From contig CAYFJW010000002.1 in the NCBI GenBank assembly GCA_964343875.1, positions 6,797-70,796 on the forward strand: a stretch of 64,000 nucleotides of DNA. Reading direction: 5' to 3'. This document shows positions 1 to 64,000 of the stretch, piece by piece. The stretch is from Candidatus Woesearchaeota archaeon. GTDB taxonomy: Archaea; Nanobdellota; Nanobdellia; SCGC-AAA011-G17; UBA489. How positions within the stretch are numbered: the stretch's first letter is position 1; each line of letters opens with the position of its first letter. The translations under genes were made by a program, and so were the position numbers. The notes under the pieces were generated by a model that worked only from the letters and a program-made list of their open reading frames with translations, did not search any database and was not told the DNA's origin.

Positions 1-340
1 CCAAATAGGCATATCAAATGTTTTAGGGCTCTCCATTACAACCATATGCAATGCCCCTAATTTGAAGGGTAGGTCGCTCCAGGCTAACTCAAATTGATAA
101 GTTTTAGTTCCACTACTACTAGTTCTATGACTAATGCCAATGTATTCTGTAAGGCCCCCCTCTCCGTGATTGACCACTAAATCTGGTAGAGCATCACCAT
201 TTAACTCTGTACGATGGACTGAATGAATTTCAGCAACTCTCACTAAATTAGAGGTTTCATCATCAGAACACCCAGAACTGAATAAACTAACGGCACCCAA
301 CGTGGCGCCCGCGATAAGATTTCTGAAATTTGTTTTCATT
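1..340 (-). CDS. putative lipoprotein, N-terminal part only (runs off window start)
   Basis: Reverse-strand ATG at 338-340 translates to MKTNFRNLIAGATLGAVSLFSSGCSDDE... (signal peptide plus lipobox-like Cys); frame open to position 1; absent from ORF track because truncated. Confidence 0.4.
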
Positions 341-487
341 ATGTGCCTCAAACCACTAATCCTCGCAACCAAACAAAAGTATATAAACCTTTCCTTAGTC
401 ACTACTGAAAAGAAATTACATATTCCACAACATAAAAACAAACAGAAAGAAAAGCTTAAAAACAAAATTCGATCAAAAATACCCACA

Positions 488-745
488 ATGGACGCTCTAA
501 TATCTAATTTTAGGCTAGGAAGGCATACAAAGTCCAATAACCACATGGTTCTAATAGTGCCTAGCATACAAACTAGAGCAAAAGCAGAGGCATTAATAGA
601 TAAAAAAGTCACCTGGAAATCACCTTCAGGCAAGGAAATCCATGGAAAAATAGCCTCCCCACATGGGAATAAGGGCGCTCTAAGGGCAATATTCGATAAA
701 GGAATGCCTGGCCAAGCTATAGGCCAAAAGGTATCCATACAATAA
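488..745 (+). CDS. rpl35ae: 50S ribosomal protein L35Ae
   Basis: 86-aa product MDALISNFRLGRHTKSNNHMVLIVP...WKSPSGKEIHGKI matches the L35Ae family; upstream part of ORF 302-745 overlaps the reverse lipoprotein and is judged an extension. Confidence 0.8.
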   Translation: MDALISNFRLGRHTKSNNHMVLIVPSIQTRAKAEALIDKKVTWKSPSGKEIHGKIASPHGNKGALRAIFDKGMPGQAIGQKVSIQ

Positions 746-746
746 A

Positions 747-1268
747 ATGGCAACGCTAAGAAGAGGACATTGTAGCTCACCAGTGAAGAGATCCTACACT
801 AGAAAGAGCAAGTATAGAAGGAAAAACTACATCCGAGCAGTCCCTACAAACAAAGTTATTAGGTATGACATGGGCGAAAAAACTAAGAAATTCCCTTACA
901 AGGTAGAGTTACAGGTAAAAGAACCCATCCAAATAAGGCATAATGCCCTTGAATCATGCAGACAAATAATCAATAGAAACCTAATAAGGTCAATTGGACA
1001 AGATTATTATCTTAAATTAAACGTCTATCCGCACCAAGTAATCAGAGAAAATAAAATGCTTACAGGTGCCGGAGCAGATAGAATGCAGACAGGAATGCAG
1101 CGTGCATTCGGAACTCCTACAGGAGTAGCTGCAAGACTAAAAAAGAAACAAACCGTATTCTCAGTTAAAGTTGAAAAAGATAACATCGACAATGCAAAGG
1201 CAGCTTTAAAGAAAGCAACTCCAAGAATGCCTGGAACATTCTCAATTAACATTGTCGAAATTAAATAA
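747..1268 (+). CDS. rpl10e: 50S ribosomal protein L10e (uL16)
   Basis: 173 aa, RRGHC...RYDMGEK N-terminus typical of archaeal/eukaryotic L10e; directly follows L35Ae. Confidence 0.85.
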   Translation: MATLRRGHCSSPVKRSYTRKSKYRRKNYIRAVPTNKVIRYDMGEKTKKFPYKVELQVKEPIQIRHNALESCRQIINRNLIRSIGQDYYLKLNVYPHQVIRENKMLTGAGADRMQTGMQRAFGTPTGVAARLKKKQTVFSVKVEKDNIDNAKAALKKATPRMPGTFSINIVEIK

Positions 1269-1507
1269 ATGAAGTATATACAATACTTTTCACTAAAAAA
1301 TTAAACAATAAATTTAAATACACAGTTCACATTAATATTAACAATGGAATTTCACAGTAAAGTAAAACTATGTATCAAAACAATTACTGTGAAGCCTACA
1401 ACTTCTACAAGATTCAACTAACAAGGCTCAGGTCCTAAGTTGAAAAAACTAACTAAGATTTGAGCCCAAAGTTCTAATAGATTAAATTATATTAAGGAGG
1501 AAAAAAT

Positions 1508-1744
1508 ATGAGAAACAAATTAGAATTGGTCCCTGACCAAGTTATGAGATCTTGCCGAGAGTGCGGATCTAAAACAAGACATTACCGGATGAGTGATGTC
1601 ATAATAGAAGAAGGACAGCACCCCGTAGCCGATTTCCAGTGTATGGGTTGTATGGGAGTGAGAACTATCTTACTCAGAAGAACAGACTTTTTCGAGGAAG
1701 ATATTTATGAAACGCCCAAAAAGAAAAATACAACGACCAACTAA
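1508..1744 (+). CDS. small zinc-ribbon protein (CxxC...CxxC), function unknown
   Basis: CRECG ... CMGCMG cysteine pairs; strong RBS-like aaggagg upstream. Confidence 0.4.
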   Translation: MRNKLELVPDQVMRSCRECGSKTRHYRMSDVIIEEGQHPVADFQCMGCMGVRTILLRRTDFFEEDIYETPKKKNTTTN

Positions 1745-2022
1745 ATTAGCTTTTTTATCTCATCAGGATACTCAGGAAAGTACTTAGCGATTAGCATAAT
1801 CTCAAATTTCTCTAAAATAGATTCTTTAGGTTCCTTAGTTAACAAAAATTCAATTGATTTTTCAACCAATAACTCTTTGCTACACATCTTATCAGTTAAC
1901 TTCTCATAAGATTCATCCTCAACAATTACAACATGTTCAGTAAAAGAATCATCTTCACTAATTGTAACTAAGAATTCATTCTCATTTAATTTCTCAAGAC
2001 TTATTTCCATATCTACAAACAA
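1741..2022 (-). CDS. hypothetical acidic protein
   Basis: ORF only; no recognisable family. Confidence 0.3.
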   Translation of the reverse strand: MFVDMEISLEKLNENEFLVTISEDDSFTEHVVIVEDESYEKLTDKMCSKELLVEKSIEFLLTKEPKESILEKFEIMLIAKYFPEYPDEIKKLI

Positions 2023-3035
2023 ACCTTCGGAGGATTCTTTAAAACTTCATATATAATCTTAATTGCATCCTTAATATCTTGTTTACTAGCAACACTAGTT
2101 GTACTATGGATATTTCTAACCGGCACACCCACAGCAGTGCAAGGAATTCCGCCCTTTGAAACAGATACACTCAAGGCGTCAGTTGTACCAAAGTTACCTA
2201 CATCTGGCTGAATATCAATTTTATGTTTTTTAGCAGTCTTAGCCAACCAATCGTTAATACACTTGGTAGTAATCATCTCTGCGTCCTTATACACCACAAC
2301 AGGACCATGACCAACACACTTACCATGTCCTTCATGCATCTTACCATCATCTGCTTCAGTTACATCCACAACAATAGCATATTCTGGATCAATTGAATAC
2401 AAAGAAGTCTTAGCGCCGTACAATCCAATCTCTTCTTGAACAGTAAAGACGTAATATATCTCTGCTTTAGAATTCTTTAACTTCTTAGCCAACTCCAAAA
2501 CAATATAACATCCAATTCTATCATCCAATGCCTTGCCTGATACTAACTTCCCATTAGCCATTTCCATATAACCCTTCATTAAATAAACATAATTTCCTGC
2601 AGATATGCCAAACTCTTTACAATCCTTCGCGCACATTCCAACATCAACATAAACATCGTCCATCGCAGGCAACGAAGTTAATTCAGCACCATCTTGGATC
2701 TCTTTAGTTGTTAAAACTCCATGGGCCACCTTCCCATTATTAGTAACAATTTTTACTTTCTCTCCCAATAAAATAACAGGTTCAATTCCACCAATTGGAG
2801 AAACAAACACCTTTCCATCAATATCAATTGACTTAACCATCACACCAATCTCATCCATATGTGCAGCAAGCATTACAGAATTTCCTTTTCCCTTTTTACG
2901 AGCAATCAAATTGCCAAACTTATCCCTATAAAGTTCATCCACATAGGGTTTTATCTCTTTCTTAATAATCTCCCTAATTCTACCTTCATCACCGCTTGGT
3001 CCATGTTCCTCTGTTAATTTCTTTAGAAGTTCCAT
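2013..3035 (-). CDS. M42 family metallo-aminopeptidase (TET/FrvX-like)
   Basis: 340 aa; motifs GVMVKSIDIDG, AHMDEIG, DDRIGCY typical of the M42 glutamyl aminopeptidase family. Confidence 0.8.
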   Translation of the reverse strand: MELLKKLTEEHGPSGDEGRIREIIKKEIKPYVDELYRDKFGNLIARKKGKGNSVMLAAHMDEIGVMVKSIDIDGKVFVSPIGGIEPVILLGEKVKIVTNNGKVAHGVLTTKEIQDGAELTSLPAMDDVYVDVGMCAKDCKEFGISAGNYVYLMKGYMEMANGKLVSGKALDDRIGCYIVLELAKKLKNSKAEIYYVFTVQEEIGLYGAKTSLYSIDPEYAIVVDVTEADDGKMHEGHGKCVGHGPVVVYKDAEMITTKCINDWLAKTAKKHKIDIQPDVGNFGTTDALSVSVSKGGIPCTAVGVPVRNIHSTTSVASKQDIKDAIKIIYEVLKNPPKVCL

Positions 3036-3149
3036 TTAGAATCAAGAGCACATAATCTACATTTAAACTTGCAGTGTAACTGACCTGTACTCAAAATAAT
3101 CACCTCTAAATTAACAAAATCGGGTATTTATATAAATCTTTTTGTTGGA

Positions 3150-3452
3150 TTATCTCCAGTAATATCCATGGAAATACGGGTGCTGGGCTCCATAAGCATT
3201 TCCAGAGAAGTGTCCATTTCCATAGCTTCCTGAAACAAATTTATTGCCCACTGTACCACTAAAATATCCATTGTGATAATTTCCAACAATTAATCTGCCA
3301 GAGTTAGTCCAGCCCCAAACTTCTCCGTCAGAATAATGCCCATGTCCTCTGGTGCCATAATGGTTGTGTCCTCTAAAGTTCCCAGCAGAAACAACCGCAG
3401 ACAATCCTAATATTATCAGAAAGATAACTCCAAAAATAATGTATTTTTTCAT
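3150..3452 (-). CDS. small secreted Gly/His/Tyr-rich repeat protein
   Basis: N-terminal signal peptide MKKYIIFGVIFLIILGLSAVVSA, then low-complexity GxYHNGYFSG / GSYGNGHFSG repeats. Confidence 0.5.
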   Translation of the reverse strand: MKKYIIFGVIFLIILGLSAVVSAGNFRGHNHYGTRGHGHYSDGEVWGWTNSGRLIVGNYHNGYFSGTVGNKFVSGSYGNGHFSGNAYGAQHPYFHGYYWR

Positions 3453-3489
3453 ACTATTTCTAATACTTCAAAAAATAAATACTTTTCCC

Positions 3490-3768
3490 TTAGTCGAAGG
3501 ATATAAACTGAAAACCGTACTCTTCCACCTCTTCATCCGACCAGTACTTCAGATCCTTGGTCCTAACCACATATTTCACCTTTTTTTCAATAACTCTCCC
3601 AGTATAACTCTTAGTCCTAGGATCCCACTCCCTCAACACCAAGGTATCCCCTGGATTACATTCAAAATCAGCAAGCCTAGCCTCAAAATTCTTAGTTCCT
3701 TCAAGAACTTTCTCAAAATAACCAGGCCAAGTTTTCTTTTCAATTCTCATAAGAATCAGGATTCTCAC
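3490..3768 (-). CDS. DUF3850 / ASCH-like (PUA-fold) domain protein
   Basis: WPGYFEKVLEGTKNFEAR motif characteristic of DUF3850. Confidence 0.55.
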   Translation of the reverse strand: MRILILMRIEKKTWPGYFEKVLEGTKNFEARLADFECNPGDTLVLREWDPRTKSYTGRVIEKKVKYVVRTKDLKYWSDEEVEEYGFQFISFD

Positions 3769-3780
3769 AGAGTTATAAGT

Positions 3781-4401
3781 TTATTGAGCTCTCCCAGAAT
3801 ATGCCTCAACGCGTCCTTTTGGATTAAGAACTTCCAATAAATTCTCCCCGTATACGTTAGTAGATCTATCAACTAACAACAAAGGACTAACTCCCGCATT
3901 CTTCAAGAACAATGTCTCAGCTAACCTTTCTGAACCAATCAATCCTTCTACCATATGTGCCCACGTTGATCCTCCCAAATGATCTCTAACTATTTCTCCA
4001 AACCTTTCTCTTATTGCTAAAGGCGGACTACATAATCTCAAATCTGAATTTGTATCCCCTACAATATGAACCCTTGGTCCAAACTCATCACCAACTTCAT
4101 TCCTATCATTCAATGGATAGGTCATGCATCTTAACCCTTTCTCCGCAGCAAGAAGCGGCAAAACAGTCAAATACGCACCCAGTAATCCCTTGTCAAAAAT
4201 CCATCCCTTCTCTTTAAGCGCTTTCTTCGCATCAGGATCGACCTTCGATGTCATAAAAACATAGTTCCTTTGGGAATCCACGGGAAGACCTTCTCTAATA
4301 AGAGACCTATTCACAGCACTTCCAATACCAAAATCTATTAATTGGTCTAGGGTTAATTCCAAAGAACTTTGTACAGCAGGTCTCTGCTCATCGTCAGTCA
4401 T
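3781..4401 (-). CDS. hypothetical protein (GC-richer than neighbours)
   Basis: 206-aa ORF, coherent codon usage, no family recognised. Confidence 0.45.
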   Translation of the reverse strand: MTDDEQRPAVQSSLELTLDQLIDFGIGSAVNRSLIREGLPVDSQRNYVFMTSKVDPDAKKALKEKGWIFDKGLLGAYLTVLPLLAAEKGLRCMTYPLNDRNEVGDEFGPRVHIVGDTNSDLRLCSPPLAIRERFGEIVRDHLGGSTWAHMVEGLIGSERLAETLFLKNAGVSPLLLVDRSTNVYGENLLEVLNPKGRVEAYSGRAQ

Positions 4402-4498
4402 TGCTTGAAACCAAATTTTCCTCTAATTAATAAGCATTTACATTCTCCAATAACATCTTTTAAAAAACTTTAAAAACCCATTAAAACTCAACAAAAAA

Positions 4499-4816
4499 AT
4501 GGAAGAAATTTCAAAAAACAACTTTGAAGAAAAAGTACACAATAACAAAAAAACTGTAGTTGTAGATTTCTACAGCGAAACTTGTCCACCCTGCAAACTC
4601 CTAGCACCAGTCTTTGAAAAAGTTGCAGAAAAACTAAAGGACAAAGCAGACTTCTTCAAAATCAAACTAGAAGAAAACCAAGAAATATTCGCAGAATACA
4701 CAATTAGATCCGTACCAACAGTCATAATCATGAAAGAATCTGCACCAATAGCAGAAAGTATTGGATTCAAAGACGAAGAAACACTAACTTCTTGGATTGA
4801 AGAAAACTTAAACTAA
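4499..4816 (+). CDS. trxA: thioredoxin
   Basis: CPPC active-site motif in thioredoxin-fold context (DFYSETCPPCKLLAP). Confidence 0.85.
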   Translation: MEEISKNNFEEKVHNNKKTVVVDFYSETCPPCKLLAPVFEKVAEKLKDKADFFKIKLEENQEIFAEYTIRSVPTVIIMKESAPIAESIGFKDEETLTSWIEENLN

Positions 4817-5020
4817 ATTTCTTTGAGCACTTCCAGCAGAAGCTCTCCCCAAAACACTTATTCTTCCACTAGGAATTTCGGGTTCCTGAGACTCTTCTCT
4901 TCCATTAAATCACGAACAGTCACTTTTAATTCCCCAGTCATTTTGAGAAATATCCCAAATTACTCCATTTAAACCTTACTAGAAAGACTTTTAAACAGCA
5001 TAAATCCCAAAAATTTCGCA

Positions 5021-5401
5021 ATGACAACCCCGACAGAAACAACAGCAAAGGCTACAGAAGGACCCAACTTCTGGGAAACAGCTCGTGCCAGAGTAGGAAG
5101 GAGAAGGGGAGAGAAATTCTTAGAATCCATATTAAGTGGCGACAAAAAGGGAATCGATAGAATTTGGGCAGATCACCTACGCAATGGTCCAAAAAGAAAC
5201 TATGGAGCAATCGAAAAAGCATTTAATGAAACTGTTGGCGATGTCCTAGCAAGAGATTACGCAGGAATGTTTGACGAGATGAACATGGGAAATACATTAT
5301 ACTTTATGGAAACAAGATTGCAAGGCCTAAAAAGCGACAAACTACCGCAAGGAGTAAGAAAAGTTATTGGCAGAACATTGGGTCGACTTTATCAATCTTA
5401 A
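5021..5401 (+). CDS. hypothetical protein
   Basis: 126-aa ORF, GC-richer, no family recognised. Confidence 0.4.
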   Translation: MTTPTETTAKATEGPNFWETARARVGRRRGEKFLESILSGDKKGIDRIWADHLRNGPKRNYGAIEKAFNETVGDVLARDYAGMFDEMNMGNTLYFMETRLQGLKSDKLPQGVRKVIGRTLGRLYQS

Positions 5402-5811
5402 ATAAAATAAGGTCCTTTTTCTAAAATCCCTGCATAGAAATCTTCAAAACAAGTTTTAACACTTAACTCAGGGTTTTCAGCAAGTCCAGCCTTAAGCATA
5501 TCTACAAAAGTCATTAGCGCACCTTCGACATAAGCACCAACTTCTTCTTGCTTGTAACCAACATTACCTCTGACTCCCAATCCAGCCTGAAGCAACTCAG
5601 GAACTTTTGGATTAAAGGCCTTAAGAACTTCTAATGTCTTTGCTCTTCCTAAAACAGAAACAGCATCCATTACAACTGCACCATCATGTATTCCTGTAGC
5701 AGTAGAACGAACTGGGCGTGCAAAAGTCTTTTCCCTCGAAATTCCAGGAGAAACAAGAGGAAATACACTTTCCTCAACCAAATCTGTTAAATCAACTCTG
5801 CCTACAATCAT
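5398..5811 (-). CDS. hypothetical protein
   Basis: 137-aa ORF convergent with previous gene; no family recognised. Confidence 0.4.
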   Translation of the reverse strand: MIVGRVDLTDLVEESVFPLVSPGISREKTFARPVRSTATGIHDGAVVMDAVSVLGRAKTLEVLKAFNPKVPELLQAGLGVRGNVGYKQEEVGAYVEGALMTFVDMLKAGLAENPELSVKTCFEDFYAGILEKGPYFI

Positions 5812-5887
5812 TTTAACAAAAACTCAATTTTGCGCTATTTAAACCTTACTAAGAACCTATTTAAACCATCATTTAAACTATAAAGAA

Positions 5888-7687
5888 ATGGCAAGAAGAA
5901 TAGCAATCATAGAACAGGATAAATGTCACCCAGATAAATGTGGCAATTACTTATGTGCTAGACTATGTCCCATCAACAGAGAAGGAGAAGATTGCATTTC
6001 AAAAAACCCAATAACAAAGAAAGCAGTCATTGATGAAAAACTCTGCACGGGCTGTGGAATCTGTCCTAAAAGATGTCCCTTCGAAGCAATCCATATTATT
6101 AACTTACCCGAAAAACTAAACGAAGAACCAATCCATAGGTTTGGTAAAAACTCCTTTGAACTATTTAACTTACCAACAATAAAAAAAGGTTCAGTTGTAG
6201 GAATCATTGGTAGAAACGGAATAGGTAAATCAACTGCGTTTAAGATTCTAGCAGGAGAATTCATTCCAAACCTAGGCAATTTTAACTTAGAAGAAAAAGA
6301 TAATGATTTGTTAATCCAAAGTGCCACAACACGTTACTCAAATACAATCATGGGAGAATACCTAAAAGACTTATTTGATAAAAAAGTAAAGATCTCTTAC
6401 AAACCACAAAGAATCGAATTACTTCCTAAACTATTCAAAGGAACAGCCCTAGAGCTACTAAAAAAAGTTGATGAAAAAAACAAATTAGAAGAATATATTA
6501 AATTACTTGAATTAACAAACGCAATTAATAATAAAATATCCGACCTATCTGGAGGAGAACTACAAAAAGTAGCAATCATCGCAGCCTGTCTAAAGAAAGC
6601 AGACGTTTATTACTTTGACGAACCGTCCTCATTCCTGGACATCACTTCTAGAATTAATGTTGCAAGACTAATACAATCACTAAAAGAAGAGAACGCAGCA
6701 GTAATGGTTATTGAACATGACATCGCAACACTAGATTACATTTCAGATGAAATCCAAATCATCTACGGCGAACGAGCATGCTACGGCGTATTATCTATTT
6801 CAAAAGGAGTCAGAAATGGAATTAATGATTACCTAGAAGGATATCTGCCAGAAGACAATGTTCGTTTCAGATCCTATCCAATTAAATTCTCAAGATCAAT
6901 CTGGACTCCAGATCCAAATGCAGAAACACTTGTCACTTACAAAGACCTAAGAAAATCATTTGAAAACTTTTCCCTACACGTAAAAGAAGGTGAAATAAAA
7001 CGCGGAGAAGTCCTAGCCATAATGGGTTCAAATGGTTTGGGTAAAACAACTTTTGTAAATCTCATAGCAAACAAACTAAAGGCCGATTCAGGAGAAATAA
7101 GCCTAGATAAAAAAATTAAGGTTTCATACAAGCCCCAGTACCCCGAACCAGAAGACATTACTGTTGAAAACTATTTAAACAAACATGCAAAAAAAGAACT
7201 AGAATCCGGATGGTACCAACAAAACATCATGGAAAAATTAAATCTCAAATCGCTACTACAATCAAACCTAAAAAACCTCTCAGGAGGAGAACTACAAAAA
7301 GTGTTCGTTGCAGGTTGTCTATCAGGTGAATCCGACTTAATTGTCCTAGACGAACCCTCCGCGTTCATAGACATAGAAGACAGAATCAACTTAGCAGAAG
7401 TAATTAAAGAATTCACACAGAAAAAAGACATTGCCTGCGTAGTTGTAGACCACGATGTACAATTCATAGAGTACCTAGGAGATAAAATGTTAGTCTTTGA
7501 AGGAACCCCTGGAAAAGAAGGAACCGTTATTGGTCCTTGCGAAAAGGAAGAAGGAATGAATTTAATCCTAAAGGCCTTAGAAATTACATACAGAAAAGAC
7601 AAAGACACAAACAGAGCAAGAATCAACAAACCAAATAGTCAATTAGACAAAGAACAACGTTCTAAAGGAAGATATTATTACATCTAA
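5888..7687 (+). CDS. abcE1: ABCE1 / RNase L inhibitor-like ribosome recycling ATPase
   Basis: N-terminal 2x[4Fe-4S] ferredoxin-like domain (CxxCxxxC...CTGCGICPKRCP) followed by two ABC ATPase cassettes (GRNGIGKST, LSGGELQ x2). Confidence 0.9.
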   Translation: MARRIAIIEQDKCHPDKCGNYLCARLCPINREGEDCISKNPITKKAVIDEKLCTGCGICPKRCPFEAIHIINLPEKLNEEPIHRFGKNSFELFNLPTIKKGSVVGIIGRNGIGKSTAFKILAGEFIPNLGNFNLEEKDNDLLIQSATTRYSNTIMGEYLKDLFDKKVKISYKPQRIELLPKLFKGTALELLKKVDEKNKLEEYIKLLELTNAINNKISDLSGGELQKVAIIAACLKKADVYYFDEPSSFLDITSRINVARLIQSLKEENAAVMVIEHDIATLDYISDEIQIIYGERACYGVLSISKGVRNGINDYLEGYLPEDNVRFRSYPIKFSRSIWTPDPNAETLVTYKDLRKSFENFSLHVKEGEIKRGEVLAIMGSNGLGKTTFVNLIANKLKADSGEISLDKKIKVSYKPQYPEPEDITVENYLNKHAKKELESGWYQQNIMEKLNLKSLLQSNLKNLSGGELQKVFVAGCLSGESDLIVLDEPSAFIDIEDRINLAEVIKEFTQKKDIACVVVDHDVQFIEYLGDKMLVFEGTPGKEGTVIGPCEKEEGMNLILKALEITYRKDKDTNRARINKPNSQLDKEQRSKGRYYYI

Positions 7688-7688
7688 A

Positions 7689-8402
7689 TTACGCAGCCCT
7701 ATAAAGGAGCCCATTGCTACTTGCTTGGGGATCATGTTTCGCAAAACTTCTAACTAAAAGTCCTGTATCAAAGGCAGCACCGTGTCCATGTCTCCTAGTT
7801 AAGTCCCACAAACCATTGTACAGACTTGCAATCCTCTCTAATTCAGGATGCCTATTTGAACCAGTCATTCCATCAAAAAGCCAGGGTTCATCAATACCAA
7901 CAACCAAATCAGAAAACCAATGTGCAAAGGCTTCACTATGAGAAACTAAATCCCTATGCAAGCCTCCGCTTGGAACACTAAAACCCACTCGTTTGAGTAA
8001 AGACCTAGAAAGAATTTCATTAAAAACAACATGTCCATACTCATGACCCAAAACATGATCAAAGAAGTCTTCTGCCTCCCCCCAACCAAGAGCCATAACA
8101 AAAACTGAGTATGCTCTCCCAGTTTCAGTTAAAGGCAAACGAGCAGCCATCATTCCATCCCTATTAAGGTCAACAAAACTTAGTCGCGCCAAACTTTCAC
8201 GTAATTGAACATGCCATTTGCCGTCAATACCAAGAGAGGTTTCCCCCATACTAGTTCCAAGTTCTAAACCTGGAACAATATAAACCGGTCTTGCAATATC
8301 GCCTTCATAAACGGACCAAGCTTTTTCAAGAACTCTAGCACAATCCTTCTGCCTCGGAGTTAACACTTCTCTTAAAACCACTATAGAAAAATAAACACAC
8401 AA
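7689..8402 (-). CDS. putative zinc metallopeptidase (HExxH motif)
   Basis: GHEYGHVVF HExxH motif; GC-richer than neighbours. Confidence 0.45.
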   Translation of the reverse strand: MCVYFSIVVLREVLTPRQKDCARVLEKAWSVYEGDIARPVYIVPGLELGTSMGETSLGIDGKWHVQLRESLARLSFVDLNRDGMMAARLPLTETGRAYSVFVMALGWGEAEDFFDHVLGHEYGHVVFNEILSRSLLKRVGFSVPSGGLHRDLVSHSEAFAHWFSDLVVGIDEPWLFDGMTGSNRHPELERIASLYNGLWDLTRRHGHGAAFDTGLLVRSFAKHDPQASSNGLLYRAA

Positions 8403-8485
8403 GCAATCTAAAAACCTTTTGATAATCTTTCGTGCCCAAAGAATAACAAACTAACCTTAAATAGAGCAACCCTTTCCAAAAATTA

Positions 8486-8761
8486 ATGACGACTTATAAC
8501 ATAGAAGTAAACAACAGTGATGGAGATCCTTCAGTTCTTTTAACCGGGATTTTGGCAGATCGAATGGGGATCAATTATGAGGCGCCTTTAATGGGCGATC
8601 TTGGGCCCAAGAAAGAACACCATTCAGGAAGAGTTTTAGCCTTTTCAAAAGATACACCAAGAACAAACACACAACAATTAGTTTTGTTTACATTCCCAAA
8701 AACAGAAATTTTAGATCCCACCTTGTATATCTTTTCAAGAAAAAAATTGATAAAGATCTAA
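8486..8761 (+). CDS. hypothetical protein
   Basis: ORF only. Confidence 0.25.
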   Translation: MTTYNIEVNNSDGDPSVLLTGILADRMGINYEAPLMGDLGPKKEHHSGRVLAFSKDTPRTNTQQLVLFTFPKTEILDPTLYIFSRKKLIKI

Positions 8762-8957
8762 GGGGAAATTATGATGGGCAATGGATACGTGCGCCCTCCC
8801 TAGCTCGGAGAGATATTAGCAGGATGTTAAGAGGAGGCAATATTGAGATTTTGGTTGGTAATACAATTGCCGAACAAACAGGTTCGGGTCCATCCGAGTT
8901 AAAGGTTGGAAGTTACACCCCTCCATTATCATAAAAAATAAATCCTGAAGAATCAGA

Positions 8958-9461
8958 TTAAACTGCTTCAGGAATGTCCAAACAATTACAAACGGCAATT
9001 CCGCCGCCACTACCCGTATACAGCGAAGCCCATTTTAAACAAACTCTCTCATAAACAGGCCTACTTCCCCCAGAGATATCGACAATATCTATAAGCTTAC
9101 CTCTCCCCCACTTAACACACTTCTTATCTGTCACTTCTGTGTCACATGTTGGGGACGGCCCCTGCCAATCAGGAAGACATTGATAATTCTCTTTTGTAGT
9201 GCAGTGTGAAACACAATCTGCAAAGGAAGCAGTAATCTCTCTATCTAAGGCACGTTCACAGTAATTTTTAGCTTTTGATTCACTTTTATACTCGCCTTTT
9301 GAAACAGAGATCTCCTCTTGTTTATTTAAAACACTACACGGCGCGGTTTCTGGGGAAACCCCTTCAAAAGAAGCATTTACTTCAGAAATTTGATCTGTTG
9401 CCATCATAAAGGCAAAAACAATCAACACCCCCATTCCAATCACTAAAACATTCTTCTTCAT
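8958..9461 (-). CDS. secreted cysteine-rich protein
   Basis: Signal peptide MKKNVLVIGMGVLIVFAFMMA; 12 Cys in mature part. Confidence 0.5.
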   Translation of the reverse strand: MKKNVLVIGMGVLIVFAFMMATDQISEVNASFEGVSPETAPCSVLNKQEEISVSKGEYKSESKAKNYCERALDREITASFADCVSHCTTKENYQCLPDWQGPSPTCDTEVTDKKCVKWGRGKLIDIVDISGGSRPVYERVCLKWASLYTGSGGGIAVCNCLDIPEAV

Positions 9462-9482
9462 TATAACTCCCTCCATCTAAAT

Positions 9483-10154
9483 TTATTTATCATTATAACC
9501 CTGCTCCATTATTTGATCATCCAGCATTTTTTGTAAGTCATTTTCAGTCAAAAGTGGTTCTTCATGCCCAAAGATTCTGCCCCTAAGCAAACTTTGTTCT
9601 TTCAAAAGCCTTTCAAGACCCTCCGGACCAAGTGTCCCTGGATTCTTTTTTGCTTGATCAATATTATAATCCAATATCCATAGTTGGCGCCTATCTTTCC
9701 CTCCATACCATTCCTTGAGGCCGGTATCAATATCCAAGTCACTTTCACCAAAAGCTGAACTTGGAAGACCATAAACACCCACTCCTTTCCAAAGCTGTTT
9801 GTTATCCGTGAGATATCCCGTAAGCCGATCTAATTGAGATGTTAATTCCGGAGCAGTCCTATAAAGTTGAGAAACAATGTCCAACCCAACATTAAGATTA
9901 GCAATGCCTTTAGAAGCAAGTCTATTTTCTACAGAACTTGGATGCGAAAGGCGTTCTGCTTCTGCACGTTGAACTGCCTCGTAAAATGGTTGGCCCTCTA
10001 AATTATTATGAGCCTGCTCTTGCGTATGCACCGGGTTCGCTCTTTGAGGTAATGCGTCAGAAGGACGATTTAAGTTCAGCCCCCCTAATAGTCCGAGAGT
10101 TGCGCCAGCAACAAGGCCTACTGCAACTTTTCCAATACCATAATTTTTTGTCAT
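9483..10154 (-). CDS. secreted or membrane-anchored hypothetical protein
   Basis: N-terminal hydrophobic segment GKVAVGLVAGATLGLLGG; no family recognised. Confidence 0.45.
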   Translation of the reverse strand: MTKNYGIGKVAVGLVAGATLGLLGGLNLNRPSDALPQRANPVHTQEQAHNNLEGQPFYEAVQRAEAERLSHPSSVENRLASKGIANLNVGLDIVSQLYRTAPELTSQLDRLTGYLTDNKQLWKGVGVYGLPSSAFGESDLDIDTGLKEWYGGKDRRQLWILDYNIDQAKKNPGTLGPEGLERLLKEQSLLRGRIFGHEEPLLTENDLQKMLDDQIMEQGYNDK

Positions 10155-10168
10155 TTTTATCCTTCAGG

Positions 10169-10675
10169 TTACACTAATACAGGTTTAACTTTAACATCAT
10201 TACAATCACATTCAAGACTCATAGAGCCAGTAGCCTTACAATCCCATGAAATTATTGTTGTTGATCCTCCGCCACCATTTCCTCCAATTTGAATTTGCCC
10301 ACCCTTTGTAATCGTAATTGGGTAACAAGAATCAATGGAACACTGATTATTATCACTCATTTTAATTTTCGGCCCACATAGGGCTCCAGCATCTTTACAT
10401 GTTTTTGAACAACTTGAAACATATTCTCTCATACAACGATTTATATCCATCCTACATTCCATTTTTGACCAAGATTCTGCAGCACTCCTAAACTTATCAT
10501 TATCAAATCCTTCGCCTTCACAAGTCTTTTTAGGTAACCCAAAATCCTTACAAGTTTTTGGTGCAGGAGGATCAACCGTAACTTGCGCCTCAACATTCTG
10601 AATTATTGAAAATGGGCTGAAGAGTAGAATAAATAATCCAATTCCTATCATCAAGCTCATTAATATTTTTTTCAT
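10169..10675 (-). CDS. secreted cysteine-rich protein with poly-Gly stretch
   Basis: Signal peptide MKKILMSLMIGIGLFILLFSPFSI; many Cys; GGNGGGGS stretch. Confidence 0.55.
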   Translation of the reverse strand: MKKILMSLMIGIGLFILLFSPFSIIQNVEAQVTVDPPAPKTCKDFGLPKKTCEGEGFDNDKFRSAAESWSKMECRMDINRCMREYVSSCSKTCKDAGALCGPKIKMSDNNQCSIDSCYPITITKGGQIQIGGNGGGGSTTIISWDCKATGSMSLECDCNDVKVKPVLV

Positions 10676-10787
10676 ACCTTTCTCCTAATTTGCTATCACT
10701 CAGAAGGGGTTATTTTATTTATATAGCTTCCTATTTATTTTATAAACAATGTATATATTTATAAATTCCATTTTTAAACAAACCAAA

Positions 10788-11477
10788 ATGCTTCAAAAAT
10801 TAACAAAAGAATTAACATCTCTAAAAAACGAAGAAAAGATTCCAATCTACCAAAACTTCTTCAAAACAGGAAAAGGACAGTATGGAGAGGGAGATATCTT
10901 CTACGGCCTAACCGTCCCACAACAAAGAAAATTAGCAAAAAAATACAAAGACATCCCACTAAATGACGTTAAAAAACTCCTTAACCATAAGGTTCACGAG
11001 TTCAGACTAACAGGCACATTAATCCTAGTCCATAAATATGAAACGTCAGATAATAAAGAAGAAATCTTTAACTTCTATCTAAACAATACTGACGGAATTA
11101 ATAACTGGGACCTAGTCGACATTTCAGCAGATAAAATACTGGGGGCCCATTTAATCAACAAAGATAAATCATTATTATACAACTTCACCAAATCCGATAA
11201 CCTCTGGGAAAGAAGAATGGCAATAATTGCCACGTTTTATTTCATTAAAAACAATAAATTTCAAGACACTTTAAAGATATCTAAACTCCTCTTGAACGAC
11301 AAACATGACCTAATCCACAAAGCAGTTGGGTGGATGTTAAGAGAGGTAGGGAAAAGAGACCAAAAAACAGAAGAAAAGTTCTTAAACAAACACTACAGAG
11401 AAATGCCTAGAACAATGCTAAGATACTCAATAGAAAGATTAGAAGAATCAAAAAGAAAACACTACATGAAGAAGTAA
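10788..11477 (+). CDS. DNA alkylation repair enzyme (AlkD/AlkC-like HEAT-repeat glycosylase family)
   Basis: FFKTGKGQYGEGDIFYGLTVP and WDLVD motifs typical of the PF08713 family; start placed at MLQKL. Confidence 0.6.
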   Translation: MLQKLTKELTSLKNEEKIPIYQNFFKTGKGQYGEGDIFYGLTVPQQRKLAKKYKDIPLNDVKKLLNHKVHEFRLTGTLILVHKYETSDNKEEIFNFYLNNTDGINNWDLVDISADKILGAHLINKDKSLLYNFTKSDNLWERRMAIIATFYFIKNNKFQDTLKISKLLLNDKHDLIHKAVGWMLREVGKRDQKTEEKFLNKHYREMPRTMLRYSIERLEESKRKHYMKK

Positions 11478-11564
11478 CCTATAGTTCCTAATAATCCATC
11501 TCAAAACTATACAAATTAACACACGATCATTTATATACTAGAATGAATTATCAATTCTCCGCTT

Positions 11565-11580
11565 ACACAATATCTTGTGT
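11565..11580. promoter_or_regulatory. NrdR box (ACACAATATCTTGTGT) upstream of nrdR-nrdJ
   Basis: 16-bp palindrome matching the bacterial NrdR-box consensus acaCwAtATaTwGtgt; ~50 bp upstream of nrdR start. Confidence 0.55.
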
Positions 11581-11629
11581 TTTAGCAAAAATCTACCACT
11601 ATAGGTAGTACCAACTGAAAAGTGATAAA

Positions 11630-12076
11630 ATGCTATGTCCATACTGTCAAAAAGAAGAAACAAAGGTTATAGACAGCAGAGAGACAGAAAATCTAGAAGC
11701 AACCCGTAGAAGAAGGGAATGTTTAAAGTGCAAAAAACGTTTCACAACCTATGAAAGAGTTGAAACAGATCTTAAGATAATAAAAAAAGATAATTCTGCA
11801 GAACCATATGATAGAAACAAACTAGTTAGGAGTATCTCCATACCATGTGAAAAAAGACCAATTGACGCAGATACAATTAACAAAATCGCAAACAAAATTG
11901 AAGCAGTTCTCAGAAACAAACCCAAATCAGAAGTTACCTCCAAAGCTGTCGGAGAACTAGCAATGAGGGCATTAAAAAAATTAGACAAAGTAGCCTATAT
12001 CAGATTCGCATCAGTTTATAGAGACTTCGAAGATATTGAATCATTCGAAGCAGAATTGATCAAACTAAAAAATTAA
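11630..12076 (+). CDS. nrdR: transcriptional repressor NrdR (zinc ribbon + ATP cone)
   Basis: MLCPYCQ...VIDSR...RRRRECLKCKKRFTTYE...KLDKVAYIRFASVYRDFEDI, near-diagnostic NrdR signature. Confidence 0.9.
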   Translation: MLCPYCQKEETKVIDSRETENLEATRRRRECLKCKKRFTTYERVETDLKIIKKDNSAEPYDRNKLVRSISIPCEKRPIDADTINKIANKIEAVLRNKPKSEVTSKAVGELAMRALKKLDKVAYIRFASVYRDFEDIESFEAELIKLKN

Positions 12077-12091
12077 GGAAGGTGTTAGTAT

Positions 12092-14236
12092 ATGGAAGCG
12101 AAAGTGACCAAGATAAGAAAAAGGGACGGAAGAATTGTAGACTTCGACCTAAATAAAATTACAGAGGCAATATTCAAGGCTGCACAGGCAGTTGGGGGAG
12201 AAGACAAAGAGCTAGCAGAGTCCATAGCTAAAAGAGTCACTTCCAAAATAGAAGAAAAGTTCGATAATAAAACACCGACAGTTGAAGAAATCCAAGATCA
12301 AGTTGAAAAAACCTTAATGGATGAAGGACATAATAAAACTGCAAAGACCTATATTTTATACAGATATAAAAGATCACAAGAAAGAGCAAAGAGAGCACTA
12401 ATTCTTGGTGAAGGTCATGAAGAAGATAACTTAAAGTTCTCAAATAATTCCTTACAAGTATTGGAAAGAAGATACCTCCTAAAAGACAAAGAGGGAACGC
12501 TAATTGAAACTCCAAAACAAATGGTTAGGAGAATTGCACACAACATCTCACAGGCAGAATACAATTATGGTGCAAACGAACAAGAAGCACACGAAATAGA
12601 AGAGTCGTTTTATAATCTGATAGCAAACCTAGACTTCCTACCAAATACACCCACCATTATGAATGCAGGAACAAGACTGCAACAACTAAGCGCTTGTTTT
12701 GTACTTCCAGTAGAAGATTCAATGGAAGGCATATTCAAGTCCGTAATGGACACAGCCTTAATTCACAAATCAGGAGGCGGAACAGGCTTCTCATTCGCAA
12801 GACTTAGACCAGCAAATGACTTAGTTAGATCTACTTCAGGCGTAGCTTCGGGCCCAGTTTCATTCATGAAGGTGTTTGATGCGGCTACAGAAGTAATCAA
12901 ACAAGGCGGAAAGAGGCGTGGAGCAAACATGGGCATACTGCGTGTAGATCACCCAGATATTATGGAATTTGTTGAATGCAAGGCAGACATGAAAACACTA
13001 CAAAATTTCAACATCTCAGTTGCAGCAACTGACAAATTTATGCAAGCTGTAAAGGACGATACAGACTATGAAATAATGAACCCCAAGGATAAAAAAGTAG
13101 TTGGAAAACTAAAAGCAAGGGACGTTTTCACAGTTATTATTAACAACGCTTGGAAAAACGGAGACCCCGGTTTTATTTTCATAGATAAAATTAACAGAGA
13201 ACATCCTGGGAAAAACGTAGGTGAAATAGAGAGCACAAATCCCTGTGGGGAACAACCACTACTCCCATATGAGTCATGTAACCTAGGTTCCATAAACTTA
13301 AACAACTTCATCAATGATGATAAAACAGACGTTGACTGGGATAAATTAAGAGAATGCATCAGACTATCAACAAGATTCCTTGATGATGTAATTGACATGA
13401 ACAAATATCCAATACCCGAACTAAAAGAGATGGCAAACAAAACAAGGAAGATAGGTTTAGGGATAATGGGCTTTGCAGATTTATTGTATGAGCTAGGTAT
13501 TAAATACAACTCAGAAGAAGGTTATGCAATTGCTGAAAAGATTATGAAATTCTTCCAAGAAGAGTCATACAAGATGTCAGGCGAACTTGCAGAAACAAGA
13601 GGAACATACCCCGCATGGGAGGGATCAGACCACCATAAAGTAGGCAGAAAGATGAGAAACACCTGTTGCATCACAATAGCTCCGACAGGGACCATAAGCA
13701 TGATTGCAGAGGCTTCTGGAGGGTGTGAACCAACATTCGCAATTTCATACATAAAGAATGTTATGGATGGAACTGAATTAATTTACACAAACAGAATCTT
13801 TGAGAGGGTTGCAAAAGAACGTGGATTTGATTCACCTGATTTAATGAGGAAAATTGCAAAGATTGGAACAATTCAAGATATTGGAGAAGTTCCAAAAGAT
13901 GTGAGAGATGTTTTTGTGACGGCACAAGATTTAACTCCGGAAGAACATGTTAAAATGCAAGCAGCATTCCAAAAATATGTTGATTCATCAATCTCTAAAA
14001 CAATTAATTTCCCAAACTCAGCAACAATAGAAGATGTAAAAAACTCCTACTTGACTGCATGGGAGCTAGGTTGCAAAGGAATAACAATCTACAGAGACGG
14101 AAGTAGAGACAATCAAGTATTAAACATTGGTGAAGTTAACAAAGAAAAATCTCCAGAACCAGAAGCCAAAGCTGAAGATGGATCCGCTTGTAAGATCACC
14201 ATTGAAGATGGAAGAATAGTTAAAACCTGTGAATAA
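12092..14236 (+). CDS. nrdJ: class II (adenosylcobalamin-dependent) ribonucleotide reductase with N-terminal ATP cone
   Basis: ATP-cone (KIRKRDGRIVDFDLNKI), LDFLPNTPTIMNAG, NPCGEQPL catalytic motif, 714 aa. Confidence 0.85.
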   Translation: MEAKVTKIRKRDGRIVDFDLNKITEAIFKAAQAVGGEDKELAESIAKRVTSKIEEKFDNKTPTVEEIQDQVEKTLMDEGHNKTAKTYILYRYKRSQERAKRALILGEGHEEDNLKFSNNSLQVLERRYLLKDKEGTLIETPKQMVRRIAHNISQAEYNYGANEQEAHEIEESFYNLIANLDFLPNTPTIMNAGTRLQQLSACFVLPVEDSMEGIFKSVMDTALIHKSGGGTGFSFARLRPANDLVRSTSGVASGPVSFMKVFDAATEVIKQGGKRRGANMGILRVDHPDIMEFVECKADMKTLQNFNISVAATDKFMQAVKDDTDYEIMNPKDKKVVGKLKARDVFTVIINNAWKNGDPGFIFIDKINREHPGKNVGEIESTNPCGEQPLLPYESCNLGSINLNNFINDDKTDVDWDKLRECIRLSTRFLDDVIDMNKYPIPELKEMANKTRKIGLGIMGFADLLYELGIKYNSEEGYAIAEKIMKFFQEESYKMSGELAETRGTYPAWEGSDHHKVGRKMRNTCCITIAPTGTISMIAEASGGCEPTFAISYIKNVMDGTELIYTNRIFERVAKERGFDSPDLMRKIAKIGTIQDIGEVPKDVRDVFVTAQDLTPEEHVKMQAAFQKYVDSSISKTINFPNSATIEDVKNSYLTAWELGCKGITIYRDGSRDNQVLNIGEVNKEKSPEPEAKAEDGSACKITIEDGRIVKTCE

Positions 14237-14245
14237 TTAAACCCA

Positions 14246-14683
14246 ATGGATACTTATTCTTTCCAAGGGCAATATGCCCTAAAAGATAAAAAAACCAACA
14301 GAATTGTTGTTCAAACAAACTTTGAAGGAGTACTTTTAAGAGATTCCAAGGGAAATATCCTTGGAGATCTTGATTTTGGGGACAATGGCCATAGATATAA
14401 CTTGCGCGGGACACTTGCACCCCGCACCACATTCCTATTACTAAGCTCCATCGCAGTAAAAGAAGACGCAGAAGTCACGAGGGAGCCGCCCCTGGAGCTT
14501 CAGTTTTTAAAGCACGGGTGTTTGACAGACATGGTGGGCAGCTATGGCGGAGGGATTAAAATAGCCTCAGAAGAAGCCATAGCAAGATTAAGTGCTGGCA
14601 AAGAACCCCTCCAAAAGGGCTTAAGAATATGGGCGACCAATAGAAATCAAAGGAATGCATCTCTTCAGCTATTCTATTCGTAA
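14246..14683 (+). CDS. hypothetical protein inserted between the two nrdJ paralogs
   Basis: 145-aa ORF; 3' half markedly GC-richer than surroundings; no family recognised. Confidence 0.35.
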   Translation: MDTYSFQGQYALKDKKTNRIVVQTNFEGVLLRDSKGNILGDLDFGDNGHRYNLRGTLAPRTTFLLLSSIAVKEDAEVTREPPLELQFLKHGCLTDMVGSYGGGIKIASEEAIARLSAGKEPLQKGLRIWATNRNQRNASLQLFYS

Positions 14684-14717
14684 CTAATTATTTAAACCCA
14701 AAACCATTCTCAAACAC

Positions 14718-16757
14718 ATGGACACGATACCTAATTTCAATAGAATAAAAAAAAGAGATGGAACTATTGTAGATTATGATTTTAAAAAGCTACCCAAGGC
14801 AATTCTAAAAGCAGCAAGAGCTGTTGGAAAAAGAAAGAAAGAATTAGCAAATGAATTAGCCGAAAAAGTAATCCAAGAGTTAAATAAAACTTTCAATAAA
14901 AAGGACATTCCTGGAGTTGAAGACTTCCAAGATGCAATCGAAAAGATATTAATTGAAGAAGGACATGCAAAGATTGCAAAAGCGTTTATCCTTTATAGGA
15001 ATTCAAAAACAAAACTAAGAGAAGAAAAGGCATCCCTCGTCGGAAGCAAAGAAAAAAACAAACTCTCAATTAATGCAATAAGACTACTAAAGGCAAGATA
15101 CTTACTAAAGGATTCAGATGGAAGCATAATAGAAACACCTAATGAAATGTTCAGACGTGTTGCAAAAAACATTGCATCTGCAGATAAAAACTATAAGGGT
15201 GGAAACCAAAAGAAATCAGAGGAAGAATTTTATAAAATTATGTTCAACTTAGACTTCCTACCAAACACACCCGCTTTGATGAATGCAGGAACAAAAATAC
15301 AACAATTAGTATCATGCTACGTACTCCCTGTAGATGATAGTCTAGATGGCATATTTAAAACACTAAATTTAGCAATGAATATACAAAAAACAGGAGCTGG
15401 AACAGGGTTCTCCTTCTCAAATCTAAGACAAAGAAGAGCAAAGATAAGTAAAAATGGTTGTTCTTCAAGTGGACCAGTACCGTTTATCAAAGTTTTTAAC
15501 GAAGCAACAGGAGCACTAAAGAAAGGCGGTACTAGGCGTGGCGCCAACATGGGAATACTAAGAGTTGACCATCCAGACATTCTAAAGTTCATCAGTCTAA
15601 AGGCATCAGAAGTTAACATGACTAATTTTAACATTTCAATTGGCGTAACAAATGAATTCATGGAAGCTGTGCAAAAACATGAAGACTGGGAATTAAAAGA
15701 TCCAAGAACAAAAGAAAAAGTTTCAACTTTAGATGCAAGATTCATATGGGATTCATTAATCGCATCAGCATGGACAAATGGAGAACCAGGAATTATCTTC
15801 CTAGACAGAATAAACAAAGATAACAAGTCAAGACAGGAAAACATAACAGCAACAAGTCCTTGTGCAGAAGTTCCAATGTTAAGCAATGAATCATGTATGA
15901 TTGGAAGTATTAACGTAGGCAACTTCGTAATTGAATCAGAAGATAAAAAAGTAGACTGGAAATTATTAAGAGAAACAATTCACACGGCAGTCCACTTCTT
16001 AGATAATGCAATAGAACTAAACAACTACCCATCAAAAGATATCAAAGAGAAGTCTCTAGCATATAGAAAGATAGGCTTAGGAGTAATGGGATTTGCAAAC
16101 ATGCTAGCAAAACTAAGGATTCCTTACGACTCAGAAAAAGGAGTTGAGATGGGTAAAAAACTAGCTAAATTCCTTAGAAAAGAAGCAGATAACGCCTCAC
16201 ACGAACTAGCAAAGAAACGGGGTTCGTACCCCCAATGGAAATTAGCAAAGAACGCATCTAAAAGAAAGATGAGAAATGCAACTAGGCTAAGCGTCGCTCC
16301 AACAGGCTCAATTAGCATGATCGCAGACTGTTCTGCCGGTATTGAACCATTATTCGCAATAAGTTATGTAAAAAGAGTAATGGGCGGCAAACAATTCTTT
16401 TACATTGATGGCAATCTTAAAGATGCTTTAAAGGAGAATAAAATCTATAAAGAAGAAATCATAGATAGGATTGTAAATAGAAATTCAATTAGAAGGATAA
16501 AGGATATTCCTCTTAAAATAAGAAAAGTATTCACAGTTGCACATGATATTGCACCGGAATGGCACATAAATATGCAAGCAGCATTCCAAGAATCAATTGA
16601 TAACGCAATATCAAAGACAGTTAACTTTCCAAATCACACAACAATGAAAGACATCGAAAAGGTTTACCTCCACGCATGGAAGAGTAATTGCAAGGGAATA
16701 ACAATATACAGGGATGGAAGCAGAAGTAATCAAGTTGTACAATCAAATTCTATGTAA
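14718..16757 (+). CDS. nrdJ: class II ribonucleotide reductase paralog with ATP cone
   Basis: ATP cone (KKRDGTIVDYDFKKL), LDFLPNTPALMNAG, SPCAEVPM variant of the catalytic motif; ~50% identity to upstream copy. Confidence 0.85.
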   Translation: MDTIPNFNRIKKRDGTIVDYDFKKLPKAILKAARAVGKRKKELANELAEKVIQELNKTFNKKDIPGVEDFQDAIEKILIEEGHAKIAKAFILYRNSKTKLREEKASLVGSKEKNKLSINAIRLLKARYLLKDSDGSIIETPNEMFRRVAKNIASADKNYKGGNQKKSEEEFYKIMFNLDFLPNTPALMNAGTKIQQLVSCYVLPVDDSLDGIFKTLNLAMNIQKTGAGTGFSFSNLRQRRAKISKNGCSSSGPVPFIKVFNEATGALKKGGTRRGANMGILRVDHPDILKFISLKASEVNMTNFNISIGVTNEFMEAVQKHEDWELKDPRTKEKVSTLDARFIWDSLIASAWTNGEPGIIFLDRINKDNKSRQENITATSPCAEVPMLSNESCMIGSINVGNFVIESEDKKVDWKLLRETIHTAVHFLDNAIELNNYPSKDIKEKSLAYRKIGLGVMGFANMLAKLRIPYDSEKGVEMGKKLAKFLRKEADNASHELAKKRGSYPQWKLAKNASKRKMRNATRLSVAPTGSISMIADCSAGIEPLFAISYVKRVMGGKQFFYIDGNLKDALKENKIYKEEIIDRIVNRNSIRRIKDIPLKIRKVFTVAHDIAPEWHINMQAAFQESIDNAISKTVNFPNHTTMKDIEKVYLHAWKSNCKGITIYRDGSRSNQVVQSNSM

Positions 16758-16758
16758 A

Positions 16759-17361
16759 ATGGATGAAGAAAGGAAGGGGTTAGTCCAGATATATACTGGC
16801 GACGGAAAAGGGAAAACTACGGCTTCATTAGGCCTAGCTCTAAGATCACTAGGACATAACATGTCTGTCTACATGGTTCAATTCATGAAGGGTGGCGACA
16901 CAGGAGAAATGTTTGCAATCCAAAAATACTTACCTAATTTTCACTTAGTTCAATTCGGCAAGGACGCCTTACAAGAAAAACAAATGAAAATTGTTTCATT
17001 TGACGCAGAAGAAAAAAAACAAAACTTTCTAACAGACGAAGAAAGATATGTATTTTTCTCAGACAAAGTTGAAACAGATCCCTCTAAAATGGGCTTTGAA
17101 CATGCAGAAAGAATAGTTAACTCTGGCAAATACGACGTAGTAATCCTAGATGAACTTAACTGTGTTTTGGGAAGAGACATGATTCCTATTGAAGACGCAC
17201 TTAAATTAATAAAAAACAAACCAAAACACGTGGAACTAATTATTACTGGCAGAGACGCCCCAGATAAAGTAAAGGATGCAGCAGACTTAGTAAGCGAAGT
17301 CAAGGGCCTAAAACATCCTTACGATAAGGGAATTCTTGCAAGAAAGGGCATTGAATACTAA
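16759..17361 (+). CDS. cobO: cob(I)alamin adenosyltransferase (CobA/CobO/BtuR family)
   Basis: QIYTGDGKGKTTASLGLALR P-loop signature; start placed at MDEERK just after the nrdJ stop. Confidence 0.8.
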   Translation: MDEERKGLVQIYTGDGKGKTTASLGLALRSLGHNMSVYMVQFMKGGDTGEMFAIQKYLPNFHLVQFGKDALQEKQMKIVSFDAEEKKQNFLTDEERYVFFSDKVETDPSKMGFEHAERIVNSGKYDVVILDELNCVLGRDMIPIEDALKLIKNKPKHVELIITGRDAPDKVKDAADLVSEVKGLKHPYDKGILARKGIEY

Positions 17362-18191
17362 TTCTTAGCAGCCTTCAATGCAGCAATAGAAACTTCTAAC
17401 TGTTTATCATCCGGTTCCTGCGTAGTTATTTTCTGCAACCATAACCCTGGCTTAGTTAGAAAATTAGATATTTTATTTGGATATTTTGCATTAAACCTTA
17501 ATATTTCATAACTAATTGCAGCAATCACAGGTATCAATAATATCCTATACAAAAACTTTAGTATCCAACTCTCACTCCAAACCAAAGAAAATAAGATTAT
17601 ACTAATTATCAAAACAATAAAGATAAATGAAGTCCCACATCTAGGGTGTATCCTTGAGAACTTTTTTACATTCTTAACAGTTAAACTCTTTCCAGCTTCA
17701 TAACAATTAACTGCCTTGTGTTCAGCCCCATGATATTCAAATACCCTCTTAACATCCTTAAATCTAGATATAAAATATAAATAACCTACAAATAATGCAA
17801 CCCTCCAAAGTCCATCAACAATATTAAACCAAATTCTTTCCTCTGCAACAAAATTACTCAACCACAAAGGCAATGCAATAAACAAACCAATTGCAATTGC
17901 AAAACTAAATAACAACATAAAGAATATTCCCCAGCCCCCAATCTTCTCCTCTTCTTCCAAAGACTCATTACTGCTCCAAGTTAATGCTTTGGTTCCAATA
18001 TACAACATCTCAAATAAAGAGATTAATCCTCTCAAAAAAATAGTCTTCCTAAATTTCTCAGATATACCACTTCTCTTCTCAACCTTAGTCTTTATCCTAC
18101 CATTCTCCTTTCTAACAGACATAGCTACCTTCTTCCTGCTAGCCATCATTACACCTTCCATAATGGCCTGTCCCCCAATATAATCAGTCAT
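17358..18191 (-). CDS. DUF1385 family membrane-associated protein
   Basis: IGGQAIMEGVMM and YHGAEHKAVNCYE motifs; start trimmed to MTDYIGG. Confidence 0.55.
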   Translation of the reverse strand: MTDYIGGQAIMEGVMMASRKKVAMSVRKENGRIKTKVEKRSGISEKFRKTIFLRGLISLFEMLYIGTKALTWSSNESLEEEEKIGGWGIFFMLLFSFAIAIGLFIALPLWLSNFVAEERIWFNIVDGLWRVALFVGYLYFISRFKDVKRVFEYHGAEHKAVNCYEAGKSLTVKNVKKFSRIHPRCGTSFIFIVLIISIILFSLVWSESWILKFLYRILLIPVIAAISYEILRFNAKYPNKISNFLTKPGLWLQKITTQEPDDKQLEVSIAALKAAKN

Positions 18192-18403
18192 ACCACTACC
18201 TCCAAAACAAGATTTAAAAAGCTTTAGAGTACTAAAATCCCATGAAATGTGACATTTGCAAGGGGAAAGTAGAATATACCTTCCTAAAGAAGCCCCTAGG
18301 TACTTACGTGGGCTCAGGAAAGCAAAGAAAGTTCGCTTGTACAAATTGTCAAAAAACGAATTCTCAAGAAGAGATTACGACGAAGTTAACGAAGTAATCT
18401 TTT

Positions 18404-18477
18404 GCCACCGTGGCTCAGTCCGGTAGAGCAATTGCCTCGTAAGCAATAGGCCGAGGGTTCAAATCCCTCCGGTGGCT
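18404..18477 (+). tRNA. tRNA-Thr (anticodon CGT)
   Basis: Cloverleaf: acceptor gccaccg/cggtggc, anticodon loop ctCGTaa, T-loop ttcaaatcc; no encoded CCA. Confidence 0.8.
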
Positions 18478-18920
18478 TAACCAAAATAACCGTTCCTTTT
18501 CTCTAAATCTTTAACATCTTTATATCTTCCAGTCAACCCGCTTATTGAATACAAACTTTCATTATCCAAATACACAGAATAAACTCCCTCAAGTCTCCGA
18601 CCATAAGAATCCTTTCTGTATCCATCACAAAACTTAATCATTTGCCCATTATCCAAGCCTTCTGGAATATCCAACCACCTAATATTCACTCCCGTAAGTA
18701 AAACTCTAAAAGCCGTCAAAAAATCATAACCTGGTCTTTCATCGAACAACTTACAAGGCCCAAAAAGAATAACTTCTTTTACTTCTTCAGGATTATTTCT
18801 TATTCCTGTAGCAACAATCCTAACACTATCCATAAAACATTCATCCAACATTTCTTCCAAGTCTAAAATAGCCGCACCAAGAATTAACCTTGCTTTTCTG
18901 ATGCAGTCCATCAAAAACAA
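18477..18920 (-). CDS. hypothetical protein
   Basis: 147-aa ORF; no family recognised. Confidence 0.35.
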   Translation of the reverse strand: MFLMDCIRKARLILGAAILDLEEMLDECFMDSVRIVATGIRNNPEEVKEVILFGPCKLFDERPGYDFLTAFRVLLTGVNIRWLDIPEGLDNGQMIKFCDGYRKDSYGRRLEGVYSVYLDNESLYSISGLTGRYKDVKDLEKRNGYFG

Positions 18921-19475
18921 AGAGTATGTCTCATTCCTTATATCAATTCATACAAAAGAACAATTATTCTAAATAACCTAAAAGTACTTATTGCAATGAT
19001 GACTTACCTTTTTAGCTATTTTCCAAAAATGTTCAAAGAACTTTAAATTACTTTCAGTAACCTCTTTATTCTTTATCAATATGACATAAGAAGGGTTAGT
19101 CATAATAAACTGTGCAGTTTTATCTCCATAAGTACAAGTAGCAATATAAGATATTGGTTCTTTGGGCAAATATCTCAACTCTTCTGTTTTAGCAATATTA
19201 TATTTTTCATCTTTGGGACAAATTAATCTTCCCCTTATTCCAAGCTTAGCAACCCTTGCATATGCCCTTCTAAGTGAAAATGCCCCAACTTATGCTTTAA
19301 CCTTAGCAGCAACAAACATTCTATCCTTAGGTTATGAACTAGGCAAAAGAGGAACTTGGAAACAAGAATCACTAGAACAAACTATTGAAAAACCAGGCGA
19401 AGCCGAAATCAACTAAAGATTTCCGAATAATCAACCAAAAAACATATAAATCTCTCTTATATACACTTATATAAC

Positions 19476-19733
19476 ATGCAAATACTCCATAGTCCAACTT
19501 TAGACTCTGTAATAATGGTAGAAAAAACCATAAAGAAATACAGTCAAGAGTATGGAAAATACCAACTTTGGAAAAAACTACCTAAAAAGATGATGTATCA
19601 AACATTTCAAGTAATACTAAAATACTTAGAGAATTCAAATAAAATATTAATTGACAAGGATGGTTGCGTAATCTGGATACATAATCCAAAGAGAATTAAA
19701 CAACTAATCTCTCAAAAATTAATAGCAAGATGA
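19476..19733 (+). CDS. putative antitoxin partner of the RelE-like gene
   Basis: 85-aa ORF whose TGA stop overlaps the ATG of the downstream RelE-like gene (ATGA overlap), as in type II TA operons. Confidence 0.35.
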   Translation: MQILHSPTLDSVIMVEKTIKKYSQEYGKYQLWKKLPKKMMYQTFQVILKYLENSNKILIDKDGCVIWIHNPKRIKQLISQKLIAR

Positions 19734-20062
19734 AGGAAGTAGCAATAGCATTCATCAACAACAAAACAAAGAAAAGCTTTGAAGTTCTAAAAGAAGGAAG
19801 ATCTGAAGATAAACAACTCCATCAATTAATCAATAAAGCCTTTGACAACTTAAAGCAAAACCCTCTTTCTGGAACCAAAATAAAAAAGAAACTCTGGCCA
19901 AAAGAATATATAAAAAAATACAAAATAAATAATCTCTGGAAATACAACCTTCCTAATGCCTGAAGAATTGTTTACACAATAGGGGCCAACGAAATAATGA
20001 TTGTTAATATAATCTTAGATTGGTTTCATCATAAAGATTACGAACGAAAGTTCAATTTTTAA
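19730..20062 (+). pseudogene. RelE/ParE-family toxin interrupted by in-frame TGA
   Basis: MKEVAIAF...LKQNPLSGTKIKKKLWPKEY...NLWKYNLPNA-TGA-RIVYTIGANEIMIVNIILDWFHHKDYERKF: the conserved RelE C-terminal core continues in the same frame after a TGA at the position usually held by an aromatic residue. Confidence 0.55.
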
Positions 20063-21167
20063 CATCCACACCAATAGCTTCACTTATATTGTTAAACCCA
20101 TCTCTTTCCAACAACTTAACCAGTCCAATATTAATATCGCTAATTAATTGAGGTCCTTCAAAGATCATACCAGTTATCAACTGAACTAAAGAAGCACCTA
20201 ATCTAATCTTAACATATGCATCTTCTGCACTACTAACACCGCCACACCCAATTATAACAAATTCACCCTTAGTCTTAGAATAGATATACTTAATCAACTC
20301 ATTACTTAAATCCTTCATAACACTCCCACTTATTCCACCTTTCTCGGGAACATCCCTATCAATTATATCCTTATTACCTCTTTTCTTAGTCAAATTAGTA
20401 CAAACAAAGCCATCAATTCTATACTTCCTAGCAACTTTAATTATCCCATCAACTTCCTTTTTACTCAAATCAGGAGATATCTTCAAAAAAACAGGCTTAC
20501 TCCTAGGAACACTATCCAACTTCTTAAACAATTTATCCAACTTCTTAGAATCAGTAAAGGGCTCACCGCCATAAGCATTTGGACAACTAATGTTAATCGT
20601 ATAATAATCTCCAATATTTCCAAAAGCCTTGTACGCCTTAAAGTAATCATTAATCCCTTCGATAGTTTTGACAGTCTCCTTACAATTAGTCTTTGCAATA
20701 CTAATCCCAACCGGGAACTTAAACTTCCTACCCCTTAACTTCTTAGACAACACCTCGCACCCATCATTCTTCAACCCATAATGAACAACCAAGCCCCTAG
20801 ACTTCTTCAATCTCCACAATCTTGGTTTGGGATTTCCTTCACAAGGTTCTCCAGTTATTGAACCAATTTCTTCAAAACCAAAACCAACTGAAGGCAAAAT
20901 ATTAAACAATTCAGCATTCTTATCGAATCCAGCAGCCAAACCAATTGGATTCTTAAATTCTATACCTAAAACCTTTTGATTCAACATCCTATTAGAATAA
21001 TTCAACTTCAAACTAGTCAATCCCCTTGTAATAAAACTACTTCCTAAGAACTTCCCCATCTTAACAGTTCTATCATGAACCTTTTCAGGATCCATTAGAA
21101 AGAAAATCTTCTTCAAAAAATTCCTATAACAAAATCCAATAATCTTATTCCTTATCTTAAACACCAT
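20052..21167 (-). CDS. pyrD: dihydroorotate dehydrogenase (type 2, quinone-dependent-like)
   Basis: NPIGLAAGFDKN, VGFGFEEIGSITGEP, GGVSSAEDAYVKIRLGASLVQL motifs. Confidence 0.85.
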   Translation of the reverse strand: MVFKIRNKIIGFCYRNFLKKIFFLMDPEKVHDRTVKMGKFLGSSFITRGLTSLKLNYSNRMLNQKVLGIEFKNPIGLAAGFDKNAELFNILPSVGFGFEEIGSITGEPCEGNPKPRLWRLKKSRGLVVHYGLKNDGCEVLSKKLRGRKFKFPVGISIAKTNCKETVKTIEGINDYFKAYKAFGNIGDYYTINISCPNAYGGEPFTDSKKLDKLFKKLDSVPRSKPVFLKISPDLSKKEVDGIIKVARKYRIDGFVCTNLTKKRGNKDIIDRDVPEKGGISGSVMKDLSNELIKYIYSKTKGEFVIIGCGGVSSAEDAYVKIRLGASLVQLITGMIFEGPQLISDINIGLVKLLERDGFNNISEAIGVDVKN

Positions 21168-21242
21168 ATCCTTTCATTTAAAACCCTAAGTTAAAAAGCT
21201 TACTCAAGAAAATTTATATATCTCAAAACCCCTACCAACACC

Positions 21243-21629
21243 ATGCAAAAACCCTACATCCCCAAGGAACACAGATTCCATTATTACTGCAATGAAGCAT
21301 TTCACTTCGTAAGAGACAGATTTATACCATTTGAAAGACTAAAAAACTCATTCAGATTCAATAAAACCCTTGCTTTTGGGCTAGGGGCGCTAGCAACTTT
21401 TGCAACACTTTCTGGAGTAGATGGAGTACTTGAATTACTAAACAGTCCGGTAACATTAGAGACAGTTGCATCTGAAGCAGCAACACTCGCAATAGGTGCA
21501 CCAATAGCGGCAGAAGTAGTAATGCATCAACAAATGAATGAAATGAGAGGAATATCTCCAAGGTATGCCATGGGCCTCTATGGTTTAGCCACGGGAATTG
21601 CAGCAAGATCTTTAGCAGAATTTATCTAA
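21243..21629 (+). CDS. hypothetical protein
   Basis: ORF only. Confidence 0.3.
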   Translation: MQKPYIPKEHRFHYYCNEAFHFVRDRFIPFERLKNSFRFNKTLAFGLGALATFATLSGVDGVLELLNSPVTLETVASEAATLAIGAPIAAEVVMHQQMNEMRGISPRYAMGLYGLATGIAARSLAEFI

Positions 21630-22192
21630 GGTAAGTACTCATATCTTAAAACAGCCTTATTTGTTCTAAGTTTATACCAAGCCAGCAAGGAAAGAACAGC
21701 CCCCACAGCCCCCACGAAGAAGGATAGCAAGGCAAGATTAAATATCTCTCCAATTACACTCACAGCTAAACTAGAAGATAGAATTAAACCAGTAGAAAAA
21801 GGTATGCTCGCAGCACTAAAGCCTGTACCAAGGATAATATCTAACTGCACACTTCTGATTTTCAACTTAAAAATAACAAAAACTAACTCAAAAACAATTC
21901 CTGCAATCAACAGCATCCATATTTTATTTATTTGTGTAATGCCTAGATCATTTACCCCAAACATCAAAAAACCACCAATCACATAAAACAATGTAGCGGA
22001 ACCAGCCTTTCTAACCAGGTGAACTGTAAAAGACACCAAAAAAGTAGCAATCAATAAAGAAACAATATAGGCTGATTGAGGAGTAAAAACAACATTAAGA
22101 ATATATCCAATAATGGCCCAGATTGCAGCGATAAATATTATTATTCCTATATCCAACATCCTAAACTTCTTAAAACTCTCAATTGCAATCAT
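21626..22192 (-). CDS. polytopic membrane protein, unknown function
   Basis: 5-6 predicted TM helices; no family motif. Confidence 0.45.
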   Translation of the reverse strand: MIAIESFKKFRMLDIGIIIFIAAIWAIIGYILNVVFTPQSAYIVSLLIATFLVSFTVHLVRKAGSATLFYVIGGFLMFGVNDLGITQINKIWMLLIAGIVFELVFVIFKLKIRSVQLDIILGTGFSAASIPFSTGLILSSSLAVSVIGEIFNLALLSFFVGAVGAVLSLLAWYKLRTNKAVLRYEYLP

Positions 22193-23235
22193 CTCTTAAA
22201 CTCCAATATCTTTCTTTTCTCAACTTTATCTTTTATCTCTTCACCATTAACAATTGCCTTAAGAACCGGCAACTTATGTTTAATTTCATTAATCCTTCGC
22301 CTATATCTCTTTTCCTTAATCTTGTAAGTAGACTCACTTATTTTTTTATCTTTAAAACAATCTGATTGAGCCTTCTTCATTAATTTATTCAGAGTTTCTA
22401 GCTCAAGGTTCATTTTATTTATTTGGTTCTTAGAACTTTCAATTCTCCACATTTTAGCCAAAGGTCTATAAAGTAGACTCAAAATAAGAATAACAAGTAA
22501 TATCTTCCACCAATGTTTTTCTAAGAAACTCTTACTTAAATTCGCTAATCCACCTACACGCCTAACCTCTGCCCTAATTGAACCTAACTCAATTTCGGCT
22601 AATTCTATTTCACTAACAGCTTCAGAATATCTTTCCTCTTCTACCGCAAGCCTAACCATCTCTATTGCATCATCCACGCTACTAACGTCCACATCCTTTA
22701 ACAGGGCTTTTTCTTCCTCTAAAATAACCACATAGTCTAGAATATCATAAGCCTGCCCACGTATGAATGAGATTTCCTGGGTTAACCTAATAGTTTCTGA
22801 TAGATTCATTCTTTCAATTTCATAAGGAGGAGTATTCCTTGCAACATCCAAAAGACCTTCCAAATATTCTTTATCTCTCTGACCTTTAGCCCTTTCAACA
22901 AAATCATTAAACAACGTCATGTTATGTCCAATAAAATATCTCTTGGCAATTAATAATTTATCATTAACCAAATTGATAGACAAGCCAGAACTTTTCATAT
23001 CTTCAATTTCTTTTTCAGAATTTATTAGGGCAGATAAAACAACCTCTTCATCTAAAAAATCCGGCTCAATATAGGTAAAGTTATCTGACAAAGACCCATA
23101 CTGTTTAAAAGACCCACTATGAGCTGAAGATTTATCTCCTAAAAAAGAACCACCACTATTAAAGAAAAGAGCAACAACTAAAATAAAGATTAATATGCCG
23201 GCGGAATAAATAAACTTTTTATTTTTCATCTTCAT
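22189..23235 (-). CDS. membrane-anchored coiled-coil protein
   Basis: N-terminal TM FIYSAGILIFILVVALFF, second TM near C-terminus, coiled-coil rich. Confidence 0.45.
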   Translation of the reverse strand: MKMKNKKFIYSAGILIFILVVALFFNSGGSFLGDKSSAHSGSFKQYGSLSDNFTYIEPDFLDEEVVLSALINSEKEIEDMKSSGLSINLVNDKLLIAKRYFIGHNMTLFNDFVERAKGQRDKEYLEGLLDVARNTPPYEIERMNLSETIRLTQEISFIRGQAYDILDYVVILEEEKALLKDVDVSSVDDAIEMVRLAVEEERYSEAVSEIELAEIELGSIRAEVRRVGGLANLSKSFLEKHWWKILLVILILSLLYRPLAKMWRIESSKNQINKMNLELETLNKLMKKAQSDCFKDKKISESTYKIKEKRYRRRINEIKHKLPVLKAIVNGEEIKDKVEKRKILEFKR

Positions 23236-23956
23236 TATCCAAATCTAATCCATGCTCCTCCTTCAACATTTTATAAACATCTTCCCTCTTTTTCTTAATC
23301 TTTTCATCCTGGAGTAAATATTTTTCCTTTCCTCTCCTTCCCACAGGTTTGTTTTTTATGGGCGTCTTTTGATCTTCCTTTTTCTTAGGTATTATGGCTT
23401 TTGCCCGCCCAGCACCATCTTTCTTAATTCCTGTTGGAGTTTTCTTTATTGGTTCCCTTACAACAGAGCTCTCCCTCCTCCAAGGTCTCTCAAATGGTTT
23501 GTCCTTTGTTTTCCCCTTATACTCATCATTCCTCTTTTCTTCCTTTCCTTTTTTAACAACCAGTTCTTTTTTAGATTCCTTCCATTTCTCTTTATCAAGA
23601 TCTTTTATTTTGAACCTCTCTATCAGCCTTCTGAAGATGTTTCCAATAATTATTGAAACTTCATTGACCTTATTTAAGAATTTATACTTCTTACCAACTT
23701 TTTCAACCTCAAGTTTTTCAGTTAGAAGTTCAATTTGTTCTTCTATTTCAGATATATGTTCTTTATCTTTTTCATATTTGTCAGTAAACTGTGCCTTAGT
23801 TATAACTCCCTTTTCTAAATATTCAGTTTGCAGACCCTTCATCATATCCACAACTTCCTCCTCCTCCTTTTTTAAATTATCAATCTCCTGTTCAGTCTTA
23901 ATCAATCCAACTTTTTTATTTCTTAGTTTGGATTTAATCTGCTGTATTTTGTTCAA
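23219..23956 (-). CDS. Lys/Glu-rich coiled-coil protein
   Basis: Highly charged low-complexity; the ORF-track start is TTG, true start possibly at an internal ATG. Confidence 0.35.
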   Translation of the reverse strand: MNKIQQIKSKLRNKKVGLIKTEQEIDNLKKEEEEVVDMMKGLQTEYLEKGVITKAQFTDKYEKDKEHISEIEEQIELLTEKLEVEKVGKKYKFLNKVNEVSIIIGNIFRRLIERFKIKDLDKEKWKESKKELVVKKGKEEKRNDEYKGKTKDKPFERPWRRESSVVREPIKKTPTGIKKDGAGRAKAIIPKKKEDQKTPIKNKPVGRRGKEKYLLQDEKIKKKREDVYKMLKEEHGLDLDNEDEK

Positions 23957-23989
23957 CCTTGATTCATATTGTCCTAAAGAACTGTGATA

Positions 23990-24529
23990 CTATGCAGAAG
24001 AGATTGTGCCTTCCTTCAGATGTTTATACTGTACATCTTTAATTAACGAGTTCAATGAAACCTCCTCTTTAGATAGATCCCTCATCCGCTGATTAATGAT
24101 TGCTACTATAAATTGCTTATACAACAAGAATGAAGCTATACTAAGTAAGATCAAACTAGTTATTATTGCCCACCAGTACTCACCGAGGAACCAAAGAATG
24201 TTTATTTTTCCCTTAGTTTCTAGAATGTAAATAAGTTGAGCTTCCTTTGCCCTTTCCAATGATTCCTTAAAATCTTCCCTCTCAAATGCCTTAACAGCCA
24301 GATTTAATGCAATTTCTGTATCTTCAACAAATAGCCGTTTTTCTTTTGCGCCAGATATCCAATTATTAGTCTCCTCAATTAAGCGATTAGCTTCAAAAGC
24401 CATCTCCCCCTCATCAATGACCTGCTCAGCAAGAGTCCACGCCACTCCGAAATCTTCTGATTCAAAGGCATTTTCTGCCTCGGATATCCAAGCCTGAAGC
24501 TTGGTAACAGGGAATTCAGCAACCTTCAT
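23990..24529 (-). CDS. C-terminal TM-anchor module, probably the C-terminus of the giant surface protein
   Basis: Single TM WWAIITSLILLSIASFLLY plus cytoplasmic tail; its frame is open upstream and joins segment 3 if the A7 run at 24562-24568 is read as A6. Confidence 0.45.
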   Translation of the reverse strand: MKVAEFPVTKLQAWISEAENAFESEDFGVAWTLAEQVIDEGEMAFEANRLIEETNNWISGAKEKRLFVEDTEIALNLAVKAFEREDFKESLERAKEAQLIYILETKGKINILWFLGEYWWAIITSLILLSIASFLLYKQFIVAIINQRMRDLSKEEVSLNSLIKDVQYKHLKEGTISSA

Positions 24530-24545
24530 TTCCCTAATAATCTCC

Positions 24546-26342
24546 TTAGCCTCGTCTATCTTTTTTTGTGCATCTTCCGGAGATAGATATTTTGATTACC
24601 TTAAATAGAAAAGTCCTAAACTCAGTTAATGGCCTATAATCAAATCCTGCCAACCTTGTATTAAATGGAATAATTTTTGCCTTAATTGCTACAGTTAGGT
24701 TATAGTCCTCTTCACTTATATAAGAAGGAGCAAAAATATTAAGCATATATTGCCTTTCTTCTCTGTACTGCACCTTGTCATGTGAGGGATTGCCTAATTT
24801 ATAAACATTAAAGTCTGCTTCACCATTATACACATCCTTGAACTCTACAGCAACATCATTCTTCCCATCCAAATCTAAATCAACCTCTTGTGTTTCACCA
24901 ATACCAACTGTAACCACAACCGGCTCAGAATAAAAGGTAAATGTTGCTTGATTTAAATTTACATCCACAACTTCAACAGTGTGAGCTCCCAAATTTTTCA
25001 AGGCCAAGGTTGTCTGTCCATCGGTAGGACCCTTCTTTAAATTAACAGAGTCAACATAAACTTTATCCTGATATGCCTTAACTTCTTGAACAGTTACATA
25101 TTGAGACATAAATCCCTGAACTTCTAATTCAATATCCGTAAAGTAAGAATGTTCATAGAAGTTGCTCACAACAACCGGAATTTCAGCATCACTTCCCCTA
25201 ACAACAGTATAAACTTCAGTAGTTCTTATTGTTTCTCCCGTTCCAACCCTATCTACAGTACCTCCGCCTCCGCCTGCGCCGCCCCCACTAGAAGGACTAC
25301 TACTCCCGCTTCCAGAACCACCCCCGCTCCCAGAGCCTAAATTAGCCTGCCCATTTACATCTATACTATAACTATTTGCGAAGAAGAGACCCAAATCCTG
25401 GAGATCATCTCCCGTGTTATTGACACCGGTACCATTTATCAAAACATCTTGGCTTCCCGTTGAAGCACTAGATGGAACATCTACCTGGATAACGTTCTCA
25501 ACCTCTTCCCCAGATAACAACTCAGAATATGTAATGTTTGAACTTCCAAAGGTTACAACCCAGTCGCTTGGAAGATCATAATAAAAAGTTCCATTATATG
25601 CATCACCTTCACCTATGTTTTCTAACTTAGCAACCATTTCAACGCCGCTAGCCCCAACAGTTATATTGGAAGGAATAGTAGTGATCGTAGCAACAAGAAC
25701 AGGCTGACCAGCTGCAACTACTAAGTTAACCGTAGTGTTTCTCTGATCTGGAGAGGTATCATTAGTACTATTGATCATAACCGTGAATGCAGTGGTACCT
25801 GCACTATCTGTTGAAGCATTCACATTCAAGGTATAATTCTCACCAGATGGAACATTTGCATTCAGTGTGTCATTATCAAAATATGTCGTACTAAGAGTTG
25901 AAGTTATTGTAAAATTAAGGTTATAGTCTCCAGTATTTTGAATTGTTATATTCCCCACAGAAACGTTTTCACTTAAATTTGCAAACACTGCAGAATAGGA
26001 ACTTGGTGTCCTTGTCCAAGTTTTGTCTGTAGCGATCACAAGAGTTGTATTTGCACTAAAATCTGAATTTCCAGAACTATCATTTGCCCAAAGCCTAAGT
26101 GTATAGGTTGTGTTCCCTACAGCAGTGAAGGAGGCATTATAAATTGCGCTAGAGTTAACCACCATAGTTGTATTTGTAAAATTAGAATCCGTTGTGTTCA
26201 TATATTGCAGTATAACTGTATCAACCCCAGTTAGACTATCTGTTACATTTGCAGTAACGTTAATCACAGTTCCAGGATCTAAATCATCCACAGTACTTGG
26301 ATCAGTATCAAGATATACAAACACAACATCTGTAAGATCCAC
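24546..26342 (-). CDS. surface protein segment 3 (N-glycosylation-sequon-rich, Gly/Ser linker)
   Basis: Dozens of N-x-S/T sequons, GSGSGGGSGSGSSSPSSGGGAGGGGG linker; same frame as segment 2, separated only by a TGA. Confidence 0.55.
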   Translation of the reverse strand: MDLTDVVFVYLDTDPSTVDDLDPGTVINVTANVTDSLTGVDTVILQYMNTTDSNFTNTTMVVNSSAIYNASFTAVGNTTYTLRLWANDSSGNSDFSANTTLVIATDKTWTRTPSSYSAVFANLSENVSVGNITIQNTGDYNLNFTITSTLSTTYFDNDTLNANVPSGENYTLNVNASTDSAGTTAFTVMINSTNDTSPDQRNTTVNLVVAAGQPVLVATITTIPSNITVGASGVEMVAKLENIGEGDAYNGTFYYDLPSDWVVTFGSSNITYSELLSGEEVENVIQVDVPSSASTGSQDVLINGTGVNNTGDDLQDLGLFFANSYSIDVNGQANLGSGSGGGSGSGSSSPSSGGGAGGGGGTVDRVGTGETIRTTEVYTVVRGSDAEIPVVVSNFYEHSYFTDIELEVQGFMSQYVTVQEVKAYQDKVYVDSVNLKKGPTDGQTTLALKNLGAHTVEVVDVNLNQATFTFYSEPVVVTVGIGETQEVDLDLDGKNDVAVEFKDVYNGEADFNVYKLGNPSHDKVQYREERQYMLNIFAPSYISEEDYNLTVAIKAKIIPFNTRLAGFDYRPLTEFRTFLFKVIKISISGRCTKKDRRG

Positions 26343-26498
26343 CTTAAAATTCTTATTAGAACTAGTATTTGTGTTAGGATTATCGTCATTACATTGTACT
26401 CCCCAAGTATGGGCACCTTCAGATATCCCAGCTTTTGTAAAAGTAGTGTAGGTTGCATTGCTAACTGCCCCATTGGTTTGATCTATGATATCATCTAT

Positions 26499-28655
26499 TC
26501 ATAAAGAACAATTAATACTTGTATCAAAATTATCCTCAACACTAAAGTTAAAATCTACAGATGCAGAACTGCTATTTAATTCATCAGCAGTATGTAAGAA
26601 CCATTTAGGAAATGTTACATCACTCACAGTAAAGTTAGTGCTATCGTTCTTTTCATTACTGCTTGTATCATTTGCTCCCCAACTAACGTTGTACAACCCT
26701 GTTTTTTGAGCAGTGTCAGTGAATGTAAATGAATAATTGGAACTCACATTAGTAACTGTTTGAATAAGAACTGTTCCATTAGGCATAGTTACATTTGCAG
26801 TAACAGTATGGACGCCAATATCATCGGCCACATTAGAACTACAAAGAATAGATTGGGTTAAATTAGCACTAGACGGGCTACATAGCATACTGGTGATGGT
26901 TAAAGTGTTGACCGTACTAACGGTGAAATTACTGACCCCTGTATTATTTACATTATTAGACGTATCATTAGCAAATATGGTAATATTATAACTCCCCGTA
27001 AGGGCTGGAGATATAAAGGATGCATTATACTTATCTCCCGAAGTAGAACCCAAAACTAGTTCATTTATTGTTCCATTAGGATAAGATAAATTAGCAATCA
27101 CCACATCCACACTTAAATCATCCGTAACATTTGCAGCTATTTCTATGGCGTCACTCACATTAAAGTCCGTGTTTATTACTGGAACTATATTGGTCACATT
27201 AGGGGTAACAACATCATTTATGGTAAAGTTACTTGTCTCTGAGTTGTTAACATTGTTCCCGGTGTCATTTGCAAAGAAAGTAATATTATAATTTCCTATC
27301 AAATAAGGCAATATAAAAGATGTATTATACTTATCTCCCGAAGTAGAACCCAAAACTAGTTCATTTATTGTTCCATTAGGATAAGATAAATTAGCAATCA
27401 CCACATCCACAGCACTATCGTCTGTAACATTTACAGTTACTTCTGTAGTATTACTAATATTGAATACTGTGTTTATGGATGGGGAAAAATTGCTCACTGC
27501 CGGGTTGTTTGAATCAACTACCGAAAACGTCGTAGTTTCAGAGCTGTTAATGTTTTTATGAGTGCTGGTATCATTTGCAATTATAGTAACCGTGTACAAT
27601 CCAAGTGATCCCGTTTGACTATAGGAGAGATTATAATTATCATCTCCATTTTCATCGGTCAAGACTATTTGTTCAATAGTGCTATTTGGCAATGTTATAT
27701 TGGCAAGAACAGAACCAACTGCAATATTATCAACAACGGTTGCGTTTATACTTATTATTTCAGATGTAGAGAATGAACTCCCATTTACACCAACAGATGT
27801 TACATTTGGAACAGGGTCATACCTAAACCAATCAAACATTACACCTTCTTGAGCTCCATTGGTAACTTCAGTAGTACTCTCAAGAAGAGAAACCGACGGA
27901 GTAATAATTTCTGTTCCATTCCAATAAATTGTTGTAACATCTTCAGCAATATCCATAGCAACAATCATAACTTCTTGTGTGGTCGGATGTTCAGTAAACC
28001 TCAAACTCTTAATATCGTTTGTAGCAAAATTGCTAGTTGTAGATGTACTTGTCAAATCAGAGGTACTCCATGTATTTGCCTTTGAGAACTCAACCCAATC
28101 CATGGATAATGCATCCCGATCCACAAAACCGAAGATAGCATTAGTTGAATTTACCCATGCACAATCTGAGTTTGCATTATTTGCTCCATTATTCTCGGTT
28201 CCACCATCTTGACTCGGTGCCCCAGCTAATATTGACGATCCATCCCATACCCTAACATTAATATCTCTACCAGAATCGTGCACAATTATTCCAATATAGT
28301 CCGAAGTTGGCTCAGAACACATTCTAACGGTATCTAGATTATGGGCCCCCATTGTAATAGTATTTTCTGTACTTCCAAAGCCACCAACAGGATCATATGT
28401 TCTATACACAAAGTCAGTCCCTTCACTATAGGCTACAAGCCCTTGTCCACTAGACTCCTCCCATGCAAACGCAAAATGCTCTTCTGTAATTGATGTAGTC
28501 CCAGCAGACAGTTCAATATCCAATGAAGGAAGAAAGTCAGTCCCATTCCAAGGAATTGCATACAAATCATTTAAATTATTATGAACAAGCAACATAATGT
28601 CATCCGATCCAATATTCTCAACTAATGAAATCCAATGAACCTCTCCACTAGCCAA
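26499..28655 (-). CDS. surface protein segment 2 with tandem duplicated domain
   Basis: Sequon-rich; internal ~105-aa tandem repeat (VDVVIANLSYPNGTINELVLGSTSGDKYN...); same frame as segments 1 and 3. Confidence 0.55.
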   Translation of the reverse strand: MASGEVHWISLVENIGSDDIMLLVHNNLNDLYAIPWNGTDFLPSLDIELSAGTTSITEEHFAFAWEESSGQGLVAYSEGTDFVYRTYDPVGGFGSTENTITMGAHNLDTVRMCSEPTSDYIGIIVHDSGRDINVRVWDGSSILAGAPSQDGGTENNGANNANSDCAWVNSTNAIFGFVDRDALSMDWVEFSKANTWSTSDLTSTSTTSNFATNDIKSLRFTEHPTTQEVMIVAMDIAEDVTTIYWNGTEIITPSVSLLESTTEVTNGAQEGVMFDWFRYDPVPNVTSVGVNGSSFSTSEIISINATVVDNIAVGSVLANITLPNSTIEQIVLTDENGDDNYNLSYSQTGSLGLYTVTIIANDTSTHKNINSSETTTFSVVDSNNPAVSNFSPSINTVFNISNTTEVTVNVTDDSAVDVVIANLSYPNGTINELVLGSTSGDKYNTSFILPYLIGNYNITFFANDTGNNVNNSETSNFTINDVVTPNVTNIVPVINTDFNVSDAIEIAANVTDDLSVDVVIANLSYPNGTINELVLGSTSGDKYNASFISPALTGSYNITIFANDTSNNVNNTGVSNFTVSTVNTLTITSMLCSPSSANLTQSILCSSNVADDIGVHTVTANVTMPNGTVLIQTVTNVSSNYSFTFTDTAQKTGLYNVSWGANDTSSNEKNDSTNFTVSDVTFPKWFLHTADELNSSSASVDFNFSVEDNFDTSINCSL
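27003..27420. repeat. near-identical ~100-bp direct repeat pair inside the surface protein gene (tandem domain duplication)
   Basis: 27003-27120 and 27303-27420 share ...ttatacttatctcccgaagtagaacccaaaactagttcatttattgttccattaggataagataaattagcaatcaccacatccaca... almost base for base. Confidence 0.7.
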
Positions 28656-28775
28656 TAAAGTTGTTAGATTAGTCTCAGCACTATAGCTAGTGCCATCCCA
28701 CGTTCTATAGCCAATTATACTATCAGCAGCATCACTATTTTCATAAACAATTAATGCATCTCCAGAAAGATCTTC

Positions 28776-30164
28776 TTAAGCTATGTCAAAGCCCCGGTAT
28801 GCAGAATTTTCAGCAGTAGCAGTAACTTCTTGTAAATTCCCCCATGTAGAAGAATCAAATACTTGGACATTAATATCATTCCCCTTATCATACGTACCCA
28901 ATATGATCTCATTCCTCTCATGATTACCCTTAACAACGGCCCAAGTTATATCGTTAACAGTATCCGTTCCCACTGATTGAGCACTTGATTCAGCTTCAAA
29001 ATCATTTGTGTCATTCCATTTCCTATACCTCGGCGTAGCAACATTGGCCTCCCCATAACTAATAATCCCGTCCGCATGTGTAGAATTAATTACATCATCA
29101 TGTATGAAGTCAAACTCTAAGAAAGCAGTTCTGTTGTGATGATATATCGGAGAGTCACAACTTTCTTCAACCCAACCATAACAACCCTCATAAGGATCCT
29201 CATCACATGATAAATAACCTTCATCCAAACATTGTGTGTACTCCTCTAAAGGAGAATTAACCCTCAATACCTTGAAATCAAACACATCTGTTGGCCCAGT
29301 TAATCCTGTAACAGGTATAAATTGCACCTCGGGATAATCTATTACCCCCGACTTTCCAACTAAATGCGTTGTTCCTTCTTCATAAATCTCAAAATAAGTT
29401 AAAGTACCATTACTTCTTGCAAGAATGTCAATCATCCTTCCATCAGTTAGATTTTCTACAAATGTAACACGGACATATTCATCAGTATAAATTGCTTCAG
29501 ACCAATTAGCATCAACAGCCTTGATTTCATCAAAAATATTATTAATAAATCCATAGGTCTCATTCAAATGAACAGCATCACTTACATTAATTTCTCCAAA
29601 TCCAGGATCGTGAGGAGTTAACTCAAATGAATACTCTTCTCCAGGAATAATATCCTGTAAGAACTTCCATTCCCCATAACAAGCTTGCTCCTCAAAATTC
29701 CAATCCTTACATTTGTATAGCGCAGTACCCTTCGCCGTGGCAGTTACAGTTGCATTAGTGAACGGAACTTCTTCGGGATCAATAGCATAAACTTCAACGA
29801 ATTCAACTTCTTCAATCTTCTCTTCAGGTACATCATCCACACCCAAAACAACAGTTTTTTCACTAACATTTAAATCTTCAAATATAATTGTCTCAACAGG
29901 ACCATCATCCATTTCAACAACTACCTTGTGTTCTCCTTCTTCAACAATTTCAATCGTAGGCAAATCAGAGTCTATAACAGCAATCACATCCTCTGTTTCA
30001 CCCTCTAAAATTTCTGCGACGAATTCCACATCTTCCCCATTACTGTCATTAATTTCAATATCAACAATAACTTCATCCGATATAGGAACTTCACCTTCAG
30101 CAAGAACAAAAATAGCTAGCAAAGAGATTACAATTGTCACAAGAAGCAATAATCTCTTATTCAT
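28776..30164 (-). CDS. surface protein segment 1 (signal peptide and N-terminal domain)
   Basis: Signal peptide MNKRLLLLVTIVISLLAIFVLAEG; ends at TAA but the frame continues coherently into segment 2. Confidence 0.6.
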   Translation of the reverse strand: MNKRLLLLVTIVISLLAIFVLAEGEVPISDEVIVDIEINDSNGEDVEFVAEILEGETEDVIAVIDSDLPTIEIVEEGEHKVVVEMDDGPVETIIFEDLNVSEKTVVLGVDDVPEEKIEEVEFVEVYAIDPEEVPFTNATVTATAKGTALYKCKDWNFEEQACYGEWKFLQDIIPGEEYSFELTPHDPGFGEINVSDAVHLNETYGFINNIFDEIKAVDANWSEAIYTDEYVRVTFVENLTDGRMIDILARSNGTLTYFEIYEEGTTHLVGKSGVIDYPEVQFIPVTGLTGPTDVFDFKVLRVNSPLEEYTQCLDEGYLSCDEDPYEGCYGWVEESCDSPIYHHNRTAFLEFDFIHDDVINSTHADGIISYGEANVATPRYRKWNDTNDFEAESSAQSVGTDTVNDITWAVVKGNHERNEIILGTYDKGNDINVQVFDSSTWGNLQEVTATAENSAYRGFDIA

Positions 30165-30304
30165 TTTTTCCCTTCCCCCACAATAAATTTGTCAATAGCA
30201 GTCTCAACAGCATGAGAGACATTCCTATATTTCTTAGAACTAAGGAGTTTTTTCAGATTCCTTACAGTAGACTCATCTAATGTAACAGAAATCCTCTCTT
30301 TCAT
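30161..30304 (-). CDS. ribbon-helix-helix (CopG/Arc-like) DNA-binding protein
   Basis: 47-aa ORF MKERISVTLDESTVRNLKKLLSSKKYRNVSHAVETAIDKFIVGEGKK (too short for the ORF track); its TGA overlaps the ATG of the surface protein gene. Confidence 0.45.
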   Translation of the reverse strand: MKERISVTLDESTVRNLKKLLSSKKYRNVSHAVETAIDKFIVGEGKK

Positions 30305-30406
30305 TAAAGAATACAACATAAATAATACTTTATAAGACTTTCTATTATTAAAGAATATTAAATAAAATCAAATCATATAAAGTATTACGTTAAAAACAAC
30401 AAAAAA

Positions 30407-30949
30407 TCACTCTGTTAGATCAATTACACTATCGCACAAAGGAGCCAGTTCCCCAATTAATCCCTTATCAGTTTTATCATCCAATAAAACAATAACACCC
30501 ACTAAATCATGCTCCCTCATTTTTTCTATAAGGAACCTAGCAAACCTAATTACGGTCTTCTCACTATGGTAAACCGACAATGCATTCAATGAGTCCAATA
30601 ACACAAATTCATGCTGCTTAATTTTATAAATTGGTTCTAAACAAATGCCTATGTGTGTTAAACTTTCTAAACTCCTTAAGAACACACAGTTGTCCGCTTT
30701 CTGTTCTTTCGCAGTAACACAATCAACGAATAATAGATTATCAGGATTTACTCCCTTTGTCTTCATTAATTTACTAACAACCTTATATGGGCTGTTCATA
30801 GAAAGATATGCCCCATCCATTTTATTTTTTTTGACAAGGATTTTAATTATATCCATCATTATTTCTTTATATCCCCTACTAGGAAGGATAACCAGAGAAA
30901 CATAATCCTCATCTACCCCTTCCAACGCATCCTTAAGCTCTTTTTTCAT
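30407..30949 (-). CDS. degenerate RecA/KaiC-fold protein (no Walker A), partner of the KaiC-like ATPase
   Basis: RecA-like beta-strand pattern (FVLLDSLNAL, GVIVLLDD) but no P-loop; start overlaps the stop of the upstream ATPase gene. Confidence 0.4.
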   Translation of the reverse strand: MKKELKDALEGVDEDYVSLVILPSRGYKEIMMDIIKILVKKNKMDGAYLSMNSPYKVVSKLMKTKGVNPDNLLFVDCVTAKEQKADNCVFLRSLESLTHIGICLEPIYKIKQHEFVLLDSLNALSVYHSEKTVIRFARFLIEKMREHDLVGVIVLLDDKTDKGLIGELAPLCDSVIDLTE

Positions 30950-32121
30950 TAGTCGATTCCTCCAAAGACTTCTTGATCGGGGTAAACTGTGATCCCGTCA
31001 TCTGTAATCTGCATAGCAACAATTTTCTTATCGTGTTTAGCACCTCTCAGCTTTAAAACTTCTATGGCGTTCTCTCTTATATTTCCGCGTTTAATATTAT
31101 ATAAAACAATAACACCATCTGCAAGAAACTCTTCAACACCACTAGTACTAAAAATCTTAGGTATTTGCTCAGTTTCAGTAATCATAAAGGCTGTAGTAGA
31201 TATCTTTTCAAAGAATCTAAAAAGTTGCTCAATATAAATTCTATAACTATCTTCCTTTCCAGTAAAAGCAGAAGCAATTGCAGTTAATGAATCAACAATT
31301 ACAATATCTGGCTGAAAGTCAGAAGGGAATATAATTGGTTCAATATCAATCAAAAGCTCACCCTTAGACTTCATCAATAAAGCATCAACGCTCCTAGTAA
31401 TGTCAAAGGGATTAAATCTTTTAATTGCTAAGTTATTTTTTTTAATCAACTCATGCGGATTCCATCCAAAATCCTCCATATGTTGAATTAATCTTTCTTC
31501 AGACTCCTCAAAACTCATATACAAGCATTTCTTGCCTTTTTTTGCATGATGATTCAACATTTGCAAGCTTAGAATTGTTTTACCACTTCCCGCACCGCCT
31601 GCAAGAAGTATTGTAGATCCCTTTGGAACACCATCAAAGAATAAAGCATCAAAACCAGGAACACCGGTCTCAATAAAACCCTCCTTTGTTTTTTTACCAC
31701 TAATCTCTCCGACAGTTCTAGAGATTTCTTTACTCTCTGTAATCACCTTCGCTTCATGTTTTTTGATATTACCTGCTTTGATATGGCTTTCAATATCTTT
31801 TTTTATTTTAGAAAGATCAATTTTCTTTAAGTCAGAAATTTTACCTTCGCCTTTCTTTATATCTTCCTTTTCAATTTTCCTAACTTCTACATGGGGTCTG
31901 GATTTTTCCTTTCTATCTTTCGTCCAGTAATGAACCTTTGCCATATTGATCTTCCTAACATTAACATCACCCTTTCCAACCAATGCATGCAGCCTCGCAA
32001 GAACAGTGTGCCTAGCAAGCTTAGTACGCTTCATAACCTCTGCTATGGTCAAACCTTCAGAATGACTTTTTAGGAGATTCTCAATTTTATACCGGTGTTT
32101 GTCCTTTTCTCGCTTTGTCAT
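30949..32121 (-). CDS. wHTH-KaiC-like (RecA superfamily) ATPase
   Basis: N-terminal winged-helix (LTIAEVMKRTKLARHTVLARLHALVGKGDV), K/E-rich linker, KaiC/RadA-like domain with Walker A GGAGSGKT and Walker B VIVDSL. Confidence 0.7.
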   Translation of the reverse strand: MTKREKDKHRYKIENLLKSHSEGLTIAEVMKRTKLARHTVLARLHALVGKGDVNVRKINMAKVHYWTKDRKEKSRPHVEVRKIEKEDIKKGEGKISDLKKIDLSKIKKDIESHIKAGNIKKHEAKVITESKEISRTVGEISGKKTKEGFIETGVPGFDALFFDGVPKGSTILLAGGAGSGKTILSLQMLNHHAKKGKKCLYMSFEESEERLIQHMEDFGWNPHELIKKNNLAIKRFNPFDITRSVDALLMKSKGELLIDIEPIIFPSDFQPDIVIVDSLTAIASAFTGKEDSYRIYIEQLFRFFEKISTTAFMITETEQIPKIFSTSGVEEFLADGVIVLYNIKRGNIRENAIEVLKLRGAKHDKKIVAMQITDDGITVYPDQEVFGGID

Positions 32122-32191
32122 AAATATCTAGCATAAACAATTATAACAGTTATTTATAAACATTGTGTTACCCCAACATATAGTATATATA

Positions 32192-32254
32192 ACTATCACA
32201 TTAAACTATCACATTAAACTATCACATTAAACTATCACATTAAACTATCACATA
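32192..32254. repeat. 13-bp tandem repeat (ACTATCACATTAA) x4.8
   Basis: Read directly: four perfect copies and a partial fifth, 70-130 bp upstream of the wHTH-KaiC gene start. Confidence 0.9.
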
Positions 32255-32574
32255 CATATATCACCACTATTAAAATAGAAATACAAGCCCCAAAAACTAA
32301 AAATTCAGATTTCTGGGATTTAAGCAAAGGTTTATAATGCCCCATGATAATCCAATAAAATGGCCGAATATAAAACAAACAAGCAAGAGAATTACGCCGA
32401 AACTTCTAATAGCTCGAGCCTCTACATCCTACAAGGACAAATTAAGAGGAAAGGGATTTGCACTTGTGAGAAAAAAGTACCATGTCGCGGAACCTGTATC
32501 CCTCGCTAAAAATCCGAAATTCTTCTGAGAGTTTATAAGAAAGTTTAATAAATAAGTAATCTCTAGGGATTACC

Positions 32575-32802
32575 ATGAAAACAATCACAATTAAGCTACC
32601 CAAGGAAGAAGCAAAAAAGCTAGATCTATTCATCAAGGAACAGTACTACCCCTCTAAATCAGAATTCATAAGAAATCTAATCAGGAATAAACTTGAACAA
32701 GCCACAAAAGAGAAACAGGGTTGGTTGGCTCTAGCAGAATTATCATTAAAGAAGGTCTGGGATAATAAAAAAGATGATGAAACGTGGAGCCAATATCTAT
32801 GA
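32575..32802 (+). CDS. ribbon-helix-helix antitoxin (CopG-like)
   Basis: MKTITIKLPKEEAKKLDLFIKEQYYPSKSEFIRNLI RHH signature; 3' end overlaps downstream toxin. Confidence 0.6.
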   Translation: MKTITIKLPKEEAKKLDLFIKEQYYPSKSEFIRNLIRNKLEQATKEKQGWLALAELSLKKVWDNKKDDETWSQYL

Positions 32803-33134
32803 TTTCTCAAAGGGACTTATTGCTAGTTCCATTTCCCTTTTCAGATCAACAAGGAACAAAAGTAAGACCTGTAATCGCACTAAGTAACAATAAGTTTAAT
32901 TGTAATTCTGAAGATGTCATCGTAACAGCCGTAACATCCAATTTAACAAAAGAGAAATACTCCATAGACTTGTCTTCTTGTGACATGGAAGAAGGAATTC
33001 TCAATCAAGACTGTTGCATAAAAGCAGAAAATATTCTCAAGCTAGATAAAAACCTTATATTAAAAAAAATAGGAAAAATAAAACAAGAAAAACACAACCA
33101 AGTAATTAAACTAATAGAAGGGATAATTAATTAA
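32784..33134 (+). CDS. MazF/PemK-family endoribonuclease toxin
   Basis: RDLLLVPFPFSDQQGTKVRPVIAL motif typical of PemK/MazF. Confidence 0.7.
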   Translation: MEPISMISQRDLLLVPFPFSDQQGTKVRPVIALSNNKFNCNSEDVIVTAVTSNLTKEKYSIDLSSCDMEEGILNQDCCIKAENILKLDKNLILKKIGKIKQEKHNQVIKLIEGIIN

Positions 33135-34354
33135 AATACGGTCTGTATTCCCATCAAATTCAAAACAACTAATACAAACATAGCCAGAGAACTCAAGAAT
33201 CCTAAGAACGCAATCACATTAAATCTGCCAATATTAACAGGACAAGTAAAGGCTCTCTTAACATTTTTCATCTTATATCTCAGAACAATCATTCCTAAAT
33301 TTACTACTGCAAATGTGGCAAATAAGAACAAATTAGTTAGATTAGCAACAAACTCTATATCATTAATAAAAACAAACAAAGCAGTAACAAAAGAGAACAA
33401 GAATATTGCCGCCCATGGAGTCTGAGTTTTTTTATGAACTTTAGCAAGAACCTTGGGCAGGGTTTTCTGTTTAGCCATACCATAGATCATTCTTGAATTA
33501 GTAACTAATGTAATCAAAACAGTATTTGCAGTTGAAAACAACGCAACTATACCAATTATAATAAATGCAATCGGCCCCATTGAGGCAGCAACTACAGTCG
33601 CTAGCGGTGCAGTAGACTCAGATAGCTCTCCCCAAGGAATAATGCTAACTGCAGAGATTGAAACCAATACATAAACAATGGAAGTTATAATCACTGAATA
33701 AATCAAAGCCAAAGGAATATTTTTCTCAGGATTAACAGTTTCTTCTCTTAACTTAATTATGCTCTCAAAGCCCATATAGGCAAAGAAAACTAATGCAGCG
33801 GTACTAAAAACCCCTGGCAACCCAGCAGGCATCTCCATCAAATCAACACTACCCCAATTCTTTATTCCAAGATAGATAACTAGAATCAAACCACCAAATT
33901 CAACAAAGGTTGAAATAGTATTAAACCACGCAGACTCCTTAATACCTGTAAAGTTTATTATAGTCATTAAAACAATCAGGCCTAATGCAGCAACAACCGT
34001 AGAAATCCCAATCAATTTTATGAAGTATCCAGCAAAGCCCAATGAAACAGTAGCAGCACTAACCACCCCCGCAAGAAGAATCAACATACTTACAAAAAAG
34101 GCTAGTTTAGAATTAAACGCTTTTTTAATATAATCATACTCTGCAGCATCCCCTTTAAAGATTGAAGTTAATTCAGCATAACTTAACCCTGTAAATGCAG
34201 CAACAATTGCAGAAATTAAAAATGCCAACCAAATTGCATTACCTGCTCCGGCAGCAGCAACACCAATTAAAGCATAAATGCCAGCACCAAGAATAATTCC
34301 AACACCTGCAACAGTTACTTGCCACAGCTTCAATTCTCTACTAAGTTTCACCAT
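33131..34354 (-). CDS. amino acid permease (APC superfamily)
   Basis: 12-TM protein with GAGIYALIG N-terminal signature. Confidence 0.8.
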   Translation of the reverse strand: MVKLSRELKLWQVTVAGVGIILGAGIYALIGVAAAGAGNAIWLAFLISAIVAAFTGLSYAELTSIFKGDAAEYDYIKKAFNSKLAFFVSMLILLAGVVSAATVSLGFAGYFIKLIGISTVVAALGLIVLMTIINFTGIKESAWFNTISTFVEFGGLILVIYLGIKNWGSVDLMEMPAGLPGVFSTAALVFFAYMGFESIIKLREETVNPEKNIPLALIYSVIITSIVYVLVSISAVSIIPWGELSESTAPLATVVAASMGPIAFIIIGIVALFSTANTVLITLVTNSRMIYGMAKQKTLPKVLAKVHKKTQTPWAAIFLFSFVTALFVFINDIEFVANLTNLFLFATFAVVNLGMIVLRYKMKNVKRAFTCPVNIGRFNVIAFLGFLSSLAMFVLVVLNLMGIQTVF

Positions 34355-34368
34355 CTTTAAAATTATTC

Positions 34369-34821
34369 CTAAAGTTTCTTAAATAAACTCTTAGCTTCTT
34401 CCTTATTTAAGCTTGACTTAAACGACAACATCTCTACTAAATGAGGTTCAAGTCTTATAATATCCTTAGAAGTAATAATCCCCTGTAATTTGCCCCCGTC
34501 TATAACAGGTAGATGTTTAATATCAGAATTCCCCATTAACACAATAGCCTCATAAATATCCCTCTCACTCTCAATAGAAATCAGTTCTTCGCCAGCAACA
34601 TCTCCAACTTTTGCGCTTTTAGGATCTTTTCCCTGAGCAACAACCTTCCTTGCAATATCTTGTTCGGTTAGTATCTTTGTTGGAGCGTCATCGGTTGTAA
34701 TTATTACACTCCCCACCTTATTCTCACTCATTATTTTTGCTACTTCAGAGACAGTAACTTCAGAATCAGCAGTATGAACCTTTCTCCGCATAACATCATA
34801 TATTTTATATCCCGTGTTCAT
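34369..34821 (-). CDS. tandem CBS-domain protein
   Basis: Two CBS motifs (VGSVIITTDD..., HLPVIDGGKLQGIITSKDII). Confidence 0.75.
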   Translation of the reverse strand: MNTGYKIYDVMRRKVHTADSEVTVSEVAKIMSENKVGSVIITTDDAPTKILTEQDIARKVVAQGKDPKSAKVGDVAGEELISIESERDIYEAIVLMGNSDIKHLPVIDGGKLQGIITSKDIIRLEPHLVEMLSFKSSLNKEEAKSLFKKL

Positions 34822-34950
34822 AAAAACAACAAGTGTTTTGAGTATTTAACATTTGTTGATTTAGAAAATATGTTCAAATTACAACTTGTAACCATTATTT
34901 GATAGTTAATTTAGAAAGACTTATAAAAGATTGACCTTGGAAAAAACCAG

Positions 34951-36093
34951 ATGGCACTTGATCATGATATAGACAGAGTATTATTCTTAGGAATACCTCT
35001 GGGAAGAAAGTGTGGCGTCTCAAAAGCCAATCTAGAGCTAGCAAAAGCCCTTTCAGGCGAAGGTGTAGCTGTTGATCATATTTCCACATGGCCCCACACA
35101 GATCACTTTGAATTCACTCCATCCGCAGGCGAAGAAAGAAATTTCAAAAGCATAGACGACTTCTTGGCTTTCATGGACGAGGCGGGAAAAGAACCTGACT
35201 TAATACACTGCCATAGTTGGGCATGGGCACCACAATCCCAAGTCGATGGCGAAGGAATAAAGAAGATAAAAAACCATTTTGATGTTGGTGTTGTTCATAC
35301 CTTTCACAGCTATCTTCCAATCGAACAAGCAGCACAAGAAGAATTACTACCTTACGCAGAGAGGGTGGTCCATCTTACCGAACAAGGAGAAGCTGCATTT
35401 TGTGAAATATTTAGACATATGCCACAAAAGTTCCCTAACCTAAGAGTTGTACCCAATATAGTTCAAACTCCAAAATGCTCCAATGCAGATGTTCAAGAAG
35501 TGAGGAAAAGAATAAGTCCAAATGGGGAAGACGTTATTCTTTACGTGGGAAGATTCTCTCATGAAAAAGGAACAACTGAGTTAACAGATGCCTTTGATAC
35601 AATCTCAAAAAAATATGGCGGAGATGTTAGACTAGTTCTAATCGGAGAAGAAACTAAACCTCACGGTGAAGAAGAACGTATGATTGGGAACCTTGCAGGG
35701 TGCATGGGCCAAGTAACATTCACAGGTTGGTTAGACGAAAGAGATGTTGCATTACATCAAAGAGCTACTGGAATGGGTGGTCTTGAAATAGCTCCAAGTT
35801 ACTACGAAGCTTTTTCTTTAGCAATATTCAAAGCACTAGCAACAGGATGTCCAGTTGCAGCATCAAGAATCCCAACTCTCAGAAATTTATTACATCTAGA
35901 TACTGATAAGCCATATGCAATACCAATCAGAGAAGTAAGTCCCGGCGATATAGTTACAGCTTTTGATTTCTTTAGAGCAAATAGAAGCGAATGTCTAGAA
36001 CTTACAAGATTAGCTCAACAAAAAGTAACCAAAGATTATTCCCCTCAAAACGTAGCTAGGCAATGCTTAGGCGTTTACAGGGAAGTCCGATAA
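34951..36093 (+). CDS. glycosyltransferase, GT4-like (GT-B fold)
   Basis: C-terminal EAFSLAIFKALATGCPVAAS E-x7-E-type motif; GC-richer than surroundings. Confidence 0.65.
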   Translation: MALDHDIDRVLFLGIPLGRKCGVSKANLELAKALSGEGVAVDHISTWPHTDHFEFTPSAGEERNFKSIDDFLAFMDEAGKEPDLIHCHSWAWAPQSQVDGEGIKKIKNHFDVGVVHTFHSYLPIEQAAQEELLPYAERVVHLTEQGEAAFCEIFRHMPQKFPNLRVVPNIVQTPKCSNADVQEVRKRISPNGEDVILYVGRFSHEKGTTELTDAFDTISKKYGGDVRLVLIGEETKPHGEEERMIGNLAGCMGQVTFTGWLDERDVALHQRATGMGGLEIAPSYYEAFSLAIFKALATGCPVAASRIPTLRNLLHLDTDKPYAIPIREVSPGDIVTAFDFFRANRSECLELTRLAQQKVTKDYSPQNVARQCLGVYREVR

Positions 36094-36137
36094 AACTAAT
36101 AACTTTTATAAGGACATTAAAGACCCTTCTACCAGAT

Positions 36138-36223
36138 GCGGGAGTCCCATAGTCTGGTCAATTGGGCAGGACTTAAGATCCTGTGGCTTAGTGCCTGCGA
36201 AGGTTCGAATCCTTCCTCCCGCA
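36138..36223 (+). tRNA. tRNA-Leu (anticodon TAA)
   Basis: Acceptor gcgggag/ctcccgc, anticodon loop ctTAAga, long variable arm, T-loop ttcgaatcc; no CCA. Confidence 0.8.
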
Positions 36224-36295
36224 GTTAATTCCATTAATCGCACATACCTTGTTCTGGGGAATACATCTTAAACAGGGGTACCCCCTCTTAACAAC

Positions 36296-37021
36296 ATGTA
36301 TTCTAGTAAAAGTGCTCTCAAAATTCCAACAAAATGGACGGCAGATTTAGCATATTTTTGTGGTTTGATTACCGGAGATGGATCAATGCCAGATGCACAT
36401 TCAAGGAGACCAAATGGAAAGAAACAAAAAAGGTACATGATACACTTCTTTGGTAATTCCCCCAAGTTCATGAATGAAGTTTACATGCCTCTTTTTCACA
36501 ATCTTTTCGGGATAAAACCCCGCCTAACATTATCACACGGCAGGGGAAATCTACCAGTGCACAACTGTCGTAAGGAATCAAAAACAATCTACTTATTCCT
36601 CAGAGACAAAATAGGTTTATCTACAGGAAAAAAGGCAAAAATAGCACACGTTCCAAAAATGCCTAAAAGTTTTCAAATAAACTTTCTCGCTGGACTATTA
36701 GACACTGATGGAGGCAAAAAGGGAAGTGGGTTTGGGTTGTCAACTGCTAGCAATAAGCTAGGCAAGTTTTGTTGTGAAATGTTTGAGAGGTTAGAGTTGT
36801 CACATCATTCTTGTCCATGGAAATACAAGGGCCACATCTACCACCAGGTATATGTGCATAAGAGAGATTGCATAAAAATATTAGAGACAATACCTTTAAA
36901 AAATAAAGAAAAAATCGAATTTTTGCGTAGCACTGCCTCGGTGGTTCAGTCGGTAGAATACGTGCTTGGTAAGCACGAGGTCGTGGGTTCGATTCCCACC
37001 CGAGGCTCTCATAAAATTTAG
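36296..37021 (+). CDS. LAGLIDADG homing endonuclease (double-motif), free-standing between two tRNA genes
   Basis: Two LAGLIDADG motifs (FCGLITGDGS and LAGLLDTDGG); last ~28 codons of the ORF are translation of the downstream tRNA-Thr gene. Confidence 0.7.
   Translation: MYSSKSALKIPTKWTADLAYFCGLITGDGSMPDAHSRRPNGKKQKRYMIHFFGNSPKFMNEVYMPLFHNLFGIKPRLTLSHGRGNLPVHNCRKESKTIYLFLRDKIGLSTGKKAKIAHVPKMPKSFQINFLAGLLDTDGGKKGSGFGLSTASNKLGKFCCEMFERLELSHHSCPWKYKGHIYHQVYVHKRDCIKILETIPLKNKEKIEFLRSTASVVQSVEYVLGKHEVVGSIPTRGSHKI
36935..37007 (+). tRNA. tRNA-Thr (anticodon GGT)
   Basis: Acceptor gcctcgg/ccgaggc, anticodon loop ttGGTaa, T-loop ttcgattcc; no CCA. Confidence 0.8.
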
Positions 37022-37048
37022 AGGTTAATCCCCTCGGTGGCTTCGATT

Positions 37049-37654
37049 TTAAAATAAACTAGAAATTTCTTTTCTCAATTCATTTGATTCCAACACATCT
37101 CCCCTATGTAAATTCCTTGTTGAAACAACACTTGTTCTATTTTTCTCAACAATATTATCTCTTCGAAATGGATAGCATATGTTGTCTGCCTCTCTTCTCA
37201 ATCCCAAAAAATCAACTCTTTTTATCTTGCATCCTGCATCACTGGGGGGCTGTGCAAGACCTACCAAAACATTTGTGTATCCTGCCCGTTCGAGCACATC
37301 CAAAATTGGTCCTACCGTCAACCCACTATGCATACACACATCGAACAACATAATTCCAGAACTTTTATTTGATGCTAACCTCCTATATGTCGCATCAAAT
37401 TCATCTACAATCTCATCTACGTTTCTATTATTAGTGTTATATCCCTCTGGATTAGTAAAGTAAATATTTGGAGGGGCAACTCCTGGAAACTTTTTTGCCC
37501 ATGCCCTTTTTAATGCAATATATCCCGGTCTTGCTGAACGGTCAAGAAACATAACATTTTCAATTCCTCTTCCAAAAAGAAAATTAGCCATACTCCTACC
37601 TATGTTTCTAACATCCAATACACTTCTTTGAGTTATAAAATTTTTAGAGGGCAT
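37049..37654 (-). CDS. hypothetical protein, possible phosphoribosyltransferase-like fold
   Basis: IMLFDVCMHSGLTVGPILDV resembles a PRTase type I nucleotide-binding loop; weak. Confidence 0.3.
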   Translation of the reverse strand: MPSKNFITQRSVLDVRNIGRSMANFLFGRGIENVMFLDRSARPGYIALKRAWAKKFPGVAPPNIYFTNPEGYNTNNRNVDEIVDEFDATYRRLASNKSSGIMLFDVCMHSGLTVGPILDVLERAGYTNVLVGLAQPPSDAGCKIKRVDFLGLRREADNICYPFRRDNIVEKNRTSVVSTRNLHRGDVLESNELRKEISSLF

Positions 37655-37995
37655 AGACCAATTTTTGCTGAACCCGTATTTAAAGGTTTTTATTTATTTA
37701 TTACTCTAAAGTGACTATTAATCAACCCCACATACCACACTTACCTTCTTCACCAAGAAACTATATTTATCCTTCTTACAAAACAAACAAGGAGGAGATA
37801 AAATGAACGAGCCGTATAAACTAAAAATGTCTCTTAGCCAGTACATCAGTAAAACACATGATAACTGGTCTATTTTAGAGGACTTCGGGGTATTCTTCTA
37901 GCCACTTCTTCTACCCCTTCCTCTTTTTTTAGCAGATAGGTTTAAATATATACATTATATGCCACCTTCATCAATTTTAGGGAAGTGACAAAAAA

Positions 37996-38355
37996 ATGGA
38001 GAGAACACCAATCCACCATTATGAGGATCTTAGAACAGACGGCCTCGTAGGCCAAGAAACTAGACCACAACAAGTAAACCGCTTCAAACAGACTTCTTTT
38101 ATAGTTCCAGGAGATTCTAGGACTATCTTTAGTTTGAGGGCGCACAACCTAGGCATATTAACACATGCTTTGTCTAAAATTTTAAGAGTGACTGAGAATA
38201 AAGGGCACTTAATAGACCCTAATAATGGCCCAGAAATGATGGATGCAATCGAGACAGGAAGACTAAGCAATGACTATGATGTAGTGGTTTTGGATGCTGA
38301 AAGTCCAGACCTAGTTGCTAAGTTCAGGGAAGCATATCGTCCAAATTCAGTATAG
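37996..38355 (+). CDS. hypothetical protein
   Basis: ORF only. Confidence 0.3.
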   Translation: MERTPIHHYEDLRTDGLVGQETRPQQVNRFKQTSFIVPGDSRTIFSLRAHNLGILTHALSKILRVTENKGHLIDPNNGPEMMDAIETGRLSNDYDVVVLDAESPDLVAKFREAYRPNSV

Positions 38356-38392
38356 GGTTAACCTTAAAAACAAGTCCTTTAGAGAGTTCTCT

Positions 38393-38872
38393 ATGAAAAA
38401 CCTAAAGGAAAACTACTCAAAACTAGCAAGCCAGTTTGGCTTACCTTCATTTGAAGAGCTAGACAAAGACTTCGAATTGCTATACGTAAGAGAACTATTT
38501 GAAATAAGTAGACCTTTAGTTTTCATTAGAAGAAGAATCTGTGATAAGATTGGATGGACTTGTGGAATGCTACAAGGATTGATCCAACCAAATCCAGGAT
38601 CAATGTTAAGTATAGAAGAATCCTCATTCTTTTCAAAAGAAGAAAAACAAGACAACTTCGTTAAACTTCTAAAAGGATTGATGTACTACACTAGAAAATC
38701 AATCTACTTAGACATGGAATCAACAAATGAGGAAGAAGCAGAATTCATTAAGGAAGCATACAATAAGTGGCTTGAAACAAAACCAAAAATAAAGAAAATA
38801 TCTCAACAGCTAAAAGAAGGCTGGAAGAAGGAAAAAGAATCAAATAAAGAAACTAATAGCCACTTAGGATAA
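38393..38872 (+). CDS. hypothetical protein upstream of pilus locus
   Basis: ORF only; start trimmed to MKNLKEN to remove overlap. Confidence 0.3.
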   Translation: MKNLKENYSKLASQFGLPSFEELDKDFELLYVRELFEISRPLVFIRRRICDKIGWTCGMLQGLIQPNPGSMLSIEESSFFSKEEKQDNFVKLLKGLMYYTRKSIYLDMESTNEEEAEFIKEAYNKWLETKPKIKKISQQLKEGWKKEKESNKETNSHLG

Positions 38873-38902
38873 TTTAATAAGTGATTTGTATTCTATAATC
38901 TC

Positions 38903-39514
38903 ATGAAAAAGGGGCAGGTGTACATTCTATCAGTCTTAATCATAGGGTTTTTATTATTTACAATAATAACCCCTGCAAACTTCATTCACCAAAGAGTCAT
39001 AGACGATGATTTTGAAGAACTATCAAAAAACTACCAATTAGAAAGTTCCAAGCTACTAAACGAATTATTAAATAAAGAAGGAACAGATGAAGCTGTAATT
39101 GACAACACCTTCCTTAACTTCACGGTATCTTTCACATCTTACTCCAAAACAAAGAACCCAAACTTCGGTTTAATCTACGCATTCCCTTATAATGAAAAAG
39201 TTTTCATTGGAAATTATGCCGATGTTCCAATTACATTTCAAACAAGAAGCACAACACAAACTTATTTGGATGGTTGTTTTAGCAAAGTGGACACCTCAGT
39301 TTCATTATACGGAATAAGTATTTCAGTCCCAGACATAAATCCCATCCTATACACTAGCTGCATATCAAGAATTAATTATCCGTCCGATGGAATCATCAAC
39401 TTCACAATTGAAGATATCAACTACAACTTCCAACTGCAAGAAAGAAGATCAGATATCATAATAGTCAGCAGAGAAGACCTAAAAGAAGATATTAAGGTGT
39501 TCATAAGCGAATAA
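38903..39514 (+). CDS. prepilin-like protein with class III signal peptide
   Basis: MKKGQ-VYILSVLIIGFLLFTII N-terminus (basic, Gly, then hydrophobic helix). Confidence 0.5.
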   Translation: MKKGQVYILSVLIIGFLLFTIITPANFIHQRVIDDDFEELSKNYQLESSKLLNELLNKEGTDEAVIDNTFLNFTVSFTSYSKTKNPNFGLIYAFPYNEKVFIGNYADVPITFQTRSTTQTYLDGCFSKVDTSVSLYGISISVPDINPILYTSCISRINYPSDGIINFTIEDINYNFQLQERRSDIIIVSREDLKEDIKVFISE

Positions 39515-39543
39515 TTAATAAACAAAAATACAATCAAATTAAA

Positions 39544-39993
39544 GTGCTATTAAACAAAAAAGCAATCACTCCAGCAATAAGCTTTATTCTACTAATTGGA
39601 TTAGCAGTAGCAATGGCCGGCATAGTAACAGTCTGGGTTAAATCCACTGCAGGAACTACTTCTGAAAAGTTAGTAAATAATGTAGACAAGGACATGAGAT
39701 GCACAGACACCTCATTCAATGCATACGAAACAGATGGCTTTACAAAATGTGCAGACGTAACCTTCCATAACCGAGGATTCTTCTCAATTTATGCAATAAA
39801 AGTCAGAACAGATAACAAAGTAGAAGATATTCAATTAACTACACCTTTAGTTCCCCAAGAAATCAGAGCAATAAGCTTAAATATTTCCAACATCCCTTCT
39901 GATAATAAGGTAGGACTTATTCCAATCATAGAAGTCAAGGAAGAGCTCCTCGCATGCATGGCAAAGGAAATATCCATTGAATGCACTCCATAA
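39544..39993 (+). CDS. archaeal type IV pilin-like protein
   Basis: KKAITPAISFILLIGLAVAMAGIV class III signal peptide. Confidence 0.55.
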   Translation: MLLNKKAITPAISFILLIGLAVAMAGIVTVWVKSTAGTTSEKLVNNVDKDMRCTDTSFNAYETDGFTKCADVTFHNRGFFSIYAIKVRTDNKVEDIQLTTPLVPQEIRAISLNISNIPSDNKVGLIPIIEVKEELLACMAKEISIECTP

Positions 39994-40457
39994 AAATGAG
40001 ATCAAAAAAAAGAAAAGGTGTTTCTCCGATTGTAGCAACTACAGTCCTAATTGGATTTACAATAGCAGTAACATCCATTGTTCTCTTATTCGGTGGAGAT
40101 ATTCTTGAAGATGTCCAAAAGAAACAGGGAATTAATTTAGAAAGAACGTTACAATGTGACGCAATGCACTTCAAGGTTACAGGGATGTCAGGAGGAAGAA
40201 TTCAAGTAACAAATGATGGAAATGAAGATATTCATGCATTCCTAATACGTTACATGGGATCAGACGCAGAAAGTATTGATTCACATCATAGAGTAAGTAT
40301 ACCTCAAGGAGGCATAGGGGAGATTATTCTTTCAGGTGGTCCTGGTATAGGAGTCTTAGAAAAAACAAAGATTTATGCTAAGTCTGCAGCAGGTCCAAAA
40401 GGCAATATCATCTGGGGAACCTGTGGAGACACAGAAACAACAGTGACAGTTGCATAA
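39981..40457 (+). CDS. archaeal type IV pilin (DUF361-type N-terminus)
   Basis: RKGVSPIVATTVLIGFTIAV matches the archaeal pilin/archaellin N-terminal consensus. Confidence 0.65.
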   Translation: MHSIKMRSKKRKGVSPIVATTVLIGFTIAVTSIVLLFGGDILEDVQKKQGINLERTLQCDAMHFKVTGMSGGRIQVTNDGNEDIHAFLIRYMGSDAESIDSHHRVSIPQGGIGEIILSGGPGIGVLEKTKIYAKSAAGPKGNIIWGTCGDTETTVTVA

Positions 40458-40496
40458 TAGTTAAGTTTAATAATAGAAAAGAGTGAATAAAAGAAG

Positions 40497-40985
40497 ATGA
40501 GAAGGAACAAAAAGGGGATTTCACCATTAATCGCAACAGTTCTATTAATTGGTTTTGCAGTTGCCCTAGCAGCAGTTGTTATGACTTGGGGCCTAGATTT
40601 TATTAAAAACACGGCAGATGCTACCGAAAGCCAAACAGAAAACACATTAATTTGTGCTTCAGATCTTTCTTTTGTAATTTCAGACGTAAATCCTTCAGCA
40701 GGCAGCGTAACTGTTGATAACCGTGGGCAAGTTGATATTAAATCCGTAATCTTTAGAATATATGGGGCTTCAGGGGTTGACACTATTGATTCGGCCAACG
40801 GAGAATTAAATCCGATGTCAATACCTAAATTCGGTGTAAAGAAATTTGTAGATGGCAATGGAACAGCATTATTTGACTTCCTACAAACGGCAACAAAGGT
40901 TGAAGCAGTTGCAACAGTCGGTGGAGATGCAGGCGAAGAAGACATAGTCTGCCCACAAAACATCCAAGAGTATAACATTCAATAA
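40497..40985 (+). CDS. archaeal type IV pilin (DUF361-type N-terminus)
   Basis: KKGISPLIATVLLIGFAVALAAVV. Confidence 0.65.
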   Translation: MRRNKKGISPLIATVLLIGFAVALAAVVMTWGLDFIKNTADATESQTENTLICASDLSFVISDVNPSAGSVTVDNRGQVDIKSVIFRIYGASGVDTIDSANGELNPMSIPKFGVKKFVDGNGTALFDFLQTATKVEAVATVGGDAGEEDIVCPQNIQEYNIQ

Positions 40986-41000
40986 TTTTCTTAAATATTC

Positions 41001-41537
41001 ATGACTTCAAAAAAGAGGAAAGGCCAGATTTGGATCTCTGCAGTTTTATTTATCTCACTAGGAGTAATTGTTATTTCATTAATCTTGGCAGCAGCAATTC
41101 CAATGGTCAACAGAATCTCAGACAAAAACACAGTAGTAAGAACAAAGGAAATATTGCTAAAAATGGATGATGCAATAAAAACCGTAGTTAACGAAGGTCC
41201 GGGTTCTCAAAGACAGCTAGATCCATTAATCATAGACCGTGGAGAACTACACATTACCAATAACACTTACAAAATCCTCTGGCAGATGGAAACAGAATCA
41301 GACCTAATGGAACCCAATATTGAAATCGTTGAAGGGAACATAAAACAAAGACTAAATACTACGATAGTAGAAGAAATATACGAAATTAATCTCTGGGTTG
41401 AATCAGAGAGAATCAATATCACCCTAAACACTCCTTTCACAAGCCCTTTCAAAGGAGAGTATATCATCACAGTAAAGCACACAGGAGACTTCACAGCAAC
41501 AGACGATAATCCAATCATAGAGCTTAAGGTTACATAA
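41001..41537 (+). CDS. prepilin-like protein
   Basis: KRKGQ-IWISAVLFISLGVIVISL class III signal peptide. Confidence 0.5.
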   Translation: MTSKKRKGQIWISAVLFISLGVIVISLILAAAIPMVNRISDKNTVVRTKEILLKMDDAIKTVVNEGPGSQRQLDPLIIDRGELHITNNTYKILWQMETESDLMEPNIEIVEGNIKQRLNTTIVEEIYEINLWVESERINITLNTPFTSPFKGEYIITVKHTGDFTATDDNPIIELKVT

Positions 41538-41617
41538 TTCAACACATTCTTCAATAAGAAACTATTAAAAATCCTAAACTTCTCATATCTATACTCGTAA
41601 TAGAGAGGGGTGTAAGT

Positions 41618-43204
41618 GTGAGTTTATTGAATAAAGAAGGTCCTTCTATTCCTGCTCCGGCTCCAGAAGTAGAGTTCAGGATAGAGAAGGCAAAAGACAT
41701 TCCAGTCCTACCTGATTTCTCAAACAAAAGAGAGATCGATGTAAAGTATCCTCTATTAAGTCCCTACTCTTATGTACATATTCACTGGGATGAAAATGAA
41801 AAAGAAGTTATGTACAAGATAATGGAACCTCCATTAAGCGAAGATGAAAAAAGAATTCTAGCGTCATTAGAAAAGGGAATTGAGGAATTAATCAATATAA
41901 GCTTCATTAATATTAAAGAAGAATCAGCAGTAATCTCCTACTTAGAAAAGAATGCAAAAGTTCTACTTTCAGAGTTAGGAATTAAACTTCCAAGGGATGT
42001 TTTCATGAAGTTAATGTATTACATCTACAGAGACTTTGTTGGACTAAACAAAATAGAATCCATGATGCACGATTACTACATCGAAGATATAGAGTGCAAT
42101 GGTTCAAACACCCCTTTATACATCGTGCACAGAAAATACAGAAACCTAAAGACAAATATATCTTTCCAATCAAATGATATTCTTACTAGCTTTGTAGAAA
42201 AACTAGCTCAAAAGTGTGGCAAATATATTTCATATGCAACACCAATACTAGATGGAAGACTCCCGGATAAAAGCAGAGTTAATGCAACATATACGCAAGA
42301 TATCTCTTCAAGGGGCCCAACATTCACAATACGTAAGTTCACAGCAGAACCATGGAGCCCAATCAAACTAATAGATGTAAAAACTGCAAGCCCCGAACTA
42401 TTAGCATACTTATGGATGTTAATAGAATACGAATCAAATATTGTAATAATTGGAGGTACAGGTTCGGGTAAAACCTCATTCCTAAACAGCATAGCATTCT
42501 TCATGCCACCTCAATCAAGAATTGTATCAATAGAGGACACACATGAACTTAATCTACTCCACTCCAACTGGCTACCTTCCGTATCACGTGAAGCAACAGG
42601 TGTAGGTGGTGAAAGTAAACTAGGAGAAGTATCTTTATTCACACTACTGAAGGCAAGTTTCAGACAGCGTCCAGACTACGTTATTGTTGGAGAAATTAGA
42701 GGCCAAGAAGCATTTATCCTATTTCAGGGAGCAGCGTCAGGACACCCCACAATGTGCACAATGCACGCAGAAGATGTTGAAACAATGATAAGAAGACTTG
42801 AAACACCACCAATTAGTCTACCTCCAGCATTAGTTGAAACCCTCGATGCAGTATGTGTAATGACTCAAACAAGAATAAGGGGCCAAGAAGTAAGGAGGCT
42901 AAGAAACATTACAGAAATCATGAAAGTTGGAACAAAGATTGGATCCTTAGATAAGAACACACCATTCATATGGGACCCACAAACAGATAAGTTCCTATTC
43001 AAGAAAGAAAGCTTTATTTTTAACAAACTAAAGAAAGAATACGGCATGAAAGAAGAACAAATAAAAAAAGAATTTGAAAGAAGAACATTACTTCTCTGGG
43101 AGATGTACAAAAGAAAGATCTTTGGATACCAAGAAGTCCACCAAATAATAAGTGCTTATTACAAAACCCCTGAAGAAGTTCTAAGAAGATTCAACATTAA
43201 ATAA
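41618..43204 (+). CDS. type IV pilus/archaellum assembly ATPase (PilB/GspE/FlaI-VirB11 family)
   Basis: Walker A IIGGTGSGKTSFLN, Walker B/Asp box, His box; GTG start with upstream gagagggg RBS. Confidence 0.85.
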   Translation: MSLLNKEGPSIPAPAPEVEFRIEKAKDIPVLPDFSNKREIDVKYPLLSPYSYVHIHWDENEKEVMYKIMEPPLSEDEKRILASLEKGIEELINISFINIKEESAVISYLEKNAKVLLSELGIKLPRDVFMKLMYYIYRDFVGLNKIESMMHDYYIEDIECNGSNTPLYIVHRKYRNLKTNISFQSNDILTSFVEKLAQKCGKYISYATPILDGRLPDKSRVNATYTQDISSRGPTFTIRKFTAEPWSPIKLIDVKTASPELLAYLWMLIEYESNIVIIGGTGSGKTSFLNSIAFFMPPQSRIVSIEDTHELNLLHSNWLPSVSREATGVGGESKLGEVSLFTLLKASFRQRPDYVIVGEIRGQEAFILFQGAASGHPTMCTMHAEDVETMIRRLETPPISLPPALVETLDAVCVMTQTRIRGQEVRRLRNITEIMKVGTKIGSLDKNTPFIWDPQTDKFLFKKESFIFNKLKKEYGMKEEQIKKEFERRTLLLWEMYKRKIFGYQEVHQIISAYYKTPEEVLRRFNIK

Positions 43205-43209
43205 TCAAG

Positions 43210-43392
43210 ATGCACATAAGTTCAATAAAACAAAATGCTCAAAGTATAATTGACGCATATGAAACTTACTCAAAAACAGCTCTAGCTCCAAACAAAGACA
43301 CTAAAAAACTAGCAAGGTTAAAAAAATACATTCTAAACCTAGCTGAAGATATCTCTAAAAAAGCAAAGGAGATGAGATTTGATGTCCATTAA
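43210..43392 (+). CDS. small hypothetical protein between ATPase and platform genes
   Basis: 60-aa ORF; weak. Confidence 0.25.
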   Translation: MHISSIKQNAQSIIDAYETYSKTALAPNKDTKKLARLKKYILNLAEDISKKAKEMRFDVH

Positions 43393-44653
43393 TGACAGTG
43401 CTAAAGAGATCATTACTTTGGTCTCCAGATTCGAAAATGAGTCTAACCCTGCTAAAAAGGCCAAAATCCTAGAGAGTATAGGGGATGTAAGTAACAAAAT
43501 AAAAGAAGAAATCTCCTCCGACAAATCACCAACATACTACGAAAATGTTATGCAAAACATTCCCCCTTCAAAAAAAGTAGATCTAACTAAAAAAACTGTA
43601 AAAAAAGCACCAAAAAAACAAGTTAAAAGAAAGAAACAAAAAGTCCTTACAGCAAATAAAAGGAAGGAACTTCTAAGAGATATCAACGTTGAGGAGGACG
43701 ATCTAAAAAGAGTTTACAAAACAAAGAAGAAAAAACATCAAGAAAACTATGATTTTACAGTTTACGTACCAAACACATACGGAACCTTATCGAACAAATT
43801 CTTTGGAGAACTTACAGATAGGCTACTCAAGAAAAAAAGTCCATTAGTAAAACATCTATCGGACTCAGTTAGAATTTCTGGCATGAACATCCTATCAAAA
43901 ACATATGTAAGCACGGCATTCTTCTCAACATTCTTCGGAGCAATAATCCTTGCCGTTCTTGCAGTGCTACTAACGGCTGCAGCAGGTTTACAAATTCCAA
44001 TTGTTATTCTTTCAGGATTATTCACATTACTAGCAGGAGCAGCATTAATCTTCGGGATTATGTATGCATATCCTGCATCAGAAGCTGCAAAGAAATCCAA
44101 AGCAATAAACAACGACCTACCATTCGCAATCATCCACATGGCCGCAGTCGCAGGTTCAGGTGCACAACCAATTGCAATCTTCAAATTACTACTAAAATCC
44201 GAGGAGTACAAGGGCTTAGAGAGCGAAATAAAGAAAATTGTAAACTTCGTTAATTTATTTGGTTATGACTTATCAACCGCATTAAAGAACGTATCACTTA
44301 GAACACCTTCAAAGAGATTAAAGGAATTATTAACGGGAATCGCAGCCACAATTGAATCTGGGGGAAGTTTGAAATCTTACTTAGGTAGTGTTGCAGATGA
44401 TTCAATGAACACTTACAGGTTAGAAAGAAAAAAATACGTAGAATCTTTATCAACATACTCAGATATCTACACAGGAGTCCTAATTGCAGCACCACTATTA
44501 CTAATGGTTACACTAGCAATAATAAACATGATGGGGGGAAAGATTGCAGGATTATCAGTTGCATCAATTGCATGGTTTGGAACGTTAGCAGCCTTACCGG
44601 TAATTAACATATTATTTTACTTATTCCTAAATATAACACAACCCGAAGATTAG
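43379..44653 (+). CDS. TadC/FlaJ-like pilus platform membrane protein (one T2SSF domain)
   Basis: Cytoplasmic N-domain then TM helices and a T2SSF-like segment (ESGGSLKSYLGSVADD). Confidence 0.7.
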   Translation: MMSINDSAKEIITLVSRFENESNPAKKAKILESIGDVSNKIKEEISSDKSPTYYENVMQNIPPSKKVDLTKKTVKKAPKKQVKRKKQKVLTANKRKELLRDINVEEDDLKRVYKTKKKKHQENYDFTVYVPNTYGTLSNKFFGELTDRLLKKKSPLVKHLSDSVRISGMNILSKTYVSTAFFSTFFGAIILAVLAVLLTAAAGLQIPIVILSGLFTLLAGAALIFGIMYAYPASEAAKKSKAINNDLPFAIIHMAAVAGSGAQPIAIFKLLLKSEEYKGLESEIKKIVNFVNLFGYDLSTALKNVSLRTPSKRLKELLTGIAATIESGGSLKSYLGSVADDSMNTYRLERKKYVESLSTYSDIYTGVLIAAPLLLMVTLAIINMMGGKIAGLSVASIAWFGTLAALPVINILFYLFLNITQPED

Positions 44654-44654
44654 A

Positions 44655-45503
44655 ATGGCAAGGATAAAATTCAAGACAGCGTATCTTTTAAGCATAATGC
44701 TAGGAATAGTCATCATCGCATTAGATGTTGTCTTCTTGTTAAAGACAAGACTATTCTTCCCAGTATTAATTGTTACACTACTATTTGCAAGCTTACATTT
44801 CTGGATAGACTTCTTCTCAGAACAAAAAAGACAAAAAATAATAGAATTTATGTTCTTAAACTTCACAAGAAGCTTGGTAGAGTCAGTTAAGTCAGGAGTA
44901 TCAATACCAAGATCAATCCAAAATGTCTCTAAAAAGAACTACGGACCTCTAACGCCCTATATTCAAAAACTTGCACACCAAATAGAATGGGGAATCCCAA
45001 CCAAAAAAGCACTTCAAACATTCTCAGAAGACACAGGAAACAAAGTGATTAAGAGATCAATTTCACTAATGATTGAGGCAGAACAGTCAGGAGGGGACAT
45101 AACAGACATTCTTTCTTCAGTTGTGGGGTCAGTTGTTAACATAAAGAAAATGAAAGAAGAAAGAAAGGCAATGGTCCACTCACAAGTTGTCCAAGGTTAC
45201 ATAATTTACTTTGTATTTATTGGAATAATGCTCGCCTTAGATCTATGGTTATTCCCTCAACTAGGTAAAACTTCTGCAGCATCAGCTGGAAGTATTGGAG
45301 GCTTGGGTGGAATCTCCCTTGGTGGTGCAGGTTCATTTGACTTGGGGCCAGTATTCTTTACACTAATAATAATTCAAGGGTTCTTTGCAGGAATAATGAT
45401 CGGTAAGTTCTCAGAGGGAACATTAAAAACAGGTTTATTACATTCATTAATCATGATGGTTTCTGCAGCGTTAATCATAACAACATTAAAGGGTGGAATC
45501 TAA
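44655..45503 (+). CDS. TadC/FlaJ-like pilus platform membrane protein (second paralog)
   Basis: T2SSF-like segment (EAEQSGGDITDILSSVVGSV) flanked by TM helices; 2 nt after the previous gene stop. Confidence 0.7.
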   Translation: MARIKFKTAYLLSIMLGIVIIALDVVFLLKTRLFFPVLIVTLLFASLHFWIDFFSEQKRQKIIEFMFLNFTRSLVESVKSGVSIPRSIQNVSKKNYGPLTPYIQKLAHQIEWGIPTKKALQTFSEDTGNKVIKRSISLMIEAEQSGGDITDILSSVVGSVVNIKKMKEERKAMVHSQVVQGYIIYFVFIGIMLALDLWLFPQLGKTSAASAGSIGGLGGISLGGAGSFDLGPVFFTLIIIQGFFAGIMIGKFSEGTLKTGLLHSLIMMVSAALIITTLKGGI

Positions 45504-46291
45504 TGAATAAAAAAGGTCTAGCGTATGTTGATTGGATAATTAGCCTAAGTTTGTTCATTGTTACAGTTTTAATGATATTTGCATTCCTCCGTCCAGGAGT
45601 TGAACCAACTTTTGAGTCAAAAGATTTAATCAACATTGTTGAAAAAAACTTCTTAGAAGAAAACTCTTGGGAAATGGTCAGCATTCCTGTAGCCATCCAA
45701 AACATAGAGAACAACTCCTATTCTGTTATTCTAGAGCACACAGGGCTCAGCGAATGGAACTTCATAGGTTACACCTCAGCACAAGACTTAGATAATTTAC
45801 ACCTCATCGCAACAAATACATCATCAGAAATATCAATAACGTGTAAGGTAGGTTACTACAACTGTAAAACAGAAATAAGTTCTGGTGGCCAATCTACTCC
45901 CGGAATCTACGCAATATCAATTGAAAAAGAATGGGTTGGACCAAATAAAGTTTTTGAAATGGAAGATCGATGTTCCCTACAAGGTCCGCCAGATTCATGT
46001 GTCTATGTACTAGGATCAAAAGAAATATTTAAAGGTTTAAGTGAAAAAAGAATATACAATCTTGTAACTGGATCAGCAAAATACTCTGACAAGAAGGAAG
46101 ATTGGAACTTCCCAGATTCAAGAGATTTCTCAATTTATTTAGATTACATGAATGGAACCTTAATTAAAGCAACATCTCCTGAGTTTGAACCATCTGACCA
46201 AACAAACGTCTTTGTAAAAGTAATCTCTATGTCAATCCTAAAATCAAACGGAGAGAGAATCCCCGCAAGGGTTAATATCAGAGTATGGTAA
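45503..46291 (+). CDS. prepilin-like protein
   Basis: MNKKGL-AYVDWIISLSLFIVTVLMIFA class III signal peptide. Confidence 0.5.
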   Translation: MNKKGLAYVDWIISLSLFIVTVLMIFAFLRPGVEPTFESKDLINIVEKNFLEENSWEMVSIPVAIQNIENNSYSVILEHTGLSEWNFIGYTSAQDLDNLHLIATNTSSEISITCKVGYYNCKTEISSGGQSTPGIYAISIEKEWVGPNKVFEMEDRCSLQGPPDSCVYVLGSKEIFKGLSEKRIYNLVTGSAKYSDKKEDWNFPDSRDFSIYLDYMNGTLIKATSPEFEPSDQTNVFVKVISMSILKSNGERIPARVNIRVW

Positions 46292-46737
46292 ATAAAAAAG
46301 GATTCATAAGGACATTGGAAGCAGTTCTGGCAATCATTTTATTATTAACAATAATTTACATGACAACACCAAATCAAGAAATAGATATTTCTAAGCCAAA
46401 TCCAATAAAACAAGCACACTCAGCTATCTTTTCAGAAATTTCAACGAACCAAGACTATAGAAACTGCCTACTCAATGAAATAGCAAACCATGGAGCCCTG
46501 AACAACGCAAAAGGCCAATATACAGGGTCTATAATCCCTCACAACTGCATACAAGAAATAAACAACTTTATAATCGCCCACACGCCACATGGATATGTTT
46601 ACTTAGCAGAAGCATGTGCACAATCAAAATCCTGCCTTGATCGAAACCTTCCAGCAGAAAAATCAATATTCTCAGAAAGCATTATGTTAGCATCAGATAA
46701 TCCAAAAGTATTCAGAGTTTACTTTTGGGAAGAATAG
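46285..46737 (+). CDS. prepilin-like protein
   Basis: KKGF-IRTLEAVLAIILLLTIIY, reminiscent of type IV pilin G-F...E N-termini. Confidence 0.5.
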   Translation: MVNKKGFIRTLEAVLAIILLLTIIYMTTPNQEIDISKPNPIKQAHSAIFSEISTNQDYRNCLLNEIANHGALNNAKGQYTGSIIPHNCIQEINNFIIAHTPHGYVYLAEACAQSKSCLDRNLPAEKSIFSESIMLASDNPKVFRVYFWEE

Positions 46738-47456
46738 TCTTTAACAACAGTTCTTATTGCTTTCACAAGAGAATTCCTAATATCTTCTTTAGCAGAAACC
46801 TTATCATTTATTTCAATAACGATTGCATAATCATTAAACTTAGTTACTTGTGCATCATGTGTAACTCGTATTACATCTCCCCTAAGAGTGTATGGATGAT
46901 TATAAGTTACATCATGTCCTTTTTCTTCAAGAACATTCCCTATTCCTTTAGCTAGTTTCTCACCTTTCTTATAAATAATCGCATAATCCATCTCTCTTTT
47001 TTCATCTTCAAAACAATTTTCCATGGTATGAATTGAAATGTACAAACACAAACCAAACTTTTTATGGCAGTCCTCTAACAAATCATGCAACTTGTTTCTA
47101 TAAGTTAGATAGTACTCCTCTACTCTTGCTCCTTTTTCTTCATCAGTTAACCCCTGATTACCCTTTAATGAAAAGCCATTACAATGTTCTCGAATTAATT
47201 CATCTTGATCAATATCCCTATTAACATCAATAACCAAGCGAGAAACCTTAGCTTTTATTCCAGTACAACCGAGCTTTTTAACAAGGTATTTAAAGACTTC
47301 ATCAGCCCCCTTATCGCATAAGAAGCTACAATTATTCAACTCTTCAACAGAAATCCCCAAATTATTTAGTTCTTCAGGAATGTGTTTAGAAGCATGCTCG
47401 CACGACAAAACAACAGGTATCTCCGCTCTTCCATTAAATACTTCAAAATTATCCAT
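46719..47456 (-). CDS. N-formylglutamate amidohydrolase family protein
   Basis: PVVLSCEHASKHIP motif of the FGase family (PF05013). Confidence 0.55.
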   Translation of the reverse strand: MDNFEVFNGRAEIPVVLSCEHASKHIPEELNNLGISVEELNNCSFLCDKGADEVFKYLVKKLGCTGIKAKVSRLVIDVNRDIDQDELIREHCNGFSLKGNQGLTDEEKGARVEEYYLTYRNKLHDLLEDCHKKFGLCLYISIHTMENCFEDEKREMDYAIIYKKGEKLAKGIGNVLEEKGHDVTYNHPYTLRGDVIRVTHDAQVTKFNDYAIVIEINDKVSAKEDIRNSLVKAIRTVVKDYSSQK

Positions 47457-47487
47457 AAACCTACCTCTACAAAAACACTTTATAAGA

Positions 47488-48390
47488 TTATTTCTTCTCA
47501 ATTACAGCAACAAAGAAACCATTAGTGTCATAATATTGTGGCCAAATCTTAATATAATCTTTCAAACTGCTCTTAACTCTGTAACCATTAACCCTGGGAG
47601 CCTTAATCAACTTTAACTCCTTATGCTCATCTAAGAAATCTTTAATCAACAATTCATCCTCTTCAGGCTCCATACTGCATGTTGAATAAACAATCCTTCC
47701 ATGTTTCCTTAAACACTTACTAGCAGATTCCAACATCCATCTTTGTTTCTTAGAATATCTATTTATTATCTTTGGATTCCATTCTCTCAACAACTTCTTG
47801 GTCCTGGCAATCTTACCTTTAATCAGCCCGCTCCCAGTACAAGGGGCATCAATTAAAACTGCATCAAACTTTTCATTGTTAACATAATCTTCACCTTTTT
47901 GAACATCCAAAACCACATTATTAACCCCGCATCTTTCTAAATTTATCTTCAATATTCTCCGTCTAAAACTATTTGGTTCATTTGCAACTAAATATCCCTT
48001 GTTATGCATTAAACAAGCTAAATGGTGGGTCTTTCCACCAGGAGCAGCACACAAATCCAAAACTTTAGCCTTTCCAGAAACCCCCATTAACAATGACGGG
48101 ATCATACTAGGGGCCCCCTGAGAAAAAAACATTCCATCCTTATGTTGCTTAGTGTTGCCAATATCTCTCCTACCTGTAGAATGTTCAATAAAGAATCCTT
48201 CTTTACACCAAGGGACTTGCCTTAAAATCCAACCATCTTTCTCTAAACTATTCTTAACCTCCTTAATAGAATAACCCAAGGTATTAACTCTAATACTTTT
48301 TCTAGCAAAAGTCCTAACAACAGATTCCTTATACTCTTCAAAGTCTATTAACTTCTTATATTTTTCAACAAACTTATCTTTAAACTTCAT
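47488..48390 (-). CDS. NOL1/NOP2/Sun-family RNA cytosine-C5 methyltransferase
   Basis: VLDLCAAPGGKT SAM motif and DAPCTGSG catalytic motif. Confidence 0.8.
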   Translation of the reverse strand: MKFKDKFVEKYKKLIDFEEYKESVVRTFARKSIRVNTLGYSIKEVKNSLEKDGWILRQVPWCKEGFFIEHSTGRRDIGNTKQHKDGMFFSQGAPSMIPSLLMGVSGKAKVLDLCAAPGGKTHHLACLMHNKGYLVANEPNSFRRRILKINLERCGVNNVVLDVQKGEDYVNNEKFDAVLIDAPCTGSGLIKGKIARTKKLLREWNPKIINRYSKKQRWMLESASKCLRKHGRIVYSTCSMEPEEDELLIKDFLDEHKELKLIKAPRVNGYRVKSSLKDYIKIWPQYYDTNGFFVAVIEKK

Positions 48391-49397
48391 CTTATAAAAT
48401 CAATTAATGGAACATGTTCCACCCCAATCTTACCAACGTATAACTTCTTTAAATTTCCACCGTTTTCTACAAAATCTTTAACCTTCAAGAAACCCTTCAA
48501 ATAAATGTGGTCTTTAGTAAACCCTCCCGGCTTAGAGGTATCTTTCAACCCCCTCTTAGACCTTAAGGCCAAAATCCAGGCATCATTCTTTGGGAAATAC
48601 TCTAACAAACAATTATACACTGTACAAAAGCTACCCTTCAAGCTCATACTATTTGCAATAACTCTCCCAGCATACCCCTTCAATATTCTAGGCGACAACA
48701 ATCCACATTTATACTCATTATACGCTGCTAACCCTTCTTCAGTCTCCAAATAACCTGGAAAGCCAAAGGAAAACATCTTATACTTCTGTTTTTTACCATT
48801 CTCAAACCTTCTTACATGTGTTCCAATCTCATGTACAATCAACCTGTTTACGTCACTTTCACTAAAATCCCTCTCTTCATTCAAAACCAATGTTCTCCTT
48901 TTAGTACTAATCGCAGCACTAGCAACCATTTCCTTATGTTTAACATCCCAGTTATAATTCTTCATCCTGAACTCATCTAAGAATTTCTTCTGCATTGACA
49001 ACTTAGAATATCTTTTCCACACTTCTTCCTCATCAATTTTTAATATTTTTTTAGCTTCCCTAACTAAATCCAAATTAGGCTTCCCATAAATCTTAACAGA
49101 ATAATCAGTAAACTCCTTTTTGCCAACATTCTTAACCATCATCAATACATTATAAAATTCAATAATCTTCTTTCTTAACAACTGTCCATAAATGGAATTA
49201 TCTGACTTTAAGGACAATAAAACTTTTTCAACACTATTCAAACCTTTCTTTGTAGGATTATACTTAAATTTTGGATTATAATTATTATCCTTAAAGACCT
49301 TCTTTCTTTCTTCACTCACATTTATTGGGCTAAAATAAGAATTTCCAATCTTACCAGAAATTACTGCCAAGTCCCTATCTACTTTTTTCAGAAGCAT
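48387..49397 (-). CDS. DUF1704 / QEGLA-motif putative metalloprotease
   Basis: HEIGTH HExxH motif plus TEEGLAAY (QEGLA-like) motif. Confidence 0.5.
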   Translation of the reverse strand: MLLKKVDRDLAVISGKIGNSYFSPINVSEERKKVFKDNNYNPKFKYNPTKKGLNSVEKVLLSLKSDNSIYGQLLRKKIIEFYNVLMMVKNVGKKEFTDYSVKIYGKPNLDLVREAKKILKIDEEEVWKRYSKLSMQKKFLDEFRMKNYNWDVKHKEMVASAAISTKRRTLVLNEERDFSESDVNRLIVHEIGTHVRRFENGKKQKYKMFSFGFPGYLETEEGLAAYNEYKCGLLSPRILKGYAGRVIANSMSLKGSFCTVYNCLLEYFPKNDAWILALRSKRGLKDTSKPGGFTKDHIYLKGFLKVKDFVENGGNLKKLYVGKIGVEHVPLIDFIR

Positions 49398-49428
49398 TAA
49401 ATTAATTTTTGTTAGTAACTTAAATATT

Positions 49429-49626
49429 TTATTGCTTTACTTCAACATCTTCCTCAGCAATAATTGGGCCCATATAACCGCAGTCCTTACAGTGATAAAC
49501 CCCAGTCAATCCCCCCGCATAGAAATCAATGCTTGTAGAACCACATTTAGGACATTTCTTGATTGTGACCATACTATATTTGAAACAATAATCTTTAAAT
49601 ATGCTCTCTAAGACTTTCAAGAACAA
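49429..49626 (-). CDS. small zinc-ribbon protein
   Basis: CPKCG ... CKDCG pairs. Confidence 0.4.
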   Translation of the reverse strand: MFLKVLESIFKDYCFKYSMVTIKKCPKCGSTSIDFYAGGLTGVYHCKDCGYMGPIIAEEDVEVKQ

Positions 49627-49699
49627 GAGCCAGTGGTCTAGTGGCTATGACAGCGGCCTTACAAGCCGTTGATCGGAGGTTCGAGTCCTCCCTGGCTCA
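49627..49699 (+). tRNA. tRNA-Val (anticodon TAC)
   Basis: Acceptor gagccag/ctggctc, anticodon loop ctTACaa, T-loop ttcgagtcc; no CCA. Confidence 0.8.
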
Positions 49700-49882
49700 C
49701 TCTTTTAACAAGATTTAAATAAAAAACAGCACAGTACGAAACGCATGTAAAAAGGGGTTTTGTTTGGTCTTACACTCCCATTTATTACCTCAGCATTTCT
49801 TGCATCAGAACATATTAATAAAGGAAATATATCGGGCATCGGACTCTACGCCACAGAAAAAGATTTAGGTCTTTGAAGAACA

Positions 49883-50956
49883 TTACTTAAACAAATAAAG
49901 ATATTCCCCATAACCTTCTTCTTCCATTTTGTCTTTAGGAACAAACCTTAATGCAGCAGAGTTTAAACAATACCTCACACCCGTCGGTTCTGGACCATCA
50001 TTAAAGATATGCCCTAAATGTGAATCCCCATGTTTACTTCTAACTTCCGTCCTAGGGATAAATAATTTATAATCTTTTAATTCAACCACGTTTTCAGGGG
50101 CTAGTGGCTTAGTAAAGCTTGGCCAACCAGTTCCACTCTTAAATTTATCTTTTGAGCTAAATAAAGGCTCACCTGAAACAAAATCCACATAGATTCCCTC
50201 CTCTTCATTGTCCCAATAATCATTTTCAAATGCCCCTTCGGTGCCATTTTCCACAATAACTTCATACTGTAACGGCGTTAATATTCTCTTAAGCTCTTCA
50301 TCACTTGGTTTAGAGTACTTCTCCTCATTAACAGAAAAGGATTTACCTTCCCATACATTTTCTAAGAATTGGTCCCTTCCAGAGTTATGCCTATAAAACT
50401 TATACCTTACAGGATTCCTCTTGTAATAGTCCTGATGGTAATCCTCCGCTACATAAAAGTTCTCAAACTTATTTATTCCCACAACAACGGGTTTGTCAAA
50501 CACACCTGAGGCATCTAGCTTTCTCTTCGAAGCCTCAGCTAATTCTTTCTGTTCTTCATCATGATAAAATATCTCAGGTCTATACTGCCTCCCTCTATCA
50601 ACAAACTGACCTTCAGCATCCGTAGGGTCAATATGTGTCCAAAAAACATCTAACAGATCACTATAAGACACAATCCTAGGATCAAATTTAACTTGTATTG
50701 ATTCAGTATGCTCCGTTGATCCAGAAGAAACCTCCTTGTAAGTTGGATTTTCCTCACTTCCACCGCTAAATCCAGAAACCACATCTAACACACCATCTAT
50801 CTTTTCAAAATCGGATTCAGTACACCAAAAACACCCACCTGCAAAAGTAGCTAGATGGTATTCTCCTTCCGGTATCTCATTTTTTTCAATTTCCATTTTT
50901 TGACAACCCGCCATAAAAATAACTAATACAAGCAAAAGTAGTATCTTTTTCACCAC
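49883..50956 (-). CDS. msrAB: fused peptide methionine sulfoxide reductase MsrA-MsrB, lipoprotein
   Basis: Lipobox LVIFMAGC; MsrA GGCFWC motif; C-terminal MsrB/Sel[10 protein letters not shown] motif. Confidence 0.85.
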
Positions 50957-50990
50957 ATTATCAAGGAGACTGCCTTTATTAATCTTAGTT

Positions 50991-51572
50991 TTAAGATTGC
51001 TTTAAGAATTCCTCAATTTCTTCCTTGGAAACAGCACCTTCTCTCAAAACTTTTCCGCTTCTCGCATCAACTAAAGTGCTAACCTTAACATTCTCGTTCA
51101 AATCCCCAGAATCAATAATTCCATCTACTTGATCCCCAAACTGTTCTCTAACGGATTTAATATCATACAGCGGCCCTTCCCCATGAATATTCACAGAAGT
51201 AGTAATAATCGCAGACCCAAAATCTTCAACAAGTTTATTCGCAATTTCATTATTTAAAACCCTAAAAGCAATACCTTCCTTACTCAAATAATCAAATCCT
51301 TCCTTTTTATCAACAATTAACGTCACCCCCCTTCCTTTAAAATTCTCAAGTAACTTAATTGCAATCTCATTCAAATCTCCAAAAGTTTTTGCTTGATTAA
51401 CATCAAAAACATTTAGAATAAAGGCCTTGCCTTTTTCCTCTTTCTTTATTTCATGAACCCTATTAACTGCTTCTTCATTCCTTGCATCACAACCAAAAGA
51501 GTAACAACTCTCAGAAGGATAAATTATTACTCCTCCATTCCTTAAACATTCCATAGCTTCTTGGATATCCAT
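50991..51572 (-). CDS. tsaC: L-threonylcarbamoyladenylate synthase (Sua5/YrdC family)
   Basis: YrdC-domain N-terminus [18 protein letters not shown]. Confidence 0.8.
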
Positions 51573-51607
51573 AAGAAGAACTGAAAAGAAGTTATATTAA
51601 AATCCTT

Positions 51608-52627
51608 CTAAACATCATATTTCAACCCCTGAACTCCCGTAAAGTCAAGGGGTGTCTGAGGATTAGGTCTTCTCTTATCCACTGGTTTTCCATCTTCTAC
51701 TAAAACAAATGTTCCACTGGCGTTTCCTAAACTAGCAGCCCTAACACAAAGCCCACTTGCAGCAGGAGACAAAGGACAGTAAGTTTTACAATGATACATG
51801 TCCTGCCTAACACAACCCTTTGAACCAATAATCCACATAGCGGCATCAATATCTTCTGGGGGAATACCAATCCGTCTAAACGCCATAGTATATCTACTCT
51901 GTAAAAATCTACCAATGGTATACATATGAACAAAATCTCCACTTGTAGTCACAGCCTCAGTGTTCAAAGGTATCGCAGCCTTATGTCTATCAATTTTATT
52001 TTCTAATTTTTCCGCATCCGTCGGAGAAACAATTCTTCTGCCATGCAACTCAGTTATTAACAATCTAGATAAACCGGGTCCAAACCCATCCAATCTCTCC
52101 AACCTTTTGATTACCCTTCTAACACTCGCCCCTTCAACAACATTCCTCACATCCCCACCATATTGATCCATCATAACTTGTGCATTATTCCAATAACCTT
52201 CTCCCGCACTCATTTCAGGAGTGACCGGTAATGCATGATTGAAACAATAGGCCAAAGCATCTTCAACAGTAGCGATAGAACCTCTAACAACTTCATGCGG
52301 ATCAAACAACCATCTTGTGCCTTCGTCTTCCCATGCCTTTCTAGCAAGTTCTCCAAGTCTAGTTGACAATGATAATCGATCTAAAGAAACCCTTGTAAAA
52401 ATCCACCTTGCAGCTTCTCTTGGATTAGCAACTTCCCTTCTTCTCGGATCATGCTCCATTACCTCCGGTAAATTCCACTCAGGCAAATATCTTCTTCTCC
52501 AATCTCCCCAGAAAAAACCTTTTTCTTCAACAACTGCCTTTTCAACAGCCTTTAAAACTCTCAAAAATCTGTCCTGGTCAAAAGATAGTTTCTTCCTAGC
52601 CATAACTGTCCCCCGAATAAATCCCAA
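51608..52627 (-). CDS. hypothetical protein (GC-rich, possibly helix-hairpin-helix)
   Basis: 339-aa ORF, ~45% GC vs ~33% background; LDGFGPGLSRLLITEL HhH-like segment; weak. Confidence 0.35.
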   Translation of the reverse strand: MGFIRGTVMARKKLSFDQDRFLRVLKAVEKAVVEEKGFFWGDWRRRYLPEWNLPEVMEHDPRRREVANPREAARWIFTRVSLDRLSLSTRLGELARKAWEDEGTRWLFDPHEVVRGSIATVEDALAYCFNHALPVTPEMSAGEGYWNNAQVMMDQYGGDVRNVVEGASVRRVIKRLERLDGFGPGLSRLLITELHGRRIVSPTDAEKLENKIDRHKAAIPLNTEAVTTSGDFVHMYTIGRFLQSRYTMAFRRIGIPPEDIDAAMWIIGSKGCVRQDMYHCKTYCPLSPAASGLCVRAASLGNASGTFVLVEDGKPVDKRRPNPQTPLDFTGVQGLKYDV

Positions 52628-52676
52628 AAGAAGAGATTAAAAGATTTTATGTATTTCAGTTAAATGGATTTATAAA

Positions 52677-54212
52677 TTACTCCATCTTCCAATCTTTCCA
52701 GGTTCTATCAACATCTAGAGAAAGATCTTCACCTTTTTCTTGTAATCCTCTCTGCATCCAACTAACTCCAGAATGAGAATACTTTCCTTCTTTAAAATAA
52801 TCAACTTTAGCTAACATTGAACCATCTACAGTCACGGAATTACTTCCATAAAAGACAGCAAGAGTATCATCCCTTCCATTCCTATCTGAATCCATAGCCA
52901 TAACATAGAACCTAAAGAACCCATCTCCAGGCTTACCTTCACTATCAGGCAAATAGATCACTTTGGTTCCATCTTCAATTCTTTGTGCAACCCTACTTCC
53001 GCTATAAAGCTCACCTTTAGCAAGAATATTACTTCCATCTCCTTCATTAGATTCATAATCAAAATCATCAAATCTCTCACCAGCAATTAACTCTTCCAAA
53101 CTCGGCAATCCTAAGACTGTTGGTTCTCTTCCATTCAAAAATCCTTTTCCGACATCATTTGTATTTCCTCTATCTCCAAAGTAGATACTTGCAGTTCTTT
53201 CGGTAGTTACACCAACATCAGCACCAGTTTCAACTCTAGCAACATCAGGTGCTAAATACTGCAATGCAGAAGCCGCACTTACAGGTACAATTGTACCCTT
53301 AAATTCCGGGTCATTAACTATTCCATACAATGTTTCAATTGCTTTTTCCCTTGGAAGAGACGTTGCCATATTCCCAAGTAAAGCAGCAGTATACAATTCA
53401 TACTCCAAACCATTCGGTTTTTCAAACCTGGTTGCATATTCCCTCAACTTCTCAGGAGAAATTCCAACATCAAGTAAATCTTTTGCTAGAATAACTGAAT
53501 TAGGATCTATATCTTTAAAATCAGAACCAAAACCAAGCAAAAACTCTCCAGTTTGTAATCTCTTCTGAGCACCATGGTAATGCCCTCTTAAAACCAAATC
53601 ATCATCACTTTCTAATTGCCTTTCCAATATTCCCATCTCTCTTCTATCAGATCTTACTTCCTTCTCCAAAGTAGACATATCTTTATCTTCATCAAATCCA
53701 TGTTGTGCTTCATGCCCCATAATTGAAGGAAATGTTTTAGGATTCTTTATTCCACCATTATCTGCAACAATATCAATTGCAACAATACCTTCTCCGAGAT
53801 GAAGACCATTTACATCCCTACCTTCCTTAGTAACGTCCGGAGAAAAGACAAACCATTCAGTATTATCTTTTACAAAACTTGCACTTTCAGCACTCATTAA
53901 ATCAAAGTAAGGGCTTAGTAAAGGAGAACTCCTATGGATTGCAGTCACACCATTGGAATTAATTCCTGTAGGAACATAAGTTTCCTTATCACCAACAAAT
54001 AATTCAGTAACTCCTCTTTCCCTCGCTTCATCTACAATATCATTCGCAACCCCAACTATCTCTGGCTGGTTATAATTACCCATAAGTTTATTGAAAAGCT
54101 TTTGAAGTCCATTAGTACTCGCCGCCAAAGTAAGCGCCGCTACGGATGCTCCTATTGCTACAGCCCTCAATTTCTTGTTGGACTTTACTCGGGTTTTATC
54201 GGATAACAACAT
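52677..54212 (-). CDS. secreted protein with HExxH motif (putative metalloprotease)
   Basis: Signal/anchor AVAIGASVAALTLAAS; IMGHEAQHG zinc-binding motif. Confidence 0.45.
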   Translation of the reverse strand: MLLSDKTRVKSNKKLRAVAIGASVAALTLAASTNGLQKLFNKLMGNYNQPEIVGVANDIVDEARERGVTELFVGDKETYVPTGINSNGVTAIHRSSPLLSPYFDLMSAESASFVKDNTEWFVFSPDVTKEGRDVNGLHLGEGIVAIDIVADNGGIKNPKTFPSIMGHEAQHGFDEDKDMSTLEKEVRSDRREMGILERQLESDDDLVLRGHYHGAQKRLQTGEFLLGFGSDFKDIDPNSVILAKDLLDVGISPEKLREYATRFEKPNGLEYELYTAALLGNMATSLPREKAIETLYGIVNDPEFKGTIVPVSAASALQYLAPDVARVETGADVGVTTERTASIYFGDRGNTNDVGKGFLNGREPTVLGLPSLEELIAGERFDDFDYESNEGDGSNILAKGELYSGSRVAQRIEDGTKVIYLPDSEGKPGDGFFRFYVMAMDSDRNGRDDTLAVFYGSNSVTVDGSMLAKVDYFKEGKYSHSGVSWMQRGLQEKGEDLSLDVDRTWKDWKME

Positions 54213-54291
54213 ATAATCTTCTCCTAGAGTTATATCTCTACTTTTCAGAAATTAGCATTTTTAAACCTTTCTCCCTTGGAAGTGGTAAAAA

Positions 54292-54720
54292 TCAGTGATC
54301 TTTCAACAAATCACTACTATTTTGTATCTTCTCTCCCAACCCATCAACAATATCAATATTTAGCTCCCTACAAATCTTAGTTTCAGGAATCTCATGCACA
54401 AATCTATCTCCTCCTTTAGCAAAACACTTAGTCCCTTCTAACTTCTTACCTAATTCTTTAATAGATTCACAAACACTCTCATCCTTATCAACACTCACAA
54501 AAACATTATCAACAGATTTTAACTCTTTAACAATCACACATCTCTCATCTATATCCATAAATGGCTTGGAACCCTTAATCTTAACTTGTTCATCATTATT
54601 CATTATAACCCACAATTCCTTGCCTAATTTCCTAGCTAATTGTAGATATTCAACATGCCCCTTATGCAAGGGATTAAAGTATCCAGAACAAATCACAAAG
54701 TCGTAAGTCACAAAATACAC
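54292..54720 (-). CDS. cytidylyl/adenylyltransferase (HxGH nucleotidyltransferase superfamily)
   Basis: CSGYFNPLHKGHVEYL HxGH motif. Confidence 0.65.
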   Translation of the reverse strand: MYFVTYDFVICSGYFNPLHKGHVEYLQLARKLGKELWVIMNNDEQVKIKGSKPFMDIDERCVIVKELKSVDNVFVSVDKDESVCESIKELGKKLEGTKCFAKGGDRFVHEIPETKICRELNIDIVDGLGEKIQNSSDLLKDH

Positions 54721-54790
54721 AAAAATTAACAGTATTTATTTCTTTCTAATTTAAGGCAAAATATTTAAGTAAAAAATACACAAAAACCAG

Positions 54791-55666
54791 ATGAAAAAGA
54801 GCTTCATATTAACTTTAATCATAATTCTAGCCCTTGGTATGCTATTAACCGGCTGCGCTAACAAATCAAAAAATAATCAAAAAATAATCGAAAACAAAGA
54901 AACAAATGTCCCTTTAGAAAGAACAGGAGATCTAGATTTCTTAGAAGACTTTGAGGATCAAAGTCCAGACTTCAGAAATTGTGAAGCCTGTGATCCAAAC
55001 AACCTTGAAAGAAATATACTAATTGTAGATGACGTAGTAAGAAGCGGTGACTATGCAATGAAACTCACAATACATCCGGATGATATTACACAGGTTGCAG
55101 GAAAAAATAAAAAAAACAGATTAGAGGTAGCCTATGATAACTTAGATGAAGAGGGCTCTGAAATTTACTACGGTTGGAGTTTCTTAGTTCCAAAAGATAA
55201 CAAATTCAAACCAGAGGGAGGTTCAGGTTTCAATATTATTGGTCAATGGCACGATCGCCCAGACAAAAACAAAGGCGAAACAAGAGAACAGACCGCTGGA
55301 AAAAACCCCCCAATTGCAGTTTACATGGGAACATTAAATAATCAACCTGGAATAAGAATTAATTACGGTTTAAGGGATGTTAACGCGGGTGCTGTTGGAG
55401 ACTCTCCAATTGAATTAGGTAAGTGGAATGACATAGTGTTCCATATTAAATGGTCTCAAAAAGAAGATGGTTTTGTTGAAGTATTCCATAACGGAGAATC
55501 AATAACAGGTAAGGTTTATGGGCCAAACATGCACAATTCAGTTCCACATTACTGGAAAACAGGCTTCTACAGGGGTCTTGTGGGGGATGATAGTACTCTA
55601 ACAACAAATAGTATTTACATAGACGAAATTAGAATTGGACATTCCTATGAGGCTGTTGCCCCATAA
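54791..55666 (+). CDS. lipoprotein, possible concanavalin-like polysaccharide lyase or lectin fold
   Basis: Lipobox LLTGC; size and motifs (GQWHDRPD) suggestive only. Confidence 0.45.
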   Translation: MKKSFILTLIIILALGMLLTGCANKSKNNQKIIENKETNVPLERTGDLDFLEDFEDQSPDFRNCEACDPNNLERNILIVDDVVRSGDYAMKLTIHPDDITQVAGKNKKNRLEVAYDNLDEEGSEIYYGWSFLVPKDNKFKPEGGSGFNIIGQWHDRPDKNKGETREQTAGKNPPIAVYMGTLNNQPGIRINYGLRDVNAGAVGDSPIELGKWNDIVFHIKWSQKEDGFVEVFHNGESITGKVYGPNMHNSVPHYWKTGFYRGLVGDDSTLTTNSIYIDEIRIGHSYEAVAP

Positions 55667-55697
55667 TAAATCTTAAAAAAATAAATGGTGTGCGTAA

Positions 55698-56027
55698 TTA
55701 AACGCAAGCACCATTCTGGCAAGTTAGGTTCAGAGTTGTACAATCTTGTTTCCAAACGACGCCATATGTCTTATTTGATGTACTGTTATAGTAACAAGAT
55801 CCTTCAAAGACCGAAACATTATTGCCTGAACACTTATCCGTAAAAGAATAAGGTGAACCTGTTAAATTCAATCCGGAAATGGTTCCAGTTGAATTCGCAC
55901 CGAGATAGTTTATACCACCATCGGTATCACTGCATGTTTGGACTTCTTCATAATGATAAAGACTTGCCGCCCAAACTAAAACCGCGCCTAAAAGAACCGC
56001 GATTAGAACTGTAAAGATTTTTTTCAT
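55698..56027 (-). CDS. small secreted Cys-containing protein
   Basis: Signal peptide MKKIFTVLIAVLLGAVLVWAAS; N-x-S/T sequons. Confidence 0.4.
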   Translation of the reverse strand: MKKIFTVLIAVLLGAVLVWAASLYHYEEVQTCSDTDGGINYLGANSTGTISGLNLTGSPYSFTDKCSGNNVSVFEGSCYYNSTSNKTYGVVWKQDCTTLNLTCQNGACV

Positions 56028-56125
56028 GTTATCCTTCCAATGAATGGGATCGCAAAAACTTGATCATATATAAGCTTTCCTGCCACAAAATATTTATATA
56101 CTATCCAGAAAATTATTGAACCACT

Positions 56126-56199
56126 GCGGTAGTAGTATAGCCTGGTTATTACGGAGCGTTGCCAACGCTCTAACGAGGGTTCGAATCCCTCCTACCGCA
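56126..56199 (+). tRNA. tRNA-Gly (anticodon GCC)
   Basis: Acceptor gcggtag/ctaccgc, anticodon loop ttGCCaa, T-loop ttcgaatcc; no CCA. Confidence 0.8.
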
Positions 56200-56256
56200 C
56201 TGAATATTCCTCTCGATCACCAACTCAAACATCCATCCAAAAAGCCACCTGATTAT

Positions 56257-56652
56257 TTAACTTTCTTCTGATTGCCAGTATTCTCTCAGAGATTTTATTT
56301 TGTTGTTTTCAATTTCAATTATTGCTACTTCTTTGAGATGTATTTTTGCATTTTTTATGTTGCTATTAAATGAGGCATCCCATTCCGCAATTATAATATT
56401 TTCAACAATATAGCAATTTAATAGTTTGAATTTTATGTTTGATTGTTCTTCACAAACCTTAGACTTCCAATACTTTCTTATTTCTTCATGTCCTTTCATG
56501 GGTTCCTTAAGAACCCTTTCATGGTATATTCCGTCTTCATGGAAAATACTAATAATTTTATCAATATCTTGTTCTACCCATGCCTCTTCGTATATTTTGA
56601 GGATATTTTCAGCCGTAGATTTATTAACCATGTTTCTAATCCAATCTAACAA
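56257..56652 (-). CDS. SnoaL/NTF2-like superfamily protein
   Basis: Size and hydrophobic-pattern similarity to ketosteroid-isomerase-like proteins; weak. Confidence 0.45.
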   Translation of the reverse strand: MLDWIRNMVNKSTAENILKIYEEAWVEQDIDKIISIFHEDGIYHERVLKEPMKGHEEIRKYWKSKVCEEQSNIKFKLLNCYIVENIIIAEWDASFNSNIKNAKIHLKEVAIIEIENNKIKSLREYWQSEES

Positions 56653-56759
56653 TATAAAAAATTATTTAAATCTAATCCACGGTCGCCGCAGACTTTCCTT
56701 TAGTCTCTTTTAAAAGCCATAATTAAATTTATAAATAGTTAAACCTTTAACTCACTAAA

Positions 56760-57074
56760 ATGACTTTAAGCCCAAGATTAAACCCTAGAACAGATCCACA
56801 ACAAGTTAGAAGAGACAGAGACCTCCGTAAAGTAAAAGATTTAATCACATTTATTGAAAGTCAACCAGAGTTGAATTTAAGAGGCATAGCCGATGCATTT
56901 GGTAGAACATTGCAACCTAAAGAAGAATCTAAACCTAGGTCTCCAATATATGCAGAATTAGAGACATATCACGGAAAAATAGTCGATGCACTTGACCGTG
57001 ACAATGCAAATGTTTTTGAAAACAGGCAAGGGGTTTTAACTCACTTATATCGCATAAGAGATCGCGCCGCATAA
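56760..57074 (+). CDS. hypothetical protein
   Basis: ORF only. Confidence 0.3.
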   Translation: MTLSPRLNPRTDPQQVRRDRDLRKVKDLITFIESQPELNLRGIADAFGRTLQPKEESKPRSPIYAELETYHGKIVDALDRDNANVFENRQGVLTHLYRIRDRAA

Positions 57075-57174
57075 ATAATTCTAAATCAACATATGAACGG
57101 AAATAGTAGGAGAATGGTTTATGGGTACTGTTTCCCCACCAGAAACCAAATAATATTTAAAAATCCAAAGTAAA

Positions 57175-57699
57175 ATGAAATCAAATAGTAACCAAATCTG
57201 GAAGGAAATCACTATTTTCTCAGTTTTCTTCTTCGCAGTCCTTTTTTTAATATCTTTAATGTTTCCACACAATCTTGCAACAAGTGGATCTCCCGACCCA
57301 CTGAATATATCCAAAGGAGACCTTCTCTTCTATAAGAAAGGTTTTAGTCAAGGAGACCTTGTAATATTCAATATTATTCACAATGATGCAGTCGAGGTTG
57401 TATACATAAACAACACCCCCTCAGAAACAAATTACATTAACACTACAAACGTAGATCATTTTGGAATTGTCGAAGAGTATTCAAAAGAAACAGGCTCTGT
57501 GAAAGTTTATTCATTAATATACAATGAATGGCAAACAGGGTTTGATAAGTTGCCCACAGATATCAAAGAAAGCGATGTGAGGGGGAGAGTGGTTCTTAAG
57601 GCGAATCCAGCAACATTTTACAGCCTTCTCTTGATAGCCTCGCTCTTAATTTACACGCCCATCAAGAGAAAGATTTTTAAAAAGAGATCCCGGAACTAA
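57175..57699 (+). CDS. membrane protein, possible signal peptidase I (S26)-like
   Basis: N-terminal TM then TSGSPDPLNISKGDLLFY resembling the SGSMEP...GD S26 pattern; weak. Confidence 0.3.
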   Translation: MKSNSNQIWKEITIFSVFFFAVLFLISLMFPHNLATSGSPDPLNISKGDLLFYKKGFSQGDLVIFNIIHNDAVEVVYINNTPSETNYINTTNVDHFGIVEEYSKETGSVKVYSLIYNEWQTGFDKLPTDIKESDVRGRVVLKANPATFYSLLLIASLLIYTPIKRKIFKKRSRN

Positions 57700-57840
57700 A
57701 AAAATGTGCGGATTACATGAAATGGGATCTCAAGTAGGGTTCCTGTCAAGAGTTATAAACATTGCATATATCCAACTTCTCACAACAAGCTTTTTCCTAT
57801 CTTTGTTAGTTTTTAAAGCAGATAAATTCCTGAAGATAAA

Positions 57841-58251
57841 ATGAAACAAAATATCACACCGATAGACAGTTCTATATCCTTCTTAAGAATTACTCTTGGA
57901 ATCTTGTTTATCTTGCCTGGAATAGAAAAAATATTGTACATGGACATGACAATCACAATGTTGGGACTTCTTGGCTTTCCATTTTCATCACAATTAGCAT
58001 GGCTACTTGCACTATCTGAAATTATATTGGGATTTCTACTCCTAATTGGTTACAAGCTGAGGCTGATTATCTGGCCTCTGATGGCAATACTACTAGTCGC
58101 AACAACTACTCTAATATTCCCTGCCATGGGGAAGACAAGGGCGCTATCAGAACTAATCTTTGATATTAACCTCCTACTCCATTTTGTTGGTATTGCTGCA
58201 CTCTTTCTAATTTATTTATCTGATCCAAGGAAATCACTCTCAAAAGATTGA
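57841..58251 (+). CDS. DoxX family membrane protein
   Basis: FLRITLGILFILPGIEKIL DoxX signature. Confidence 0.7.
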   Translation: MKQNITPIDSSISFLRITLGILFILPGIEKILYMDMTITMLGLLGFPFSSQLAWLLALSEIILGFLLLIGYKLRLIIWPLMAILLVATTTLIFPAMGKTRALSELIFDINLLLHFVGIAALFLIYLSDPRKSLSKD

Positions 58252-58397
58252 TATCATAGCCCCATTAACTTCAATAATCTTAGCAATTCTAATAATCAAA
58301 GAAGCAATTCATCCAAGAATAATCATCGGCGGTATCCTGTTAATTATTGCAGGTAAATACCTAGAAAAGCATAAATGTAAAGAAAAGAAACACAAGC

Positions 58398-59879
58398 CTA
58401 GTCTTCGTCATCAATAAGTACTTCTGCTTGAGGAATCAAGAAAGCAATCAACAGCGGTATAAGTACTGCCGCCCATCCAACCATCAAAGCCCAGAATGGA
58501 TATCCTTCATAAGGTGTTGTAAACTCAGTATACAATTGGAATATTAATAAACTTAACAGTATCAAAGGAGTTACATACTTAATACAAACATCCCACCATC
58601 TTCCAATTTGGAAATTTGAAACCCTATTAATATATCTCCTTAACCTTCCCGTACCATAGACCCATCCAACCATTATACATTGTAATATTCCCACAGTTAA
58701 TATGGCAATATTAGTAACAAAATGATCCACAATATCTAAGAAATACAAACCTGCCCCTGTTGTATAGATTATTCCCAATAAAAATCCAATGGTACAAACA
58801 TAAAACGTCAACCTTTCACGTCTAATTTTACCAAACTTATCCTTCAATGCAGCTGCAATTGCCTCCACAATTGAGAACGCACTATCAATTCCCAACGTCA
58901 ACAATGTCAAGAAAAACAAAACCGAAAATAACGGAGCCCACGGCATTAAAGCCAAAGCCTCAGGGAATACAACAAAAGCCAAGCTAGGCCCATTAGCCAC
59001 AACATCAGGCACACCAACATTCTTGGACATTGCCATAAATCCTAATGTAGCGAAAACTACAAACCCAGAAACAATACTAATCAATGAATTAATCACTGCA
59101 GTCCACAAAGCATTTCCTGCAACATCATGGTGTCTATCATTAAAGCTAGCATACGCAACCATCACACCAAATGCTAATGTCAACGTAAAGAATATCTGTG
59201 AAAATGCAGCAACCCACACTTGCGGATCAAATAATGCAGCGAAATTAGGAATTAAATAATAATAAATTCCTCCACCGGCACCATCCAAAGTCAAGGCCCT
59301 AACAAGTAAAACAAATATCAATATTATTGGTAGTGGCATTGTAACAAGTACAACCTTACCAACACTCTTAACTCCCTTGAACACAGAGAAATAAATCATT
59401 AACCAAACTAAAATCAAGGCAAAAAACAAAGGCCATTGTATTCCACCAATCACAGCCGCAGACTCACTCAGACCTAACACTTCCGTGAAGAAAAACCCTT
59501 CACTATTTCCGGCCCAAGCAACACTTAAAGAAGATAACAAATACTTCAGCGCCCAAGCCATAACAACTGCGTAATAAGTTATAACTAAAAACCCAGAAAA
59601 TAAAGCCCACCATGCAACACCTGCAAATCTTTTCTTAACACTTGCAAATGCATCAACAGCAGCTCTTTGAATCTTCTGACCCAAAGCAAACTCCAATATT
59701 AATAAAGGAAAACCAATAATAAAAAGTGCAATCAAATAAGGAATTAAGAAAGCACCGCCACCATATTTATAGGTTAAATATGGAAATCTCCATATATTCC
59801 CCAAACCAACTGCAGAACCAACAGCAGCTAAAATAAATACAAATCTAGAAGACCATCTTGCCCTATTTTCAACCTCCAT
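58398..59879 (-). CDS. sodium:neurotransmitter symporter family (NSS/SNF) transporter
   Basis: GLGNIWRFPYL signature near N-terminus, 12 TM. Confidence 0.85.
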   Translation of the reverse strand: MEVENRARWSSRFVFILAAVGSAVGLGNIWRFPYLTYKYGGGAFLIPYLIALFIIGFPLLILEFALGQKIQRAAVDAFASVKKRFAGVAWWALFSGFLVITYYAVVMAWALKYLLSSLSVAWAGNSEGFFFTEVLGLSESAAVIGGIQWPLFFALILVWLMIYFSVFKGVKSVGKVVLVTMPLPIILIFVLLVRALTLDGAGGGIYYYLIPNFAALFDPQVWVAAFSQIFFTLTLAFGVMVAYASFNDRHHDVAGNALWTAVINSLISIVSGFVVFATLGFMAMSKNVGVPDVVANGPSLAFVVFPEALALMPWAPLFSVLFFLTLLTLGIDSAFSIVEAIAAALKDKFGKIRRERLTFYVCTIGFLLGIIYTTGAGLYFLDIVDHFVTNIAILTVGILQCIMVGWVYGTGRLRRYINRVSNFQIGRWWDVCIKYVTPLILLSLLIFQLYTEFTTPYEGYPFWALMVGWAAVLIPLLIAFLIPQAEVLIDDED

Positions 59880-60011
59880 TAACTCATCTAACCAATAAAG
59901 ATATATAAATTTTATCCATTTATAAATAAATTACAAAACTATTATCAAGTTAAATATAACATTTTTAAAGAGGAATTACCAAATATACACATCAATTAAG
60001 GGGGGAGAACT

Positions 60012-60398
60012 ATGAGTAATGGTAAAGCTTATTCAATTACATTTATGAGGGTCTTACTAGGTCTATTATTCTTAATTCCGGGAATCTCAAAATTAATGAA
60101 TCCTGAAATGATTATAGGCATGTTAGGCAATCTTGGCTTCCCAAGTGCAGCACTCTTTGGTTGGATTTTGATCCTAGCAGAGATAGTTTTCGGACTTGCG
60201 CTTGTAGTAGGTTACAAGGTTAAATACGCAGTATGGCCATTGATCATCATTTTAGTGGTTGCTATTTTAACAGTTCACATTAAGGACGTTGAAAATCCAA
60301 TGATGATAATTGATGTCTTATTCAGACTTGGAGCTATTGCAGGTCTTAACTTGTTAAGATACACTGGCAATGGATGCTGCGCAATCAGTAAGGAATAA
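60012..60398 (+). CDS. DoxX family membrane protein (paralog)
   Basis: FMRVLLGLLFLIPGISKL signature. Confidence 0.7.
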   Translation: MSNGKAYSITFMRVLLGLLFLIPGISKLMNPEMIIGMLGNLGFPSAALFGWILILAEIVFGLALVVGYKVKYAVWPLIIILVVAILTVHIKDVENPMMIIDVLFRLGAIAGLNLLRYTGNGCCAISKE

Positions 60399-60492
60399 AC
60401 AGGCGGTTCAACCGCCAAATTCTTTTCTTCATAAAACTTATATATTAGTTACAACTACAAAATGGTCTCAGTAACTACATGAAGCGATTAAA

Positions 60493-60861
60493 ATGTCAAA
60501 AAAGGAAAGAGTTCACAGAGAACAACCTCCATCTCGGGCAATTGTTAGATTTAGATTGCGTCCTCGAGCTGGAGACTTGGGAGATAGGACCGATTTCTTT
60601 CTATTAAACCTTATACAATCTAATGGCGATGACCCGATGCCGGCTCCAACAGGAACCATTACTCCCGATTTAATTGAAACATTGGAGGCCAATAGACCGT
60701 ATGTTGCGATTGGAGATGCAGTATTCGCAAGAACGGCCGGTCCAAACGCCGAGCGGCGCCTCAAAGATGGAAGGGGGAGGTCTTACTTAGAAAGAACATA
60801 CCACCTAGACATGATGCGAACATCTAGTTACAGAAGGCAGCTTGACCGAAACAGAGACTAG
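60493..60861 (+). CDS. hypothetical protein (GC-rich)
   Basis: ORF only. Confidence 0.3.
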   Translation: MSKKERVHREQPPSRAIVRFRLRPRAGDLGDRTDFFLLNLIQSNGDDPMPAPTGTITPDLIETLEANRPYVAIGDAVFARTAGPNAERRLKDGRGRSYLERTYHLDMMRTSSYRRQLDRNRD

Positions 60862-62444
60862 TTCAAACAACTCTTTACAAAATTAAAAAACAAACCATCT
60901 GGCTTTTCCAATTTAGAAGTTAGTTCTGGATGCGCCTGTGTTGCCATAAAGAATTTATGCCCAGGTAATTCTAATATTTGCATTATTCTTTCATCAGGTG
61001 AATAACCAGAAAAAACAAGCCCTGCATTCTTTAACTTCTCAACATAATCAGGATTAACCTCCCACCTATGTCTAAATCTCAATCTTGCAATCTTACCATA
61101 AATCTCTTCAGCGAAACTTCCTTCCTTGACATTAATATCATGGCCACCAAGCCTCATTGTAGCTCCTTTATCAGAAACATCTTTCTGCTCAGGCAACAAA
61201 TCAATAACGGGATTAGAAGTATTAGGTTCAATTTCAGAACTATTTGCCCCATTCAAACCTGCAACATTTCTAGCATAATCGACAACAGCTAGCTGCATTC
61301 CATAACAAAGACCCAAAAACGGAAGATTATTTTCCCTACAATATCTAATCACATTTATTTTACCTTCAGAACCTCTTGATCCAAATCCCCCAGGAACAAT
61401 CACCCCATCAATTCCCATCATTTTATGATTTACTTCACCATTTTCAACATCAGTTGTTTCAACCCAAACAGGTTCAATTTTAGCACCCAAATTAGCACCG
61501 GCATGATCTAAAGCCTCAATAACAGATGCATAAGAATCACCTAAACTTGTATACTTCCCACAAATTGCAATCTTCAAGTTCTTATCACCTTTTTTCTCTA
61601 AAGTTTCTTTCCAAAAAGAATTATATGGCAAATCACCAATGCCAAAATGTTCACCAACTATCTTACCAACACCCTCCGAATGAAACACCTTAGGAATATC
61701 ATAAATATTGCTAACGTCCAACCCAGTTACAACTGCATTCTTATCAATATCACAAAACGTTGCAATCTTTTCTTTAATCTTAGGAGTTAAAAACTGACTA
61801 CACCTACCAATAACAATGTCCGGATTAATACCCCTACTCCTCAACTGGTTAACAGATTGTTGTGTAGGCTTAGACTTTTGTTCACCAACACCGGAAGGAA
61901 TAGGAACATATGTTAAATGAACATACAAGACATTCTCCCTCCCAACATCATTCTTCAACTGTCTACATGCTTCAATATAAAGTTCATTTTCAATATCTCC
62001 AATAGTACCCCCAACTTCAATTAACATAATATCTGCTTTCTCTTTCTCACTGATCTCATGGAATTTATCTTTGATACAACCAGTTACATGGGGTATATAT
62101 TGCACAGTTTTTCCCAAGTAGTCCCCCCTTCGTTCCTTCTTACGAATCTCATCAAACACCTTGCCCATAGTTAGATTCCATTCAGACTTACATTTAATAT
62201 TCAAGAATCTCTCGTAATGGCCAAAATCCATATCAACCTCAGCACCATCATCTAAAACAAACACTTCTCCGTGTTCAATGGGATTCATCGTTCCAGGGTC
62301 GACATTCAAATAACCATCTAACTTAATTGGAACAATCCTTCTACCGTCGGCCAATAAATGACCAATAGCGGCAGCGGCAACGCCCTTACCTAACCCAGAT
62401 AAAACTCCCCCAGTAACAATAATAAATCTGCAACCAGGATTCAT
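60858..62444 (-). CDS. pyrG: CTP synthase
   Basis: FIIVTGGVLSGLGKG N-terminus and GATase domain (GLCYGMQLA). Confidence 0.9.
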   Translation of the reverse strand: MNPGCRFIIVTGGVLSGLGKGVAAAAIGHLLADGRRIVPIKLDGYLNVDPGTMNPIEHGEVFVLDDGAEVDMDFGHYERFLNIKCKSEWNLTMGKVFDEIRKKERRGDYLGKTVQYIPHVTGCIKDKFHEISEKEKADIMLIEVGGTIGDIENELYIEACRQLKNDVGRENVLYVHLTYVPIPSGVGEQKSKPTQQSVNQLRSRGINPDIVIGRCSQFLTPKIKEKIATFCDIDKNAVVTGLDVSNIYDIPKVFHSEGVGKIVGEHFGIGDLPYNSFWKETLEKKGDKNLKIAICGKYTSLGDSYASVIEALDHAGANLGAKIEPVWVETTDVENGEVNHKMMGIDGVIVPGGFGSRGSEGKINVIRYCRENNLPFLGLCYGMQLAVVDYARNVAGLNGANSSEIEPNTSNPVIDLLPEQKDVSDKGATMRLGGHDINVKEGSFAEEIYGKIARLRFRHRWEVNPDYVEKLKNAGLVFSGYSPDERIMQILELPGHKFFMATQAHPELTSKLEKPDGLFFNFVKSCLN

Positions 62445-62497
62445 ACAATCCAAAAACAAAAGAAACTATTAAATGTTTATTCAGTTGAAAATATATT

Positions 62498-62926
62498 TTA
62501 CTCTGCACTTGGCCTTGGAAAGACTTCATGAGACTCAGCATACTCTTTAGTTCTTTCAAGAATCTCTGGAAACTGATCAACCAATTGACCTATTGCTCTT
62601 CTAAAACAAACACGATTTTGATCATCTTCACTTAAACCAAAAAACAAACGGGCCCTAAGACCCTGAGGAACAGACGCCCTTCTAAGGTCGCCACTATCTA
62701 AGGGAAATAAAAAAGCAGAATCACTACGGAGGCTAACCCAATCACCTGCAACCCTCGAGTCGGTTGACCTTACGGAAGCAGAAGAATGAGGTGCTCTACG
62801 GGCTGAAGTAAAAATCCCGGAAAAGAACACATTAACGGGATTCCCAGAATCAGGATCCCTCAAAGAATGACAATAAACAACTGGTGTTCCAGGATCAGTT
62901 CTATCTAAGATGTAATCAGGTATCAT
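62498..62926 (-). CDS. hypothetical protein (GC-rich)
   Basis: ORF only. Confidence 0.3.
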   Translation of the reverse strand: MIPDYILDRTDPGTPVVYCHSLRDPDSGNPVNVFFSGIFTSARRAPHSSASVRSTDSRVAGDWVSLRSDSAFLFPLDSGDLRRASVPQGLRARLFFGLSEDDQNRVCFRRAIGQLVDQFPEILERTKEYAESHEVFPRPSAE

Positions 62927-62980
62927 TATGTTTATCGTTTTATTTCTTAAACTAAAAGTATATAACTCTTTCCAGCGATC

Positions 62981-63742
62981 TTACTTTGTCCCGTAAGTGT
63001 CACAAAAAACTTGTCTAAATCTCTGACATCTCCTAAAAACTCCTTTAAACTCATTAGGAGTTATTGCCTGAGCAGCATCACTAACAGACCTAGGCGGATC
63101 GTTATGAACTTCAATTTCTAATCCATCTGCACCAGCCATAACCGCGGCAGCAGACATTCTCTCTATCAAACCTCTTCTGCCAGTTCCATGACTCGGATCA
63201 ACAAGAACATTATACCCTCTTGCCTTAAGAACAGGAATAACACCTAAATCCAAGACATTTCTACTATGGCCTGCGCTTGTAGCAGATCTAATCCCTCTTT
63301 CACACATCCAAACATCTTTTTGTTCCATGTCCAAATAACCAAATGCCCCTTCCCACTCAGCAAGTGTATTGTGCATTCCTCTTTTCAGAATAACTTTCTT
63401 GCCTTCAGCTTTTGCAACTTCGCCAACTTCTCCTAAAAGTGCAAAGTTTTGAGAACTCCTACTTCCTACTTGGAAGACATCAACATATGGCACAAGACCT
63501 CCAACATCTCTTGGATCTAAAACCTCCGTAACAAGGGGCAATTCAACCTCCCTTCTAACTTCTTCAACCCATTTGAGACCTTCATCACCCACACCCTTAA
63601 AGGTTGTAGGATCCGTCCTAGGCTTATCAATCATATATCTAAGATGGGTAGCACCGGACTCCCTAACAGCCATACCTATTTCACAAATCTGATCCAAGCT
63701 CTCAACAGCACAAGGTCCAGCAACAAAAACAAGGTCTTTCAT
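62981..63742 (-). CDS. DAHP synthase / KDO8P synthase family (AroA type I-beta-like)
   Basis: VFVAGPCAVES N-terminal motif and (b/a)8 pattern of the 3-deoxy-D-arabino-heptulosonate-7-phosphate synthase family. Confidence 0.75.
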   Translation of the reverse strand: MKDLVFVAGPCAVESLDQICEIGMAVRESGATHLRYMIDKPRTDPTTFKGVGDEGLKWVEEVRREVELPLVTEVLDPRDVGGLVPYVDVFQVGSRSSQNFALLGEVGEVAKAEGKKVILKRGMHNTLAEWEGAFGYLDMEQKDVWMCERGIRSATSAGHSRNVLDLGVIPVLKARGYNVLVDPSHGTGRRGLIERMSAAAVMAGADGLEIEVHNDPPRSVSDAAQAITPNEFKGVFRRCQRFRQVFCDTYGTK

Positions 63743-63825
63743 CTCTAGAAGACACCTAAGACATATATAAATTTTAACTTGATCTGTTATAACAATTTAT
63801 AAACTCCCAAATTTTACTTTAAAAA

Positions 63826-64000
63826 ATGAAAATAAAGCAAATTCCGGAGGACTTTGAAGTAGAGGAAATCCCCTCAATCCATCTAAAGAAGACTGGGCCA
63901 CACACAATATTTGAACTAAAAAAGAAAGATATGGACTTAGTCCAAGCTAAAAAAACAATAGCTAAAAGGCTAAAAGTATCTTACAAAGAAATTTCACACG
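63826..64000 (+). CDS. tRNA pseudouridine synthase TruD-like, N-terminal fragment (runs off window end)
   Basis: MKIKQIPEDFEVEEI resembles the TruD/Pus7 N-terminus. Confidence 0.4.
   Translation, partial: MKIKQIPEDFEVEEIPSIHLKKTGPHTIFELKKKDMDLVQAKKTIAKRLKVSYKEISH

What the first reader, a model, noticed from the sequence alone, without database searches (positions are those of the whole stretch)
36138..37021. Free-standing double-motif LAGLIDADG homing endonuclease between tRNA-Leu(TAA) and tRNA-Thr(GGT), reading into the tRNA
The 241-aa ORF carries two LAGLIDADG motifs (FCGLITGDGS, LAGLLDTDGG) and occupies almost the entire space between two intact tRNA genes. Its last ~28 codons are simply the translation of the tRNA-Thr sequence, which suggests the endonuclease gene inserted next to, or lost its stop at, the tRNA. 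In archaea these enzymes usually live in rRNA or tRNA introns or inteins. A copy sitting intergenically in a tRNA cluster suggests a mobile element that targeted a tRNA locus, or a remnant of an excised intron. Both flanking tRNAs look intact (no intron in the anticodon loop).
Basis: partly seen in the sequence, partly recalled or inferred. Interest (0 to 1): 0.55.

Follow-up and report, generated by a model that had tools for sequence, protein, structure and literature searches.

The report
Homing endonuclease carrying a spare tRNA
A selfish DNA-cutting-enzyme gene has landed inside this archaeon's threonine-tRNA gene and destroyed it. It brought its own working copy of that tRNA directly behind it, and the same "cut and replace" cassette recurs across many DPANN archaea.

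Summary
ORF 36296-37021 (241 aa) is a two-motif, I-DmoI-like LAGLIDADG protein lying between tRNA-Leu(TAA) and tRNA-Thr(GGT), and its last 28 codons read through the tRNA and 11 nt beyond it.

It is not a gene sitting in a spacer between two resident tRNAs. A syntenic relative (L018) has tRNA-Leu and tRNA-Thr(GGT) 2 nt apart with no ORF. In the window and in L003, an ~0.8-kb cassette (5'UTR + endonuclease gene + its own, 29%-different tRNA-Thr(GGT)) sits inside that resident tRNA-Thr gene, and fragments of the resident gene remain at the borders.

The linkage is family-wide:
- All 15 distinct loci examined have an intact tRNA-Thr(GGT) within about 110 nt of the gene.
- 83 of 102 homologous proteins end in a translated tRNA 5' end.
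- 10 of 15 loci keep a conserved tRNA-Thr anticodon-arm stub (..TAGTGGTA|TG) ending at the canonical intron site 37/38.

The distribution is patchy: empty sites occur in two lineages. The protein is under purifying selection (dN/dS 0.11).

Best reading: a homing endonuclease that targets the tRNA-Thr(GGT) gene and carries a replacement copy. Cleavage and target site are inferred. The closest precedent is an unexplained Caldiarchaeum tRNA-Thr(GGU) insertion. I rate it a new variant of a known kind.

The parts
36137..36224 (+). Resident tRNA-Leu(TAA). It is the left landmark and not part of the cassette.
   Evidence: ARAGORN and Rfam. It is 95.5% identical to the tRNA-Leu of the empty-site relative L018 and 97.7% identical to that of L003.
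36225..36231 (+). Left junction. This is where the 5' part of the resident tRNA-Thr (nt 1-24, still present in L003) has been lost in the window.
   Evidence: Three-way alignment A2. L003 has TTTT + GCCGCCGTGGCTCAGTGGTAGAGC here. The window has only TTAATTC.
36232..36295 (+). Cassette 5' untranslated region, shared with L003 and absent from L018.
   Evidence: Alignment A2: CATTAATCGCACATACC.. aligns with L003 CATTAATCACATATAC... Coordinates.
36296..36934 (+). Core coding region of the LAGLIDADG homing endonuclease (213 codons), with catalytic Asp28 and Asp138 present.
   Evidence: Pfam; 102 homologs; alignment A1; AF2 model and fold search; dN/dS 0.11 against L003.
36296..37021 (+). Full ORF as it reads in the window (241 aa), running through the cargo tRNA to a TAG at 37019-37021.
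   Evidence: The tail is disordered in the model. Tails of this kind are seen in 83 of 102 family members.
36895..36908 (+). A/T-rich TTTAAAAAATAAAG inside the codons for IPLKNKEK, 27-40 nt upstream of the cargo tRNA. It is a possible promoter (TATA) for the tRNA; this is inferred only.
   Evidence: Three other tRNAs of the window (Leu, Val, Gly) have TATA-like boxes at about -34..-26. No consistent box position is seen across the family.
36935..37007 (+). Cargo tRNA-Thr(GGT), brought in with the endonuclease gene.
   Evidence: Rfam 71.6 bits. It is only 71.2% identical to the resident tRNA-Thr of L018 but 95.9% identical to the L003 cassette tRNA.
37008..37033 (+). Right-hand spacer of the cassette. 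It holds the stop codon. AGAGGT at 37020-37025 may be a decayed piece of the resident variable-loop region (uncertain).
   Evidence: Alignment A3; coordinates.
37034..37042 (+). 3' remnant of the disrupted resident tRNA-Thr(GGT): TCGGTGGCT, which is nt 64-72 of the L018-type gene. Homology to the empty site resumes here.
   Evidence: Alignment A3 and (9/9 identical; shuffle p about 0.02 on its own). L003 keeps 15/15 nt at the same place (0 of 1000 shuffles). Flank homology to L018 continues downstream.

Best explanation
The region is a compact mobile cassette of about 0.8 kb, roughly 36225-37033. It consists of a short leader, a monomeric two-domain LAGLIDADG homing endonuclease gene, and a complete tRNA-Thr(GGT) gene that starts where the endonuclease core ends. 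The ORF therefore has no stop of its own and terminates wherever the tRNA sequence happens to supply one.

The cassette sits inside the organism's original tRNA-Thr(GGT) gene, which it destroyed. The cargo tRNA now supplies that function.

Proposed mechanism, all of it inferred:
- The enzyme cuts cassette-free tRNA-Thr(GGT) genes in or near the anticodon arm. The best-preserved junctions point to nt 37/38, the canonical intron site.
- The break is repaired from a cassette-bearing copy, using tRNA-derived sequence as the only homology shared between distant genomes.
- The resident gene is split or replaced, and the cassette's own tRNA escapes cutting because its anticodon stem differs or because it carries an intron.

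Shown: the insertion architecture, the empty sites, the foreign origin of the cargo tRNA in the window lineage, the family-wide linkage to tRNA-Thr(GGT), and purifying selection on the protein.

Inferred: endonuclease activity, the exact target, immunity of the cargo tRNA, the repair route, and how the cargo tRNA is transcribed (a promoter inside the ORF's 3' end, or co-transcription followed by processing).
For: 1. Empty site. L018 and L019 have the same flanks (permease-CBS-GT4 upstream, the 201-aa gene downstream; flanking proteins 80-92% identical). They carry tRNA-Leu, then 2 nt, then tRNA-Thr(GGT), with no ORF.
2. Remnants. L003 keeps resident nt 1-24 (24/24 identical) upstream of the ORF and nt 58-72 (15/15) after the cargo tRNA. 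The window keeps nt 64-72, after which flank homology resumes.
3. Foreign cargo. Between the window and L018, tRNA-Thr is 71% identical while the adjacent tRNA-Leu is 95.5% identical.
4. Family-wide linkage. All 15 distinct loci from different neighbourhoods and DPANN lineages have an intact tRNA-Thr(GGT) next to the gene. 83 of 102 proteins end in a translated tRNA 5' end, in one of three frames.
5. Conserved stub. 10 of 15 loci have GAGYGYTRTAGTGGTA (D-stem 3' strand, anticodon stem and loop to A37) upstream of the ATG. In 7 of them the ATG uses A37. About 0.015 occurrences of the 8-mer are expected by chance.
6. Other 3' remnants. L014 has nt ~38-73 (nhmmer E = 4e-7). L006, L008 and L033 also have remnants.
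7. A second set of empty sites. L046, L047 and L048 are syntenic with cassette-bearing L040.
8. Enzyme features. The fold is I-DmoI-like. The catalytic Asp is kept in 95 of 98 (motif 1) and 93 of 98 (motif 2) full-length members. dN/dS is 0.11.
9. Family shape. The family is one tight 50%-identity cluster, far from other LAGLIDADG_3 proteins. It is rare compared with the more than 5000 PheRS-beta clusters of related hosts.
Against: - No cleavage assay exists, so the target site is inferred from junctions only.
- Left junctions vary: nt 24/25 in L003, and 37/38 in the loci that keep the stub. Right junctions range from nt ~38 to ~64.
- The window and L003 lack the conserved TAGTGGTA stub.
- The stub has G at position 32, which is unusual for a working tRNA. 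It is conserved across lineages more than a dead fragment should be, and this is unexplained.
- In L011 the tRNA downstream of the gene resembles the tRNA of related cassette-free genomes (87-88% identical to L047 and L048), so the cargo is not always clearly foreign.
- Architecture varies: the tRNA lies upstream in the P0088 clade and is inverted in L037.
- dS between the window and L003 (1.3) matches that of the flanking genes. The cassette has therefore been inherited vertically for a long time while staying under purifying selection. That is unusual for a purely selfish endonuclease and would also fit a host function.
- Whether this is the genome's only tRNA-Thr(GGT) cannot be checked in a 64-kb window.
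Confidence: 0.66

Rival explanations
1. Domesticated LAGLIDADG protein. An ancient insertion next to tRNA-Thr(GGT) has been kept by the host because the protein now does something useful, for example as a DNA- or RNA-binding factor for this tRNA locus or as a repair or exclusion function. The tRNA fragments are old scars and there is no ongoing homing.
For: dN/dS is 0.11, with dS equal to that of the flanking genes, so the gene has been maintained over a long period of vertical descent. There is one copy in the window. The family is conserved at 50-60% identity. The 16-nt stub is conserved beyond what is expected for junk.
Against: Empty sites with an intact, different tRNA-Thr occur in close relatives in two lineages. 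There are about 102 clusters against more than 5000 PheRS-beta clusters of related hosts. Occasional decay is seen: a frameshift in L014 and catalytic Asp changed to Asn or Tyr in P0026, P0028 and P0062. Catalytic residues are otherwise kept, which a pure binding role would not require. The resident fragments differ between lineages, so the insertions were independent.
Confidence: 0.15
2. Footprint of an integrase-type integrative element, as proposed for Caldiarchaeum. A plasmid or virus integrated by site-specific recombination into tRNA-Thr(GGT), reconstituting the tRNA from an element-borne part and leaving a direct repeat. Most of the element was later lost and the LAGLIDADG gene is a passenger.
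For: The layout of 5' tRNA fragment, ORF and reconstituted tRNA on the same strand matches the Caldiarchaeum tRNA-Thr(GGU) locus, which was interpreted as pNOB8-like integration (PMC3293823). L033 has a 13-nt direct repeat of the tRNA 3' end flanking the ORF.
Against: In all 15 distinct loci the insert holds only the LAGLIDADG ORF. No integrase is seen in the gene tables of the flanks. The same ~0.7-0.8-kb unit recurs in unrelated neighbourhoods. The part of the upstream stub nearest the ORF is element-specific rather than host-specific. In the window, L003 and L014, a whole foreign tRNA plus a separate resident 3' remnant are present, and simple att recombination does not produce that.
Confidence: 0.08
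3. An ordinary free-standing homing endonuclease gene dropped into the spacer between two resident tRNAs, or upstream of a resident tRNA-Thr. It lost its stop codon by accident, and the tRNA is not cargo.
For: Both tRNAs are intact. In L011 the downstream tRNA looks like the local type. Six loci show no 3' remnant.
Against: The empty-site spacer is 2 nt. Resident tRNA-Thr fragments lie on both sides of the ORF-plus-tRNA unit in L003, and on the right side in the window. The cargo tRNA is 29% different from the resident type. Overlap with the tRNA is the rule in the family.
Confidence: 0.07
4. A giant bulge-helix-bulge intron, or its excised remnant, of tRNA-Thr(GGT) at position 37/38 that is still spliced, so that the outer tRNA halves remain a working gene.
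For: The conserved stub ends exactly at A37, the canonical archaeal intron site. L014 keeps a near-complete 3' half.
Against: The outer 5' acceptor strand and D-arm are missing or broken in every locus but L037, where the D-loop is deleted. In the window almost nothing of the outer gene remains. BHB matches are at chance level. The stub's anticodon-stem strand does not pair with the L014 3' remnant.
Confidence: 0.03

Closest known systems
Caldiarchaeum subterraneum tRNA-Thr(GGU) locus heterogeneity (Sugahara et al. 2012, PLoS One, PMC3293823)
   Same: The same tRNA species is involved. A 5' fragment of the tRNA is left upstream. The insertion's ORF (813 bp) lies immediately next to, and on the same strand as, an intact tRNA-Thr(GGU). 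Cassette-free and cassette-bearing alleles coexist. The authors linked it to the origin of introns and split tRNA genes.
   Different: There the insert is 1.87 kb and includes a repeated 545-bp region. The junction is at nt 27. The ORF was called a 'putative DNA recombinase' by a machine-learning classifier, and a pNOB8-type integrase model was proposed. Here the ORF is demonstrably LAGLIDADG, overlaps the tRNA, and forms a family spread across DPANN archaea. I could not obtain the Caldiarchaeum ORF to test for homology.
Phage T4 SegB and other 'intronless homing' free-standing endonucleases (PMC2330249)
   Same: It is a free-standing endonuclease gene embedded among tRNA genes. Its recognition site lies in a tRNA gene, and homing drags the neighbouring tRNA genes into the recipient.
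   Different: SegB is a GIY-YIG enzyme in a phage. It recognises the T-psi-C motif shared by many tRNAs and acts between largely collinear genomes. No disrupted resident gene or duplicated replacement copy is left behind.
I-DmoI-type archaeal LAGLIDADG endonucleases (rRNA-intron or intein encoded)
   Same: The fold and the two-motif monomer architecture match, and these are the best structural matches.
   Different: Those enzymes sit in spliceable introns or inteins, so the host gene stays functional through splicing. Here there is no splicing element, and function is kept by carrying a second copy of the target gene.
tRNA-targeting integrative elements (SSV1, pNOB8 type)
   Same: They insert into a tRNA gene, the element carries tRNA sequence that restores the gene, and a displaced tRNA fragment remains at a border (as summarised in PMC3293823).
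   Different: Those elements use tyrosine recombinases and att sites, are many kilobases long, and restore only part of the tRNA. Here the only gene is a LAGLIDADG nuclease, and a whole tRNA is carried in at least the window, L003 and L014 lineages.
Synthetic Cleave-and-Rescue (ClvR) gene drives (PMC6442612)
   Same: The logic is the same: a nuclease that destroys the endogenous copy of an essential gene is tightly linked to a cleavage-resistant rescue copy.
   Different: ClvR is engineered, based on Cas9 and gRNAs, sits at an unrelated locus and does not home. The present element is natural, protein-guided and sits in the target gene itself. Its resistance and its cleavage are inferred, not shown.

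Membership tests
LAGLIDADG endonuclease superfamily (Pfam LAGLIDADG_3, single-chain two-domain type) | Two LAGLIDADG motifs, each ending in a catalytic acidic residue | tested here: met
   GLITGDGS (Asp28) and LAGLLDTDGG (Asp138). The Asp is kept in 95 of 98 and 93 of 98 full-length family members.
LAGLIDADG endonuclease superfamily (Pfam LAGLIDADG_3, single-chain two-domain type) | Profile match above the curated threshold | tested here: met
   PF14528 scores 33.9 bits against a cut-off of 22.5, with two matched stretches.
LAGLIDADG endonuclease superfamily (Pfam LAGLIDADG_3, single-chain two-domain type) | Pseudo-dimeric alpha-beta-beta-alpha-beta-beta-alpha fold with a beta-sheet DNA saddle | tested here: met
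   The AF2 model has pLDDT 88.8. The best Foldseek matches are I-DmoI, PI-PfuI, the TliVMA intein endonuclease domain, I-Tsp061I and I-SceI, all with probability 1.00.
LAGLIDADG endonuclease superfamily (Pfam LAGLIDADG_3, single-chain two-domain type) | Site-specific double-strand cleavage leaving 4-nt 3' overhangs | not testable with these tools
   This needs purified protein and tRNA-Thr(GGT) DNA substrates.
Homing (mobile) endonuclease gene | Presence/absence polymorphism at the same genomic site in related genomes, with the empty allele carrying an intact target | tested here: met
   The window and L003 (present) against L018 and L019 (absent). L040 (present) against L046, L047 and L048 (absent).
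Homing (mobile) endonuclease gene | The same insertion site recurs in unrelated genomic neighbourhoods (site specificity) | tested here: met
   All 15 distinct loci are associated with tRNA-Thr(GGT). Fragments of a second tRNA-Thr are present in most of them.
Homing (mobile) endonuclease gene | The enzyme cleaves the empty allele and not the occupied one | not testable with these tools
   Inferred only. The cargo tRNAs differ from the resident ones in the anticodon stem, or carry introns (7 of 15).
Archaeal bulge-helix-bulge (BHB) intron | BHB motif formed by the intron-exon boundaries | tested here: not met
   The strict hBHBh' scan gave 17 hits against a mean of 10.4 in shuffles (maximum 19). 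None lies at a meaningful boundary.
Archaeal bulge-helix-bulge (BHB) intron | A continuous, functional host gene once the insert is removed | tested here: not met
   The outer tRNA-Thr lacks nt 1-63 in the window and nt 25-57 in L003.
Integrase-mediated tRNA-targeting integrative element | A tyrosine or serine recombinase encoded by the element | tested here: not met
   The insert holds a single ORF, which is LAGLIDADG. No recombinase domains appear in the gene tables of the loci.
Integrase-mediated tRNA-targeting integrative element | Direct repeats of tRNA sequence at both borders (attL/attR) | tested here: inconclusive
   tRNA-derived sequence is present at the borders, but the repeats are unequal. 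A whole foreign tRNA plus separate resident fragments occur in the window, L003 and L014.

The most novel reading that the evidence does not exclude
This is a natural 'cleave-and-rescue' homing element. A protein-guided nuclease breaks an essential tRNA gene at the canonical intron position 37/38 and spreads because it carries a resistant replacement. As a by-product it generates the disrupted tRNA genes typical of DPANN and other archaea: separated 5' and 3' halves, and partner tRNAs with introns in the anticodon arm. If so, it is a concrete and testable agent for the long-debated origin of split and intron-bearing archaeal tRNA genes. The unexplained Caldiarchaeum tRNA-Thr(GGU) insertion would then be the same kind of element.
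Probability: 0.3. Interest if true: 0.85.

Novelty: new variant of a known kind. Interest (0 to 1): 0.68.

Why it matters
Homing endonucleases normally avoid harming the host by hiding in self-splicing introns or inteins. This family appears to use a third solution: it destroys the target gene and carries a spare. That design was invented independently for synthetic gene drives.

The family also gives a specific, clonable enzyme and a defined substrate (tRNA-Thr(GGT) DNA) for testing how archaeal tRNA genes become split or acquire introns at position 37/38. That question has so far rested on comparative inference.

Practically, these ORFs are annotated as hypothetical proteins whose C-termini are really tRNA sequence. 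The adjacent tRNA fragments can also confuse tRNA gene counts in DPANN genome bins.

Tried and rejected
- Metagenome-wide scan with a degenerate tRNA-Thr(GGT) pattern, meant to catch empty sites. It returned one locus (L017), which is the same organism as L006 and carries the cassette.
- Genome contigs and viral-contig scans with the protein profile. The first gave 9 family loci plus one distant hit. The second gave only 26-32% relatives.
- Sequence search of the PDB gave no hit. The fold search was needed instead.
- BHB or intron reading: rejected.
- Group I intron: there is no Rfam hit in the window other than tRNAs, and there is no room for a ribozyme. The archaeal group I introns in PMC6125680 are all in rRNA genes.
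- The idea that the conserved IPLKNKEKI motif exists because it encodes the tRNA promoter. A TATA-like box is plausible in the window, but its position is not consistent across the family. I kept it as an inference only.
- The idea that TAGTGGTATG is a ribosome-binding context. One unrelated gene start in the window has it after GGAGG, but the endonuclease copies lack GGAGG, and in three loci the stub lies 36-41 nt upstream of the ATG.
- Excess of introns in partner tRNAs (7 of 15) compared with other tRNAs in the same loci (2 of 9). The difference is too small to mean anything.
- Using taxon labels to show horizontal transfer. The two Aenigmatarchaeota-labelled copies are not each other's closest relatives, but the labels on genome bins are too coarse to rely on.
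- Literature searches for LAGLIDADG with DPANN and tRNA, or with tRNA-Thr in archaea, found no description of this family.
Full report
**1. The observation**

The window holds an ATG-to-TAG ORF at 36296-37021 (241 aa, + strand). It lies between tRNA-Leu(TAA) at 36137-36224 and tRNA-Thr(GGT) at 36935-37007 (ARAGORN, Rfam).

The ORF core stops being protein-like at 36934. The last 28 codons are the tRNA read in frame, plus 11 nt, up to a TAG at 37019.

The protein passes Pfam LAGLIDADG_3 (33.9 bits, cut-off 22.5). It has both motifs with their acidic residues. It folds in AlphaFold (pLDDT 88.8) into a two-domain structure whose best PDB neighbours are I-DmoI, PI-PfuI, the endonuclease domain of an intein and I-Tsp061I. 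The tRNA-encoded tail is disordered.

The identical protein occurs on 14 independent contigs.

**2. The overlap with a tRNA is a property of the whole family**

A database search gave 102 homologs (E from 1e-163 to 1e-45), nearly all 208-215 aa and 47-77% identical. The few named ones come from DPANN archaea: Pacearchaeota, Woesearchaeota, Aenigmatarchaeota and Nanoarchaeia.

Their C-termini look like tRNA 5' ends translated in one of three frames, for example ..ASVAQLVE..CLSSSVGRA and ..MPQ-stop. 83 of 102 fit such patterns.

I obtained DNA for 15 distinct loci (window, L003, L006-L015, L033, L037, L040). In 12 of them the ORF ends between 4 nt before and 99 nt after the first base of a tRNA. 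In every case that tRNA has the anticodon loop TTGGTA(A), so it is tRNA-Thr(GGT). Seven of the 15 partner tRNAs carry introns.

The neighbouring genes differ from locus to locus. The linkage is therefore to the tRNA and not to a neighbourhood.

Most members use a stop supplied by the tRNA D-loop (TAG in ..GGTAGCTCAG.. or ..GTTTAG..). L003, the closest relative (77%), stops at GTT-TAG. The window has GTT-CAG at the same place, so it reads on through the whole tRNA.

**3. An empty site shows what was there before**

I used the upstream glycosyltransferase as an anchor. This led to L018 (GCA_018655015.1, labelled Woesearchaeota) and L019. They have the same gene order: permease, CBS, GT4, then the 201-aa gene and the following genes. 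Flanking proteins are 80-92% identical to the window's, and the 201-aa gene immediately downstream of the tRNA is 63% identical.

In L018, tRNA-Leu(TAA) is followed after 2 nt by a tRNA-Thr(GGT), and there is no ORF.

The three-way alignments (statistics) show the following:
- L003 retains, right after tRNA-Leu, the first 24 nt of the L018-type tRNA-Thr (24/24 identical). The insert-specific leader follows, then the ORF, then a different complete tRNA-Thr(GGT), and then the last 15 nt of the L018-type gene (15/15).
- The window shares the leader, the ORF and the different tRNA. It has lost the 5' fragment. It keeps TCGGTGGCT (37034-37042), after which homology to L018's downstream flank resumes.
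- Between the window and L018, tRNA-Leu is 95.5% identical but tRNA-Thr only 71%.

So an ~0.8-kb unit made of leader, endonuclease gene and its own tRNA-Thr(GGT) lies inside a disrupted resident tRNA-Thr(GGT) gene. The insertion is the derived state. A deletion could not recreate the missing middle of the resident gene in L018.

**4. Where the element enters the tRNA**

In 10 of the 15 loci the ATG is preceded by GAGYGYTRTAGTGGTA. The spacing is 0 nt in seven loci and 36-41 nt in three. This sequence is the 3' strand of a D-stem, nucleotide 26, a 5-nt stem strand and an anticodon loop xU-GGU-A. It is a tRNA-Thr(GGT) 5' half ending at A37. In seven loci A37 is the A of the start codon.

The invariant octamer TAGTGGTA is expected about 0.015 times in those 50-nt windows and is seen 10 times. 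Elsewhere in 331 kb of fetched sequence it occurs at roughly chance frequency.

In L009 and L037 the stub continues upstream into an acceptor strand (GCCCCTG.., GCCTCTG..).

On the other side, L014 has a fragment matching nt ~38-73 of a different tRNA-Thr, 8 nt after its intact tRNA (nhmmer E = 4e-7). L006, L008, L003, the window and L033 have shorter 3' fragments.

The best-preserved junctions therefore point to nt 37/38, the canonical archaeal intron position. Junctions in L003 (24/25) and the variable right ends show later deletion or variable resolution.

Two points are unexplained:
- The stub carries G at position 32.
- The 11-16 nt of the stub nearest the ORF are the same in lineages whose proteins are only about 55% identical, while the distal parts differ.

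I read the proximal part as belonging to the element. It could be a co-converted flank, a homology arm, or a retained half-site. This is inference.

**5. Variants**

In the P0088 clade (L033), the intact tRNA-Thr(GGT) carries a 12-nt intron at 37/38 and lies 6 nt upstream of the ATG. A 13-nt copy of its 3' end follows the stop codon.

In L037 an intact, intron-bearing tRNA-Thr(GGT) lies on the opposite strand upstream. It is followed by a 5' half remnant and then the ORF, and nothing lies downstream.

The order of the parts can therefore change, but an intact tRNA-Thr(GGT) always stays within about 110 nt of the gene.

**6. Mobile or domesticated?**

Evidence for mobility:
- A second set of empty sites exists. 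L047 and L048 (intact tRNA-Thr(GGT), no ORF) and L046 (the same, with a 61-nt intron at the 3' side of the anticodon loop) are syntenic with cassette-bearing L040.
- Only about 102 clusters carry the gene, against more than 5000 PheRS-beta clusters from related hosts.
- The family is one tight 50%-identity cluster, separated by a large gap from other LAGLIDADG_3 proteins (E of 2e-100, then about 1e-28 for full-length proteins).
- There is sporadic decay: a frameshift in L014, and catalytic Asp changed to Asn or Tyr in three members.

Evidence for retention:
- The window and L003 share the same junctions, so they inherited one insertion.
- Their endonuclease genes have dS of 1.3, like the flanking genes, and dN/dS of 0.11. 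Flanking genes give 0.06-0.12.
- The protein has therefore been kept functional for a long time.

Continued drive against cassette-free alleles such as L018's would explain this retention. So would a host function. I keep domestication as the main rival.

**7. Mechanism proposed**

The enzyme recognises cassette-free tRNA-Thr(GGT) DNA around the anticodon arm and cuts it. Repair copies the cassette from a donor. Between distant genomes the only shared homology is the tRNA itself, which would explain why tRNA-derived sequence is kept at the left border and why the cargo tRNA sits at the right border.

The result depends on where repair resolves. In one outcome the resident 3' part is replaced, leaving no 3' remnant (six loci). 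In the other it is left behind as a remnant (window, L003, L006, L008, L014).

The cargo tRNA keeps the cell viable. It is presumably immune because its anticodon stem differs or because it carries an intron.

How the cargo tRNA is expressed is open. An A/T-rich TATA-like stretch lies at 36895-36908, at a distance similar to the boxes upstream of three other tRNAs in the window (Leu, Val, Gly). Alternatively, the tRNA is co-transcribed with the ORF and processed out.

None of these steps has been shown directly. The architecture that motivates them has.

**8. Comparison with what is known**

The closest published case is the Caldiarchaeum subterraneum tRNA-Thr(GGU) locus. [quoted passage not shown] The authors interpreted it as integrase-mediated and offered it as a model for tRNA gene disruption (PMC3293823). 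I could not test whether that ORF is a LAGLIDADG protein.

Phage T4 SegB is a free-standing endonuclease among tRNA genes that recognises a tRNA motif and drags tRNA genes along (PMC2330249).

The logic of a nuclease linked to a resistant rescue copy matches synthetic Cleave-and-Rescue drives (PMC6442612).

The searches of the held literature found no description of this DPANN family.

**9. Verdict**

The finding is real, and more interesting than a stray endonuclease gene. It is a new variant of free-standing ("intronless") homing, in which the element sits in an essential tRNA gene and carries a substitute.

Confidence in the architecture is high. Confidence in the mechanism is moderate (0.66 overall). 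Interest is 0.68.

Noticed in passing
L021:7196-8112: A different, distantly related LAGLIDADG_3 ORF (252 aa, minus strand, 31% identical over the N-terminal domain) lies 59 nt from a tRNA-Thr(TGT) at 8013-8087. That tRNA is followed by a partial duplicate of its own 3' end (..TTCGAGTCCCTCCAAAGGCT). The pattern of endonuclease, intact tRNA and tRNA remnant may extend to other tRNAs and other LAGLIDADG clades.
   Followed up: partly
Proteins P0129, P0187, P0204, P0207, P0212: Several distant LAGLIDADG_3 relatives outside the family (E about 1e-16 to 1e-26) also end in tRNA-like translated tails (..VAQLG..TVAQ..MPR..SSAGRA). Their genomic context could not be looked up.
   Followed up: no
L046:3120-3225 (minus strand) and L046:4730-5612: At a cassette-free site, the resident tRNA-Thr(GGT) carries a 61-nt intron at the 3' side of the anticodon loop. 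This is where the cassette enters in other genomes, so the intron might protect the gene or be a relic. The same locus has another 300-aa LAGLIDADG_3 gene about 1.4 kb away.
   Followed up: no
L037:2270-2470: A second TAGTGGTATG lies directly against the 3' end of the inverted intact tRNA-Thr(GGT) (2278-2287), in addition to the one in the 5' remnant (2460). This suggests an inversion, or two successive insertion events.
   Followed up: no
L003:2616-3779 and L003:4752-5293, compared with window 34951-36093 and 37049-37654: The genes on either side of the tRNA pair are not conserved, even though the wider neighbourhood is. The L003 glycosyltransferase is only 23% identical to the window's. The 201-aa gene is replaced in L003 by two small ORFs (95 and 84 aa). 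The window and L018 201-aa proteins are only 63% identical, against 80-92% for the other flanking proteins. The locus looks like a recombination hot spot.
   Followed up: partly
L014:2983-3600; proteins P0026, P0028, P0062: There are signs of decay in some copies. The L014 ORF has a frameshift. The catalytic Asp is replaced by Asn (P0026 motif 1, P0028 motif 2) or by Tyr (P0062).
   Followed up: partly
L011 (CAYIKF010000047.1): This contig is labelled 'uncultured Gammaproteobacteria bacterium', yet it carries this archaeal cassette and an archaeal-type tRNA-Thr. The genome bin is probably contaminated or mislabelled.
   Followed up: no
window:18404-18477: The second threonine tRNA in the window, tRNA-Thr(CGT), has no TATA-like box in its 60 nt upstream, unlike the Leu, Val and Gly tRNAs. 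It may be co-transcribed with the upstream gene.
   Followed up: no
L040, L047, L048 tRNA genes: tRNA-Thr(GGT) differs strongly between close relatives: 70% between L040 and L047, whose PheRS-beta proteins are 83% identical and whose flanking proteins are 75-83% identical. tRNA-Gln also varies (76-83%), so in this lineage the excess is modest. In the window lineage the contrast is clearer (71% against 95.5% for tRNA-Leu).
   Followed up: partly

Follow-up and report, generated by a model that had tools for sequence, protein, structure and literature searches.

Gene Content and Organization of the Locus

Whether a cluster of prepilin-like genes in a DPANN archaeon encodes a pilus, and of which kind, is the question raised by positions 38903–46737 of the analysed window (a stretch of 64,000 nucleotides from a Woesearchaeota contig). 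On the forward strand of this region, class III (prepilin-type) N-termini are found in seven ORFs, which are accompanied by one ATPase gene and two platform genes with a single T2SSF domain each (Table 1). A sequence-only reading had taken it for an archaeal type IV pilus locus in which seven prepilin-like genes accompany a single ATPase gene and a platform protein in two parts; this core reading holds, and all of the ORFs were recovered on the + strand at the positions it gave. The locus is a real, complete-looking operon for a type IV pilus, i.e., a thin surface filament, in a tiny DPANN archaeon of the Woesearchaeota, and it is highly probable that it represents a single operon for a non-motile pilus (type IV filament, TFF). 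The affiliation of the host with Woesearchaeota is borne out by relatives at 95% ATPase identity, which are named Woesearchaeota MAGs.

The genes of the locus are tightly spaced or overlapping (−14 to +80 bp), which is consistent with an operon, and the GC content is that of the remaining window. The gene order p1-p2-p3-p4-p5-ATPase-(s60)-platform-N-platform-C-p9-p10 is conserved in about 50 loci of Woesearchaeota, Nanoarchaeia and Pacearchaeota MAGs, the most distant of them sharing about 50% ATPase identity. Outside DPANN, the closest loci recovered were mostly from Bathyarchaeia (33–39% ATPase identity), and some of these loci have a split platform.

Table 1. Genes of the pilus locus and its accessory genes, in window coordinates (a slash marks the predicted cleavage site).
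Feature	Position	Strand	Length (aa)	Description
u2	38393..38872	+	159	Cytoplasmic protein; candidate accessory gene upstream of p1
p1	38903..39514	+	203	Prepilin-like protein, MKKG/QVYIL; putative minor pilin
p2	39544..39993	+	149	Predicted pilin paralogue, GTG start, NKKA/ITPAISF
p3	39981..40457	+	158	Predicted pilin paralogue, KRKG/VSPIVATTVLIGF
p4	40497..40985	+	162	Predicted type IV pilin, NKKG/ISPLIATVLLIGF
p5	41001..41537	+	178	Prepilin-like protein, KRKG/QIWISAVLF; putative minor pilin directly upstream of the ATPase gene
ATPase	41618..43204	+	528	Assembly ATPase, GspE/FlaI/VirB11 secretion-ATPase family
s60	43210..43392	+	60	Hydrophilic ORF between ATPase and platform genes; conserved small protein
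platform-N	43379..44653	+	424	N-half of platform protein, T2SSF 2.9e-16
platform-C	44655..45503	+	282	C-half of platform protein, T2SSF 6.1e-16
p9	45503..46291	+	262	Prepilin-like protein, NKKG/LAYVDW; putative minor pilin or adhesin, variable length
p10	46285..46737	+	150	Prepilin-like protein, NKKG/FIRTLEAV

Assembly ATPase and Split Platform

The proposed assignment of the ATPase to the PilB/GspE/FlaI family was confirmed by its match to Pfam T2SSE (6.8e-31) and by the presence of all of the expected motifs, namely Walker A (GGTGSGKT) at 279, the Asp box at 305, Walker B at 354 and the His box at 375. Among solved structures, the nearest is A. fulgidus GspE2 (2OAP, 361 bits), followed by FlaI (4II7, 254 bits) and CpaF (141 bits). 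In total, 5179 homologues were found, and the best 120 of the 5179 share 58–95% identity with the ATPase.

The two adjacent single-T2SSF genes noticed in the sequence-only reading correspond to the N- and C-halves of FlaJ: platform-N aligns to positions 5–250 and platform-C to positions 272–536 of the 555-position FlaJ model, so that the platform is truly split. Platform-N has TM segments at 180, 367 and 391 and a Lys-rich cytoplasmic extension of about 170 aa with a net charge of +17, and its relatives occur in two forms, a long one of ~420 aa with s60 in front of it and a short one of ~340 aa that lacks s60. Platform-C has four TM segments and shows weak paralogy to platform-N (24% over 203 aa, E = 0.003). 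Every Woesearchaeota and Nanoarchaeia locus examined encodes platform-C as a gene of its own; a fused ORF of 575 aa was found in two Bathyarchaeia loci.

Prepilin N-Termini and Pilin Families

All 104 window ORFs of at least 80 aa were searched for [KR][GA] among residues 1–25 with a hydrophobic stretch of 20 residues behind it. This class III-like pattern was present in six of the seven claimed prepilins and in only one of the 97 other ORFs, a DoxX membrane protein (Fisher p = 3e-8). The remaining prepilin, p10, was missed only because of R+3 and E+6; it keeps KKG, and the TM helix predicted behind it spans residues 6–24. Each prepilin family retains its own [KR]-G cleavage motif across 17–44 orthologues, and the Gly after Lys/Arg at the border of the basic and hydrophobic parts is invariant or near-invariant in every family, which upholds the earlier identification of these N-termini as prepilin-type. 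A search of the window for a class III signal peptidase detected none, as the sequence-only reading had noted, and neither did a search of about 13 kb of flanking sequence from the source contigs; processing is therefore assumed. A GxGD regex search across 80 related loci matched a single platform protein and no peptidase. In Woesearchaeota, flaK is reported from most MAGs, and pilin or "archaellin type IV" genes are among the top-expressed ones (PMC11606122).

Three of the seven products, p2, p3 and p4 (149–162 aa), are predicted to be paralogous pilins with globular domains: p2 and p3 share 35% (92 aa, E = 2e-11) and 29% (140 aa, E = 1e-17) identity with p4, respectively. The N-terminal domain model of archaellins and type IV pilins (TIGR02537, cut-off 20) scores 35 bits with p4, 19.9 bits with p3 and 17.0 bits with p2; the Pilin_N score of p2 (16.1 bits) is also under the cut-off. 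The p4 family profile matches the solved archaeal pilus subunits 8FK7 (4.4e-11, residues 3–120) and 8REY (4e-5), and the predicted +1 residue of p4 (I8) aligns with the residue at which mature 8REY and Iho670 begin. By sequence comparison, p2–p4 are homologous to solved Sulfolobales/Ignicoccus-type pilins. The helix of p4 is nearly invariant in 41 orthologues and the pair C53/C152 is conserved; because of this conservation, p4 was chosen as the best candidate for the major filament subunit. The p3 motif is conserved across 17 orthologues, and an alternative start 15 bp downstream, adopted in another gene call, would give a protein of 153 aa. In p2 orthologues, the −1 position is G or A.

The other four proteins, p1, p5, p9 and p10, are termed putative pilins from their N-termini and genomic context alone. 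Among 25 orthologues of p1 (TM helix at residues 6–24), K2, G4, Q5 and Y7 are invariant, a DDFEE..NY..ES motif is conserved past the helix, and none of the 25 members matched a Pfam family. The 44 orthologues of p5 share the motif G-x-[IV]-W-[IV]-S-A-[VA]-L-Y, with W11, P34, R71 and G81 invariant; p5 has no Pfam family match and only marginal PDB matches (bacterial FliD, E = 0.02–0.08), and its relatedness to p1 is confined to the N-terminus. The p9 proteins range from 207 to 504 aa and have weak family matches only; p1, p5 and p10 have no family assignment. Structure models of p9 and p10 matched no solved pilin. The p10 model is confident and suggests a novel-looking alpha/beta globular domain. 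The comparison of p10 with bacterial "G-F...E" pilins proved inexact, as its invariant Glu lies at +6 after the Gly (G/FIRTLE), not at +5.

Based on these features, a mechanism of assembly can be proposed. [quoted passage not shown] A hexameric ATPase would dock on the two-polypeptide platform formed by both halves of the FlaJ/TadC-type protein, and its use of ATP would lift the pilins from the membrane into a helical filament. The filament body may consist of p4 and its paralogues p2 and p3, with the single-copy, family-specific p1, p5, p9 and p10 as possible low-abundance subunits that prime assembly and/or act as tip adhesins.

Alternative Functions

DNA import is often proposed for nucleotide-auxotrophic ultra-small cells, and p4 (30.7 bits) and p3 (18.3 bits) weakly resemble UpsA. 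A pilus serving DNA uptake or exchange (Ups/Com-like) instead of host attachment is nevertheless improbable: the UpsA score is far under the cut-off of 130, those for UpsF, at 58.6 and 33.5 bits, do not come near 400, and no Ced/ComEC-like or DNA-processing gene occurs in the locus or its flanks. Gene content by itself does not discriminate between adhesion and DNA uptake.

It is quite improbable that, in place of a long adhesive filament, the locus specifies a short surface structure of the pseudopilus or bindosome type for the display or secretion of proteins, e.g., substrate-binding proteins for nutrient scavenging. Scavenging would benefit a metabolically reduced DPANN cell, and it has been argued in a 2026 preprint that binding proteins with class III signals functionalise many TFF machineries of archaea; weak similarity to the BasE (210 bits) and BasF (36 bits) models was also detected. 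However, the respective cut-offs (1000 and 1300) are far above these scores, a substrate-binding-protein domain is missing from all seven class III proteins, no ABC transporter adjoins the locus, and the homology of p4 to subunits of true filaments is full-length.

An archaellum (motility) operon, as implied by KEGG-style annotation of Woesearchaeota MAGs (flaB/flaI/flaJ), is highly unlikely. Close homologues of the ATPase are labelled "archaeal flagellar protein FlaI", the top NCBIfam models are FlaI for the ATPase (396.7 bits) and ArlJ/FlaJ for the platform, and flaB, flaH, flaI, flaJ and flaK are listed in Woesearchaeota MAGs (PMC11606122, PMC5994134). However, the FlaI score does not reach 550, the cut-off of the equivalog, and FlaJ scores of 113 and 58 bits stay far under cut-offs of 400–570; the closest solved ATPase is afGspE2 rather than FlaI, and p4 matches pilus subunits. 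According to Makarova 2016, seven components, among them FlaH, FlaF and FlaG, are common to all archaella. No match to archaellin (PF01917), FlaF, FlaG, FlaH, FlaX or FlaC/D/E was found among the locus proteins at E <= 0.1, in agreement with the sequence-only reading, which had seen no accessory genes (FlaC-H). The sole KaiC-like gene lies 9.5 kb away on the opposite strand and, with 54 bits, falls short of the ArlH cut-off of 215. Thus, gene content largely refutes the archaellum.

It is scarcely credible that the N-termini represent ordinary Sec signal peptides or simple membrane anchors clustered by coincidence, a view favoured by the four proteins of seven (p1, p5, p9, p10) without a pilin family match and by the two modelled ones (p9, p10) without a pilin-like fold match, and opposed by the Gly at the basic–hydrophobic border in every family, the strong enrichment of the motif in the locus, the alignment of the p4 cut site with the first residue of its homologues' deposited chains, and the co-linearity of all prepilin genes with the ATPase and platform genes in about 50 loci.

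Comparison with Known Systems

As a locus for a non-motile type IV pilus, which may serve adhesion to surfaces or host cells, the region resembles several described systems. Conserved type IV pilus loci of DPANN archaea have already been published (Makarova 2016; Hamm 2024; Sivabalasarma & Albers 2026), two-gene platforms are reported for TFF systems of DPANN (bioRxiv 10.64898/2026.04.22.720090), and the present locus adds a well-preserved example to a known kind of system. Hamm 2024 (PMC11291902) describes conserved loci in cluster-2 DPANN and names the same host group, Woesearchaeota, together with Pacearchaeota; their core of a CpaF/FlaI-like ATPase, TadC and PilA-type filament proteins is shared. 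Those loci encode coiled-coil proteins; in the locus studied here, the corresponding neighbourhood contains a small hydrophilic ORF and a platform extension that is long and charged. The coiled-coil proteins described there are large and sigma-1-like, and nothing of that size is found here, Locus 1 and Locus 2 being compared at the level of their description. The four minor-pilin families and the split platform are not described in the part of that text covered.

The label "Epd/Tad-like" held only for the two-gene platform. Like Makarova clade 1 or TFF System 1, to which the Epd pilus of Methanococcus maripaludis belongs, the locus has two adjacent TadC-like platform genes, one ATPase and at least five minor proteins with class III signals; System 1 is reported in DPANN. 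However, Epd major pilins are ~70 aa long, lack a globular domain and are encoded elsewhere (Makarova 2016), whereas all pilins here have at least 149 aa, and the dedicated EppA peptidase, the DUF2341/PilY-like adhesins and the frequent MinD of Epd loci are absent. The bacterial Tad/Flp system (TadA/CpaF, TadB, TadC) similarly divides its platform between two single-T2SSF proteins and has a related ATPase, but the ATPase studied here is much closer to archaeal GspE2 and FlaI than to CpaF. Flp pilins are very short with a G/xxxxEY motif, and the present locus, from a cell with an archaeal envelope, has no secretin, TadZ or TadD.

Euryarchaeal PilA-type pili (System 2, Makarova clade 2; e.g., Haloferax volcanii PilA1-6 with PilB3C3) resemble the locus in their paralogous pilins, which are arranged in tandem and have a hydrophobic helix of Pilin_N/TIGR02537 type that is strongly conserved, in a PilB3_C-like C-terminal domain of the ATPase (19.8 bits for the window protein, 30 bits for orthologue P0015), and in a minor pilin of variable length, p9 being reminiscent of arCOG02911. 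Many clade 2 loci have two tadC genes (Makarova 2016). In the 2026 classification, however, System 2 has single-gene platforms and ATPases with extended N-termini, whereas the platform here is split, and the Pilin_N scores of the present locus are under the cut-off. Subsystem 4A (Thermoproteota, some Nanoarchaeota, Bathyarchaeota) has two platform proteins in its DPANN members and, as here, accessory genes downstream of the platform gene; Bathyarchaeia also provide most of the nearest non-DPANN relatives of the present locus. The pilin families of 4A are arCOG11238 and arCOG06117. It also has a PilY-like adhesin, and the present locus has no gene of adhesin size.

In ultra-small Saccharibacteria (CPR) episymbionts, type IV pili mediate host binding (cited in PMC11291902 and PMC11623550). 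By this analogy, a host-attachment role of the Woesearchaeota pilus is plausible. The likeness is functional only, as the Saccharibacteria system is bacterial (PilB/PilT/PilC and bacterial pilins) and has no locus-level homology.

Accessory Genes u2 and s60

Two conserved cytoplasmic genes of the locus, u2 and s60, had been overlooked in the sequence-only reading. Both, s60 together with the Lys-rich extension of platform-N, probably act at the ATPase–platform interface. No name in the sources and no significant Pfam, NCBIfam or PDB match was found for u2, which lacks a TM segment. Of 13 related loci with a u2 orthologue (27–81% identity), most carry it immediately upstream of p1, and the invariant residues of u2 include Y8, P18, F27, R46, P66, E76, W126 and W144. 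The s60 product likewise has no TM segment and no family match; its gene is called on all four of the contigs carrying the locus. In about 25 related loci with the long form of platform-N, the same gap holds an ORF of 54–91 aa with the N-terminal motif MSL..IK.NA, and ORFs of this type frequently overlap the stop codon of the ATPase gene.

Organization and Conservation of the Pilus Locus

The interpretation of the locus as one encoding an archaeal type IV pilus, which had been proposed from the sequence alone, proved to be right at its core. All ten ORFs named in that sequence-only reading are real and lie on the plus strand with exactly the coordinates assigned to them: seven encode prepilin-like proteins with class III N-termini (p1–p5, p9 and p10), one encodes an ATPase, and two encode the single-T2SSF platform proteins platN and platC. 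The spacing between the locus genes (−14 to +80 bp) is typical of one operon, and the GC content of the locus (0.35–0.37) is the same as that of the remaining window. A scan for sigma-70 promoters and terminators returned counts at or below shuffle expectation, the sigma-70 model being uninformative for an archaeon.

For comparison, 80 related loci were fetched with the ATPase as the query. The order p1-p2-p3-p4-p5-ATPase-platN-platC-p9-p10 is kept in approximately 50 loci of Woesearchaeota, Nanoarchaeia and Pacearchaeota, down to about 50% ATPase identity. The exact ATPase is present on contigs of ~164 kb from metagenome runs ERR2281800-802, and its nearest relatives (79–95% identity) belong to Candidatus Woesearchaeota or Nanoarchaeota MAGs, several of which originate from marine samples.

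Two further genes of the module, u2 and s60, had been missed in the sequence-only reading, and with these included the full module comprises 12 genes. Orthologues of u2 are found in 13 related loci, in most of them directly upstream of p1, and share several invariant residues, while no match to u2 was obtained in Pfam, NCBIfam or PDB. The small ORF s60 is among the called genes of all contigs that carry the locus, and its equivalents, ORFs of 54–91 aa starting MSL..IK.NA, occupy the same gap in ~25 related loci. It goes together with an extension of platN that is cytoplasmic and rich in Lys (~170 aa, net charge +17); the lineages with a short, 340-aa platN have neither s60 nor this extension.

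Features of the pilus module, of related ATPase ORFs and of other genes in the window (slashes mark the predicted class III cut or the borders of an insertion)
Feature	Coordinates	Strand	Description
Pilus locus, p1 to p10	38903-46737	+	Ten ORFs
u2	38393-38872	+	159-aa cytoplasmic protein
p1		+	Conserved N-terminal motif [KR]G/Q.Y
p3, p4		+	Conserved N-terminal motif K[KR]G/[IV]SPLIATVLLIGF
p5		+	Conserved N-terminal motif G/x[IV]W[IV]SAVLY
ATPase	41618-43204	+	528 aa
s60	43210-43392	+	60-aa hydrophilic ORF between ATPase and platform
platN	43379-44653	+	Single-T2SSF platform protein
platC	44655-45503	+	Single-T2SSF platform protein
p9		+	Conserved N-terminal motif KG...[VI]DW; Gly5 and Asp10 invariant
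p10		+	Conserved N-terminal motif KKG/[FY].[RK]T.E; Glu12 invariant
ATPase ORF of related MAG	L067:311-3514		Insertion inside Walker A, GSGK/C...VHN/TSF
ATPase ORF of related MAG	L064:9899-12982		Insertion after Asp box, SIED/S...VHN/T
ATPase ORF of related MAG	L057:9935-12922		Insertion before His box, FQGMS/S...LHN/SGHP
NrdR and ribonucleotide reductase genes	11630-16757	+	Large subunits of 714 and 679 aa
Minus-strand run	21626-32121	-	Ig-like/NEW3 and other genes
5-TM protein	21626-22192	-	188 aa
DUF7504 protein	30407-30949		Member of KaiC-like ATPase pair
KaiC-like protein	30949-32121	-	Member of KaiC-like ATPase pair; KaiC, 177 bits
Toxin-antitoxin pair	~32575-33134	+	RHH antitoxin and PemK/MazF-type toxin
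tRNA-Leu(TAA)	36137-36224
LAGLIDADG-type ORF	36296-37021	+	241 aa; motifs GLITGDGS and GLLDTDGG
tRNA-Thr(GGT)	36935-37008

Assembly ATPase and Split Platform

The protein proposed to be a PilB/GspE/FlaI-family ATPase matches Pfam T2SSE (6.8e-31), and its Walker A (GGTGSGKT), Asp box, Walker B and His box motifs are intact. Against solved structures, it scores 361 bits (9e-107) with Archaeoglobus GspE2 (afGspE2, 2OAP) and 254 bits with FlaI (4II7). Similarly, the two adjacent membrane proteins described as single-T2SSF contain one such domain each (2.9e-16 and 6.1e-16), and platN and platC align to positions 5–250 and 272–536, respectively, of the 555-position FlaJ model. "Split" is the right word for this platform, because the two proteins together reconstitute one platform protein. 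Internal duplication is known in PilC/GspF/FlaJ proteins, and the weak paralogy of platN and platC (24% over 203 aa) fits such a duplication. The platform is encoded by two genes in all of the ~50 order-conserved loci, and a fused platform ORF of 575 aa is found in two Bathyarchaeia loci.

In three related Woesearchaeota MAGs (L067, L064 and L057), the pilus ATPase ORF reaches ~1,000 aa and carries an insertion of ~470–540 aa, located at a different site in each. Since these insertions start with Cys or Ser, end in HN and contain internal GDG-type motifs, they suggest an intein that carries a LAGLIDADG endonuclease. The ATPase copy in the window is without an insertion.

Class III N-Termini and the Predicted Major Pilins

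A scan of all 104 window ORFs of at least 80 aa required [KR][GA] among residues 1–25, with a stretch of 20 hydrophobic residues after it. Six of the seven proteins claimed as prepilins were found, together with a sole other ORF, a DoxX-type membrane protein, so that class III-like N-termini are enriched in the locus (Fisher p = 3e-8). The seventh, p10, was missed for no other reason than Arg at +3 and Glu at +6 (counted from the first residue after the predicted cut); its N-terminus has KKG and then a helix predicted to be transmembrane. Each prepilin family has orthologues in 17–44 of the 80 related loci and keeps its own motif at the basic/hydrophobic border, and these motifs are borne out in the family alignments. 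Such family-by-family conservation lends stronger support to the predicted class III signals than the window scan does, and the claim of seven prepilin-like N-termini is upheld.

For p4, the sequence evidence for a predicted class III signal is direct. This protein passes the archaellin/pilin N-terminal model NCBIfam TIGR02537 (35 bits; cut-off, 20), and, among solved structures, its family profile matches the archaeal pilus subunits 8FK7 (4.4e-11, over almost the whole length) and 8REY (4e-5), with Ile8, the residue after the predicted cut, aligned to residue 1 of the mature 8REY and Ignicoccus Iho670 chains. The Natrinema PilA2 chain is matched by the same profile at E = 0.48, and PF07790 (Pilin_N) scores 15.6–16.1 bits in the locus pilins (cut-off, 25.2). 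Paralogy with p4 is seen for p2 (E = 2e-11) and p3 (E = 1e-17).

Putative Minor Pilins

The conserved cleavage motif and fixed operon position of p1, p5, p9 and p10 suggest that these four proteins are minor pilins. No Pfam family was matched by p1, p5 or p10 in any of their 25–38 orthologues, and weak DUF7287 matches were obtained for 8 of the 37 members of the p9 family. Profile-profile comparison revealed that similarity among the four is confined to the N-terminal 16–19 residues, bar one weak internal match between p9 and p1 (48% probability), which rules them out as recent paralogues. Profile searches of PDB with p1, p9, p10 and u2 returned nothing significant. With the p5 profile, FliD, the cap protein of the bacterial flagellar filament, was matched repeatedly but marginally (E = 0.02–0.08, alignments of ~125 residues); this likeness is not significant and is an unproven lead, curious for a protein proposed to act at a filament end.

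The p10 family comprises 1,902 representatives at 50% clustering, all of them unnamed or "hypothetical". AlphaFold modelled p10 with confidence (pLDDT 92): after the N-terminal helix come three more helices, which pack against a sheet of three strands; conserved cysteines are found in the alignment. The fold search with this model gave no significant solved-structure match, and no pilin was among the matches listed. The likening of p10 to bacterial "G-F...E" pilins does not hold. Conservation of G6 reaches 90% or more, and almost all members have F or Y at +1, yet the invariant Glu (E12) is located at +6, not +5, and the model does not have the bacterial alpha-beta-roll pilin fold. As regards p9, which varies in length across its family, a helix and a mostly beta domain were modelled, confidently in one of the five models only, and in the fold search Cache sensors and Ig-like adhesins were matched weakly and no pilin was found. 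In its variable length, p9 may recall the arCOG02911-type minor pilins (250–550 aa, all-beta) of euryarchaeal PilA-type (clade 2) pili.

Prepilin Peptidase

In line with the initial observation, neither the Pfam lists of called genes nor Pfam searches run directly on the stretch that these lists leave uncovered revealed a prepilin peptidase in the window. No class III (A24, PibD/FlaK/EppA) peptidase is present in the Pfam lists for the ~13 kb flanks on the source contigs, and none was found when multi-TM ORFs of the window and of 80–86 related loci (within 10 kb) were scanned for GxGD[VAILMF][KRA]. A superficially FlaK-like protein (188 aa, 5 TM, Asp14 and Asp82) was rejected as a peptidase because it has a weak ECF/ABC_cobalt match only and no NCBIfam or PDB match. 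Archaeal class III peptidases are usually encoded away from the pilus locus, and the simplest reading is that the enzyme is encoded elsewhere in the genome. In most Woesearchaeota MAGs, flaK has been reported (PMC11606122).

Comparison with Known Type IV Filament Systems

The predicted secretion ATPase, two-T2SSF platform and p4 pilin represent three of the core components of an archaeal TFF system, to which a class III peptidase also belongs. The locus pilins and the PilB3_C-like tail of the ATPase seem closer to the euryarchaeal PilA type than to the Epd pilus. Of the "Epd-like" label given in the sequence-only reading, the two-gene platform stands, as it is common to the Epd pilus (TFF System 1) and the window locus. 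The remaining traits of Epd differ: its major pilin is ~70 aa long and has no globular domain, whereas all seven class III proteins of the locus are 149–262 aa, and its dedicated EppA-type peptidase, DUF2341/PilY-like adhesins and MinD are absent from the Pfam matches of the window locus and its flanks. Two-gene platforms have been described in System 1 (Epd; methanogens, DPANN) and in DPANN members of subsystem 4A (bioRxiv 10.64898/2026.04.22.720090), as well as in many clade 2 loci (Makarova 2016).

Homologues of the locus ATPase are often labelled FlaI, and flaB, flaI and flaJ are listed in papers on Woesearchaeota (PMC11606122, PMC5994134), but an archaellum operon is ruled against by the ATPase scores and the absent accessory genes. 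With the FlaI equivalog NF058587, the ATPase scores 396.7 bits, under the cut-off of 550. As had been noted, the locus contains no archaellum accessory genes; none of the ten locus proteins has a Pfam or NCBIfam match to archaellin (PF01917), FlaF, FlaG, FlaH, FlaX or FlaC/D/E at E <= 0.1, and the p1 and p5 profiles do not match solved FlaF or FlaG. No KaiC/RecA-like gene that could encode FlaH (ArlH) is found in the locus, and the sole KaiC-like gene, located 9.5 kb away, scores 54 bits with ArlH (cut-off, 215). FlaH, FlaF and FlaG are present in every archaellum (Makarova 2016). The common "fla/archaellum" annotation of these pilus genes is corrected by the present analysis.

Conserved T4P loci have been described in cluster-2 DPANN, Woesearchaeota included (Hamm et al. 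2024, PMC11291902). A 2020 preprint regarded type IV pilus components as "missing in DPANN genomes" and used pili to identify cells as CPR bacteria; the window locus and ~5,000 ATPase homologues contradict this assumption.

Proposed Assembly and Role of the Pilus

Prepilin insertion, leader removal and ATPase-driven assembly are established steps of type IV filament formation. In the pilus considered here, prepilins would be inserted in the membrane, their short basic leader would be removed by a class III peptidase, and an ATPase hexamer on the two-piece platform would build the subunits into a helical filament, in which they are held by their hydrophobic N-terminal helices. The shaft would be composed of p4 with p2 and p3, while p1, p5, p9 and p10 would constitute a priming or tip set, within whose helix bundle the buried acidic residues Asp10 of p9 and Glu12 of p10 (which has Arg/Lys at +3) might pair.

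The locus is not a new kind of machine, and its remaining novelty resides in the minor-pilin families, which lack annotation, and in u2 and s60, the two genes for cytoplasmic accessory proteins. The four large families of p1, p5, p9 and p10 would be the most likely carriers of host specificity. It is conceivable, albeit rather doubtful, that the Woesearchaeota/Pacearchaeota locus represents a distinct lineage-specific T4P subtype, with p1, p5, p9 (invariant Asp near +5) and p10 (invariant Glu at +6 and an alpha/beta fold that resembles no solved structure) forming a host-contact priming or tip complex and u2 and s60 acting as ATPase-platform partners. If so, the current 12-subsystem classification misses this subtype.

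DPANN archaea are considered to live in attachment to other cells. An adhesive or host-contact role of the type IV pilus may be proposed by analogy with the literature on DPANN (PMC11291902) and Saccharibacteria (PMC11623550). Woesearchaeota have few conserved operons for surface structures, of which the locus is one, and pilin genes rank among the most highly expressed Woesearchaeota genes in published metatranscriptomes (PMC11606122); the locus is therefore the obvious candidate for such contact.

Other Genes in the Window

The minus-strand run, ~7 kb from the pilus operon, encodes three large secreted Ig-like/NEW3 proteins (462, 718 and 598 aa), followed by two coiled-coil-like proteins and one 5-TM protein, and may be a surface or adhesin module. 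The KaiC-like ATPase pair is located upstream of this run. Between the tRNA-Leu and tRNA-Thr genes, the LAGLIDADG-type ORF, the 3' end of which runs through tRNA-Thr, may encode a free-standing homing endonuclease or be the remnant of an intron. On the source contig, the toxin-antitoxin pair has Pfam matches to RHH_1 and PemK_toxin. Downstream of the gene for NrdR lie two genes in tandem for the large subunit of ribonucleotide reductase, both with an ATP-cone and with a 145-aa ORF between them.
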